Shown: positions 1 through 64,000, counted from the stretch's first letter. The stretch: 64,000 bases of DNA from Azolla caroliniana (GCA_043228905.1 JBHGNT010000003.1:22754001-22818000); one strand, 5' to 3'. A program made the numbers and translations. The notes: generated from the sequence alone by a model not told the origin.

Positions 1-199
1 AAATCTACCAATATGCATCTTTCTTTCATGCTTCTTGAGTAACACACACTACTTCAACACCATCTTCAATCACACTTGAGTTTGGTTTACCATATCTTCA
101 ACCCAAACTATCATTACACATTTATATCTCAATTGCAATGTGCAACCTAATCACAAGCTTCATTAAATTCTTCAGTGTCGAGAGTCATTAATAAACTCT

Positions 200-2800
200 G
201 CATAGGTCCTAGAAGTCATGTTTGACATCTCAATAAAATGTGGGCATTTCATGTTATTATTATAAATCACTTCACCCCAAGATGTGAAGCATCCAATGCC
301 ATTACATTGTGTCCTTGATGACATCAATCACCAAATGCACCAATCTCCCACCCTTAAAGTTTGTCGATGTAATTAGGTCTTAGGTACATATGAATGCCTT
401 TCATAGTAGAAACACAAACTTATGGAAGTTGCATAAATCATAGACATAGGCACTCCAGTCTCTTACTAGCGTCTATTATGAAAATCATTTACCATGTCAC
501 ACGTTATATTGTTTTATTGGCCACCAAAAAGGAAAATTTCTTCCATTATTTCGTTTATTCAATTATCATACCCTTTTTATTAAATCTTAAGCAAATAAGA
601 AAAACTTGAAATGAACTTTAAGGACTCTGGACTTAATATATGTATGTATGAATGTACGTACGTACGTATGTATGTATGTAATATATGCTCATTCAAATGT
701 ACATCAATTTCTTGACAATCATGAATGAGTTGAGTTGCATATAAGACAAGAAAAATGGTTCAAGTTTAGGTAAGTGGGGCATCAAACATGTCTCAATCTT
801 TGTGAAATCGTCACTCTTGTCTTTGACTTTTTTGTCTTTGTCTCTATCATTATCACTATTTACTAAAAACATTCTTGGTTGCATCTCTTGTAATGAATAT
901 TTCCTATGCATTTGTTGCATATCAATTAACATAGAATATGCTACTAAACAAACATATTGCAAATTAGTGGACAATTGCTCCAGCACATATTCTATCCGCA
1001 AGTTGATGCCACATTCTTAATAATATAATTGACATTGATTGTTAAGAGCACAACATGGCACGACTAAAATATCTAAATGGGCTTTTGGGAACTATATCGA
1101 CAACTAAAATGAGTTACTTTCATTTACAGATTTTGTCTTGGCTTGCAAAATGGGACAATATGTGACCTCGTAACTCCCTTTTGCTAATGGTTTATATCAA
1201 TCATTAACAAAGAAATTAGCATTTTATTCTAAAAACTTCCTAAACTATCATATATCTATTTTTGTTTCTCTAAGTAAGACATAATTATTTTTTATTTTGG
1301 AAATGTGCATGATTTCGATTATTTTATGTGTGCATTGTAGATGCATATCAAAGGATTAAAATATTGTATCCCTCCTATTGGTCATGAAAAATGGACAAAT
1401 CTTGCACTCTTTGAATATAAACTTTAGATAGAATAGATCTTGTTATAGAGAAGCATTGATTAATTAACCTACACCATTCTTCCTTATTAAGAGGAATTGA
1501 TTTTTGCAAACCTTTAGAAGTTGTTGCATTTTATTGGAGATCATTACAAGGTGGACACATGTTGATTCTTCTTTATCTATCACAACCAATGTACATCCAT
1601 TATAAATATGTATGGGAAATAGAATTTGTGAAGTATCACGTAAGTTGTTGCATTATAAAGTGGTGTAGTTTTTCAACCTATCCTCCTTTGATAGAAGCTA
1701 ATGTATCACATTTGATTGCATAAAATCTACTGTAAATTATCTTGCAGCTAAATGACAACAATATGCCATTAATTGGCGACAAAAATTTATTGGAGCATTT
1801 CATAAATAAAATCATAAAATATTAGTGATTACAAATTGTCAATTTTCAAATCCCATATGCACAAGGTAAAAAACACTTAAGGCAGAATACATTTTACATA
1901 AAATGAACCAAACATTCAAGTGCAAGTGGTCTCAAGCATAAGCTCATACTAATCACATAACGTATCAGAAGCTATAATTACCAAAAACATAGAACACAAC
2001 TTAATGAGAGCTATGAAAAGATGATTAGAAATTAAGTTCTAGATGCCCGTGAAGGAGGCACAATAACACTCATAAAGTGTGTTTAGGGGATAACCGAACC
2101 CACAATACAAATCCTTAAGACTTTATGTGGGATTTGCATCCTTGTTGACACCGACAAATGGCCATCAAGCATGAAACATGTGTTCTAGAAGAAGATTGAA
2201 ACACTCTTAATCCTCCTCTTGAACAAGAATCTTGACTCTAAATAGTGTATATTATAAGTCAACACGGCAATGTTAATCAAAGTACCTAGTAACAATATTA
2301 ATTTCATACAACGAATCAGATTAATAATCAGCTAAATTTAAGTAAGTCTTCAAACCTCACGAGGAATCCTTATTCCTATATTCTTTATAAATAAAAAGGT
2401 TAACTTTTTCTTTAAGATATGGATTATATTCTATGGTCTATTTATAAAGGAAAAGTGAATGCTTTAGGATTTAAATAATGAACCTTTTACATACTATTTG
2501 TACTTTGTCATACAAAATCACTCTGGAGTACACATAATAGAGCCCACAATGCCCTACATTTTGAGGAAGACCTCTCCTCTCCACACTTTTTTTGCAATCA
2601 AGCAATTGAGGGTTTCACGGCCATCCACCAATTCTTTGCCAAGCCATAGTTCAATGCACGTCTTACCTCACTTCTCCAAGTTTGACAAACTTGCCACTGT
2701 CTTTTAGGAGCATATACATATGCTCTTTATTGAAGCATTGAAGACAACCTAGAATATATCAACATTCTTCTTCTTTACCATTTCTCTCTACTTTGTGTCC
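200..2800 (-). mobile_element. Highly degenerate hAT-like (ZNF862-type) transposase relic; boundaries approximate
   Basis: Minus-strand fragments occur in the expected order: WLGKELVDGRETLNCLI (TTF Zn-finger-like), LKIDNL*SH, KICPFF (SPFF..DES-like), LQYVCLVAYS (HCxAH-like). Many stops and frameshifts; no TIRs identified. Confidence 0.35.
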
Positions 2801-3204
2801 ACGGCTTTGGTTTCTACAATTTCTCTTTAGCTTCTATGTAGCTAAAGTTAACACATTCCACCTATCGCGTTGTTTTATGTGTATGTGTGTCCAACTAGAA
2901 GAGACGGGTTTTCACTTTGGGAGCCAAAGCTTTGTCGTCCACCTCATATAAGGTAGAGACCACCTTAAGCACCCTTATCTATGGTACGAGTTGATCCCAA
3001 TAAATGGGTTATTGATTGATGGTCTTCAAGAAGTAGACTAAGCTAAAAGTTGGATTAGCAATTGTAAAGAACTAAGTTATGCGAGCATCTTGTCCTGTCG
3101 TGGGAGCTGACTTTATGTTGTGCCAGTTGTAGAGAACCCCTCATAGAAAGTCTAAGGTTTACGTTTGCCATACGATCCTTCTAAATGTAGGATGCATGGT
3201 CAAC

Positions 3205-3312
<108 letters not shown>

Positions 3313-3679
3313 AGTGGGTGACCATATTCCATTGTCACACACCCATTGTAAGTAGTGTTTTTTACACATATTTATTTATATAATTGTGTGTTTTTACCAA
3401 AGAGAGAGAGAGAGAGAGAGAGAATGGTATTTGAGAGTTTTGATCAAATGAGGGGCATATGGGGAATTTTGTGAAGGTGAGGGGTAGTTTCTGGGAATTC
3501 CGAATTTGTACTAAACTCGTACAATAATATCCTTCCTGTGCATAAAATCAACGTACGTAGTAGGGTCTACAAGAAGAGGCAACAGAGAGCACACACTGCT
3601 CTGTTTCTCCTTCTCCTATAAAGACACGCCCACACACAGACATGGCGGTGAGGATGATGATCGCCTACCTCTCCTTCTA

Positions 3680-4974
3680 ATGGAGAGAAGCATAGGATCT
3701 CAGAACCTGCCTTCGATGTCCAAATATGGCGATATACAATCCTTCCTTATGGCATCATCATCATCATCATCTTCTTCTTCTTCTTCTCCAATCGAAGGAT
3801 TAGCGGATTCATGGAAGCTTCCGGAGATCACAGTTACACAGAGGAATGGTTCATCCTGCCAGATCTATTCTCGTTTCTCTGTTCCTGTCCCTCCAGACGA
3901 TGTCTTTGATCTCATCATTGATCCAGAGAACAAACGCGTCTTCAAGAATATCAAGGTAACTCTATAATCTATTTTTTCTTTTCTTTTCTTTTGGCTTTTC
4001 TATTTCTTTTTTCTCCGTTTCTCTGTATACGTATTGCCAGAATTGGCCCCCTGAAGTTTTTAGTTATTTCTCCAAATGCCCCTGACTTTTCTCATTATTT
4101 CCCAAAATGCCATGGCTTGATCTCCCAAGCGAAACGAGAGAGAGAGAGAGAAATGTGAGTTGACTTGTCCTCGAAATTTCGCTATTTCACCAAATGCCCT
4201 TGGGCAAACCCTAGTAGAGTGAGAGAGAGCGAGAGAGAGGAAAAGGGAAATAATTGACCATATTATTGATTGAATAACACATATCCGTTCGGGAAATTAA
4301 TAGTGTGTCTCGGAAAACAACAAAAAGTCGAGGGGTTACATTCTGGGAACTATAAATGTATCCTTGTAGCGAACAAATTCTTGTCCTTATAATCATGGGA
4401 TGTTCGTCTTAATTTATGGGCTTAGACCAACTCATCGTGTTGTCTCTAGGAAGTTAAAAACCGGAAAGTTGTCCATGACGATGGAAACAAGCAAATCGTT
4501 GAAATGGAGCAAGTGGGAAGTATCTTCTCATCCCAACTCCGAGTGGAACAAAATCGTGAGCAACATACAGTCAGTTCTCTTCCCTTTTCACTACTCTCAC
4601 TATTGTTTAGTCCTACATTTTAATCTAGATCATGAATGTTTCATAAATATACTCATTTGCAGATGGTTTTCGACCTATTGAAACAAGGGACGATGAAGAA
4701 ATTCTCAGGTTCATGGAAGATAGATCCATTCAATGCTAGTTCTAGCGATGACAATTATAATCAAAGCCCTCTCAACATTGGCCAAATAGGATCCTTAATA
4801 ACATTCAATCAAGTTGTGGAACCAGCTATTGTGACCCCTTGGCCATTGAAAGGACTTGTAAAAGGTGTCACTACAAAGTTTATTAAAGAGTTATTGGGAG
4901 ATCTACAATGTGAATGTATGCATATAGCACGATCGAAGAGAAGTGACTGTAAGTTTGACCCAAAAGGTGGCTAG
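3680..4974 (+). CDS. DUF220 / polyketide cyclase-dehydrase (START/SRPBCC-fold) family protein, 3 exons (3680-3955, 4450-4569, 4663-4974), ~235 aa
   Basis: GT-AG phase-0 introns join VPPDDVFDLIIDPENKRVFKNIK | EVKNRKVVHDDGNKQIVEMEQ... | MVFDLLKQGTMKKFSGSWKIDP...VVEPAIVTPWPL, which are typical plant DUF220 motifs. TATA-like TATAAAG at ~3617. Same exon structure as the paralog at 45647-47491. Confidence 0.85.
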
Positions 4975-5299
4975 TCTCCTTGATATCGACACAAAAAAGT
5001 TACATGTATAATAGCATATTTTTGTGATTTATATTCTTTTTTAATGTTCATTCTTTCAGCTTTAATGGAAATAGGATCTATGGATGTCACTAGATAGTCG
5101 ATACATGATGTTTTACTACTCTTCTTTGATAATGTTGAATTTTAGGTTTTCACCCATATGTTTTAATTACAAGAGTGTTTGTCAAAACATGGAGAAGTGC
5201 ATAATAGGGTAACTAAATCTTTGAGCTAGGTATCATAGAGGCATGTTGAGCTATATTATGTTGTCCATTCTTTAGTTTATTGGATCATCCCATGTTCTA

Positions 5300-8200
5300 G
5301 TATATGCATGCGTTAGTATATTTGTGAAATATTAGAATATGGGCGTAAAGCTACAAACATGAAAGGATTGACCAACATTTTTCATGGAACATGTTTCCAA
5401 GAGAACTGTAATGTTGTAGCACATTTGCGTTAGGAAATGACACATTTGTGTAGCACATACAATTAACAAAATAGTTTTCAAACAAGAATACACAAGGTAA
5501 AGAAAACTTGTATTCTCTATTGTATCATCCACAAATATGCACATTTGAACACTATATATTATCTAAAGGGTCCATGAATGATGATGGCAAGAAAATGATC
5601 TAATGGGTAAATGTTGCATCCCCCTAGAAATGATTGTGAATGAGACCAAACCTTCAAAATGATTTTTGAAACTATATATTTGTATATGTTTGGAAACCAA
5701 AACAAAGATTGCTCTTGAGTTGATGGATAAAAGTTCTTGTTGATAGACAAGTGAATAATTGTTTCAGATCTTTTGCAACAAAAAGAGATGGGTTCACTAC
5801 AAGAGATTGAATTGTCTCCTTTTCTCTAGGATCCACACTTAGTTATCTCCACAAGAACCCCATTTGTTTGAGCAATATACTTCAAACCCAAAGTTTAATA
5901 AGTTTTTTTTTTCACCATGCGTTAGATTTGGTGATTTGTTATAAATAATTTCCATGAGCTTGTACTAGAGGAGGGGGAAGAATTTTGTAGATGTAATGAG
6001 CTACTAGTGCACTGTGCAACCATCTTAATTCATGTGTTTCCTCGATTCAATTGCCAGTAAGAAAAACCTATTTAATGCTTCTATTGGCTGCATGTGGGTA
6101 AATGAAGTTTATGACTATTGGTTTCTCTTGCATGTTCACACACAATGCTTCACTCAAGATTTAAGTCACCTTGTATTTTTGTTATCCTAGTCAAGGCCTC
6201 ACATATCAATGTGAGCCTATTGTGGACATCAAGACAGAATCCCTACATTTGATATGTGTTTTGTAGGGCCAAGTAATACACTACTCAATGATGAAAGATC
6301 TTAGGTCTTTTTCTTTCGTTTTTTCCAAAAAAAGATATTAGGTCTTGTATGAGTAGCGCGCTCCATCTTTGGTTAGAATATACTTTGACTCTATGTGTTA
6401 TTGATATGCATTATTTCTACATTGTTGAAATTCTTGAAATAATAAACTATGAAATCATATGGAATTCTTAGTGTGGCCTCTTGTTTGTACCGTTCATTCT
6501 ATGTAATTAAAGTTGCTGTAGTTTGATATTTTATATTCCAATATTGCCAAACATCCATTATACTCATGGACCTCCATATACTATCATTACCTAAACTATA
6601 GCTCAAATTTAATTTTCGAACAACTTATTTGCGAGTTTTGTTATGTTAGTTGTCCCTTCCTTCTTAGGTATCATACAAAATTCCAAATCTACCTTGTCAT
6701 TCTCTAACATCACATGCCACTAACCAATTTGGGGAGTTTATCTACTTGAGAGTTATGCCATGTATGTACAACTACCAATATGTATAATTTGTCCTTTACG
6801 CTAAAGTATTTCACTAATTTATTAGACAACTCTTTCATATGAAAATTTCCAATAACCAAGTTCCACATCTAACTCGAGCTAATTGCTAATTAAGAGAAAC
6901 ATGTGTACGTCTTTGAGGAATGGGCTTGAACTTTAGTGCCTTCGCCGCTTCCTCAATGTTTACCCTATACTCAACACGACGTCTCTTCTTTTCATATCTC
7001 TAAACTAGATGACCATTAACGAAGTTTCATATTATTCCTAAAACATTCCCCATATCCAAATAGTTTCATGGATATCCAACTTTCATATCATCATCTACTA
7101 CCACATAAATTTAGACATTGATGAACTCTTTGCATGCAAGAAAACCACTATGGGAGTTGGGTGGTTTGACAAGTAGTCAAAAGAGTAGAAAATCATGAAC
7201 TAAGATGGATCGTACAATGTTTTGTGTCATCTTTTTAAGTCGAGCTTTTTACATGGAAATAATAATGGCTAGTTTATATTAGATGTCTGCATTATAATGA
7301 CGATAAAATACGAACTACTTCTAAAGGTTGTGCTTATATATTTATTATCATTCCTTCTATCCAATCACATTAGTGAACACACCCTTACATATGCAAATAT
7401 TAGTGACCTACCCTCACCTATGTTATGTGTGCATAACATTTATTCAATGTCCCAGTGCACCCATCATTTCTTAAACATACCTCTATTGTTTTTTTAATTT
7501 CCTTAGAAGCTATGGTTCATGATACAATTGGAGAACAAATGATGTATTTCCTTGTTGTGTCAAATGATTTCTTACATTATGTATGTTATTCACTTAAAGT
7601 TGTAACTTATGGCAAAATTCCTCATTAAGTTTCCTTAGGATGTTAAAGAGAGATCTATTTGTCTTGTACTTATACTTTGAAAAAAGTTTGTGGTTGTCAT
7701 TTAGTCCTATAATGAATCTATCCCTCGATGTGATGGTTGTAAATGATGCATACTTTCGAGAATGATCTTATGAATAATACTTTTTATGTTTGACAATGAT
7801 CTCATGGGGAGAGAGAGCATTTTGGTAAGGTTTTCCGACAAAGACAAGAAGATGCAATTGTCACATAGTGCAAGTTGTCCGATTTGAACCCCAATGCTCA
7901 TAGGGGTTTAGTAAAAATACTACTTACCACTTGCATACAACCTCAACTTCATGAATGGATGATATTTTTGAACATTGGGGCAATTTAGGAATCTCATAGA
8001 AAATAATGGGTATTTGGGTAATGTCATATTATTTACATATACGGAAGTAATGAATGGGAAGGTAAAGGGTTCAAACTAAAAGGTACTACTAAAAACATCC
8101 CGTTCGTTAAGTATCCAACACTCAACACACTGGTTGTGGAGATTGTGTGCCAACAGGCGAAACCAAGCTCAACCAACTAGTGCTCAACCAACACACTGGT

Positions 8201-8300
8201 TGTGGAGATTGTACGAAAAAGGGGAATAAAACAAACCAAATAGGAAACAATGTAGGTCAATGGGCAACCTAGTGTCAAAGGGAGATGCTTGCATTGTAAA
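5300..8300 (-). mobile_element. Degenerate L1-type LINE relic; boundaries approximate
   Basis: Minus ORF 5559-5750 (KNFYPS...NIYKYIVSKII...SQSFLGGCNI) resembles the RT N-terminal motifs 'NxRPIxLLNxxYKIxxK...QxxFxxGRxI'. It is followed by CIFVDDT (YADD-like) at ~5540. Confidence 0.4.
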
Positions 8301-8564
8301 AAGCTATAAAAGCCACCTTTTGGTGACTTTTGTAGCTCTTCTTGATTCTTAGGATTTCTCCTTTCTATTAGTGCACTAAGAGCTCCTTTTCTATCTCCCT
8401 AATCCTTCATTGCAGTTAAGAGAGATCAGTGTTAAGAACTAAGTAAGCTGAACCCTAATCTCCTCTTCTTGTATGGTGCTAAACTTCTATATAATAGGAA
8501 GTGATGTTAATAATATATATCTTCTTATTCTCACATTCTTGTTTATGTGTAAGAGAGATTAAAG

Positions 8565-8566
<2 letters not shown>

Positions 8567-8633
<67 letters not shown>
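8567..8633. repeat. (GA)n microsatellite
   Basis: Pure GA run; 34 bp shorter in copy B. Confidence 0.97.
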
Positions 8634-8636
<3 letters not shown>

Positions 8637-8763
8637 AATAATAATAGGTAAAAACTAAGCAACATAGAACCTCGAAGGTGCTAGGGAGGATGGAAAGACT
8701 AAGAGGGACACAACGTAAGGAACTTAAAGACATCAAAAGTTTCCTCAAGTTGAAAGATTGGGA

Positions 8764-8905
8764 GAGTCGAAAGCTCCTAAGTGTCGAATGCTCAAGGAGT
8801 CAAAAGCTCTGAAGAGTCGATGCTTCAAGGAGTCAAAAGCTTGGAGAGTCGAAAGATCCTAAGAGTTGAAAGCTCTTAAGAGTGGAATGATCTGACTAGT
8901 CGAAG
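8764..8905. repeat. Degenerate ~17-bp minisatellite (GAGTCGAAAGCTCCTAA-like, ~8 units)
   Basis: Repeated GAGTC(G/A)AA(A)GCT cores are visible directly. Confidence 0.7.
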
Positions 8906-8999
8906 GGTGCAACGTGTTCCTCTGCTTTCCCCTCTCACTCTCGCATAGTAGACCAATGATAATTGTTTAAGATTAGCCTTGGAAACAAGAGATTAGCAT

Positions 9000-11544
9000 T
9001 GTTGAGAATCAAAATCAACTTCCCTAGTGTGGGAACACACCTTAGTAATACTCAAGTGTGTGAACACCACACCTCCTAGTATAGTAACTAGTGTGTCATA
9101 GAACTGTAAAGTTCTATGAATATTTAGTAGATAGTTAAGTCTCCACCTCTTTTGTTAGTGGTGGTTGTAGTGAGAGAACATAGAGAGAACGTGACTACAT
9201 AAGCACATTCTCCTCCTCTTTGTAACAATTGGTTCATTCTTACTCCTTGTTAACGAAGTTGAAAATGCAACCGATCGACATGTCTTATGCCTTTGATCTG
9301 ACGGCGGCAAGGATTATTTCTCCGATGCCTTCACAACATACCTTCAACAAGAAGGAATTCAATGGGAATTCACCTCTTGACACACACCTTAGCAAAACGG
9401 AGTAGTCAAGCGAAAGAACCGGCATATACTCAAGGTGGCAAGGGCAATGATGAATCAGAGACATCTGCCGAAATCTTACTGGGATGAAGTGGTGAACACG
9501 ATTGTCTATCTAATGAATCAATGCACGATATTACCCCCCACGAGAAGTTCTATGGAAAGAAGTTGGAGTTATCCCACGTAAGGATATTCACCTCTATCAC
9601 ATTCATACATATTCCCGATGGAAAGCGGGAAAAGCTGGATCCAAAATTGAATAAGTGTATCCTCGTGGGGTACTCGCTCAAACAAAAGGGGTATAAGTGT
9701 TTCAATTCCTCTACCATGAAGGTACGAGTGAGTAGGGATGTCGTATTCAATGAATCAACATCTTGGTACTCGGTCGACTCAGCTCCATCCGATCCAATCG
9801 AAACCAATTTCGATATAGACTCGGAGGAGAATGATCGACTAAGGCTCACACCAGAGGAGAGTTCAATCTCAACCAGATTGAGTGGACCGCAAGAGCCACT
9901 AAGCGACCATAGCACATTGCGGCCAAGTCCGAAATCAGACAAAGGAAAGGCTAAAATGCCTTAGTATGAAGACTCAGATGAAAACGAATCGGCTCACCAA
10001 CTTGACAATGAGTATGGTGGATTGGATGTGCCTATATGAGGACAATAGGAGCCAAGAAAGCGTTAACGAAGACAAGTGAACAACCACGTCGGTCCACCTG
10101 AGAAAAGAACGTAGTTAGCCGATTTGGCTACAACGACTACATTGCATATCATTATGCATTCATGATGAAGGTGGCGACAGTCTGAGAGCTGAAAAAAATT
10201 TCCGAGCCATGAAGGACCTGCGATTGGTTGGAACAATGAATGAGGAGATGCAAGCACTCTCCATAAACGAGACATGGAATCTCATCCCCTCTTCGCTCCA
10301 TCAAAAGGCAATAGGATGCCGATGGATATTCAAAGTGAAGCATAGTGCTGACGACACCGTTAATTAGTATAAGTCCCAGTTGGTGGCAAAAGAGTATTTG
10401 TAGACACATTGGGTCAATTACGAAGAGACCTTTGCCCTGGTGGTAAAGTTGACTACCATTCGAACCGTGATCATGCTTGCATCAGCAAAATAGTGGCACT
10501 TCCATCAGATGGCGTCAAGAATGCCTTTCTCCAAGGAGAATTAGATGAGGAGGTGTACATGGTACAACCACCCGGATTCAAGTTGAGTACGCATATGACT
10601 ACTGTCTGCCGACTTAAAAAGCCTCCCTACGGCCTCAAGCAAGCACCTAGAGCTTGACATTCGAAGATAACCCAATATCTTCATCAAATCAGCTTCAAAA
10701 TGTCCAAGTACTATGACAATTCTAGGTTCATTCAGAACGACTCCAGAGGACAACTATTCATCATAATTTATGTGAACGACTTGGTCATTGGAGGAGAACA
10801 CATCAAGGATATCGAACGTACCAAGACGCTACTCTCCGGACGATTCAAAATCAAAGACATGTAGGAGTTCCATTACTTTCTAGGGATAGAAGTAATTTGG
10901 ATTCCTGATGGCATCATGATCTCCTAGCGACACTATATCCTCAATCTTCTTTACAGGTTTGGGATGATAGTGTGTAAGCCTGTCGCTACCCCTCTCGATC
11001 GAAACCTAAAGCTAGATGCTGAGTCTGGCACAAAAGAGTGTGAGTCGGCAATAGACAGCTGGAGTAGACTTGAAGCCAACTCGAAGACCAGTCCGAACCA
11101 ACTATTCGGCGATTGGAAATTGCGTTTGAAGGGGTATGTTAAGAATCAAACACAACTTCCCTAATGCGGGAACACCTTAGTATACTCAAGTGTGTGAACA
11201 CCACACCTCTTAGTATAGTAACAATGTGTGTCATACAACTTTAAAGTTCTATGACACATATTTAGTATATAGTTAAGTCTCCATCTCTTTTGTTAGTGGT
11301 GGTTGTAGTGAGAGAACATGGAGAGAAGGTGACTACATAAGCACCTTCTCCTCCTCTTTGTAATTGTTGGTTCATTTTTACTCCTTGTTAATACAATTTT
11401 TTAATTGTTTTCTGTATATCGCGTGTTCTCTCTCTCTCATATTTGACCTCCAAAGACAATAATATAATCTATCCATCTATCTCTCGACTACACACACACA
11501 TACATACACCTTCTGCTGCACAGAATCACACTCGATTCTTTACA
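9000..11544 (+). mobile_element. Internally deleted, degenerate Ty1/copia LTR retrotransposon (element 1)
   Basis: TG...CA ends with 5-bp TSD AGCAT (8995-8999 / 11545-11549). The truncated 5' LTR (9000-~9255) is fused to integrase remnants. RT remnants ([27 protein letters not shown]). Purine tract precedes the 3' LTR (11137-11544). Confidence 0.93.
11437..11481 (+). mobile_element. Extremely 5'-truncated LINE 3' end inserted in a (TC)n tract of the element-1 3' LTR
   Basis: TCATATTTGACCTCCAAAGACAATAATATAATCTATCCATCTATC matches the 3' end of the LINE at 21688-21748 and is flanked by TC repeats. Confidence 0.75.
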
Positions 11545-13055
11545 AGCATAACAAACATAAGATTAAGGAGGGATAAACGAGATTAAGTTCCAAGAAGCCC
11601 TTTTTAAGCTGAAATCGTTGGATTAAGGAAAAAAAATCCTTTGTAAGATAGGATTACAAAGCTTCAGATGATTGATTACAATGGTGGCAACTAAAATTAA
11701 CCACTAAATAAGAAACGGAAAACACAAGGTAGGATAACGTTAGAAGCTTTCAGTGATGATGTGTTGGGTGGGTCACTGACTGCGATTACTTCCGATAGCT
11801 ATGATGTCTCAGTTCGAAGTAGTGTTATTGGCCACTCTATCCTCCCTTGGAATGGCCAATATGCATGCTAGTCGGATTCCCCCCCTTTTCATACCACCAT
11901 GCAATGAGCTCTGTGATGGTAGAGACCACGGCGACCACCTAAGAAGAGGTCGAGAAGCAGAAGTGGAGGGACAATATATCTTCATGTTAATCCGAGGTCA
12001 ACCTCCAAAATGCCGAGAAGATGAATGATGAGAGTGGAAAGCTCCTTCTCCTCCGAAAAGTCGAAAACCTAAACAAAAAGAAGAGTCGAAGAAGGCCAAA
12101 AACTCGCGAGAGAGCTTCATATGCTGAAAGACGAATGATGAGCATTCAAAGCTCCTCTTGCTCCAAAATGCCAAAACCTAGAAAACAAATCAGACAAAGA
12201 AACCCTACAAAGCCAAAAATGAGGGTGCCTTATTTGCGTTTAATGTATTTATTCCTCTTTTTCTTTGTTCCTTAAATCATGATAGAGAAGCTAACTCTAT
12301 ACTCCTTGAGCCAAGTGAACTGTTCATCGACGTTGTGCCATATAACACCCAATTACTTGGTCACAAGCTTTGCAAATAGTTGTTGTACTATGATGGGTGA
12401 TTTGTTCTGTGTATTATCTAAGGCAGTACATAAGTTCCCCAAATCCTCATACAATAGATGTGAAAAAATCACCATTAAAACATATCGTTCCACAAAATAT
12501 ACATTTAGGAGTGATTTGCATCACTGTGATCGCTACTTTCATGACAATCACAACTATAGCTAATATACAATTGTGACTCTTCCTCCTCATTTTCAAATAT
12601 ACCAATCAAAGCATTGTCATTATCTAAAACCAAATGGTGTCTCCAAATTATGTGCACTAAATCAAGTTCACCTTCAATCTAAGACACCTTCTAGACTTGG
12701 TAATTTCTCTTTTATTATGTCTATCGTTGACTTCCTTAAATGTCCAACTTTTCTTAGTGTATAGTCATATCCACCAGAGTTTTGCTCGCTTTGTCATCCT
12801 TGGTCCCATGTAAATGTTTCTTTATTGTGGATGGACAAACTATCAAGATCAACATTAGATGCTTGAAGTGGTGATTGAGAACCACACGAATATTGTATAG
12901 ACCATGTAAACAACATTTCCAAGGTCCAATTACCATCGATACAATTATTTTTAAAACCGAGATTTCATTACAATCCATAAAATGTAACAAATTCATATTA
13001 AATTATTTTTTTCGGGAAAAAAACTTTACAAATGAATTCAATACATTTTCATCAC

Positions 13056-13823
13056 AACTCAATACAATGTATTGAGTTCATGTGCACAGTTATTTATCTA
13101 TTTATTTATTTTAAATTTAGAAAAAAAAACTCTACACCAACTCAATACAATGTATCGAGTTCGTGTGTAAAGTTTTCAAAATCAAAACTCAAAGCACATG
13201 AACTCGATGCATTGTATCGAATTGTGATGAAAATAGAGAGTTTTCAACATCAATTCGATACAATGTATTGAGTTCATGTTTAAAGTTAAAAACGAATTAC
13301 ACTTTAAACATGAACTCGATATATTGTATTGAATTGATGTTGAAAACTCCCTATTTTCATCCAAACTCAATATATTGTATCGAGTTTAGGCTCCTGGGAC
13401 TTCAATTCGATACATATTATCGAGTTGGTGCACCTAGGAGCCTCAACTCGATACAATGTATCGAGTTAGGGCACCTATGAGCCTCAACTCGATACATTGT
13501 ATCGAGTTGGAAGGTCAACTCCATACATCGATACATTGTAACGAATTGAGGCTCCTAGGTGTATCGATGTATGGAGTTGACCTTCCAACTCGATACAATG
13601 TATCGAGTTGAGGCTCATAGGTGCCCTAACTCGATACAATGCATCCAATTGGGACTCCACTCGATACAATGTATCCAATTGGAAACCTAACTCGCTACAC
13701 TGTATCGAGTTGAGGCTCTTGGGACTTCAACTCAATACAATGAATCGAGTTGCAGTCCAAACTTCATACATTGTAACGAATTGAGGCTCCTAGGTGCACC
13801 AACTCGATACAATTTATTGAGTT
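13056..13823. repeat. Array of ~17 palindromic 23-bp repeats (consensus AACTCGATACAWTGTATCGAGTT) with variable spacers and nested long inverted repeats
   Basis: Units start near 13056, 13139, 13201, 13252, 13313, 13364, 13404, 13445, 13486, 13517, 13587, 13628, 13658, 13689, 13729, 13760 and 13801. Confidence 0.95.
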
Positions 13824-14391
13824 TCCATTGCATATGAGCTACTCTTTGTACAATGTATGGAAGGGAGATATTCATGGACAAAACCAAGGGTTGTGTACTC
13901 TTTAGTTGTATTTAATTACCAAAAAAACCCTGAAATTAGTCTCAACAAGCTAATTTAAATAGAAACTTTAGAGCTGAAAATGAGAGATTTTAGATGGGGT
14001 TGTGATTCATAGATGATTCTAAAGTATAGGTTTTATGCCCCTTTTTCATCATTTGCAATTTTTTCTGTATTTGAAGCCCAATAATAACTTGAACCTTGGA
14101 GTAACGTTGATGTTTCTGTTAGTGAAATATTAGGTCTACTGAGCCTCAGGACGAGAGACCAATTAAAAAAATTATAATAAAATATTAGAGTTCACCCATT
14201 GAGACCACCCAAATCCGTGTCATCGCCTATCCCCAAAAAGGAAAAAAAACTATTATTTGACAATGATATTGCTAGGCAGTCTTTGGACGAGGTTGGTTAG
14301 AAGAAAATTGTGGTTGTAGTAGGAGGGGAAACCCTTGCAGATAGAGATATGACCAACTATGAGTGGGCAATGACTATGAGTGGGACTTGGC

Positions 14392-14485
14392 AATCCCTAT
14401 GAGAAGCCTCAACGTCTGATGATGCGCCTGGTGGAAATGTTCTCAAATCAAAATGATTGGATATTAGATTTGTTTTTTGGCACGG
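14392..14485 (+). pseudogene. Exon fragment of a beta-class N4-cytosine/N6-adenine DNA methyltransferase (N6_N4_Mtase C-terminal motifs X-I)
   Basis: NPYEKPQRLMMRLVEMFSNQNDWILDLFFGTG resembles 'HPxxKPxxLxxxLIxxxSxxGDxVLDPFxGSG'. It ends at the donor-like G|GTATGT (14486). Upstream sequence from 14134 has stops and a frameshift. Confidence 0.7.
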
Positions 14486-16345
14486 GTATGTTTTCAATTC
14501 ATTGTCCCAATTGCTTGATGAAACAACTTACATTGTTGAATTGTTATGTGAAACATTCTCTAAGGAAGACGAAGACAATGATGTACATACCCTCATAGCA
14601 ATTTAAACCATTTTTATCTCGATACAATTGATGTAGTTGTCACAAATGTTTTGCTTTTAATCAAATATTTACTTTGTTTTTACGGTTCTATCTTATCAAT
14701 GTTGTCTTATAGATGTTTGTTGGAATGTTCCAATTATTTGTATTATACATTGTTTAATATTTGAATTACTTGGTTGATGTGTTTTTTTTTGTTGCACGAT
14801 CTTATTATTAATTGTAAATTATGTTTTGGTCTATATTCATTCTTTACAACATTAATCTATCTACATCCATTGAAACATTTAGTTGTTTTATACAGTGTAT
14901 AATGTTCAAATGATTTGTATATGTTCTTTAACTTTGTAGCACGATCTGATTATTAATTGCACATGAGTCTATATTCATTCATTAAAGCATTAATCTATAT
15001 GCATCTACTAAAAATTTATTCCATATTCATATTTATCCACCAATCGGGTTTATAGTCCCTAAACCCGTTTCGTTTATTGTCAATCACATTTTGAATTAAA
15101 ACATACTTTTATAGACACTTAAAACTTTACAATTCTATTGTCTCTCTTATTTGAAATGTTGCTAGTAGTTGATTGAAATAATAGCTACGTGTCCATTTAG
15201 GGTTTCCAATTAATGATCCATTGTTGTAGGTGTTCTCATTCCTTGGTATGTATAGCTATTTCATGAGTACTCCTTCGTATGTTTGGGTATGTCCTCTGGC
15301 TTCGGGGTTTATGGGTGTCTCTTCTTATACACGTTTCTTATTCACCGTTGACAATTGAATGTTGTCTCGATTTTGGCTCCCAATTATTTAGCATGTTTAT
15401 GGCCGAATAGTTGTGATATATGTTTGACTGTATCTATTTTATGATAAACACAACCAAAACGAACATTTCTCAATACTTATATGCATAATTTGCTTGGCTT
15501 CTCACAAACATATACCTTCGGTATTATATCTTGTAAGATTCATTAAGGATTAATTTGAATCAATTGTAAGCACTAATATGTAGATATCACTTCCTCCTCT
15601 GGCATATACACCTCTATGGGATAGATAAACTAGCATAAGAACTATCACACTCCAGCTTACAAAAAAAAAATCTAGTTTAATAATATTGTTCCAAATCATT
15701 AACTTGTGACAGATGAGACTGCTATTGTGATATTCTTAAATTTAAATACATTGCGGAAGTGGAGATCATCGACTTTAAATATTTTCCTGAAAACTACATG
15801 TTCTCATTTAGAGACTTGTTACATATTAATAATTTAGCAAATTCTATATAGGTGGTTGATCAGGTGATACTGGTACCCAATATTTCACAATAGCCTAAAT
15901 TTGTACTACTACAAAAGGAATCTAAAAGTGGAATGTGTGATCCTTCCACTTGTGAATGCGAACATGTTAATTGGGATTAGGGAAAGTAGCTATTGAGAAT
16001 CAACCTCAATCTAACATTGTGTGTGAACACACCCTTTGACAATCTATGAGCACTCAAAGGTCAAGAGTCACACCACTCTCTACACATTAACTATGTGTCA
16101 TAGAATCATCTTCTATGATACATAATTAATGAGTTCCATATTCCCCATGAGTCAAGGTTCTAGAGAGAGAGTGGACATTGTAGTGAGAGAGTGGATATTG
16201 TAGCGAGTTAATGAAGAGAGAGGGTGTACTTCATTTTTCTTTCATCTATTTATCTCGTGTTTCTCTTCTCTCATCTCTTTCCTCTCACACATACACATAA
16301 CACACATCTCTTCCGCTACACAAGAATCATATCTGATTCTTTACA

Positions 16346-16356
16346 TGGTATCAGAG
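16346..16356 (+). promoter_or_regulatory. Primer-binding site (tRNA-iMet) of element 2
   Basis: TGGTATCAGAG directly follows the LTR end ...TTTACA. Confidence 0.9.
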
Positions 16357-19300
16357 TGGTTTGGTAGCTCGATCTAGCCCATCCGCGTGTGTTGTGCTTT
16401 ACGCCGACGTTCAAGAATAACCGGCTCATTGCTATCATAGTGCGACTACATAGCTCGTGTTCGAGAGAGAAGGAAAAGAAGAAGGAGATCTTCATTGACA
16501 ATGAATGCTCAAATGGGGAGCGCTCTCCGTAGCGAGAAGTTGGATAGAAACAACTTTGCATCTTGGGAGTACAAGATGCACCAATACCTTGTCAGCCAAG
16601 GCTATTGGAGCTACATCAAAGGAGCACAAGAAAATCGACCGACCCGAAAGATGCTGACTCAACATGGGAGCAAACAGCAAGCCGAGTGATGTATTGCTTG
16701 GCGACATGTGTTCATGATCACATGCTCGGCTACATTCGAGAAGCCGAGACACCGAAGCAAGCGTGGGAGAATCTACGGAAGATTTTCACGGCCAACACCA
16801 CTGCAAGAAAGCTTCAACTCCGCCAAGAGTTGAATAATATCCAACAAAGGGATATGTCCATCACAAGCTACACCTTGAAGATCAAGGAGCTTTGTGACTC
16901 GCTCAACTCAATAAGCGTCAATGTGGACGATGATGAGATGGTGCAAATATGCCTCAATGGCCTTGCACCACAATTCGACGCGATGAGGACCGTCATACTA
17001 GCATGAGAGAATCCTCCCTCTTTCTTCAATATTCAATCCATGTTTTTGGTTGAAGAAAACCATGTTTGAATGAGGAGCAACGCCTCGGAAGGCCACATGC
17101 TCTACACGCATTCGAACGGAGGAAAAGGACGTAACCGAGAAAGAGGCTAATTCGGCCAAGGACGAGGCGGACGAGGTCTGACTTACGAAAAGAACTCCCA
17201 ATTTCAGCAACAAGATGGAAGCCATCAAGGAACCTTCGGAAGAAGGGGGAGCTTCCATTCCGGTCCGAGCCGACAAACCTCGATCGAATGCGGATATTGC
17301 GGAAAAATCGGCCACCATGCACAAGAGTGTCGAACGAAGAAGCGTAAGTCGGCTTCCACAAGCTGATAACTCACCTATTACGCCTCAATTCCGACTATGA
17401 CGACCATGACGGAATGTTCGTGATGAGACATAGAGTAAATTCTATGTCGCCCTCTACTTCGAATAGTGTCTCTAGTTCGGAAGACGTATGGTTCGTCGAC
17501 TTCGATGCCTCGAATCATATGACGTCTCATCAAGAATGGTTCTGAGAACTTCGAGAGCTAGACTGACCCGGCTATGTCGTAACCGGAGACGACACTACTC
17601 ATCTGATTCAACACATCAACAATGTTCTATTTGGCAAAGAAGGTAACCAAACTTATATTAAGAATGTCTTGCATGTACCAACCTCCGTCGGCCAAATTGT
17701 TGAGCAAGGGATGAAAGTTTGATTTAATCAAGGCGGTTGCTTCATTGAGAAAGAGGGTCAACTCATCACTCGTGGACGAAGAGAGGGCCAAATGTTCATT
17801 CTCGACTCACACGAGATGAAATCGGCCATGTTTGCAAAAGGCACCAAAACCGGCACTGACATAGAGTTGTGGCACAAGCGAATTGGCCACATCAACCTCC
17901 AAAAGCTCAAGGCAATGCAATCGAAAGGAGTGGTCATTGGACTCCCAACCTTCAAAGAGAAAGAGATTGAAGGCGTATGTGCAGCATGCCAATTCGGCAA
18001 GTGACATCAGAACCCGTGTCCGAAGGAGAGGAACATGCACAAAGGTGTACTTGACGTTATTCATTCCGATGTATGGGGACCTACTCAAACGGCTACATTC
18101 GGCGGATGTCAATACTACGTGGCCTTCATCGTTGACTTCTCCAGGCACACCTCGATCTACCCCATGTGGCAAAAGAGCTAAGTGTTCAGACACTTCCAAA
18201 AATTCAAGAGTAGAGTCGAAAAGGAAACATGTCGACATGTAAGATGTCTTCAGTCCGATGGAGGAAAAGAATACTTCTTCGAAGAATTTTCGGCTTTTCT
18301 TTGAAAAGAAGGAATTCGGTGAGAGTTTTCGTGTCGACATATACCACAACACAACGAAGTAGCCAAACGCAAAAATCGACACATCCTCGAAGTAGCACGT
18401 GCCATGATGAACGAAAAACACATGTTGAAGTCATATTAGGCCAAAGCAACAAATACTGCCATCCACCTCATGAATCAGTGCACGACATCCGAAGTGCATG
18501 AGGTTACCCCGCACGAGAAGTTTTTCGGAAAGAAGCCGGATCTATCACATGTTCGGATATTTGGCTCCATTGCATATGTGCACATCCCCGATGAGAAGCG
18601 ACAAAAGCTCGACCCGAAGTCAGAGAAATGCATCCTTGTAGGATACTCACTTGAGCAAAAGGGGTACACGTGCTATAACCCCTTGAATTGGAAGGTTCGT
18701 GTGAGTCGAGATGTAGTCTTCGAGGAATCGACATCATGGTACGAACCCGAGCCGACTCCCCCTAAATCCTTTCTAGTCAACCTGGAATCCGCCGAACAAG
18801 AGATAGAAGATAGAGATCGACTCAAACACATGTTCAAAGAAAGTCCGATTACGACAAGGCTTAGTGGGCCACAAGAGCCTCCGAGCGACCAAAGCACATC
18901 TCGTCCTAGTCCAAAGATGGACAAAGGTAAGGAGAAAATGTCGGAATATGAAGATGATTACTTCAACGACAACAAATCGACTCACTCGCTTGACAGTGAG
19001 TTCAATGGCTTCGATGTACCTATCATGAGGACACCTGTCGTAAAGAAAGCCATTGCCATGACAAAAGAAAAACTCTGTCGCTCCACCCATGAGGAGAATC
19101 TTGTTAGCCGATTCGACTACAACGATTATATGGCATACCACTATGCCTTTATGATGAAGGTGGCGACAGTTCGAGAGCCGGAAAGTTTTTCGGAAGCAGC
19201 CAAGGATCCATGATGGGTCGAAGCAATGAACGAGGAGATGCGGGCACTATGCAAGAACGAGACATGGGATCTTGTTCCCCACTCACCGCACAAGAAGGCA

Positions 19301-20581
19301 GTTGGCTGCAAATGGATTTATAAGGTGAAGTATAATGTCGATGGCTCTGTCAACCGCTACAAAGCTCGAGTTGTAGTGAAAGAATACGCACAGACACATG
19401 TAGTCGACTACAAAGAGACATTTGCCCCGGTGGCAAAGATGATGACTGTGCGGACCGTGATTGCACTCACAACAACGAAAGGGTGGCATCTCCACTAGAT
19501 GGACATCAAGAACGCCTTTCTTCAAGGTGAATTAGAAGAGGAGGTGTACATGGTACAACCACCCGACTTCGAATCCAGCATTCATCTGAAAGTCGTCTGC
19601 CAACTCAAGAAGCCTCTTTATGGGCTTAAGCAAGCACCGCGTGCTTGGCATTCGAAGGTAACGCAATATCTTCATCAAATCGGTTTTTGAATGTCGAATG
19701 TCGAAATCCGACAACTCCCTCTACGTATGAAACGACTCTAGAAGCTCGATTGTCATCATCCTATACGTGGATGATCTGGTTATTGGAGGTGAGCATTTAA
19801 TCGACATCAACAAGGTGAAATCCCTTCTCTCCAACAAATTTGAGATGATTGACATGAAGGAGCTCTGTTACTTCCTTCACATCGAGGTAATTCAGACTCC
19901 AGCCGACATCATGATCTCTTAACGACACTATATCCTCCACTTGTTATACAAGTTCGAGATGACTAAGTGCGAATCTGTGGCAAACCCTCTCGATCAAAAC
20001 CTCAAACTAGACACTGACTCCGGCACAAATGAGTGCGAGCCGACTCAGTTTCGACAACTGATCGAGAGTCTCATTTACCTCACGATCACTTGACCCGACT
20101 TGAGTTATCCGGTCGGCCTCCTTAGCCAATTCATGCAAACTCCACGAGATATCCATTTGGATTGTGCTAAGCAAGTTTTACTATACCTGAGCGGCACAAT
20201 GAATTGTGGTATTCTCTACGAATCGACCACACCAATTCGACTCGAAGGGTACACAGATGCCGACTGGGCCGGCTACAGGGCCGATCGACGATCGACCTTC
20301 GGATTTGTTTTCTCCCTCGGTAACGGAGCAATTTCGTGGAGTAGAAAGAAGCAGCCGACTATTGCTCTTTCTAGCAAAGAGGCCGAATACAAGGGTGCAA
20401 CCATGGCTGCATGTGAAGCCTAATGGCTCAAGAGGATTTTAAAGGATCTAGGCGTTCCCATCGAGTATCCAACTCCCCTTTAACTCAACAACATGAGTAG
20501 TATTTATCTGACTTGGAACTCGGTGTTCTGCGCACGCACAAAGCCTATCGAAGTGCACTATCACTTTATTCGAGAGCGCGT

Positions 20582-21914
20582 TGTCGTGAAGATTTCCAGC
20601 TATGGTGAGAAAACCGGGTGGAATGGGCAAAGTTGGCAATGTGCACCGTGTGCACATATACATTCAAAAATATGTATAAAATAAAAAGGGGATTTATCCC
20701 ACATTGTAACGTCCTTCCCTCCTTGGACTATAAAAGGAGGGAGGGGTCTCTTGTAAAAGGGTTGCCCATTTTGAGTTAGGAGGGTATACTGTTACATCTA
20801 AGGTATAATAGTCTTGTCTCTTCCTTTTACTTTCCTTTAGGGTTTGGTAGCTTTCTTCTTCTTCTTTCTTTTGGATGTTCTTCTTGGAGTGGAGGTTTAG
20901 GGTTTCTCTCGGTTCCTATCTCTCTTCTCGATTAAGGTTTTGTCCAGTTTAGATCTCGTATGCTTTGAGGGTTCCCGTTCGTAGCTCTGACTCTTGTGCA
21001 AGACCCCAATCACATAGGCAAGCTCGAGTGCTCCTCGACTAGCGGCTTGGTAGCAGAAAATTGTTGTGCTTCGGTAAGAAGGACCGTCTCAGCGCTAGGC
21101 TTCCACTCGCGTAGGCGAGCCCGAGTGCTCCTCGACTAGAGCTTGCTTGTGGACAACTGTTGTATCTGTTCGGTATTGGACCGGCTCGAAACCGACGTTG
21201 TAATTTCGTGGTCTTGTATATACATTCACAAGAAGTTGTGCATATCTATATCTCTATTGGTGTTAGGTGCGTATCTTTCTTTTCGGCTTCTGTACATAGG
21301 AAGCATGTGTTGAGTCTCTCTCTCTCTCTCTCCCTCTCTCTCTCTCTGCCATTCGAACCATTGCTTCCATCCGACTTAGCTCACATGCATTGCAATGTGA
21401 AACAGGGCGTTGGGGCATAAGTGATGAGAGTGGTCGGCTATCCACACTTTACCCTAAACAAGTTCGCGAGTCTGAGTATCACACTTTGATACAATGCTCT
21501 GCTTTTGATCATATTTGACCATGCTTTCCACATCTCTTCAACCGAGCCCAATCTTTGCATGAATTCCTCTCACAACCACAATGTGCACTCTCGATTGCAA
21601 CATTCATTGGTAAAGTTCTTGAACATCGAGAGTCACTACTCACTTTCACACGTATCACGTGAAATGTAATATTTTTGGTCTCATAGGTCATATTTGACCT
21701 CCAAAGACGATAATATAATCTATTTACCTATCTATCTATCTATCTATCTCTTCTGTTCGATAGCATCCAGTATGTGTCCGGAATCTCTCTAGTTTGTGCC
21801 ACAGCCAGCACGACCGGTTCTGGAGAGAATCAATCTCCTGATATCCATCTCTTCCTGGTCCGTGACCCCGGTGGTCCCTCCCGATCCAACACATGCATGC
21901 AGATTTCCGCGACA
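20582..21914 (+). mobile_element. Solo LTR (unassigned, possibly Gypsy) inserted in the RNase H of element 2
   Basis: TGTCGTGAAG...TTCCGCGACA termini and 4-bp TSD GCGT. Removing it restores the frame FIRERV-QARDVDL. TATAAAAGG at ~20729; internal repeats CGAGTGCTCCTCGACTAG. Confidence 0.85.
21348..21748 (+). mobile_element. 5'-truncated RTE-X-like non-LTR retrotransposon with a (TATC)n tail, inserted in a (TC)n tract
   Basis: Translates RTIASIRLSSHALQCETGRW...VRESEYHTLIQCSAFDHI*PCFPHLF (LINE ORF2 C-terminal SSHxLxxETGRW / ExExHxLxxC motif). Followed by a short 3'UTR hairpin and TATC repeats. (TC)n lies at 21315-21347. Confidence 0.82.
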
Positions 21915-22285
21915 GCGTACAGGCCAGAGATGTTGACCTTCAACACATCAACACGAATCTTCAGACAACCGACATCTTCACCAAGGCCCTAGGAGCGGAC
22001 AAGCTTCGGTAATTCATGCCAGACCTTGGATTCACGATCCCTGACTTGTCAAGCTTGAGGGGGAGTATAAGAGAGAACCGGATACCAACCGAAGCGAACA
22101 TCAACCAAAAGGAGCCGACCCAAGTTGAGCTTGAGGAGATGTGTTGAGAATCAAGCTCAATCTAACATTGTGTGTGAACACACCCTTTGAGAATCTATGA
22201 GCACTCAAAGGTCAACAGTCACACCACTCTATACGCATTAACTATGTGTCATAGAATTATATTCTATAACACATAACTAACGAGT

Positions 22286-22605
22286 TGTTGGGAATTCGGT
22301 CCCTCCGGATGGGATGTCCGGAGATGAATGACGGCAAGCCCGGTTGCGGTTACGGAACCGGAGGATGAAGACCCGGCTACGGAGCCGGATGATGAAGGCC
22401 CCGGCTACGGAGCCGGATGACGAATGTACCCGGAGAGAGATCCGGATGCGGGGACATAGTTGTGAATATGTTTGCCAAGGGCCCTTGAGGCTATATTTGT
22501 AAATAGCCCGAAAGTCATATGTGTATAAATATGACTTAGGGCAAACAGTTTAGTGACTGTTACTCATTTTTCTGGTTTTCCACTTAGAGGGAGCTAAGTG
22601 AGCAG

Positions 22606-22648
<43 letters not shown>

Positions 22649-25600
22649 GAAGAGGTCGTTGCCTCTGTGTATTACCGCCGCCTGTGGCGAAGACAGTGAG
22701 CTCAAGGGTTGTTGCCTTGTAGCTTCACCATTGTACATCTCTGCTCATAGTGATAGTTGGAGTTGGAGGACTCCCGTGGTTTTTCCCATTTAGGGTTTTC
22801 CACGTAAAACATCCTGTGTACTCTGCTCTCCATTGTCTTCGTGCATTCTGTATTTCCTGTTTTCTGTGAGTTGATCCTATTCCTCGGTTGTGGCCGAGCT
22901 CAGTCTTTAACAATTTGGTATCAGAGCGACGGTAACACAGAAAATGGAAGGCGGCGGTAGTGGGCCTCCGGGCATGATGGTGTTGAACTCACAGAACTAC
23001 GCCGACTGGAAGATAAAGATGGAAGACCTTCTCATCGTCCGAGACCTGTACGAACCGATCGACAATGCCGAGATACCCAAGGGGGTAATAGAGTCGGAGT
23101 GGAAGCTCCTGAACCGGAAAGCCGTAGCGACGATCCGGCAATATGTCGATGTAAGTGTCCTGCAACATGTGGCGAACGATACGAACGCCTATGAGATGTG
23201 GCAGAAGCTGTCCGGACTGTATGAGAGGAAGAATGCTCTGACCCGGACCTCCCTGATGAGGAAGATAGTGAATCTTAAGTACCGGGACGACGAGAGCATG
23301 GTCGAACATGTCAGCACGTTCATGGGATTCGTGAACCAGCTTGCGGCGATCAAGTTCCCGTTGGATGACGCAATGCAAGCCATCATGCTGATGTGTACCC
23401 TTCCGGAGAGCTGGGAGAACTTGGTAGTTACTCTCAGCACCTCCTGTAAGGAAGAGAACTTGTCTTTACTAACGGTAAAGACAAGTATTCTAAATGAAGA
23501 GGCGCGTCGGAGAGATAAAGAACCGGCCTCCGACTCGAAGGCGCTGCTTACCGAATCGGAACGGGGAAGACAACGGAACCGGAGTCCGCAAAGACGGGAA
23601 AAGTCGGGGACACGGTCGCAGTCGAGGGGAAGACCTACATGCTTCTACTGTGGGAAGCCGGGGCACTTCCAGAAGAACTGTCGGCATTTCCGGAAAGACA
23701 ACGGAACCGACGGTACCGATTCGAAGAAGTCACCGGACCGAAACGGTGCATACCGGGGAGCCACGGACCGGCGAGGTCCGGATCGGCGAGGGCAGGACCG
23801 GAAAGGAACGACGGCACTCGCGGCAAGTGAAGAAGAGATAATGCTCATTACCGAAGAGAGGGAGCTGAACCTTGCCGGTGAAGAGATGACCTGGGTAGTC
23901 GATTCCGGAGCGTCGTTCCACCTGACCCCGGAGAAGAAATACTTCTCATCCTACACAGCCGGTGAGCACGGCTGTGTCCGGATGGGAAATGAAGGTACAT
24001 GTCGGATTGCCGGCATAGGAGACGTGTGGCTGATGACATCGACCGGATGCAAGATGCTGCTGAAGGATGTCCGACACGTTCCGGAGGTTCGATTGAACCT
24101 GATTTCGGCCGGGAGGCTAGACGATGAAGGCTACACGGGTAGCATCCGGAACGGTGTCATGAAGTTCAGCAAAGGGAGCCTGATAGTGGCTCGGGCCCGG
24201 AAAGTCAACACACTGTACCTTATGAATGCCTGGTTGTGTCCGGAGGAGTTGAACGTGGCAGCCGACACTGCCGGTGAGCTGTGGCACAAGAGACTGTGCC
24301 ACATGAGTGAGAAGGGGATGAAGAGGCTTGCAGGAGACAACCTTATTCCAGTGAAGCATGTGCACCTGGAGAAGTGCACCGATTGCCTGGCCGGTAAGCA
24401 GAACCGAACCTCCTTCCACTCAAGGCCACCGACGAGACGTAGTGTACCATTGGAGTTGGTACACACTGATGTGTGTCAGGTAGAAACGAAGTCACACGGC
24501 GGAGCCCAGTACTTCGTGACATTCATTGATGACCACAGCCGGAAGCTGTGGACGGCACCGTTGAAGACAAAGGACCAAGTGTTGTGCGTCTTCAAAGAAC
24601 TCCACGCAAGAGTGGAAAGAGAATTCGGCAAGAAGCTGAAAGCGATACGAGCGGATAACGGAGGAGAATACCGAGGGCAATTCGAGGAGTATTGCCGTTC
24701 GATGGGAATCCGGCTCGAGTTTACTGTGCCGAAGACGCCGGAACTGAACGGGCTGGCCGAGAGAATGAACCGGACCATAATGGAGAGGGTCCGGAGTATG
24801 CTGGCGCATGCGAAATTACCCAAGGGGTTTTGGGCTGAGGCAATGTCGACGGCGACATACGTGATAAACAAATCACCCTCAGTACCTTTGGACGGAGACA
24901 CGCCGCAGAGAGTGTGGACCGGTAGGGAAGTATCCTACCGGCATCTGAAGGTGTTCGGGTGTCTCGCATATGTGCATGTGGCAAAGGACCGGAGAGGAAA
25001 GCTAGATCCAAAGACCCGGCCATGCATATTCCTCGGTTACGGCGATGACGAGTTCGGCTACCGAGTATGGGACCCGGTCGACAAGAAGATATTCCGGAGT
25101 CGTGATATCATCTTCATGGAGGACAAGACATTCGCCGACTGGGAGTCGGAGAAGAAGATGAAGAGCTCCAAGTCGACCGGTGAGGATCAACTCTACGAGG
25201 AGCAGTCCCGACCGGCAAGGGACCGGTTAGCACTCGAGGATCCGGCCGAAGACGGTGAAGAAACAGAACCGGCCGAGGAAGATGAAACTGATACCGGAAC
25301 CGGCCCCGATCCCAAAATGGATTCGGAGGAAGAAGAAGCGGAAGAGCCGGTTACCGAAGCTCCGGAACGGAGATATCCTCTAAGAGAGAGAAGGGCCCCC
25401 CGCAGATTTCCGGAACCAGAGCACGTGCTGCTAACCGACGAGGGGGAGCTGGAGAGTTTTGAAGAAGCAAAGCTTGACACCCATAGCCGCAGGTGGTTAA
25501 GTGCCATGCAGGAGGAGATGGATTCCCTACATGAGAACCACACATATGAACTTGTGGAGTTGCCGAAAGGAAAGCGGGCACTTCGAAACAAGTGGGTGTT

Positions 25601-26223
25601 CAAGCTGAAACCGGGAGATGCCGAAAACCCCCCGAGATACAAAGCCAGGATCGTGGTGAAGGGGTTCCAGCAGAAGAAGGGCGTCGACTACGACGAGATA
25701 TTTGCCCCGGTAGTGAAGATGACCTCCATCCGGATGGTGCTGAGCATAGCGGCAAGCATGGACCTCGAGGTAGAACAGATGGACATGAAGACGGCATTCC
25801 TTCACGGTGATCTCGAAGAAGAGATCTACATGCAGCAACCGGAAGGATTCGAGAAGAAAGGGAAGGAGCACCTGGTATGCCGGTTGAAGAAGAGCCTTTA
25901 CGGACTGAAGCAGGCTCCCCGGCAATGGTACCGGAAGTTCGACTCTTTCATGACCAACGAAGGGTACCACAAAACGCAGTCCGATCACTGCGTGTTTGTG
26001 AAGAAGTTCGAAGGGGGAGACTTTCTAATACTCCTCCTGTACGTGGACGACATGTTGATCATCGGACGGGACCAGGTCAAGATACGGATGCTGAAGAAAG
26101 CGCTTCACCGAACCTTCTCAATGAAGGACCTAGGTCCAGCGAGGCAAATACTAGGGATGCACATCATCCGGGACCGGAAGAAGAAGCAGTTGTGGCTGTC
26201 ACAGGAGAAGTACATGACAAAGG
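22286..26223 (+). mobile_element. Young Ty1/copia element (element 3; Tork/Tnt1-like) inserted in the element-2 3' LTR
   Basis: LTR 22286-22912 (TG...CA), PBS TGGTATCAGAGC at 22916, and an uninterrupted gag-pol ORF. Confidence 0.96.
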
Positions 26224-26231
26224 TGTTATGA
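22944..26231 (+). CDS. Copia Gag-Pol polyprotein (1095 aa), truncated in RT by a nested LTR
   Basis: Zn knuckle CFYCGKPGHFQKNC, protease WVVDSGAS, WHKRLCH..CTDC, integrase HTDVC / ADNGGEY / NGLAER, RT LLYVDD. No RNase H before the insertion at 26224. Confidence 0.95.
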   Translation: MEGGGSGPPGMMVLNSQNYADWKIKMEDLLIVRDLYEPIDNAEIPKGVIESEWKLLNRKAVATIRQYVDVSVLQHVANDTNAYEMWQKLSGLYERKNALTRTSLMRKIVNLKYRDDESMVEHVSTFMGFVNQLAAIKFPLDDAMQAIMLMCTLPESWENLVVTLSTSCKEENLSLLTVKTSILNEEARRRDKEPASDSKALLTESERGRQRNRSPQRREKSGTRSQSRGRPTCFYCGKPGHFQKNCRHFRKDNGTDGTDSKKSPDRNGAYRGATDRRGPDRRGQDRKGTTALAASEEEIMLITEERELNLAGEEMTWVVDSGASFHLTPEKKYFSSYTAGEHGCVRMGNEGTCRIAGIGDVWLMTSTGCKMLLKDVRHVPEVRLNLISAGRLDDEGYTGSIRNGVMKFSKGSLIVARARKVNTLYLMNAWLCPEELNVAADTAGELWHKRLCHMSEKGMKRLAGDNLIPVKHVHLEKCTDCLAGKQNRTSFHSRPPTRRSVPLELVHTDVCQVETKSHGGAQYFVTFIDDHSRKLWTAPLKTKDQVLCVFKELHARVEREFGKKLKAIRADNGGEYRGQFEEYCRSMGIRLEFTVPKTPELNGLAERMNRTIMERVRSMLAHAKLPKGFWAEAMSTATYVINKSPSVPLDGDTPQRVWTGREVSYRHLKVFGCLAYVHVAKDRRGKLDPKTRPCIFLGYGDDEFGYRVWDPVDKKIFRSRDIIFMEDKTFADWESEKKMKSSKSTGEDQLYEEQSRPARDRLALEDPAEDGEETEPAEEDETDTGTGPDPKMDSEEEEAEEPVTEAPERRYPLRERRAPRRFPEPEHVLLTDEGELESFEEAKLDTHSRRWLSAMQEEMDSLHENHTYELVELPKGKRALRNKWVFKLKPGDAENPPRYKARIVVKGFQQKKGVDYDEIFAPVVKMTSIRMVLSIAASMDLEVEQMDMKTAFLHGDLEEEIYMQQPEGFEKKGKEHLVCRLKKSLYGLKQAPRQWYRKFDSFMTNEGYHKTQSDHCVFVKKFEGGDFLILLLYVDDMLIIGRDQVKIRMLKKALHRTFSMKDLGPARQILGMHIIRDRKKKQLWLSQEKYMTKVL

Positions 26232-26629
26232 ACAGTGCTCGGCCACAACCGAGGAATAGGATCAACTCACAGAAATTGGGAAATACAAAGTGCACGAGGA
26301 CAGTAGAGAGAGAAGGTACACGGGGATTTTACATGGAAAACCCTAAATGGGAAAAACCACGGGAGTCCTCAAACTCCAACTATCACTATACACTGAGATG
26401 TACAATGGTGAAGCTACAAGGCAACAACCTTGAGCTCACTGTCTTCGCCACAAGCGGCGGTAATACACAGAGGCGTCGACCTCTTCCTTTCCTCTCTCTC
26501 TCTCTCTCTCGGCTGCTCTCACTTCGCTCTCTCGGCTGAAAACATAAAATGAGCAACAACGACAAACTGTTTGCCCTAAGTCATATTTATACACATATGA
26601 CTTTCGGGCTATTTACAAATATAGCCTCA
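26224..26629 (-). mobile_element. LTR of a sister copia element (element-3 family) in antisense orientation, running into the gap
   Basis: Reverse complement of ~22485-22912 (e.g. GGCCACAACCGAGGAATAGGATCAACTCACAG; ATATGACTTTCGGGCTATTTACAAATATAGCCTCA) with scattered substitutions. Confidence 0.93.
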
Positions 26630-26729
26630 NNNNNNNNNNNNNNNNNNNNNNNNNNNNNNNNNNNNNNNNNNNNNNNNNNNNNNNNNNNNNNNNNNNNNNN
26701 NNNNNNNNNNNNNNNNNNNNNNNNNNNNN
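26630..26729. other. Assembly gap (100 N, unknown true size)
   Basis: Run of N. Confidence 1.
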
Positions 26730-26759
26730 AAATTGATCAAAGCATAGTGGGGTTTGAAA

Positions 26760-29091
26760 ATGGAGAGATATTCTGATTTGAACACAAATGATGAACTTCT
26801 TGAGTTTTTACAACTCGAACAAGAGTTTGAATCCGAAGAGGCATTGAAAGAGACATCCCATGGCAATTCACTGTGTAACAACACTCGATGTCTAGAAGGA
26901 ATTAAAATTCAAGACACTGTGGGATCATGTGTAAAGGTTAGTACCAAATCCTTTCTTTTCATGTTTTATGTAGCATGAACTCTTAGATATTTGTTGTATC
27001 TATGCTTGATATAGTTTCTTTTTCAATGTTGTTACCTAGTTATTTATGACATATGGAGGCATCATTTTTTAAAAAAAATGTTTCTTTGTTATCAGACATT
27101 TTATCAGTCCTTATTTGGATGAAAATAAAAAATTTGCTTGTGTCATTGGTCAAATTTGGTCTCTTGAACACGTGAATATAACGTTTTCATTTTGTTTTTG
27201 ATTTCTCACATGCGCGACTTTCTTTATTATTCTGTTTACTTGAAAAGAAAAATCATTTTATTATAAGAAACATACCTAAAGAATCCATATGTTGTGTAAT
27301 TTTTTGTGGCATGATGGTGTGTGGAAAACCATGTGTAATGTAACAAAACTTCAGAGAGTTTAATTAGCATAATCTGCTTCTCTCCATCCCTCTCTCTTAT
27401 GATAGATCGTTCGAAAAGGAAAACAAAAGTTGAAGGACAGAGAAGAGCAAAGAAACTTACTTGCAATGAAGCTGAGGGAACCCAATGCAATGCATTGACG
27501 GTACTAGGTAGATTATTTTATGACATGTTCAAGTTCCATTTACTCAGGGAACAGCTCTACTGGGAAAAATCAATAGTAATATGAATAGAGAGAATGGTGG
27601 GGATTTGAACTAGAAGGCTCTTGATATTCATAAACAATCTTGAATGTTTTTTTGGCGAATTTTACCTAGTGGTGTCATATTAAATCAACAGAGAAAAGAA
27701 ATGCAACTTGTCTTTCACACACACGAGAAGTTTTTTTGCGAATTTTACCTAGTGGTAACCAAGATAGGCATATACGAGAAGAATAAGTGCATAGACCACA
27801 CGTAAGAAAATCACACACAAACTTTCTTGAAGGGAATCTTGTTTTCCAGTGAAGTATTTTACTCAAAACTAGATGAAAAGATTACTCAAAACTTGGAAGA
27901 ACCTGGGGATGGGAGAATGAAATCATATCAGATCAATATAGAGTTTTAGAAGGACAAATGTGGATTGATTGGCTATAACACTCGTGCCTTAGATTTTCTA
28001 ATATATGTGGGTGCCAGTTTTGTTCAGAAAATGCTCACAGACCTGAATTTGGAAATTATGTTGTGAATCATTCACTACCAACATCCATCTGATGTTGCTA
28101 TGCTTGTTGGTGTGAGTCCCTCAATGCAATGATATTATGTTCTCACAAACATGAACTATATGCTATTACTCACAAGAAGTAATTCGTCACGTATAATTTG
28201 AATGAATTCTTGCAAAATGAGCTTAATCCATGAAGAAGATGGGTGAAAACAATGGTAGGTTATGAGTCCCTGAGTGATAAATTTTTTGGTCATCAAAGCA
28301 TTATAAAGAAGTGGTACGATGTTTTAAATTAGATATGATTACTCTTCTATGAATCTTAATTCATATTAATTATGTATTCTCTCCTTTATGATTAGGTAAT
28401 GGAGGACCACAGGAATGACTATAAAAAGATAGCGAGTGGCATTCATGATTCTGCTTCTAGAAGTAGAGTTTTGCGATCTTCATATCTCTGTAAGGAACAA
28501 GGATATCCTACTCTTGTTTCGCATCAGAAATCGATTTCCAAACTCAGACATGGATTGAGAGGTGATATATCGGATGGTGTACGTACAAATTTAGTTGCAA
28601 ACAATAAAGCCATGAAGCATGGACCATCAACGCCATTGACTGTGAGGCAATCAAGATCAAACTTCTCTGTCCCGCAACCGTTTAATCTCTACACAGAAAA
28701 GCGGACCTTGGCCGGATATGCACGTGCGGATGGTAGATATGGCCAACAAATACAAGAGTCTCAATTAAATGTGTGTGGTGATCAATCTTCAGAAACTTAT
28801 GTAAATCTTCTGACAATAGAATTAATGAAAAGTATAACTTGAATCAGATTTGGAAAGTTTTCTAAATGTTATGATTGCTCAATTGTTGGCTTTGTAACAG
28901 GTTTCTAGGAATTTCAACACAAATTTATCTATGGCAAAGTCAGAGGCTAGCACGTAAGTGCCCATGAGTGAGTAAATACTTGGCTTGCATCTCATTATTT
29001 GGTAAGCTTTTACATAGATGGGTATCTATTTTAATATAGGAATTTCTAGGACATTTTGTCTTTATGTTTTTTATTTGAAATTCTCGAGACC

Positions 29092-29124
<33 letters not shown>

Positions 29125-30875
29125 CCCTGATGTTCTACTAGACTTCTAAAATGAAATAATACGGGACACTGCAGTTGAAGCTTCTCCCATTTGCTTGTGA
29201 TATTGTCAATTCTATTAAATATTATAGTTTATATTTATCATTTTCTTTCTTATTATTTCACACCACACAAACAAACATTAGTTTTTTGTTCTTATCCTAT
29301 GTAGACATTTCATCCTATTGCAGATATCAGATACTGAAGCAATTTTCATTTTGTGGAGACACCGAACATGAAGATGATGATATTGTCTCAGTTTCATCGA
29401 TGTATCCTTCAAATATATTTTGGTATCTTTTCTTAGCTGCTAATCATATAGAAGTTGGATTCTTATATAAAATATTTACCTTGTGTAGGCAATCCAGACA
29501 GAGCTCCATTACACACAAAGCAAAAGCTTCAAAGTTTACAAGTACAAATGGATTCAAGTTCCAATCTGATGCGCGAGCTGAGAAAAGAAAAGAGGTGCAC
29601 ATATATTAAGTACTCACTTGTTCAACAGTTATTCATACTGTAAAAGGTCTCAACTTGAACTAAACGGGATTGTGGTCGTTACACAGTTCTACTCAAAACT
29701 ACAAGAAAAGGTCAGCTTAAAGGAAAAGGAGAAAACACAAATGCAAGCTAAGATAAAGGTTTTTCTCTGTCTTTTTTATGTATCAAATATTAAATATTTT
29801 TATATCTATATTGTGTTCCAAATTTTATCTATCTTGAGGTCTTCAGATATTTTTTGAGTGTCATAATTTATCAATCAATCTATCATTTGGCATTTATCTT
29901 TATATGTCTATTTATCTGATCTTTTGTATATCAAATTGATCTCTATCTATCAACAACTTCAAGAAAAAAAAGATTGCTAATAATTAGTTTTCCTGTTATG
30001 AGTTTTGGGTACAGAAGGAGGATGAAGAAGAACTAAAACAGTTGCGAAGGAGTCTTACATTTAAGGCATCTCCAATGCCGAGCTTTTATCATGAGGGAAC
30101 AAAAACTCCGAAACTCCATCGTCCAAAGGTAACCACATTTATCTCTCTGTTACTTTCTCACTCATATGAATGATTCTCATTGGTGACATTCATCCAAACC
30201 TTGGAGACTCACGTGCCAGACTGATTTTATAGACTACAAATGAAAGAACTTGAGTTCTAAGTTATATTAGTCTTAAATAAACCATAATATCAGGATAAAA
30301 GAAGAGAGAAATCTAGTGGAATAGATTTAAATCTTATAATATGTTTCAATGGTAATTGGACTCAAATTAATCTTTTGATAGAAATTAGAAAATTTCAAAC
30401 ATGAAGCTATTAAAAATGTTCTGGGGATGCGGGTTCTACTGCTTGTGTACAGATTCCAACAACACAAGCTAGATCACCAAAAATTTCTACACGACACAGC
30501 TATTCTGGAGTCCAAAGTGGGCTGTACAATGCTATTGGGCTTTGTGAAATAGAAGAGAGTGCAAGTAAGAATGTAACATATAACCCAAACAAAGTGTGGA
30601 ATCATCAATCTTTGTTAACACGTAAATCTCCATCAATTACTAACACCTCAAAGATGCTAAGTTCACAAACTGGTCGGCTGTCTAGTTTAGTATTGGATGA
30701 TATAAGAGTTAAAGAGAGAGACCCATTAACTACTACTATTAGTCCATTGATTGTTTCATCTGATCTTTTCATTCGCAATGAAGAAGAACATATTGCTCAT
30801 GTGCATATGGGGGTGACAAACTTTTCTCAACATGATGAAGCCAAGCATCCAAAAGTGAACAGTTTGGAAAGATAA
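26760..30875 (+). CDS. WDL: WAVE-DAMPENED2-like (TPX2 C-terminal domain) microtubule-associated protein. Exons ~26760-26936, 27406-27500, 28396-28800, 28901-28953, 29324-29401, 29489-29594, 29687-29758, 30015-30128, 30453-30875; 5' exons uncertain
   Basis: SVPQPFNLYTEKR, FKFQSDARAEKRKE | FYSKLQEK (KLEEK variant) | QLRRSLTFKASPMPSFY | IPTTQARSPK. Splice phases are consistent from 27406 onward. The first two predicted exons do not match in phase, so an exon may be missing. Confidence 0.88.
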
Positions 30876-33780
30876 TGGCAGTGCTTCCTCGACAAGGCAC
30901 AGTAGTCAAAATCAACATAGAAATGAAGTGAAGATTCATGGTGATGCCAATGAAAGGATAATGTTTGCCAAATGCAAACAAGATGAAAAAATGAGATGGT
31001 AAAATTCAATGCTTGGGTCGTGGATCGGTAACATGAAGAGAGGTGAGGCGTATGAAAATGGAGCAAATAGAAGACATTTGGCTCCATGCTTTAGTAGATC
31101 CTAGAGCATGAGTTACACACCCATGTAATTAGAATGCTACAGTAGAACTTGAAAATAGAAAACTACAATAGAAATTCAAGTTGCAAATTCATAAAGGGTG
31201 GAGGATGGCCAATTTTCAGCTTATTTCCCTAACCCATAATTCCTGATTTAACCCACTTGATCCCTAAACACCATATTTTTGTTCATATGTCAAATAATTA
31301 TTGGCTTGTAAATGTAAACACTAATTTGTTCATTTAACCCCAAATCCTAATTTGGTTTTTTAATCCACCTTTAACCTTTAATTTTGTCACCAAACATAGG
31401 AATTGGCAACAGTTTGGTTTGACCCAAACTAAACTTCAAAACTGTGGCCAAACAACTTAATTAGCTTGGTTTGGTTTTGGTTTAGAAATTTGTAAATGGT
31501 TCAGTTTGGCTTGGGGTTTCAAGAGTTTGATTTGGTTTGGCTTGGTTTGAAACATTATTGGCCTAGCAATTTGCAGTTCATTCGGCTTCAAATTGTGGCT
31601 TAAATGGCTTAGTGATTATGGCGACATTTTTGAAATGTTTATTATATATATAAATTATGTAATATATGCCATGAAACTTTATCTTTTAACCCAAATAATT
31701 CTTCTAAGTTTTAGTTTCCAAATAATAACTCTTTTAACAATTTGGTTCAAGCTGAAATCGAACTGCAAAACGTGGCTTAATGACTTAACAGTGTTTGGAT
31801 CGCTTGAACTGTTTGGTTTGAGATTTAAAATCCCCTTAGGTTTTGTTTTAATGTTTCACAGTTTGGTTTTAAGTGAAAAGCCATGAAATTTAATGGTTGT
31901 AGATTTTAAGCCTAAACATCGATAGATTTAAAACTTGAAACTAAAAGATTGTAAACTCAACATCACCTTAATTCAATTCCCTTTGTTGATCCCTAAAGTT
32001 TGTTCCAAATGATTACTCACTTAAAAGTAATTCACATCTTGGTTCTTTTTGAATTACAGAATTGAAGAAAAAAATGCAAATGAACTATTATAACAATCCT
32101 GGTCTTTTATTGATCTGAGTATTTATACTCCGGAGCAAATGTAAAGAGATCTAAACACGCTGTTTTAGGAATCCTCATCCGCCTTCAGTGATTTCTACTA
32201 TCAAGAAATGTAAAATAAAAAGGTATTATTACAATCTCGCTCTTATTTTGGTGATTTGTATCAGAGTTATTAGTAATTACATTATTATTAATAATAAGAT
32301 ATTATCACTTATTAAATTGCAAATGGTACAAACCTGTGACGAATTTCAGAAAAGCATGTGCTGTAATTTGTGAGTGCATTTAACAATGATTTTTTTGTCA
32401 TGGGAGATGAAGCAAATAACAATTGTTTTCTCTTTTAACGTTTTTCTGTTTTCATTGTGGAAATATTGACCCCTTCATGATGCTTGGAATCTTTTAAATT
32501 GGAAGTCCAAATTGTACACATTGATTTTTCTTCCTCCTAGACATGATTCTCGTTTGTCTTTTTAATGGTTATATGATATATCATATTTGTGGAAACGTTC
32601 ATGTCAACCAAACAAAATACATGGATGTGGAGACCATGGCCATTTCGAAAACGTCTTTCTTCATTTTATAGTCGAGACAATGTTTCTAGCCTAGGTCTTG
32701 CAAGAGAGCTATGATGCCTATTTTTGTTTGATACTTTTGTGGGTACATTTCATATATGTAGCTACTACAAATGTCTGCATGCAAAAATCCAACCAACCAG
32801 TTATTTGTTTTGTTTTTTAAGGTTGTATGTATTATATAAATCTAGATGACATTATCAGTACTTATATTCAAGTTTGCATTTTTGGATCTCTAATACTTCC
32901 ACCAAGTCGATATCATGCAAGGAAAAGATTACTCCATATTGTGTGCCAATGATGTGCTTGACAACCAAACTATACATACCATCTCAAAAATTCGAGAATG
33001 GCATTGATTGCGAGATAGATGCATGTGTGGGTGGGGTGTGATGATCATGATAGAAAAGCATTAGCAAGGGCCTACCTATCACATATTTACAAATCCCCAT
33101 CAAGTAATATTCCATAAATAATAGCCCAAATTAAAACATCCTATAAACATTATTATCAAGAGAATTAAGAGAATTAAGTTGAATGGAAGGAGTTTGGTTT
33201 TTGGGGTAAAAAAAGGATAATTAAGTTGGAACGTATTTTTAATTGTGTTTTATGGTCAGTGCGCACATAAGACATGATATAAAAGACAAAACCAAAGGTT
33301 TTGTAAACCCAGTAGATCAATAACTAATCATTTGAGGCTGATTCATGTGTTGATCTGAACCAAGAAAATCAATCATAATTCTACTTAATATCAATTGTAA
33401 CTCTATATACTATAAATTATCTAAATCACAATGGATTGAAATCTATATAAATTACATATATATGGCCCAAGGATATTTGTAAAGCCATTGTACAACGCTT
33501 CGCAAGAGCAAGGCCAAATTTATGGATAATTTTAGCCCAACACAATTGGATAACCATTTTATATTATACATGCAAAATAATGTATTTGTGAGATGAATCC
33601 ACCAACAACATTATTGTCTTAAAAGTATTGAAGTAACTGAAGAATCGAAAAGAGTGGAAAGTAATCTTATTTATGTACAAAGAAAGAGCAGAAATATGCA
33701 AAAGAAAGGTAAGAAACAGGGTCCAATAAAGAATCCATAATGATATGATATGATGAAATCGATTGATATCTCTCTCTATA

Positions 33781-33816
<36 letters not shown>

Positions 33817-34449
33817 TAGAATTAGGAGAAGAAGAAAACCATGTAGTGGGCTACTTTGAAGCATGTACAAGAGAAGGAAAGGAAGAAGAGAGAATAGAGA
33901 AGAGACTTCACGTCCATTTTGGAGAGAGAGAGAGACAGAGAAAGTGTTAATTTCTTCTCTTTCTTTTGAGCTATGGCTATGGAGATAACCCCCTGCTCTT
34001 CTTCTTCTTCTCTTCTCTTCTCTTCTCCTTTCCTTCTTCTCCTTCTTCATCCACAAGTATTTATAATAATAAGAATAACAATGGGTTTTCATAGTATTTC
34101 TTCTTCTTCAATTATTGGGGGATGCTTAATAATAATACATAGTCATTGATTTGGGGGTGGGGTCTTTGTGAAAACCTGGACAAATCTTGTGTGTGGATGG
34201 ATACCTGGCCTTTGAGAACACGAACTTTTCTCTTTCTCGTCCGACCATATCTTAACTTATCCGCCTCCGGCCCCAAAATGCCGAAAACGTATAAAGATAC
34301 ACGCGTGCATTGGTCGGCTAATGCCAAAGATATATTGTGGCACAAACGTGCATTGGTCGGCTAAAACCTACTTAATGCACAAGCTTGCCTTTCCGAGCCG
34401 ACTTTTGCCCTTCTATGAACTCGGACAATAGTTTTATGGCAATTCCTTA

Positions 34450-36150
34450 TTCATTCATAAACTCTTACCTTTTACTGAAATTTTATATACGCTTGTAAAA
34501 GAATGGGTTCACAAAGCATATCTGGAAGAGGAAAAACAAGTGTTTGTTTGTTGTGCATGGCCTTTCCCCATCTTTGAGGAGACTTGACCAACCTTGTCTT
34601 CACATTTTTGGCATAGTAGACTTCGAGATGGACAAACGACTCCCCAAACACGTAAGAATCATCCCACTTGGGCTCCAGGAGGGTGGATTTGCCTGATCCT
34701 TTAAAACAAAAGAATGATTCCACATCCCTATCCATGAATGGTTCCACATTCCAATCCTTCCCTAGTTGTTCTCATCTCCTTATCCAATAATTGCTATTAT
34801 TATGGCACAATACACATCAACCTTCCAAATTTGGGAGGTTTTTGGGTCAAAGGCGGACCTTAATAATTGGTTGAGTTTGCTTTTTCCATGGATGAGATTG
34901 TAGGAAACTATGGTATAACACCACATTTTGTTATAGGAGTTTCGTATAAAATAGCAACACATGATCTCAAGTTTTGATTGGTGGAAATTGTGGATCACCA
35001 AACAATGGGTAGATCACTCAACATGGTAACCACTTGCACCCCCTAGAAGGGCTTGTGTCCTTGGTCTATGATGATGCTTAACATTTTACTTATCTTTGTA
35101 TACGACCAACCTCTTGGTCATGTAAATATAAAACCCATTTGCAAATTCTAATATGAGAATTGCACTTCCCGCCCAAAAAACTACGACAATCCGTTTGGGT
35201 TGCAACATCAATGTTGTGGGGATTTTACATTATTGTAAGAATTAATTTATTATCCAAGAAAACAATTGTGTTTATTGATGTAACATTTGATTAAATCTAT
35301 CTTTTCCGAAACAAAATGATTTGTAGTAAAAGTATTATGGTGCAAACACAATATCTTTGTCTTAATTGGTGAATGAATTTAAAAGTTCTTAAACTCATTA
35401 ACGTTCCCAAAATTCCTACTTGCTATGGAGGTACTAAAATATATGGTGTCTATTAAGTAACATGACCTTGCAAGGATATGGCAACTATGCCAATGTGGAA
35501 ATTAATGGTAGATTATATGTGACCGCTTACATTCCTAGCAAAACAACATTTGTTGTAAATTCTATCATCAATAATGTAGGACCAAGTAGGAATTGGATAA
35601 AAGCAATCCTAATCCACAATTAGGATTGGTGGGGTACCTAAAGCCACAAAGAAATACCATCGACATCACATGGAAAGTGATCATACTAATCTGAAGACGA
35701 ATAGCAACAATGTTGGATTTTGATACCTTGAAGAAGAATAGGCTTGTCAACTCTCTCATGAAGAGGGCTACAAAGCTGAAAAACAAGTCTTGCATCATAT
35801 ATTCAAGGTTATGACAAGCTTGCAATGCATTTTGCAAAAAGATAAGGGGAATATAAAAAGGAAAACATGGGCATTGAGTAGTATATGTAAAAAATGTGTA
35901 TTGGTTCATCAATTGTCTCTAACCAATAGGCCTTGCAACATTAATCAACATGAAAAAAAAAATTGGAACTTTGAGAAGGACTTTTGATGGCATCATAGAA
36001 GAAGCAAAACTCAAGAGAACGTCACAGTCAAGAATGACCCCTTGAAACAGTCGAGAACCATGACTAGTCAAAACCTCCTCAAAGGTAGAGATTGTCGTTT
36101 CCATTTGTCTCTACATCATCCCCTTCCATGATCCTAGTCATGGGCATAAA
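34450..36150 (-). mobile_element. Possible very degenerate LINE RT relic
   Basis: Weak RT-like fragments on the minus strand (RLFQG..., DxxLF-like) with many stops. Confidence 0.25.
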
Positions 36151-36534
36151 CAATTGAATAGGAACATTTGTTGATGGAAATAATGTCATAATCTGTAGTT
36201 ATAATAACCTATGAGGCTTAGTGTTTCCAATCTAAAATAGTGTTGATGGCCAAATGTATGTAACAAACATTGGCATGTTCTAATTTTGGGATGCTACTAT
36301 TTATTAAGTAAGAATGGTTAATGGCATATAGGTTTGTTACATAAAAGGAACCCTTTAGGGTTTCCAAATTGTATAAGAGGCAACACTCTCGTGTAAAAAA
36401 GGTCTCTTGGTGCCATCTACGTTTTGGTTCTCATTCTCTCCCTTTTGCCTCCACTAAGAGCCACTTTTCTCCATACACTTGCCTCCATATAGCTTTTTCA
36501 AACTAATTAATTCATGAAATACATGCATCTTACT

Positions 36535-36688
36535 TAGTAATTATCTACTTAACTAAGACACCTCCTATTTTTTTATGTAGTAATTATCTACTTAATTAAG
36601 ACACATCCTATTTTTTTATGTAGTATATATCTACTTAATTGAGACACCTCCTATTTTAATTGTGTAGTAATTATCTATTTAATTAAGG
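36535..36688. repeat. ~43-bp tandem repeat (~3.5 copies)
   Basis: TAGTAATTATCTACTTAATTAAGACACCTCCTATTTTTTTATG units. Confidence 0.9.
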
Positions 36689-37039
36689 TTAACATATTTT
36701 TTAATTAGTGTCATATGCATCAAACAATGCTTAAAATCAATGCATCAAACCAAAGAACTCCATCCTTTCGAAGTTGTGAAAAAACATGAAAACAATTACT
36801 ATTCATTAGTACAAGTATTTATCATAAATGTACAAAAGATGCTTGGCGTCGATATACGATAAACACAAAGCATTAGTTGTTATAGGCATAACAAACCACA
36901 CCAATTATATAGTTAATTTTAATCAGTTAAGGGTAAGATGGTTGGGAAACTAATTGTCCTATGAACTAGGACAAACTCATAAGGACCTATGCTACATGGT
37001 AAGTTTGGGAGCCTTAAGTGCTAGGCTCTATATTATGAC

Positions 37040-37180
37040 ATATTGACACATTGTCAAGAGTTTATTGGTGAGGAACCAAAGTTCTCTTCTTTAGATATGT
37101 TATTGAATACAAGGTATATTGACACATTATCAAGAATTTATTGGTGAGGAACCAAAGTTCTTTTCTTTGGATATGTTATT
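37040..37180. repeat. ~65-bp direct duplication
   Basis: ATATTGACACATT(G/A)TCAAGA(G/A)TTTATTGGTGAGGAACCAAAGTTC... occurs twice. Confidence 0.9.
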
Positions 37181-38794
37181 TTGTGGTATGGGAAACCGAT
37201 GGTATTTTATGTTTGTCTCATGCCCTTCGGTCGAGGTGGTCAATGTGGTTTAGCACCCATGATCCATTTTTTCCCTTAATCTTGTATTATTTATCCCATC
37301 ATTAGTTTGATTCGTATATTAATTTGTCACATCCAAAATACCAATTGTTGATCATGGCATTTATCCTAATATGTATATAGTTGGTTCTAGTTCAAAGTGG
37401 AAGCTTCCATATCCTCCAAAGTTGGTTGCAGAAGCTCTAACATTGCATTTCATTGTGACCCTTATGCGAGGGGAAATTCATTTGAGTTGTTCACTTTGTA
37501 CCCATCTCAAGTTCTTGGTCTAGGGAGATTGGGAATCTTGATTGGTTCTTACTTTCTTTTCGTATGAGGTATCATCAATAAGGCAAAATCATTTTTTCAC
37601 AGAAAACTTTCATTGGTATACTTAGTTAAAGGGGGAAACATTTTCACTTTAGAAGTACGTCAATGCAGCAAAAGTAATCAACATCTTGCAGTGTTAGAGG
37701 TCCTTTTTTTTTGCCAACAATGGTTTATATTATGTCTAAAGTTATTAAATTACATGATACTTCAACACAGATTTTTACCTTTTCAACTACTTTAAGTCTG
37801 CCACACCCACAACAGATATCTCCCAAACCATTACCAAGACCAATTGTACATGGCCACCAGCCTCATGTCGGTGGAGGAAATACCTAGAGAGGTGGTTGAT
37901 ACCTCCAACGTATACAACCATTAACCATGTAGGAGACAAATTTCATCCTTTCCCATCTCTTCTTAAAACGTTAGAGATCATTTTGCATTGACTTTCTTTT
38001 TATTATAACATAAATTAGATTCTTTTCAAATTTCATTGTTAGGTGTGAAAATATTTGGATGTGAACACAAAGTCCAATTCAATTTAAATATAAAATTTGT
38101 TCTTTGGATAAAATATTGATGATATATATAAGATCCAATACAAACATAGAAAACAAAGGAGGAATCCACATATAGAATGTTTTGAGGAAAAACATGTTTT
38201 CTTTACTAATAGTGATGTTTAAAATTTGAATGATTAAAAGCTTTATCCCATCACCATGTACACATACGTGACTGAGGTTATTATGATTTCTTTTCTTAAG
38301 TTGTGTGTCCCCTATTATCTCAAACACAACTTACAAAAGCAGGTAATAAGATGGTGACCCTCCATTTAAGCCCTTGTCGATATACACCATTTTATTTGTA
38401 GATATACGTCATCTGATTTTTCACATTGTACATTTTCGATATTTTAATATTTTGCAATGGCAACAACATTTCATATACACGAGTAGGAAAACATGCACTT
38501 TCCCAAGCCTATCATCTCCTATTAGTGTTTAAAATTTATCTACCCTCTTGAGATTCGATACATGAATGATTGGGACATCAAAATAAGGCATTCCCAAAAT
38601 GATGGTATTGGAGATATACAAATATATATATATATATACACACACACATATACATGTAACCTGTTAGTTTGACCCCAATGTGGTGATGTGTTTGTGGGGG
38701 AAGCCAAATAAATGTGAAAACTGGTAATTAATATCTAAGGATGTTGTCAGAACTTGACACTACATGCCAACAACCTCTAGGTGCCTACGAGGAA

Positions 38795-38912
38795 GATTGA
38801 TAGATAGATAGATTTTTTTAGCGTCCATAGAGAGGCCAATATTGGCCCATAGGACCTAAGTACAAAAGTTATCTTGATGTATGTCTCCTTCCTAAGAAGA
38901 GATACAGAGAGA
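38795..38912 (-). mobile_element. Short LINE/SINE 3' end related to the (TATC)n-tailed family
   Basis: The minus strand reads GGTCCTATGGGCCAATATTGGCCTCTCTATGGACGCTAAAAAATCTATCTATCTATC, with a TC-rich 5' flank. Confidence 0.55.
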
Positions 38913-39450
38913 CGTGAAAGAACCTAACACTTAAAAGGTGTTATCAGGACCTCATGACATGCACGCATGAGATGTTTGCACGGAATTGGCGCGCTAGATA
39001 TGATATGTGGACACTTACGTGTCGAAGCTTGAACTTTGGCACACGATGTAAGTATAAAAGAATTAAAGAAGAACAAACAAAAGCATATCTCTGAATTAGG
39101 AGAGTGTTATCAATTCATGATGTGAAAGGAGAGGATAATTATTGTGAAGGAGACAAGCATGAAAGAGTAGAATCTTTATCCTAGTAACCCTTTGGAAGCA
39201 TTGAGTTCTAAAGAAGGAATAGAAGGAATTTTAGTGTCACGAGGATCATGTGAAGATGTGGTCACGTGACAAAACCCTCCTCTAGCTTTAATTTGTGTTT
39301 GTTTGTGTGTGTATATATATAGGCATGTAAGCCCAAGTAAATTATACCTTCAAATTTGGAGGCCCCCTCTCAAAGGCAACGAAAAGGCCATACACACATA
39401 GCCACTACTAATTCATTAGTTTAGTAGCTTAATTAAGAGGCAGAATCACA

Positions 39451-39609
39451 AGAAAGTTTCATCATCATGTATAATGATACAAATCCCTAGCTAATAATCA
39501 AAAGAAGTTTCATCATTATCATGTATATTGATACAAATCCCTAGCTAATAATCAAAAGAAGTTTCATCATGATCATGATGTATATTGATACAAATCACTA
39601 GCTAATAAT
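39451..39609 (+). repeat. Three tandem 54-57-bp repeats just upstream of the multicopper oxidase ATG, each containing a short ORF
   Basis: AGAAGTTTCATCAT..ATGTATA(A/T)TGATACAAATC(C/A)CTAGCTAATAAT x3. Confidence 0.92.
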
Positions 39610-39631
39610 TTCACTCAACATAAACATTTGG

Positions 39632-40963
39632 ATGGTGTTGATGCCGATTAGCGTGAGCATGGATCGAATGCGGTTATTATTGCACGGATTAGTGTTGATG
39701 ATTCTCATTAGTGCTGATAATGTGATTAGCAATTCAAATGACGGTAACGATCTTACCGTGTGCGAGGCTCCATCACCTGCCTTGGACCCATTTGTTGATG
39801 AGATCACATTTCCTAGCTACATTTCTCTCTCCTCTCAACAACCTAACATCACTCTGGGTGCTTTCAGAATCTCTCAGGTACATCCGAAGTTTTAACTCCT
39901 CCTTAGCATCTAATCTTTTCCTCGAATTCGTCTCGAGTGATATCGATCGAGCTTGTCTAATCGCCACTTGCTTAGGATTAATCGATGCCAAACATTCATT
40001 TAATTGTTCATTCGATTTGATTGATGACCATTGATTATTTTACTTATCAATGTATTAAATGCTTGTTTCATGGTTAAATGTATGTTTATTGCAGAAGGTG
40101 CATCGTGATCTTCCCAACACTACTCTATATGCATTTGGAACCACTCTACAAACTGCTTCCTTCCCTGGCCCTACACTACTTGTAATTAACAACTTGCTCT
40201 CTCTAATCACACACACACACACACACACACACTTTGTTCTTTTTATCGTAATTTGCTCTCTCCCTCTGTCTGTCTGATCTTAGCATGCATGGTAAGTTTA
40301 TTGTCAATAGCCCCAAGTTAACAAAGGTTTTTGTGTGCTTTTGAAAAAGCTGTCTCTCTAAATAAGGGATAAAAAAAAGGAGTATTAAACCTTTGAAACA
40401 ATAGGCCTTAAGGTAGCTTCAAACATTCCAATCATAGATACAATGAATTTGGGTTCCTCGCCCACTTGGAATCGAGAAAGAGCTGTTTCGAAATTACAGC
40501 TCAATCATATAGATAGGAGTTGTGAATTTTGTTACTCGTTATCTCGCGCATTCATTCGAAAGCATGTCATTCGAGGAGGACACATATATGTATCCAATCA
40601 AAGAACACTTCGTGATGCATCACAGAGCGAAAGCTACCTCTTCAACGATTTGTGACACATTGATCCGTGCACATTCTCTTCGATGTAAGATTGGGTGTCA
40701 AGTGAGCCCATGTGAGATCAACACGCATTAGACCATATACATGTTTTCTCCCCTAACATGTGTGCAAGGCCAAATAATCATCACACTACTAATATGCTCC
40801 ACCTTTGACCACATTCAAGTTTGCTTTCCCCACATTTGTAACCTTGACCTATTGTTAATATGTACATAGTCTCTCTCCCCAAGCTGAGAATATGCAAGTT
40901 CTTAGTCGCAACATTCACATATGTATGTATGTATGTATGTATGCATGTATGGGTGTATCTATG

Positions 40964-41014
<51 letters not shown>

Positions 41015-44000
41015 GTGTGTGTATTTGTCAATCCATACGTGCATGAGAAATGTTGTCTATCTATGCATATATGTATGTCTAATTGAATGTTTACATGTAT
41101 GTGTGCATGTATAATGTATGTATATTCAATCTATCCATATGTGCATGAGAATGGTGTCTATATGTATGTGTGTATTTGCATATTTATACGTATGTATGTA
41201 TAATTGTGTATTTTATCTCAGGTTGTACTCTAAATTCGTTTTTCAAGATGGAAAATGTAAGCCACAAAATATATGATTGTTTGACAAGGGTGGTCTGCTA
41301 AGAAGTACCCCCTTCCTTTTTCAGGGAAAAAGAAAAAGGAATTACCCCGTTCCCCAATGCCCAATAATGTTGTTTTGTGCCTAGTGCAATCTATAATAAT
41401 TGTGAATCATTGTGAATTACATTGTCATGTGATTTTACTAGCATACGGTTGAGAAAGTGGCATATGGCCTTGAGGCCTAGTTAAAAACTCACATGTATTA
41501 TTCAAACATATCTAGTATGCAATATTATTCCCTTGAATGGTTAAGATTTGCTCGACTCTTGTTTGGCTAGACAAAATTCACACTTTCCAAGCTCAAAGGT
41601 AATGCGGTTACTTTTCTCTTATCGAAGTACAACAATATTATTTTTTGTCACAATCTGACTATTGGAACAATTTTTCAGATTTGTGTTCCATTCTCAGGCA
41701 TGGATAACTTATTCTCATATAATTTATTTGTATACAAGCAGTAGTGGAAAGGCAAAACTTTGGTTACTATGGGAATAGGATCAATTTCAATGTTGATTTT
41801 ATTGATTTGAACTTTTTAAGGGGTAGTTTGTAAAATGAACGTTGTTAGACAACACACACACACACACACAAAGTTTGTAGGCAATGTTGGACATTATATG
41901 CATATAAATACATACATAAATAATATAAGGACAAGAGAATATACATTACATGCATGCATATATTTATGAATGCTAAGCATTCGGGGCATTTATAAGCAGT
42001 TAATTCATTTGTTGGAATATATTACGTTGTGTGCACGTATTTATGAATGCTAGGCATTCAAGGCATTCATAAGTTGTTAATTCATTGGAATATATTAATA
42101 ATTACATTGTGTGCCCTCGTTGTCATGTTATGAATTTTACCTTCTCTATAATACTTACTTTAAGCCAGCCTAATGATCTTAAATGCCTCAAGCAAATTCT
42201 AATATCCATTTTAATACATAGGGCACATATGTAGATATGTTTACTTTTCCATAAATTTAACTAGTGAAGAAAGTGCAGTGTTCTTGTCTCAAGACATTCG
42301 CATCGAAATGTGTGCATTTAATCAAGCTCAAATAGAAGCTATAGTCTTGAGTAAACCGTACCAATCTTTTCACAAGAAAACTTTGCCATTATTTGTCGCA
42401 CTAGCTTGTGGATCATTAGTGTCGGTTCAATATCCAAGACATAGTTTGATATGAACATATATAAAGTGAGTTGAATTGAATAGCTTTACTATACATAAAC
42501 TAGGGAGAATTGGGAAAGTGGTTTGTCCAAACCATGAACATATATAAAGTGAGTTGAATTGAACACCTTTATTATAAATAAACTATGGAGAATTGGCAAG
42601 TTCCAATATCATTACAAGATGCCAATGTTAATACATAACATAGATACTTGTGTATACTACATGTTTGTGTTTACATGTATGTCGCGGGATTTGCAAACGC
42701 ACACCTTTCAACATCTCCACCTAGCTAAAGTCCATATCTACAAAGCATATTACCACATTAGATGTCGCCACACATGTGGTCTCATTTTTACATCTTTAAC
42801 AAGCTCAAAGTGTATTTTAGATATACAATACAAATTTACAAGTACACAATGGCCTAAATGCTTTATTTATTTGAGTGTAAATTTGGATAATGTTAGTCAA
42901 GATATTTGCTTCTTTTTATGCACATGAATCTTACAAAACTCTAGTTTCTATGTAGAGAAATAAGAAGAATTTCACTCTTTTCATTACTATCGGAATGTTC
43001 ATTTGCTCATCTTTTTTATATGTATGCGCGTATTTATATATAACATATACACACATGATGATGACAAGATTTCGAATGTAGGCACAAGTGGGTATTCCCG
43101 CATATGTGAGGTGGGAGAACCACATTGAAGATTCATCCCACTTACTTGGGACTGACAATGCAATTCCATGGGCCAATCCGAGCCAAGGGGGTGTGCCAAT
43201 AGTCGCCCATTTGCATGGTGCACAAGTCGAGAGTCCATCAGATGGGCACCCTAACGCATGGTTTACTCACCTCAACGAAACAGGGGAAACTTATGTGAAA
43301 CAGGACTATACTTATCATAATCAGCAAAGCGCGGCTATGTTATGGTACCACGATCACACACATGGTATTACTCGGTTGAATCTCTTCGCGGGCTTGATGG
43401 GCATGTATATCTTGGTGGATGGGGCTCCCTCTTCGTCGTTTACTTCGTCTTATTACAATGACGAGGAAGAGCAGCAACTACCCATTGGTTTACCGCTATT
43501 GATCCGAGACTGGAAATTCTCTGAGAACGGGTCTTTAAACTTTCCTCTGTATGGGACGTCGGGGACGATCCTGAGGTGGTGCGCTGAATACGGAGACGTG
43601 ATGGTTGTGAACGGAGTGGCAGTTCCATACCTGAGGGTTCTACCGGGGACATACCGCTTCCGGCTCCTCAACGGGTGCAACGCGAGGTTCCTGGAGCTCT
43701 CCCTGAGCCATCCGTCATTATATTTCTTGCAGATCGGGGGAGACGGCGGGACCTTCCTTCCTCACACCCGGAACCTGACCACTCTTCTGTTCGCGCCAGG
43801 CGAACGAGTGGACGCTCTGATCGACTTCTCAGATCTCGAAGACGGCACGGAGATCATTGTCATCAACACGGGCCCCGCGCCTTTCCCGATCGGGAAACTC
43901 GCTTATTCCACGAACGGGACCTTCTATGTCATGAAATTCGTGGTCGACAGCTCCTACGGGATCCTCGAAGGTCTTGTCAACAACACTTCGATTGGTAAGA

Positions 44001-45004
44001 CTCAAGAAGCTGCTCGATCCATGGTGGATATGGCTCCTCGATTAGGGTTCCGTCCCACGGATCGCCATTCTACACAGAGAAGTTCCATGCCAGGTTTAGG
44101 GTTCGAATCCAACTCGCATGAGAGCGATTCTTCCTCGCGAAGAAGAAGACATGTTAGGCACAAAAATGCTGATTTAGTTCGTCAATCCAGCTCACCCCAA
44201 CGAAGAAAGCACAGATCGATGCGTGCTCATTTAGGGTTTCCATCCAACATAGACGCCTTATTGTCGTCGTCTTCTTCCTCCTCGGCAACTGATCGAACTA
44301 GCCAAATTACCGAATTACAGAGAGAATCCATGTTCCTATCTTCTCAACTAAGCAAATCCGTGCCCAAAACACCATTTTTAAGCGAAATCAGTTCTGTTTC
44401 CAAACCTCTAGCTGATCTCGGACCCATCATAGCTTCTGAGGCACAGACAGCTATGTTCATTGATAGGAGTACTAGCAAGAATGATATGAGGATGAACGAG
44501 AATATAACGGTTCGAGGATTTACAATGCGTTCTTTTCAAGGTCTCCATGGCGAGCCGAACCATCTCCTTCTCAACAACAAATCATGGAGTGATCCCATTA
44601 TTGATTTCCCAACAGTTGGAAGCACAGAGATATGGGAGCTTATCAATCTTGGCGCAGATGCACACAACATGCACATCCACCTTGTTCATTTCAAAGTGAT
44701 AAACCAACAATCTTTCTCGAGTATCGATTACGAAGCAGAGAGGTGCGCCTTCGATCTTCCGTATCCACATCCCAACAGTTGCTTCACTGAGGAACCACAA
44801 GTACCCGAATATTCGAGCTATGCTTGGAAAGACACTGTGATCGCATGGCCTGGCAATGTGACTAGACTTCTGCTCAGATTTACTTCCATGGATGGATCTT
44901 CGTTTCCTTTCAATCCCACACTTGAACCTGGCTACCTTTGGCATTGCCACACAGGTGACCATGAAGACTATGAGATGATGAGACCGTTCCAGTTACGTTT
45001 CTAA
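39632..45004 (+). CDS. LPR1: LPR1/LPR2-like (CotA/bilirubin-oxidase type) multicopper oxidase; exons 39632-39877, 40095-40181, 43082-45004 (~751 aa if the internal insert is retained)
   Basis: Hydrophobic N-terminus, LDPFVDE, KVHRDLP...FPGPTL, HLHG, WYHDH, YRFRLLNGCNARF, HNMHIHLVHF, WHCHTGDHEDYEMMRPF. GT-AG phase-0 introns. Confidence 0.92.
40920..41215. repeat. (GT)n/(TATG)n compound microsatellite in MCO intron 2
   Basis: Seen directly. Confidence 0.9.
41961..42100. repeat. ~77-bp tandem duplication in MCO intron 2
   Basis: TATTTATGAATGCTA(A/G)GCATTC..GGCATT(T/C)ATAAG...TGGAATATATTA x2. Confidence 0.8.
42451..42597. repeat. ~83-bp-period direct repeat in MCO intron 2
   Basis: ATGAACATATATAAAGTGAGTTGAATTGAA...GGAGAATTGG x2. 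Confidence 0.85.
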
Positions 45005-45646
45005 AAATCAGTTGTCCCATCACCATCATTTGAGCATAAAAATGTAATGATGCTTTTTTGCTTACAATCACGGCTATGTTTTCTAGGCCCTATGATCCCT
45101 TATGTCAAGCCATTACCACAGTAGTAAGCTTTAATAATACTACGTGATGATGAGGCCATTTCAATTACATTTCTAAAGGCAATTATTCATCAATCAAACA
45201 TAGAAACATGATGATTTGCTGCTTTGGATATTTTTTCTAAGCCCTATCATCCGAAGCTTTTTCTTTTACTCCATGTAGCATAGACAAGTCTGCTCCACAA
45301 ATTTGTCGCATATAACTATCATAGCTTCTTTTTTGGCCCTATGATCCTTCAGGCAAAGGTTTTGCCTGCCAAATGTTTATGTTAAAATCCCTCCTCTCCA
45401 TTGTAGTAGCTTTGCTCTGTGAATACACATCATCTCTCTTCAATACATCATGCATACAATAAAAAATAGATTGTTTTTGTTTTTCAAAACATTAAGAAAT
45501 CTTTAACACTTCGGTCTGCATAGTATTAGTGTTTTGTAATGTAATGCCAGGCTAATGGCAAACTTTGCCTGTGAATTGATTGAATTAGATGCTTTCAGAT
45601 TTTAATACAGCAACGATACAATTATGCTGTCTATAAATCAAAGAGA

Positions 45647-47491
45647 CTATTCATCTTTATGATCAGTCTTCTCATTTGCTTTTCTTGATTGTGCTATGCG
45701 TATGCATTCACCTTGAAGATCACCCAATATCTCTTTAACGAGCTTAGCAGTTACACCTCTTACATATGCATTCAATGGCCAAGGAGGCACAATAGATGGT
45801 TCAACAACTTGATTAAATGTTATCAATGACCATATTTCCTCTGTTTCTAGGCTTTCATTATTACTGTCATTGCTACAACTGGCAGTGAACGCATCAATCT
45901 TCCATGAACCTGAGAATTTCTTCATCATTCCTTGCCTCAACAGATCAAATAGCATCTACAAAGAAACAAGTGAGGGCATTTTTGTTTAACCGAAGGCAAA
46001 TTAGTTATGAACAAACTTTAGGATAAAGCAAATTGTGATTGAAAACTCACGGTATGTTGATCTCGGTTTTGTTCCACAATAACTCGGGATGAGAATGATC
46101 CCGAAAATACTAGGAAACGCCATCCAGCCACCTGTTCCACTTCAACAATTTGTTTGTTTCCATCATCTTGGAGGACTTTCCTATAAGTAACTTCCTGATG
46201 AGACAGTAATGAAGATTAATTTTGAAGGACAAAATAAATCCAATGAATACTCCATTAAATTTTTACGGCTTAGGAACGATTAAATTATTAAATCACTCAT
46301 AATTTATGCCCTTTCCCAATCCAGTCAATTGGATTATGTCAATTGAATATAATTATTGAATCATCTGCTTAATGCAAAATGGAAAGAATCAAATCGCCAC
46401 CATATAGTTACATGAATGAACAAAATGCAAATACATTAAGTAATAGAATGATTAAGTTTAGAGATATTGGATGCATTTCGTGGTAAAAAAGGTCATTACC
46501 TGTCCTGATGAGAGAGAGTGAGAAAGAGAGAGCTCAAAAAACAAGGCAATATGATAGGGAGTGGCAATGTTGTCTTATATCTGATTAATAAACATTTCAG
46601 GGCATTTCTAAAATTTCATCAATTAGCAGTACAGAATCATGATCTGAAAGTTCAACATGTATTTTTACAAGAATTTTTTCCTGAATCTTCATTACGTGTT
46701 GCTTTGAATGGAAAATCTATAACCCATCTCTACTCATGTCATCAATGCCTAACGGTATCTAGGAAATAAAAGAACCGACTGATTTTTGCTTTTTTACACA
46801 AACCAATACATTTCAGCTTCATTTTAACTTTTCCTTTATTGTCACAACAATCCGAAACATAAGAATGAGATTTTTTGTTTCTGAATAGCAATTCCTTACC
46901 TTTCATACTCTTGTAAAGATAACAAAAAAATAATACCATAAATGGGTTTTTTTCCTCAAGGGAAGTTTCACATGGTCACAAAATGTTATTCCAAAAGTTA
47001 ATCCAGGAACAACTCCAAAAAGCACCCGACTTTCTCTTTAATTTCTGAGTTTACATTAATTCCCAAAATGCCCTGCATCAACACCTGCCTCTCGAGCAGT
47101 TGTATGACCAATTTGAAGAAAAAAATCCAATTTTCTCAATTATATATGGTATTGGATCAATATATTGCAGAAGCCTCTGAAACGACATATCTAACTGAAC
47201 AGATACAACCCTAAATCTAAAAACACAGACACGATGATAAAAATAGAGAAGAAGAAGAAGAAGAAAATATTTCTATAAATCCTGACTTACCTTGATATTC
47301 TTGAAGACGCGTTTGTTTTCAGGATCGGTAATGAGATCATACACATCATCAGGCGGGACAGGAACAGAGAAACAGGAATGGATCTCACAGAAGGACCCAT
47401 TCCTCTGAGTGACTGAGACTTCTGGAAGCTTCCATGGATCCTCCGATCCTTCTGTTGCACGGATGCGAGAGGAGTCGGTCGTTGTTGACAT
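45647..47491 (-). CDS. DUF220 / START-like protein, 3 exons (47491-47291, 46194-46051, 45955-45647), ~217 aa
   Basis: VPPDDVYDLITDPENKRVFKNIK | EVTYRKVLQDDGNKQIVEVEQVAGWRFLVFSGSF... | MLFDLLRQGMMKKFSGSWKID...VPPWPL, with canonical splice sites. Confidence 0.9.
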
Positions 47492-47814
47492 GACCGGATC
47501 TCAGTGGTGTGTCTCGAGCTTTTTCCATGGCCACAAAGGTTCGCTATTTCATTCACGTTATGGAAATTACAGAAAATACCCCTCCTCACTTGGCGCCTAG
47601 ACTCTAGTCCAGGGCATGTCTATTTTTCGAAATTCCCAAGATACCCCTGGATCTTTCTTTAGGGTCCAACCACACCTCCTCTAGGGGCTTTTCCTGAGTA
47701 CCTTGTCACGAGAGCATACATATTGCGACAATTTTAAAGATTCGAGCTCGCGACCTCCTTGGCTAAGATATGGTCTAGCCTTTAATATGAATTCCTTCAA
47801 AATGACTTATTATG

Positions 47815-48215
47815 GGATTGTCTTCAATGTGAGTCTAGCCATTGGAGAGTCATTGCCTATACATATTCTATTTTATTGAAGTTTTGGAGTTTGAGTATCG
47901 AACTTTATTACAATGTGATGTCCTCAACCACGTTCGAGTTTGCTTTCCATGCGTTGTCAATCTTGCCCATTCATGGCATACATTCCTCTCACGACTCACA
48001 ATCACTAAGTGCGCTCTCAATTATAACATTCATTAGTAAAATATTTATCCATCAAGAATCACCATTAAATTCCTCAATGTTATGTAGAAGTGTTTCATTT
48101 TTGCTCCCATCAATCATATTTGTGCTTGCGAGGATCACGTAGTATAACTCTTGTGGTGTCATAGGTCATACTTGGCCTTTGAGGATGAGGATGGTAATGA
48201 AATCTACCAATATGC
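47815..48215 (+). mobile_element. Older degenerate copy of the RTE-X-like LINE 3' end
   Basis: LQCESSHW...EVLEFEYRTLLQCDVLNHVRVCFP...HTFLS..KCAL aligns to the 21348 copy. 3' hairpin AGGTCATACTTGGCCT, then AATCTAC. Its tail recurs at window positions 1-20. Confidence 0.65.
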
Positions 48216-51200
48216 ATCTTTCTTTCATGCTTCTTGAGTAACACACACTACTTCAACACCATCTTCAATCACACTTGAGTTTGGTTTACCATATCTTCAA
48301 CCCAAACTATCATTACACATTTATATCTCAATTGCAATGTGCAACCTAATCACAAGCTTCATTAAATTCTTCAGTGTCGAGAGTCATTAATAAACTCTGC
48401 ATAGGTCCTAGAAGTCATGTTTGACATCTCAATAAAATGTGGGCATTTCATGTTATTATTATAAATCACTTCACCCCAAGATGTGAAGCATCCAATGCCA
48501 TTACATTGTGTCCTTGATGACATCAATCACCAAATGCACCAATCTCCCACCCTTAAAGTTTGTCGATGTAATTAGGTCTTAGGTACATATGAATGCCTTT
48601 CATAGTAGAAACACAAACTTATGGAAGTTGCATAAATCATAGACATAGGCACTCCAGTCTCTTACTAGCGTCTATTATGAAAATCATTTACCATGTCACA
48701 CGTTATATTGTTTTATTGGCCACCAAAAAGGAAAATTTCTTCCATTATTTCGTTTATTCAATTATCATACCCTTTTTATTAAATCTTAAGCAAATAAGAA
48801 AAACTTGAAATGAACTTTAAGGACTCTGGACTTAATATATGTATGTATGAATGTACGTACGTACGTATGTATGTATGTAATATATGCTCATTCAAATGTA
48901 CATCAATTTCTTGACAATCATGAATGAGTTGAGTTGCATATAAGACAAGAAAAATGGTTCAAGTTTAGGTAAGTGGGGCATCAAACATGTCTCAATCTTT
49001 GTGAAATCGTCACTCTTGTCTTTGACTTTTTTGTCTTTGTCTCTATCATTATCACTATTTACTAAAAACATTCTTGGTTGCATCTCTTGTAATGAATATT
49101 TCCTATGCATTTGTTGCATATCAATTAACATAGAATATGCTACTAAACAAACATATTGCAAATTAGTGGACAATTGCTCCAGCACATATTCTATCCGCAA
49201 GTTGATGCCACATTCTTAATAATATAATTGACATTGATTGTTAAGAGCACAACATGGCACGACTAAAATATCTAAATGGGCTTTTGGGAACTATATCGAC
49301 AACTAAAATGAGTTACTTTCATTTACAGATTTTGTCTTGGCTTGCAAAATGGGACAATATGTGACCTCGTAACTCCCTTTTGCTAATGGTTTATATCAAT
49401 CATTAACAAAGAAATTAGCATTTTATTCTAAAAACTTCCTAAACTATCATATATCTATTTTTGTTTCTCTAAGTAAGACATAATTATTTTTTATTTTGGA
49501 AATGTGCATGATTTCGATTATTTTATGTGTGCATTGTAGATGCATATCAAAGGATTAAAATATTGTATCCCTCCTATTGGTCATGAAAAATGGACAAATC
49601 TTGCACTCTTTGAATATAAACTTTAGATAGAATAGATCTTGTTATAGAGAAGCATTGATTAATTAACCTACACCATTCTTCCTTATTAAGAGGAATTGAT
49701 TTTTGCAAACCTTTAGAAGTTGTTGCATTTTATTGGAGATCATTACAAGGTGGACACATGTTGATTCTTCTTTATCTATCACAACCAATGTACATCCATT
49801 ATAAATATGTATGGGAAATAGAATTTGTGAAGTATCACGTAAGTTGTTGCATTATAAAGTGGTGTAGTTTTTCAACCTATCCTCCTTTGATAGAAGCTAA
49901 TGTATCACATTTGATTGCATAAAATCTACTGTAAATTATCTTGCAGCTAAATGACAACAATATGCCATTAATTGGCGACAAAAATTTATTGGAGCATTTC
50001 ATAAATAAAATCATAAAATATTAGTGATTACAAATTGTCAATTTTCAAATCCCATATGCACAAGGTAAAAAACACTTAAGGCAGAATACATTTTACATAA
50101 AATGAACCAAACATTCAAGTGCAAGTGGTCTCAAGCATAAGCTCATACTAATCACATAACGTATCAGAAGCTATAATTACCAAAAACATAGAACACAACT
50201 TAATGAGAGCTATGAAAAGATGATTAGAAATTAAGTTCTAGATGCCCGTGAAGGAGGCACAATAACACTCATAAAGTGTGTTTAGGGGATAACCGAACCC
50301 ACAATACAAATCCTTAAGACTTTATGTGGGATTTGCATCCTTGTTGACACCGACAAATGGCCATCAAGCATGAAACATGTGTTCTAGAAGAAGATTGAAA
50401 CACTCTTAATCCTCCTCTTGAACAAGAATCTTGACTCTAAATAGTGTATATTATAAGTCAACACGGCAATGTTAATCAAAGTACCTAGTAACAATATTAA
50501 TTTCATACAACGAATCAGATTAATAATCAGCTAAATTTAAGTAAGTCTTCAAACCTCACGAGGAATCCTTATTCCTATATTCTTTATAAATAAAAAGGTT
50601 AACTTTTTCTTTAAGATATGGATTATATTCTATGGTCTATTTATAAAGGAAAAGTGAATGCTTTAGGATTTAAATAATGAACCTTTTACATACTATTTGT
50701 ACTTTGTCATACAAAATCACTCTGGAGTACACATAATAGAGCCCACAATGCCCTACATTTTGAGGAAGACCTCTCCTCTCCACACTTTTTTTGCAATCAA
50801 GCAATTGAGGGTTTCACGGCCATCCACCAATTCTTTGCCAAGCCATAGTTCAATGCACGTCTTACCTCACTTCTCCAAGTTTGACAAACTTGCCACTGTC
50901 TTTTAGGAGCATATACATATGCTCTTTATTGAAGCATTGAAGACAACCTAGAATATATCAACATTCTTCTTCTTTACCATTTCTCTCTACTTTGTGTCCA
51001 CGGCTTTGGTTTCTACAATTTCTCTTTAGCTTCTATGTAGCTAAAGTTAACACATTCCACCTATCGCGTTGTTTTATGTGTATGTGTGTCCAACTAGAAG
51101 AGACGGGTTTTCACTTTGGGAGCCAAAGCTTTGTCGTCCACCTCATATAAGGTAGAGACCACCTTAAGCACCCTTATCTATGGTACGAGTTGATCCCAAT

Positions 51201-51403
51201 AAATGGGTTATTGATTGATGGTCTTCAAGAAGTAGACTAAGCTAAAAGTTGGATTAGCAATTGTAAAGAACTAAGTTATGCGAGCATCTTGTCCTGTCGT
51301 GGGAGCTGACTTTATGTTGTGCCAGTTGTAGAGAACCCCTCATAGAAAGTCTAAGGTTTACGTTTGCCATACGATCCTTCTAAATGTAGGATGCATGGTC
51401 AAC

Positions 51404-51467
<64 letters not shown>

Positions 51468-51834
51468 AGTGGGTGACCATATTCCATTGTCACACACCCA
51501 TTGTAAGTAGTGTTTTTTACACATATTTATTTATATAATTGTGTGTTTTTACCAAAGAGAGAGAGAGAGAGAGAGAGAATGGTATTTGAGAGTTTTGATC
51601 AAATGAGGGGCATATGGGGAATTTTGTGAAGGTGAGGGGTAGTTTCTGGGAATTCCGAATTTGTACTAAACTCGTACAATAATATCCTTCCTGTGCATAA
51701 AATCAACGTACGTAGTAGGGTCTACAAGAAGAGGCAACAGAGAGCACACACTGCTCTGTTTCTCCTTCTCCTATAAAGACACGCCCACACACAGACATGG
51801 CGGTGAGGATGATGATCGCCTACCTCTCCTTCTA

Positions 51835-53129
51835 ATGGAGAGAAGCATAGGATCTCAGAACCTGCCTTCGATGTCCAAATATGGCGATATACAATCCTTC
51901 CTTATGGCATCATCATCATCATCATCTTCTTCTTCTTCTTCTCCAATCGAAGGATTAGCGGATTCATGGAAGCTTCCGGAGATCACAGTTACACAGAGGA
52001 ATGGTTCATCCTGCCAGATCTATTCTCGTTTCTCTGTTCCTGTCCCTCCAGACGATGTCTTTGATCTCATCATTGATCCAGAGAACAAACGCGTCTTCAA
52101 GAATATCAAGGTAACTCTATAATCTATTTATTCTTTTCTTTTCTTTTGGCTTTTCTATTTCTTTTTTCTCCGTTTCTCTGTATACGTATTGCCAGAATTG
52201 GCCCCCTGAAGTTTTTAGTTATTTCTCCAAATGCCCCTGACTTTTCTCATTATTTCCCAAAATGCCATGGCTTGATCTCCCAAGCGAAACGAGAGAGAGA
52301 GAGAGAAATGTGAGTTGACTTGTCCTCGAAATTTCGCTATTTCACCAAATGCCCTTGGGCAAACCCTAGTAGAGTGAGAGAGAGCGAGAGAGAGGAAAAG
52401 GGAAATAATTGACCATATAATTGATTGAATAACACATATCCGTTCGGGAAATTAATAGTGTGTCTCGGAAAACAACAAAAACTCAAGGGGTTACATTCTG
52501 GGAACTATAAATGTATCCTTGTAGCGAACGAATTCTTGTCCTTATAATCATGGGATGTTCGTCTTAATTTATGGGCTTAGACCAACTCATCGTGTTGTCT
52601 CTAGGAAGTTAAAAACCGGAAAGTTGTCCATGACGATGGAAACAAGCAAATCGTTGAAATGGAGCAAGTGGGAAGTATCTTCTCATCCCAACTCCGAGTG
52701 GAACAAAATCGTGAGCAACATACAGTCAGTTCTCTTCCCTTTTCACTATTCTCACTATTGTTTAGTCCTACATTTTAATCTAGATCATGAATGTTTCATA
52801 AATATACTCATTTGCAGATGGTTTTCAACCTATTGAAACAAGGGACGATGAAGAAATTCTCAGGTTCATGGAAGATAGATCCATTCAATGCTAGTTCTAG
52901 CGATGACAATTATAATCAAAGCCCTCTCAACATTGGCCAAATAGGATCCTTAATAACATTCAATCAAGTTGTGGAACCAGCTATTGTGACCCCTTGGCCA
53001 TTGAAAGGACTTGTAAAAGGTGTCACTACAAAGTTTATTAAAGAGTTATTGGGAGATCTACAATGTGAATGTATGCATATAGCACGATCGAAGAGAAGTG
53101 ACTGTAAGTTTGACCCAAAAGGTGGCTAG
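51835..53129 (+). CDS. DUF220/START-like protein, duplicate copy (exons 51835-52110, 52605-52724, 52818-53129)
   Basis: Same as 3680-4974 except D->N (MVFDLL vs MVFNLL). Confidence 0.85.
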
Positions 53130-56100
53130 TCTCCTTGATATCGACACAAAAAAGTTACATGTATAATAGCATATTTTTGTGATTTATATTCTTTTTTAAT
53201 GTTCATTCTTTCAGCTTTAATGGAAATAGGATCTATGGATGTCACTAGATAGTCGATACATGATGTTTTGCTACTCTTCTTTGATAATGTTGAATTTTAG
53301 GTTTTCACCCATGTGTTTTAATTACAAGAGTGTTTGTCAAAACATGGAGAAGTGCATAATAGGGTAACTAAATATTTGATCTAGGTATCATAGAGGCATG
53401 TTGAGCTATATTATGTTGTCCATTCTTTAGTTTATTGGATCATCCCATGTTCTAGTATATGCATGCGTTAGTATATTTGTGAAATATTAGAATATGGGCG
53501 TAAAGCTACAAACATGAAAGGATTGACCAACATTTTTCATGGAACATGTTTCCAAGAGAACTGTAATGTTGTAGCACATTTGCGTTAGGAAATGACACAT
53601 TTGTGTAGCACATACAATTAACAAAATAGTTTTCAAACCAGAATACACAAGGTAAAGAAAACTTGTATTCTCTATTGTATCATCCACAAATATGCACATT
53701 TGAACACTATATATTATCTAAAGGGTCCATGAATGATGATGGCAAGAAAATGATCTAATGGGTAAATGTTGCATCCCCCTAGAAATGATTGTGAATGAGA
53801 CCAAACCTTCAAAATGATTTTTGAAACTATATATTTGTATATGTTTGGAAACCAAAACAAAGATTGCTCTTGAGTTGATGGATAAAAGTTCTTGTTGATA
53901 GACAAGTGAATAATTGTTTCAGATCTTTTGCAACAAAAAGAGATGGGTTCACTACAAGAGATTGAATTGTCTCCTTTTCTCTAGGATCCACACTTAGTTA
54001 TCTCCACAAGAACCCCATTTGTTTGAGCAATATACTTCAAACCCAAAGTTTAATAAGTTTTTTTTTTCACCATGCGTTAGATTTGGTGATTTGTTATAAA
54101 TCATTTCCATGAGCTTGTACTAGAGGAGGGGGAAGAATTTTGTAGATGTAATGAGCTACTAGTGCATTGTGCAACCATCTTAATTCATGTGTTTCCTCGA
54201 TTCAATTGCCAGTAAGAAAAACCTATTTAATGCTTCTATTGGCTGCATGTGGGTAAATGAAGTTTATGACTATTGGTTTCCCTTGCATGTTCACACACAA
54301 TGCTTCACTCAAGATTTAAGTCACCTTGTATTTTTGTTATCCTAGTCAAGGCCTCACATATCAATGTGAGCCTATTGTGGACATCAAGACAGAATCCCTA
54401 CATTTGATATGTGTTTTGTAGGGCCAAGTAATACACTACTCAATGATGAAAGATCTTAGGTCTTTTTCTTTCGTTTTTTCCAAAAAAAGATATTAGGTCT
54501 TGTATGAGTAGCGCGCTCCATCTTTGGTTAGAATATACTTTGACTCTATGTGTTATTGATATGCATTATTTCTACATTGTTGAAATTCTTGAAATAATAA
54601 ACTATGAAATCATATGGAATTCTTAGTGTGGCCTCTTGTTTGTACCGTTCATTCTATGTAATTAAAGTTGTTGTAGTTTGATATTTTATATTCCAATATT
54701 GCCAAACATCCATTATACTCATGGACCTCCATATACTATCATTACCTAAACTATAGCTCAAATTTAATTTTCGAACAACTTATTTGCGAGTTTTGTTATG
54801 TTAGTTGTCCCTTCCTTCTTAGGTATCATACAAAATTCCAAATCTACCTTGTCATTCTCTAACATCACATGCCACTAACCAATTTGGGGAGTTTATCTAC
54901 TTGAGAGTTATGCCATGTATGTACAACTACCAATATGTATAATTTGTCCTTTACGCTAAAGTATTTCACTAATTTATTAGACAACTCTTTCATATGAAAA
55001 TTTCCAATAACCAAGTTCCACATCTAACTCGAGCTAATTGCTAATTAAGAGAAACATGTGTACGTCTTTGAGGAATGGGCTTGAACTTTAGTGCCTTCGC
55101 CGCTTCCTCAATGTTTACCCTATACTCAACACGACGTCTCTTCTTTTCATATCTCTAAACTAGATGACCATTAACGAAGTTTCATAATATTCCTAAAACA
55201 TTCCCCATATCCAAATAGTTTCATGGATATCCAACTTTCATATCATCATCTACTACCACATAAATTTAGACATTGATGAACTCTTTGCATGCAAGAAAAC
55301 CACTATGGGAGTTGGGTGGTTTGACAAGTAGTCAAAAGAGTAGAAAATCATGAACTAAGATGGATCGTACAATGTTTTGTGTCATCTTTTTAAGTCGAGC
55401 TTTTTACATGGAAATAATAATGGCTAGTTTATATTAGATGTTTGCATTATAATGACGATAAAATACGAACTACTTCTAAAGGTTGTGCTTATATATTTAT
55501 TATCATTCCTTCTATCCAATCACATTAGTGAACACACCCTTACATATGCAAATATTAGTGACCTACCCTCACCTATGTTATGTGTGCATAACATTTATTC
55601 AATGTCCCAGTGCACCCATCATTTCTTAAACATACCTCTATTGTTTTTTTAATTTCCTTAGAAGCTATGGTTCATGATACAATTGGAGAACAAATGATGT
55701 ATTTCCTTGTTGTGTCAAATGATTTCTTACATTATGTATGTTATTCACTTAAAGTTGTAACTTATGGCAAAATTCCTCATTAAGTTTCCTTAGGATGTTA
55801 AAGAGAGATCTATTTGTCTTGTACTTATACTTTGAAAAAAGTTTGTGGTTGTCATTTAGTCCTATAATGAATCTATCCCTCGATGTGATGGTTGTAAATG
55901 ATGCATACTTTCGAGAATGATCTTATGAATAATACTTTTTATGTTTGACAATGATCTCATGGGGAGAGAGAGCATTTTGGTAAGGTTTTCCGACAAAGAC
56001 AAGAAGATGCAATTGTCACATAGTGCAAGTTGTCCGATTTGAACCCCAATGCTCATAGGGGTTTAGTAAAAATACTACTTACCACTTGCATACAACCTCA

Positions 56101-56721
56101 ACTTCATGAATGGATGATATTTTTGAACATTGGGGCAATTTAGGAATCTCATAGAAAATAATGGGTATTTGGGTAATGTCATATTATTTACATATACGGA
56201 AGTAATGAATGGGAAGGTAAAGGGTTCAAACTAAAAGGTACTACTAAAAACATCCCGTTCGTTAAGTATCCAACACTCAACACACTGGTTGTGGAGATTG
56301 TGTGCCAACAGGCGAAACCAAGCTCAACCAACTAGTGCTCAACCAACACACTGGTTGTGGAGATTGTACGAAAAAGGGGAATAAAACAAACCAAATAGGA
56401 AACAATGTAGGTCAATGGGCAACCTAGTGTCAAAGGGAGATGCTTGCATTGTAAAAAGCTATAAAAGCCACCTTTTGGTGACTTTTGTAGCTCTTCTTGA
56501 TTCTTAGGATTTCTCCTTTCTATTAGTGCACTAAGAGCTCCTTTTCTATCTCCCTAATCCTTCATTGCAGTTAAGAGAGATCAGTGTTAAGAACTAAGTA
56601 AGCTGAACCCTAATCTCCTCTTCTTGTATGGTGCTAAACTTCTATATAATAGGAAGTGATGTTAATAATATATATCTTCTTATTCTCACATTCTTGTTTA
56701 TGTGTAAGAGAGATTAAAGCA

Positions 56722-56755
<34 letters not shown>

Positions 56756-57120
56756 TAAATAATAATAGGTAAAAACTAAGCAACATAGAACCTCGAAGGT
56801 GCTAGGGAGGATGGAAAGACTAAGAGGGACACAACGTAAGGAACTTAAAGACGTCAAAAGTTTCCTCAAGTTGAAAGATTGGGAGAGTCGAAAGCTCCTA
56901 AGTGTCGAATGCTCAAGGAGTCAAAAGCTCTGAAGAGTCGATGCTTCAAGGAGTCAAAAGCTTGGAGAGTCGAAAGATCCTAAGAGTTGAAAGCTCTTAA
57001 GAGTGGAATGATCTGACTAGTCGAAGGGTGCAACGTGTTCCTCTGCTTTCCCCTCTCACTCTCGCATAGTAGACCAATGATAATTGTTTAAGATTAGCCT
57101 TGGAAACAAGAGATTAGCAT

Positions 57121-59665
57121 TGTTGAGAATCAAAATCAACTTCCCTAGTGTGGGAACACACCTTAGTAATACTCAAGTGTGTGAACACCACACCTCCTAG
57201 TATAGTAACTAGTGTGTCATAGAACTGTAAAGTTCTATGAATATTTAGTAGATAGTTAAGTCTCCACCTCTTTTGTTAGTGGTGGTTGTAGTGAGAGAAC
57301 ATAGAGAGAACGTGACTACATAAGCACATTCTCCTCCTCTTTGTAACAATTGGTTCATTCTTACTCCTTGTTAACGAAGTTGAAAATGCAACCGATCGAC
57401 ATGTCTTATGCCTTTGATCTGACGGCGGCAAGGATTATTTCTCCGATGCCTTCACAACATACCTTCAACAAGAAGGAATTCAATGGGAATTCACCTCTTG
57501 ACACACACCTTAGCAAAACGGAGTAGTCAAGCGAAAGAACCGGCATATACTCAAGGTGGCAAGGGCAATGATGAATCAGAGACATCTGCCGAAATCTTAC
57601 TGGGATGAAGTGGTGAACACGATTGTCTATCTAATGAATCAATGCACGATATTACCCCCCACGAGAAGTTCTATGGAAAGAAGTTGGAGTTATCCCACGT
57701 AAGGATATTCACCTCTATCACATTCATACATATTCCCGATGGAAAGCGGGAAAAGCTGGATCCAAAATTGAATAAGTGTATCCTCGTGGGGTACTCGCTC
57801 AAACAAAAGGGGTATAAGTGTTTCAATTCCTCTACCATGAAGGTACGAGTGAGTAGGGATGTCGTATTCAATGAATCAACATCTTGGTACTCGGTCGACT
57901 CAGCTCCATCCGATCCAATCGAAACCAATTTCGATATAGACTCGGAGGAGAATGATCGACTAAGGCTCACACCAGAGGAGAGTTCAATCTCAACCAGATT
58001 GAGTGGACCGCAAGAGCCACTAAGCGACCATAGCACATTGCGGCCAAGTCCGAAATCAGACAAAGGAAAGGCTAAAATGCCTTAGTATGAAGACTCAGAT
58101 GAAAACGAATTGGCTCACCAACTTGACAATGAGTATGGTGGATTGGATGTGCCTATATGAGGACAATAGGAGCCAAGAAAGCGTTAACGAAGACAAGTGA
58201 ACAACCACGTCGGTCCACCTGAGAAAAGAACGTAGTTAGCCGATTTGGCTACAACGACTACATTGCATATCATTATGCATTCATGATGAAGGTGGCGACA
58301 GTCTGAGAGCTGAAAAAAATTTCCGAGCCATGAAGGACCTGCGATTGGTTGGAACAATGAATGAGGAGATGCAAGCACTCTCCATAAACGAGACATGGAA
58401 TCTCATCCCCTCTTCGCTCCATCAAAAGGCAATAGGATGCCGATGGATATTCAAAGTGAAGCATAGTGCTGACGACACCGTTAATTAGTATAAGTCCCAG
58501 TTGGTGGCAAAAGAGTATTTGTAGACACATTGGGTCAATTACGAAGAGACCTTTGCCCTGGTGGTAAAGTTGACTACCATTCGAACCGTGATCATGCTTG
58601 CATCAGCAAAATAGTGGCACTTCCATCAGATGGCGTCAAGAATGCCTTTCTCCAAGGAGAATTAGATGAGGAGGTGTACATGGTACAACCACCCGGATTC
58701 AAGTTGAGTACGCATATGACTACTGTCTGCCGACTTAAAAAGCCTCCCTACGGCCTCAAGCAAGCACCTAGAGCTTGACATTCGAAGATAACCCAATATC
58801 TTCATCAAATCAGCTTCAAAATGTCCAAGTACTATGACAATTCTAGGTTCATTCGGAACGACTCCAGAGGACAACTATTCGTCATAATTTATGTGAACGA
58901 CTTGGTCATTGGAGGAGAACACATCAAGGATATCGAACGTACCAAGACGCTACTCTCCGAACGATTCAAAATCAAAGACATGTAGGAGTTCCATTACTTT
59001 CTAGGGATAGAAGTAATTTGGATTCCTGATGGCATCATGATCTCCTAGCGACACTATATCCTCAATCTTCTTTACAGGTTTGGGATGATAGTGTGTAAGC
59101 CTGTCGCTACCCCTCTCGATCGAAACCTAAAGCTAGATGCTGAGTCTGGCACAAAAGAGTGTGAGTCGGCAATAGACAGCTGGAGTAGACTTGAAGCCAA
59201 CTCGAAGACCAGTCCGAACCAACTATTCGGCGATTGGAAATTGCGTTTGAAGGGGTATGTTAAGAATCAAACACAACTTCCCTAATGCGGGAACACCTTA
59301 GTATACTCAAGTGTGTGAACACCACACCTCTTAGTATAGTAACAATGTGTGTCATACAACTTTAAAGTTCTATGACACATATTTAGTATATAGTTAAGTC
59401 TCCATCTCTTTTGTTAGTGGTGGTTGTAGTGAGAGAACATGGAGAGAAGGTGACTACATAAGCACCTTCTCCTCCTCTTTGTAATTGTTGGTTCATTTTT
59501 ACTCCTTGTTAATACAATTTTTTAATTGTTTTCTGTATATCGCGTGTTCTCTCTCTCTCATATTTGACCTCCAAAGACAATAATATAATCTATCCATCTA
59601 TCTCTCGACTACACACACACATACATACACCTTCTGCTGCACAGAATCACACTCGATTCTTTACA
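57121..59665 (+). mobile_element. Duplicate of copia element 1
   Basis: Same LTRs and AGCAT TSD. Confidence 0.93.
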
Positions 59666-61176
59666 AGCATAACAAACATAAGATTAAGGAGGGATAAACG
59701 AGATTAAGTTCCAAGAAGCCCTTTTTAAGCTGAAATCGTTGGATTAAGGAAAAAAAATCCTTTGTAAGATAGGATTACAAAGCTTCAGATGATTGATTAC
59801 AATGGTGGCAACTAAAATTAACCACTAAATAAGAAACGGAAAACACAAGGTAGGATAACGTTAGAAGCTTTCGGTGATGATGTGTTGGGTGGGTCACTGA
59901 CTGCGATTACTTCCGATAGCTATGATGTCTCAGTTCGAAGTAGTGTTATTGGCCACTCTATCCTCCCTTGGAATGGCCAATATGCATGCTAGTCGGATTC
60001 CCCCCCTTTTCATACCACCATGCAATGAGCTCTGTGATGGTAGAGACCACGGCGACCACCTAAGAAGAGGTCGAGAAGCAGAAGTGGAGGGACAATATAT
60101 CTTCATGTTAATCCGAGGTCAACCTCCAAAATGCCGAGAAGATGAATGATGAGAGTGGAAAGCTCCTTCTCCTCCGAAAAGTCGAAAACCTAAACAAAAA
60201 GAAGAGTCGAAGAAGGCCAAAAACTCGCGAGAGAGCTTCATATGCTGAAAGACGAATGATGAGCATTCAAAGCTCCTCTTGCTCCAAAATGCCAAAACCT
60301 AGAAAACAAATCAGACAAAGAAACCCTACAAAGCCAAAAATGAGGGTGCCTTATTTGCGTTTAATGTATTTATTCCTCTTTTTCTTTGTTCCTTAAATCA
60401 TGATAGAGAAGCTAACTCTATACTCCTTGAGCCAAGTGAACTGTTCATCGACGTTGTGCCATATAACACCCAATTACTTGGTCACAAGCTTTGCAAATAG
60501 TTGTTGTACTATGATGGGTGATTTGTTCTGTGTATTATCTAAGGCAGTACATAAGTTCCCCAAATCCTCATACAATAGATGTGAAAAAATCACCATTAAA
60601 ACATATCGTTCCACAAAATATACATTTAGGAGTGATTTGCATCACTGTGATCGCTACTTTCATGACAATCACAACTATAGCTAATATACAATTGTGACTC
60701 TTCCTCCTCATTTTCAAATATACCAATCAAAGCATTGTCATTATCTAAAACCAAATGGTGTCTCCAAATTATGTGCACTAAATCAAGTTCACCTTCAATC
60801 TAAGACACCTTCTAGACTTGGTAATTTCTCTTTTATTATGTCTATCGTTGACTTCCTTAAATGTCCAACTTTTCTTAGTGTATAGTCATATCCACCAGAG
60901 TTTTGCTCGCTTTGTCATCCTTGGTCCCATGTAAATGTTTCTTTATTGTGGATGGACAAACTATCAAGATCAACATTAGATGCTTGAAGTGGTGATTGAG
61001 AACCACACGAATATTGTATAGACCATGTAAACAACATTTCCAAGGTCCAATTACCATCGATACAATTATTTTTAAAACCGAGATTTCATTACAATCCATA
61101 AAATGTAACAAATTCATATTAAATTATTTTTTTCGGGAAAAAAACTTTACAAATGAATTCAATACATTTTCATCAC

Positions 61177-61761
61177 AACTCAATACAATGTATTGAGTTC
61201 ATGTGCACAGTTATTTATCTATTTATTTATTTTAAATTTAGAAAAAAAAACTCTACACCAACTCAATACAATGTATCGAGTTCGTGTGTAAAGTTTTCAA
61301 AATCAAAACTCAAAGCACATGAACTCGATGCATTGTATCGAATTGTGATGAAAATAGAGAGTTTTCAACATCAATTCGATACAATGTATTGAGTTCATGT
61401 TTAAAGTTAAAAACGAATTACACTTTAAACATGAACTCGATATATTGTATCGAATTGATGTTGAAAACTCCCTATTTTCATCCAAACTCAATATATTGTA
61501 TCGAGTTTAGGCTCCTGGGACTTCAATTCGATACATATTATCGAGTTGGTGCACCTAGGAGCCTCAACTCGATACAATGCATCCAATTGGGACTCCACTC
61601 GATACAATGTATCCAATTGGAAACCTAACTCGCTACACTGTATCGAGTTGAGGCTCTTGGGACTTCAACTCAATACAATGAATCAAGTTGCAGTCCAAAC
61701 TTCATACATTGTAACGAATTGAGGCTCCTAGGTGCACCAACTCGATACAATTTATTGAGTT
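61177..61761. repeat. Duplicate palindromic 23-bp repeat array, 183 bp shorter
   Basis: Unit 8 is fused directly to unit 12 at ~61566. Confidence 0.95.
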
Positions 61762-62329
61762 TCCATTGCATATGAGCTACTCTTTGTACAATGTATGGAA
61801 GGGAGATATTCATGGACAAAACCAAGGGTTGTGTACTCTTTAGTTGTATTTAATTACCAAAAAAACCCTGAAATTACTCTCAACAAGCTAATTTAAATAG
61901 AAACTTTAGAGCTGAAAATGAGAGATTTTAGATGGGGTTGTGATTCATAGATGATTCTAAAGTATAGGTTTTATGCCCTTTTTTCATCATTTGCAATTTT
62001 TTCTGTATTTGAAGCCCAATAATAACTTGAACCTTGGAGTAACGTTGATGTTTCTGTTAGTGAAATATTAGGTCTACTGAGCCTCAGGACGAGAGACCAA
62101 TTAAAAAAATTATAATAAAATATTAGAGTTCACCCATTGAGACCACCCAAATCCGTGTCATCGCCTATCCCCAAAAAGGAAAAAAAACTATTATTTGACA
62201 ATGATATTGCTAGGCAGTCTTTGGACGAGGTTGGTTAGAAGAAAATTGTGGTTGTAGTAGGAGGGGAAACCCTTGCAGATAGAGATATGACCAACTATGA
62301 GTGGGCAATGACTATGAGTGGGACTTGGC

Positions 62330-62423
62330 AATCCCTATGAGAAGCCTCAACGTCTGATGATGCGCCTGGTGGAAATGTTCTCAAATCAAAATGATTGGAT
62401 ATTAGATTTGTTTTTTGGCACGG
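62330..62423 (+). pseudogene. Duplicate of the N4/N6 DNA methyltransferase exon fragment
   Basis: Identical peptide NPYEKPQRLMMRLVEMFSNQNDWILDLFFGTG. Confidence 0.7.
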
Positions 62424-63928
62424 GTATGTTTTCAATTCATTGTCCCAATTGCTTGATGAAACAACTTACATTGTTGAATTGTTATGTGAAACATTCTCTA
62501 AGGAAGACGAAGACAATGATGTACATACCCTCATAGCAATTTAAACCATTTTTATCTCGATACAATTGATGTAGTTGTCACAAATGTTTTGCTTTTAATC
62601 AAATATTTACTTTGTTTTTACGGTTCTATCTTATCAATGTTGTCTTATAGATGTTTGTTGGAATGTTCCAATTATTTGTATTATACATTGTTTAATATTT
62701 GAATTACTTGGTTGATGTGTTTTTTTTTGTTGCACGATCTTATTATTAATTGTAAATTATGTTTTGGTCTATATTCATTCTTTACAACATTAATCTATCT
62801 ACATCCATTGAAACATTTAGTTGTTTTATACAGTGTATAATGTTCAAATGATTTGTATATGTTCTTTAACTTTGTAGCACGATCTGATTATTAATTGCAC
62901 ATGAGTCTATATTCATTCATTAAAGCATTAATCTATATGCATCTACTAAAAATTTATTCCATATTCATATTTATCCACCAATCGGGTTTATAGTCCCTAA
63001 ACCCGTTTCGTTTATTGTCAATCACATTTTGAATTAAAACATACTTTTATAGACACTTAAAACTTTACAATTCTATTGTCTCTCTTATTTGAAATGTTGC
63101 TAGTAGTTGATTGAAATAATAGCTACGTGTCCATTTAGGGTTTCCAATTAATGATCCATTGTTGTAGGTGTTCTCATTCCTTGGTATGTATAGCTATTTC
63201 ATGAGTACTCCTTCGTATGTTTGGGTATGTCCTCTGGCTTCGGGGTTTATGGGTGTCTCTTCTTATACACGTTTCTTATTCACCGTTGACAATTGAATGT
63301 TGTCTCGATTTTGGCTCCCAATTATTTAGCATGTTTATGGCCGAATAGTTGTGATATATGTTTGACTGTATCTATTTTATGATAAACACAACCAAAACGA
63401 ACATTTCTCAATACTTATATGCATAATTTGCTTGGCTTCTCACAAACATATACCTTCGGTATTATATCTTGTAAGATTCATTAAGGATTAATTTGAATCA
63501 ATTGTAAGCACTAATATGTAGATATCACTTCCTCCTCTGGCATATACACCTCTATGGGATAGATAAACTAGCATAAGAACTATCACACTCCAGCTTACAA
63601 AAAAAAAATCTAGTTTAATAATATTGTTCCAAATCATTAACTTGTGACAGATGAGACTGCTATTGTGATATTCTTAAATTTAAATACATTGCGGAAGTGG
63701 AGATCATCGACTTTAAATATTTTCCTGAAAACTACATGTTCTCATTTAGAGACTTGTTACATATTAATAATTTAGCAAATTCTATATAGGTGGTTGATCA
63801 GGTGATACTGGTACCCAATATTTCACAATAGCCTAAATTTGTACTACTACAAAAGGAATCTAAAAGTGGAATGTGTGATCCTTCCACTTGTGAATGCGAA
63901 CATGTTAATTGGGATTAGGGAAAGTAGC

Positions 63929-64000
63929 TATTGAGAATCAACCTCAATCTAACATTGTGTGTGAACACACCCTTTGACAATCTATGAGCACTCAAAGGTC
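63929..64000 (+). mobile_element. Start of the element-2 LTR in copy B
   Basis: TATTGAGAATCAACCTCAATCTAAC... is identical to 15991. Confidence 0.9.

Follow-up and report, generated by a model that had tools for sequence, protein, structure and literature searches.

Relic of a Sola1-like DNA transposon with a phased palindrome array and remnants of a ParB-methyltransferase gene

At 12541-15968 in the window, the 64,000-nucleotide stretch of DNA that was analysed, lies one dead copy, shortened by an internal deletion, of a Sola1-like cut-and-paste DNA transposon that exists in many copies. The preliminary description had regarded it as the decayed copy of a transposon with an intron-containing methyltransferase and a palindrome array, and intact relatives share this layout. 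The element is a land-plant member of a transposon type that has already been proposed as self-marking in algae.

Relics of the C-terminal third of a DUF7869 (Sola-like) transposase lie on the minus strand at positions 12541-12949, where tblastn searches with the transposases of loci L007 and L022 gave 42-70% identity (E 1e-16 and 1e-7 to 1e-9). They carry stops, frameshifts and an internal gap and are without the catalytic core. An array of 17 palindromic 23-bp units at 13056-13823 is the remnant of intron 1 of the ParB-methyltransferase gene; contig depth was ~450-fold over 13170-13336. On the plus strand, the AG splice acceptor of this array-containing intron (14132-14133) shares its position with the acceptors of L005, L007, L008 and L022. 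The decayed start of exon 2 (14134-14372, plus strand), which ends in ...GGETLADRDMTNYEWAM and contains stops and one frameshift, matched the N-termini of P0029, P0044, P0059 and P0062 in tblastn with 39-60% identity (E to 1e-9). It runs into an internal deletion junction at 14373-14382 on the same strand. Because the two flanks of the junction are 2453 bp apart in intact L008 and 2513 bp apart in L011, the relic copy is internally deleted by ~2.5 kb, and the deletion removed the ParB domain and the catalytic DIPY exon. P0007, from a different contig, has the identical junction and the identical intron read-through, so the deleted form is present more than once. Beyond the junction, the 3' end of exon 5 (14383-14485, plus strand) encodes motifs X and I (SAM binding) of a beta-class amino-methyltransferase with 77-80% DNA identity to the best-matching loci and is followed by a conserved phase-1 intron donor GT at 14486-14487. 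The last exon after this donor had no match anywhere in the window. The right subterminal region (15361-15934) is 68% identical to L014 over 624 columns, and the right terminal inverted repeat (TIR) at 15935-15968 reads AACATGTTCGC on the minus strand, with the family consensus AACAC. Neither the left TIR nor the first exon of the relic copy was found in the window.

Neither the catalytic motif nor the ParB domain survives in the relic copy, and its transposase core and left end have gone as well. This copy is able to make neither transposase nor ParB-methyltransferase and, because the left end is lost, is probably immobile. A second copy of the same relic was located at 60662-63906, inside a ~48-kb duplication that is 98.8-99.4% identical; its array (61177-61761) is ~180 bp shorter than the first. 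CpG observed/expected values were 0.35-0.59 in the non-array parts of the relic copy, compared with 0.71-0.97 in the coding parts of L008, and the relic copy looks as if it had decayed under host methylation. Within the array, C/G transitions were no commoner at CpG (8/60) than at other C/G positions (8/60). Copia insertions flank the relic region. By its copia elements and genes, the host is a plant.

Relatives were collected by a scan of metagenome contigs, from which the best 80 of 137 were fetched. These 80 loci do not stand for independent hosts, as a single block of ENA metagenome assemblies is the source of them all and collapsed repeats are numerous among them. Intact relatives are ~8 kb long, carry AACAC terminal inverted repeats and encode a DDD transposase. 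In 12/12 loci with >2.5 kb upstream of the ParB motif, a ~900-aa single-ORF transposase is encoded on the opposite strand, head-to-head with the ParB-methyltransferase gene and inside the TIRs; L008 is complete. The transposase motifs IDGMD, QLDN and HIDQ are intact in these 12 loci, and we take their Asp residues to be the DDD catalytic triad. All four transposases tested matched DUF7869 (E 1e-51 to 1e-53), presumably a Sola-type transposase, and the Atlas neighbours of the transposase were DUF7869 clusters. Of 36 element ends starting with A[AC]CA, 31 have C as the next base. L031 and L056 each have a 33-34-bp TIR at either end, with 7.6 kb between the two in L031 and 6.0 kb in L056. Sola elements are defined, in the text consulted, by a DDD transposase and a 4-bp target-site duplication (PMC10741241). 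A duplication of this length, TGTT, flanks L026 and none was found at L031, L040 and L056, a count of one in four two-ended contigs; collapsed contigs may join the ends of different copies. An AA/TT target without duplication was ruled out by the empty site of a nested insertion in L003. The DNA runs X2 and X3 cover 30/30 bins of L008 at 80% likeness. Summed depth in X2, which is not a copy number, was ~1,200-18,000 over the coding parts of L008 versus ~51 on the single-copy flank. The transposase and ParB-methyltransferase genes are clearly both many-copy.

The structure of the accessory gene was derived from L008, where six exons and five GT-AG introns yield one 975-aa frame with no internal stop. 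In this frame, motif IV precedes the SAM-binding motif I (ADIPY at residue 691 and DLFSGTG at residue 852). In L005, L007, L008 and L022, a short first exon (MSSKK..RSDS) joins in frame across the array; an AG/GT donor 15-25 bp before the conserved TGTACGGACA was found just upstream of the array in 8/10 loci with this motif. In the window, the peptide NPYEKPQRLMMRLVEMFSNQNDWILDLFFGTG begins at 14392; the 569 bp that separate it from the array are consistent with the distance of about 0.6 kb given earlier, and the donor-like sequence G14485/GTATGT at its end proved to be a genuine feature of the family, with GT in the same phase in 40/41 loci. The next exon follows 77-109 bp beyond this donor in 37/41 loci. 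A spliced contig from run X12 joins position 7258 of L008 to 7352 and skips exactly the 93-nt intron homologous to the one that begins at 14486. The predicted splice junction 14485/14486 is supported by this contig at the homologous junction of L008, with evidence consisting of one contig at a depth of 3.6x from a run that is RNA by guess. Run X12 bears the window's own species label; its contigs left the methyltransferase exon of the window uncovered, an absence that carries no weight as evidence.

Of 1.84 billion protein representatives searched, 16 scored E <=0.001. The named homologues from this and later searches belong to Ginkgo (Gb_37443, Gb_10123 and three more), Adiantum nelumboides, Ceratopteris richardii and Chara braunii and are known here as proteins alone; most other members are unnamed metagenome ORFs. 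Prion and antibody rows in the searches were chance matches. No relative of exon 2, the DIPY exon or the 23-mer was detected in viral contigs, and no close relative of the DIPY exon in prokaryote genome contigs. The DIPY exon matches only general phage methylase PHROGs.

The 23-mer AACTCGATACAWTGTATCGAGTT has 27 matches with <=3 mismatches in the window, 15 at 13056-13823 and 12 at 61177-61761, compared with 0 in 100 shuffles. With <=4 mismatches, the first array comprises 17 units, the number estimated in the preliminary description. The two TCGA sites that had been assigned to every unit are retained in only 5/17; the constant part across the relatives is CGAT[AG]C-N3-G[CT]ATCG, not TCGA. 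Units were counted in the relatives by this core, which was defined on these same loci, with one mismatch allowed. At least one unit was present in 36/40 loci with >500 bp upstream and at least three in 24/40. The upstream sequences contained 192 units in 50.7 kb, compared with 12 in 240.8 kb downstream, and 10 of these 12 sit in an element nested in L003. The expected linkage of array and methyltransferase was thus upheld in the relatives, together with the transposase in all 12 long loci. The flanks outside the counting pattern are conserved too, with AA in 370 and 360 of 402 half-sites. Central and flanking bases of the unit vary by subfamily in the tree, and one clade has CCGA in place of TCGA; because kin loci share labels, no co-evolution is claimed for palindrome variants that follow subfamilies.

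The 16 spacings within the window array range from 30 to 83 bp and are all near multiples of 10.3 bp (phasing R 0.93, a value that 0/2000 random sets attained). In the loci, with L003 excluded and gaps >130 bp removed, the 178 spacings have maxima at 30-33, 40-43 and 50-53 bp; the 31 distinct spacing values alone gave a phasing p of 0.003. In L022, the spacer sequences differ at constant length, which points to selection on the geometry of the array as opposed to plain tandem copying. The array lies within intron 1 of the ParB-methyltransferase gene, 3-4 kb from both element ends and only a few hundred bp from the transposase start. The earlier suggestion of subterminal repeats did not hold, since the array is central and intronic.

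The fusion of a ParB fold to the methyltransferase is not visible from the window copy alone. An AlphaFold model of exon 2 (mean pLDDT 70.9) matched ParB/Noc in Foldseek with E 2.7e-05, and 11/11 matches at E <=0.001 were ParB or Noc chains. Residues 245-375 of the model superimposed on Caulobacter ParB with Z 10.3 and an rmsd of 2.0 over 98 residues. The helical residues 380-536 fitted ParB DNA-binding domains loosely (rmsd 6-14). On the strength of this model, the accessory protein is predicted to contain the ParB N-terminal fold. The motif at the CTP site is exactly GGSHSAEAR in 52/77 loci, the remaining 25 are likewise without the arginine, and Chara has GGGH[TC]REAR. The ParB CTP motif is given as GxxRxxA in the text consulted (PMC11229316). 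The two motifs were matched by eye, without placing single residues on the model, and in this alignment the CTPase site looks altered.

The assignment of the peptide to the N6_N4_Mtase family proved correct: the 36-residue window frame 14380-14487 matched Pfam PF01555 at profile positions 163-193 with E 2.7e-08 and 34.5 bits (cut-off 26.7), and Ginkgo P0009 matched it with 65.7 bits. Of the parts anticipated for an intact copy, the transposase, the TIRs and motif IV were all recovered from the relatives, but motif IV is DIPY and not the DPPY/SPPY that had been looked for. DIPY occurs in 45/47 loci, with D[FL]PYG in the Chara homologues, and aligns with DPPY of CcrM; its Asp and Tyr and the SAM motif DLFSGTG are almost invariant. 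The canonical motif IV is described as [DNSH]PP[YFW] in the accessible text (PMC4738411). DIPY departs from this pattern, and methyltransferase activity is therefore not assured. The serine-first motif IV (SPPY) of the DN4MT1/N4CMT/PvuII type was not found, Asp being present in 45/47 loci. A model of the Ginkgo methyltransferase (pLDDT 67.8), whose alignment included two bacterial rows, was nearest to the 6mA enzymes CcrM, MboIIA, BceJIV and RsrI, with PvuII and the bdelloid N4CMT ranking behind them. A plant-only profile gave 5.6e-09 for CcrM, 0.018 for PvuII and 0.096 for the bdelloid N4CMT. The preliminary label of a 4mC/6mA methyltransferase can be narrowed: the protein is a beta-class amino-methyltransferase, and it is nearer to 6mA writers than to the bdelloid 4mC enzyme or PvuII.

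Selection on the two genes was assessed from dN/dS in ungapped blocks. Blocks with stops and pairs <55% identity were dropped, and pairs with pS 0.15-0.65 were used; most of the remaining pairs were saturated, and pairs are not independent. Median dN/dS was 0.048 for the motif IV block (65/818 pairs), 0.083 for the X/I block (79/763 pairs), 0.036 for ParB (57/1883 pairs) and 0.045 for the transposase (2/55 pairs). The methyltransferase is under purifying selection as tight as that on the transposase.

The closest known layout is that of Sola1-1_Ec32 from the brown alga Ectocarpus, a Sola1 element that likewise has a ParB-like plus N4C/N6A methyltransferase gene opposite the transposase; the likeness is one of described layout (PMC12477816). 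According to the same description, its accessory protein has 1104 aa compared with 975 aa here, and its termini also start with AAC (AACCG versus AACAC here). The alga's element is larger, at 21.5 kb with 282-bp TIRs compared with ~8 kb and ~33-bp TIRs, and its main text has 0 matches for 'palindrom'; self-binding and self-modification are proposed by its authors (PMC12477816). In the red alga Bostrychia, as far as the preprint text consulted describes it, the Plavaka (EnSpm) elements PAG2/PAG3 have a ParB-like accessory protein that adjoins tandem inverted-repeat arrays, as here, and has the same best match, 7BNR, as our exon 2 model; a PF01555 methylase is also held in the same element (10.1101/2025.02.11.637652). 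There, however, two separate genes are involved, one joining ParB to a 2OG oxygenase and the other joining the methylase to a SET domain; the transposase superfamily differs, and helical phasing is unmentioned in that text (10.1101/2025.02.11.637652). VANDAL elements of Arabidopsis likewise pair an accessory protein, VANC, with repeated subfamily-specific motifs in their own element, as reported in the text consulted; VANDAL elements differ in belonging to the MULE superfamily, and VANC in causing 5mC loss, in not being a methyltransferase and in having an experimentally shown function (PMC5735166).

Bacterial ParB-parS and Noc-NBS have in common with the present system the ParB N-terminal fold and repeated palindromic sites; in the portion of the source consulted, they differ in GxxRxxA, which is unmatched here, and the plant protein is in addition fused to a methyltransferase and spliced (PMC11229316). 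Unlike bacterial ParB-parS, no ParA gene was seen in the element. Marchantia DN4MT1 and the bdelloid N4CMT are likewise PF01555 enzymes of the beta type that came from bacteria and are now encoded in the nuclear genomes of eukaryotes, and the N4CMT gene contains introns, as the gene here does. They are, by the accounts consulted, host genes that write 4mC, without a ParB fold and not carried by transposons, and motif IV of DN4MT1 is TSPPY (10.1101/2021.02.12.428880, PMC8885841). Prokaryote-type adenine methyltransferases are also carried by mobile elements in the case of the DAM-carrying DIRS and LTR retrotransposons; these are retrotransposons with DAM of the NPP type, and the available text has 0 matches for ParB, Sola or land plant (10.64898/2026.05.21.726589). 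Land plants are credited with few N6A methyltransferases in a publication whose accessible part does not list a ParB-methyltransferase clade (PMC4738411). No land-plant report of such a transposon was found in a literature search that scarcely covered subscription papers, Repbase and the Ectocarpus and Bostrychia supplements.

On balance, we favor a reading in which the protein docks on the palindromes by its ParB-like part and methylates the promoter region of its own element, with 6mA more likely than 4mC. By analogy with ParB and Noc on parS and NBS sites, the ParB-like part would bind each 23-bp palindrome as a dimer, and the whole-turn spacing would put the dimers on one face of the helix. 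The tethered methyltransferase could then write 6mA or 4mC over the shared divergent promoter beside the array; of the two marks, 6mA is probably the one written. The mark or the bound protein may shield the promoter from host 5mC silencing or set the expression of both genes, along the lines of VANDAL/VANC. We do not expect a CTP-driven sliding clamp, because the arginine of GxxRxxA appears to be replaced.

Several other explanations were weighed. A pseudo-enzyme that binds the array without methylating, and whose mere occupancy shields or represses the divergent promoter, would account for the non-canonical DIPY and the altered arginine patch of ParB. We nevertheless judge it unlikely, given the almost invariant Asp and Tyr of motif IV and DLFSGTG, the strong purifying selection and the retention of D[FL]PYG in the Chara homologues. 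The array might instead be bound by the transposase as an internal enhancer for synapsis, with the methyltransferase acting at other places or untargeted by sequence. In red algae, ParB accessory genes adjoin inverted-repeat arrays in elements of an unrelated transposase superfamily, according to the preprint text consulted (10.1101/2025.02.11.637652), which speaks against this. Together with the dyad form of the units, as bound by ParB-fold dimers, and the position of the array 3-4 kb from both ends and inside the methyltransferase intron, it makes transposase binding quite unlikely, even though only a few hundred bp separate the array from the transposase start and the array is retained in non-autonomous copies (the window relic and the ~450-fold depth at 13170-13336).

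We consider it very unlikely that the protein is a 4mC writer of the Marchantia DN4MT1/bdelloid N4CMT type, with which the host would silence transposons or mark sperm DNA. DN4MT1 has TSPPY where DIPY is found here, solved N4C enzymes rank below 6mA enzymes, and the gene sits inside TIRs in many diverged subfamilies and not at one host locus. In favor of such a writer are the shared Pfam family and the CpG in every half-site, and some N4C enzymes have Asp in motif IV. In a region between copia insertions, one might suspect that a methylase fragment and an unrelated palindromic satellite have come to lie side by side by chance. This reading is refuted by the array linkage in 36/40 loci and the transposase in 12/12 long loci, and transposase relic, array, acceptor, exon remnants and TIR are arranged and oriented as in intact elements; we regard its probability as negligible.

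For algae, transposons with ParB-guided DNA-modifying enzymes for self-marking are a proposal in print, and the present family offers material for examining it: its genes are modelled in full, the candidate binding site is known exactly, along with natural variants of it, copies are numerous, and one contig is spliced. More tentatively, and at somewhat less than even confidence, we suggest a self-addressed 6mA system borne by transposons of streptophytes, from Chara to ferns and Ginkgo, in which a ParB-fold reader on a helically phased, parS-like intron array would target 6mA over a divergent promoter and counter 5mC silencing. 6mA is held to have been lost from multicellular lineages, in the text consulted (10.64898/2026.05.21.726589), so a site-specific plant writer would be a clear exception. 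If the proposal is true, such a writer might be turned into a programmable epigenetic tool, and land-plant nuclear DNA would carry a real, enzyme-defined 6mA mark.

Evidence of transposition was provided by a nested insertion at one of the metagenome-contig loci. At L003:3280, an element of another subfamily was found inserted into the methyltransferase gene, in its last intron, and the corresponding empty site was seen in L002, L004, and L005.

The first intron of this gene holds a second candidate cis element. The motif TGTACGGACA is invariant and non-palindromic, occurs on one strand only, and lies just within the intron, 53-145 bp upstream of the array. It was located at L007:3731, L008:3605, L022:3660, L026:4035, L030:3595, L037:6138, L040:6667, L045:3552, L060:792, and L070:3683.

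In the window, contig depth reached up to several hundred times the single-copy level at 12502-13002 and 13170-13336, compared with 10-40 times at 13500-15840. This excess suggests shorter non-autonomous derivatives in which either the tail of the transposase or a portion of the array has been retained.

The window also contains a direct duplication of ~48 kb (1-16062 and 48200-64000, 98.8-99.4% identity), which reflects a duplication in tandem or else a haplotype left uncollapsed in the assembly. A gap of 100 N at 26630 lies between the two copies. A stretch of ~180 bp in the first copy of the array (13445-13640), which itself contains an internal inverted duplication, is absent from the second copy. 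Three copia-type LTR retrotransposons were located at 9000-11391, 15993-22286, and 22486-26629, the last with an open gag-pol frame of 1106 amino acids heading towards the assembly gap. Further features are a multicopper-oxidase-like ORF of 640 amino acids (43082-45004), recognised by its HxH motifs, and two spliced paralogues of a single host gene that form an inverted pair (3515-4984 and 45637-47619).

Among proteins related to the ParB-methyltransferase, P0031 and P0071 represent a DIPYG methyltransferase of the family that lacks the ParB part and is apparently intronless, on a 9.4-kb contig. The Chara braunii gene models P0075 and P0076 contain two tandem ParB-methyltransferase units with D[FL]PYG motifs. 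For residues 225-536 of the related protein P0044, the closest Atlas clusters were fungal DUF3723 proteins (score 0.97). DUF3723 is reportedly a domain named in Starship papers, and it may represent a ParB-like accessory domain of transposons.
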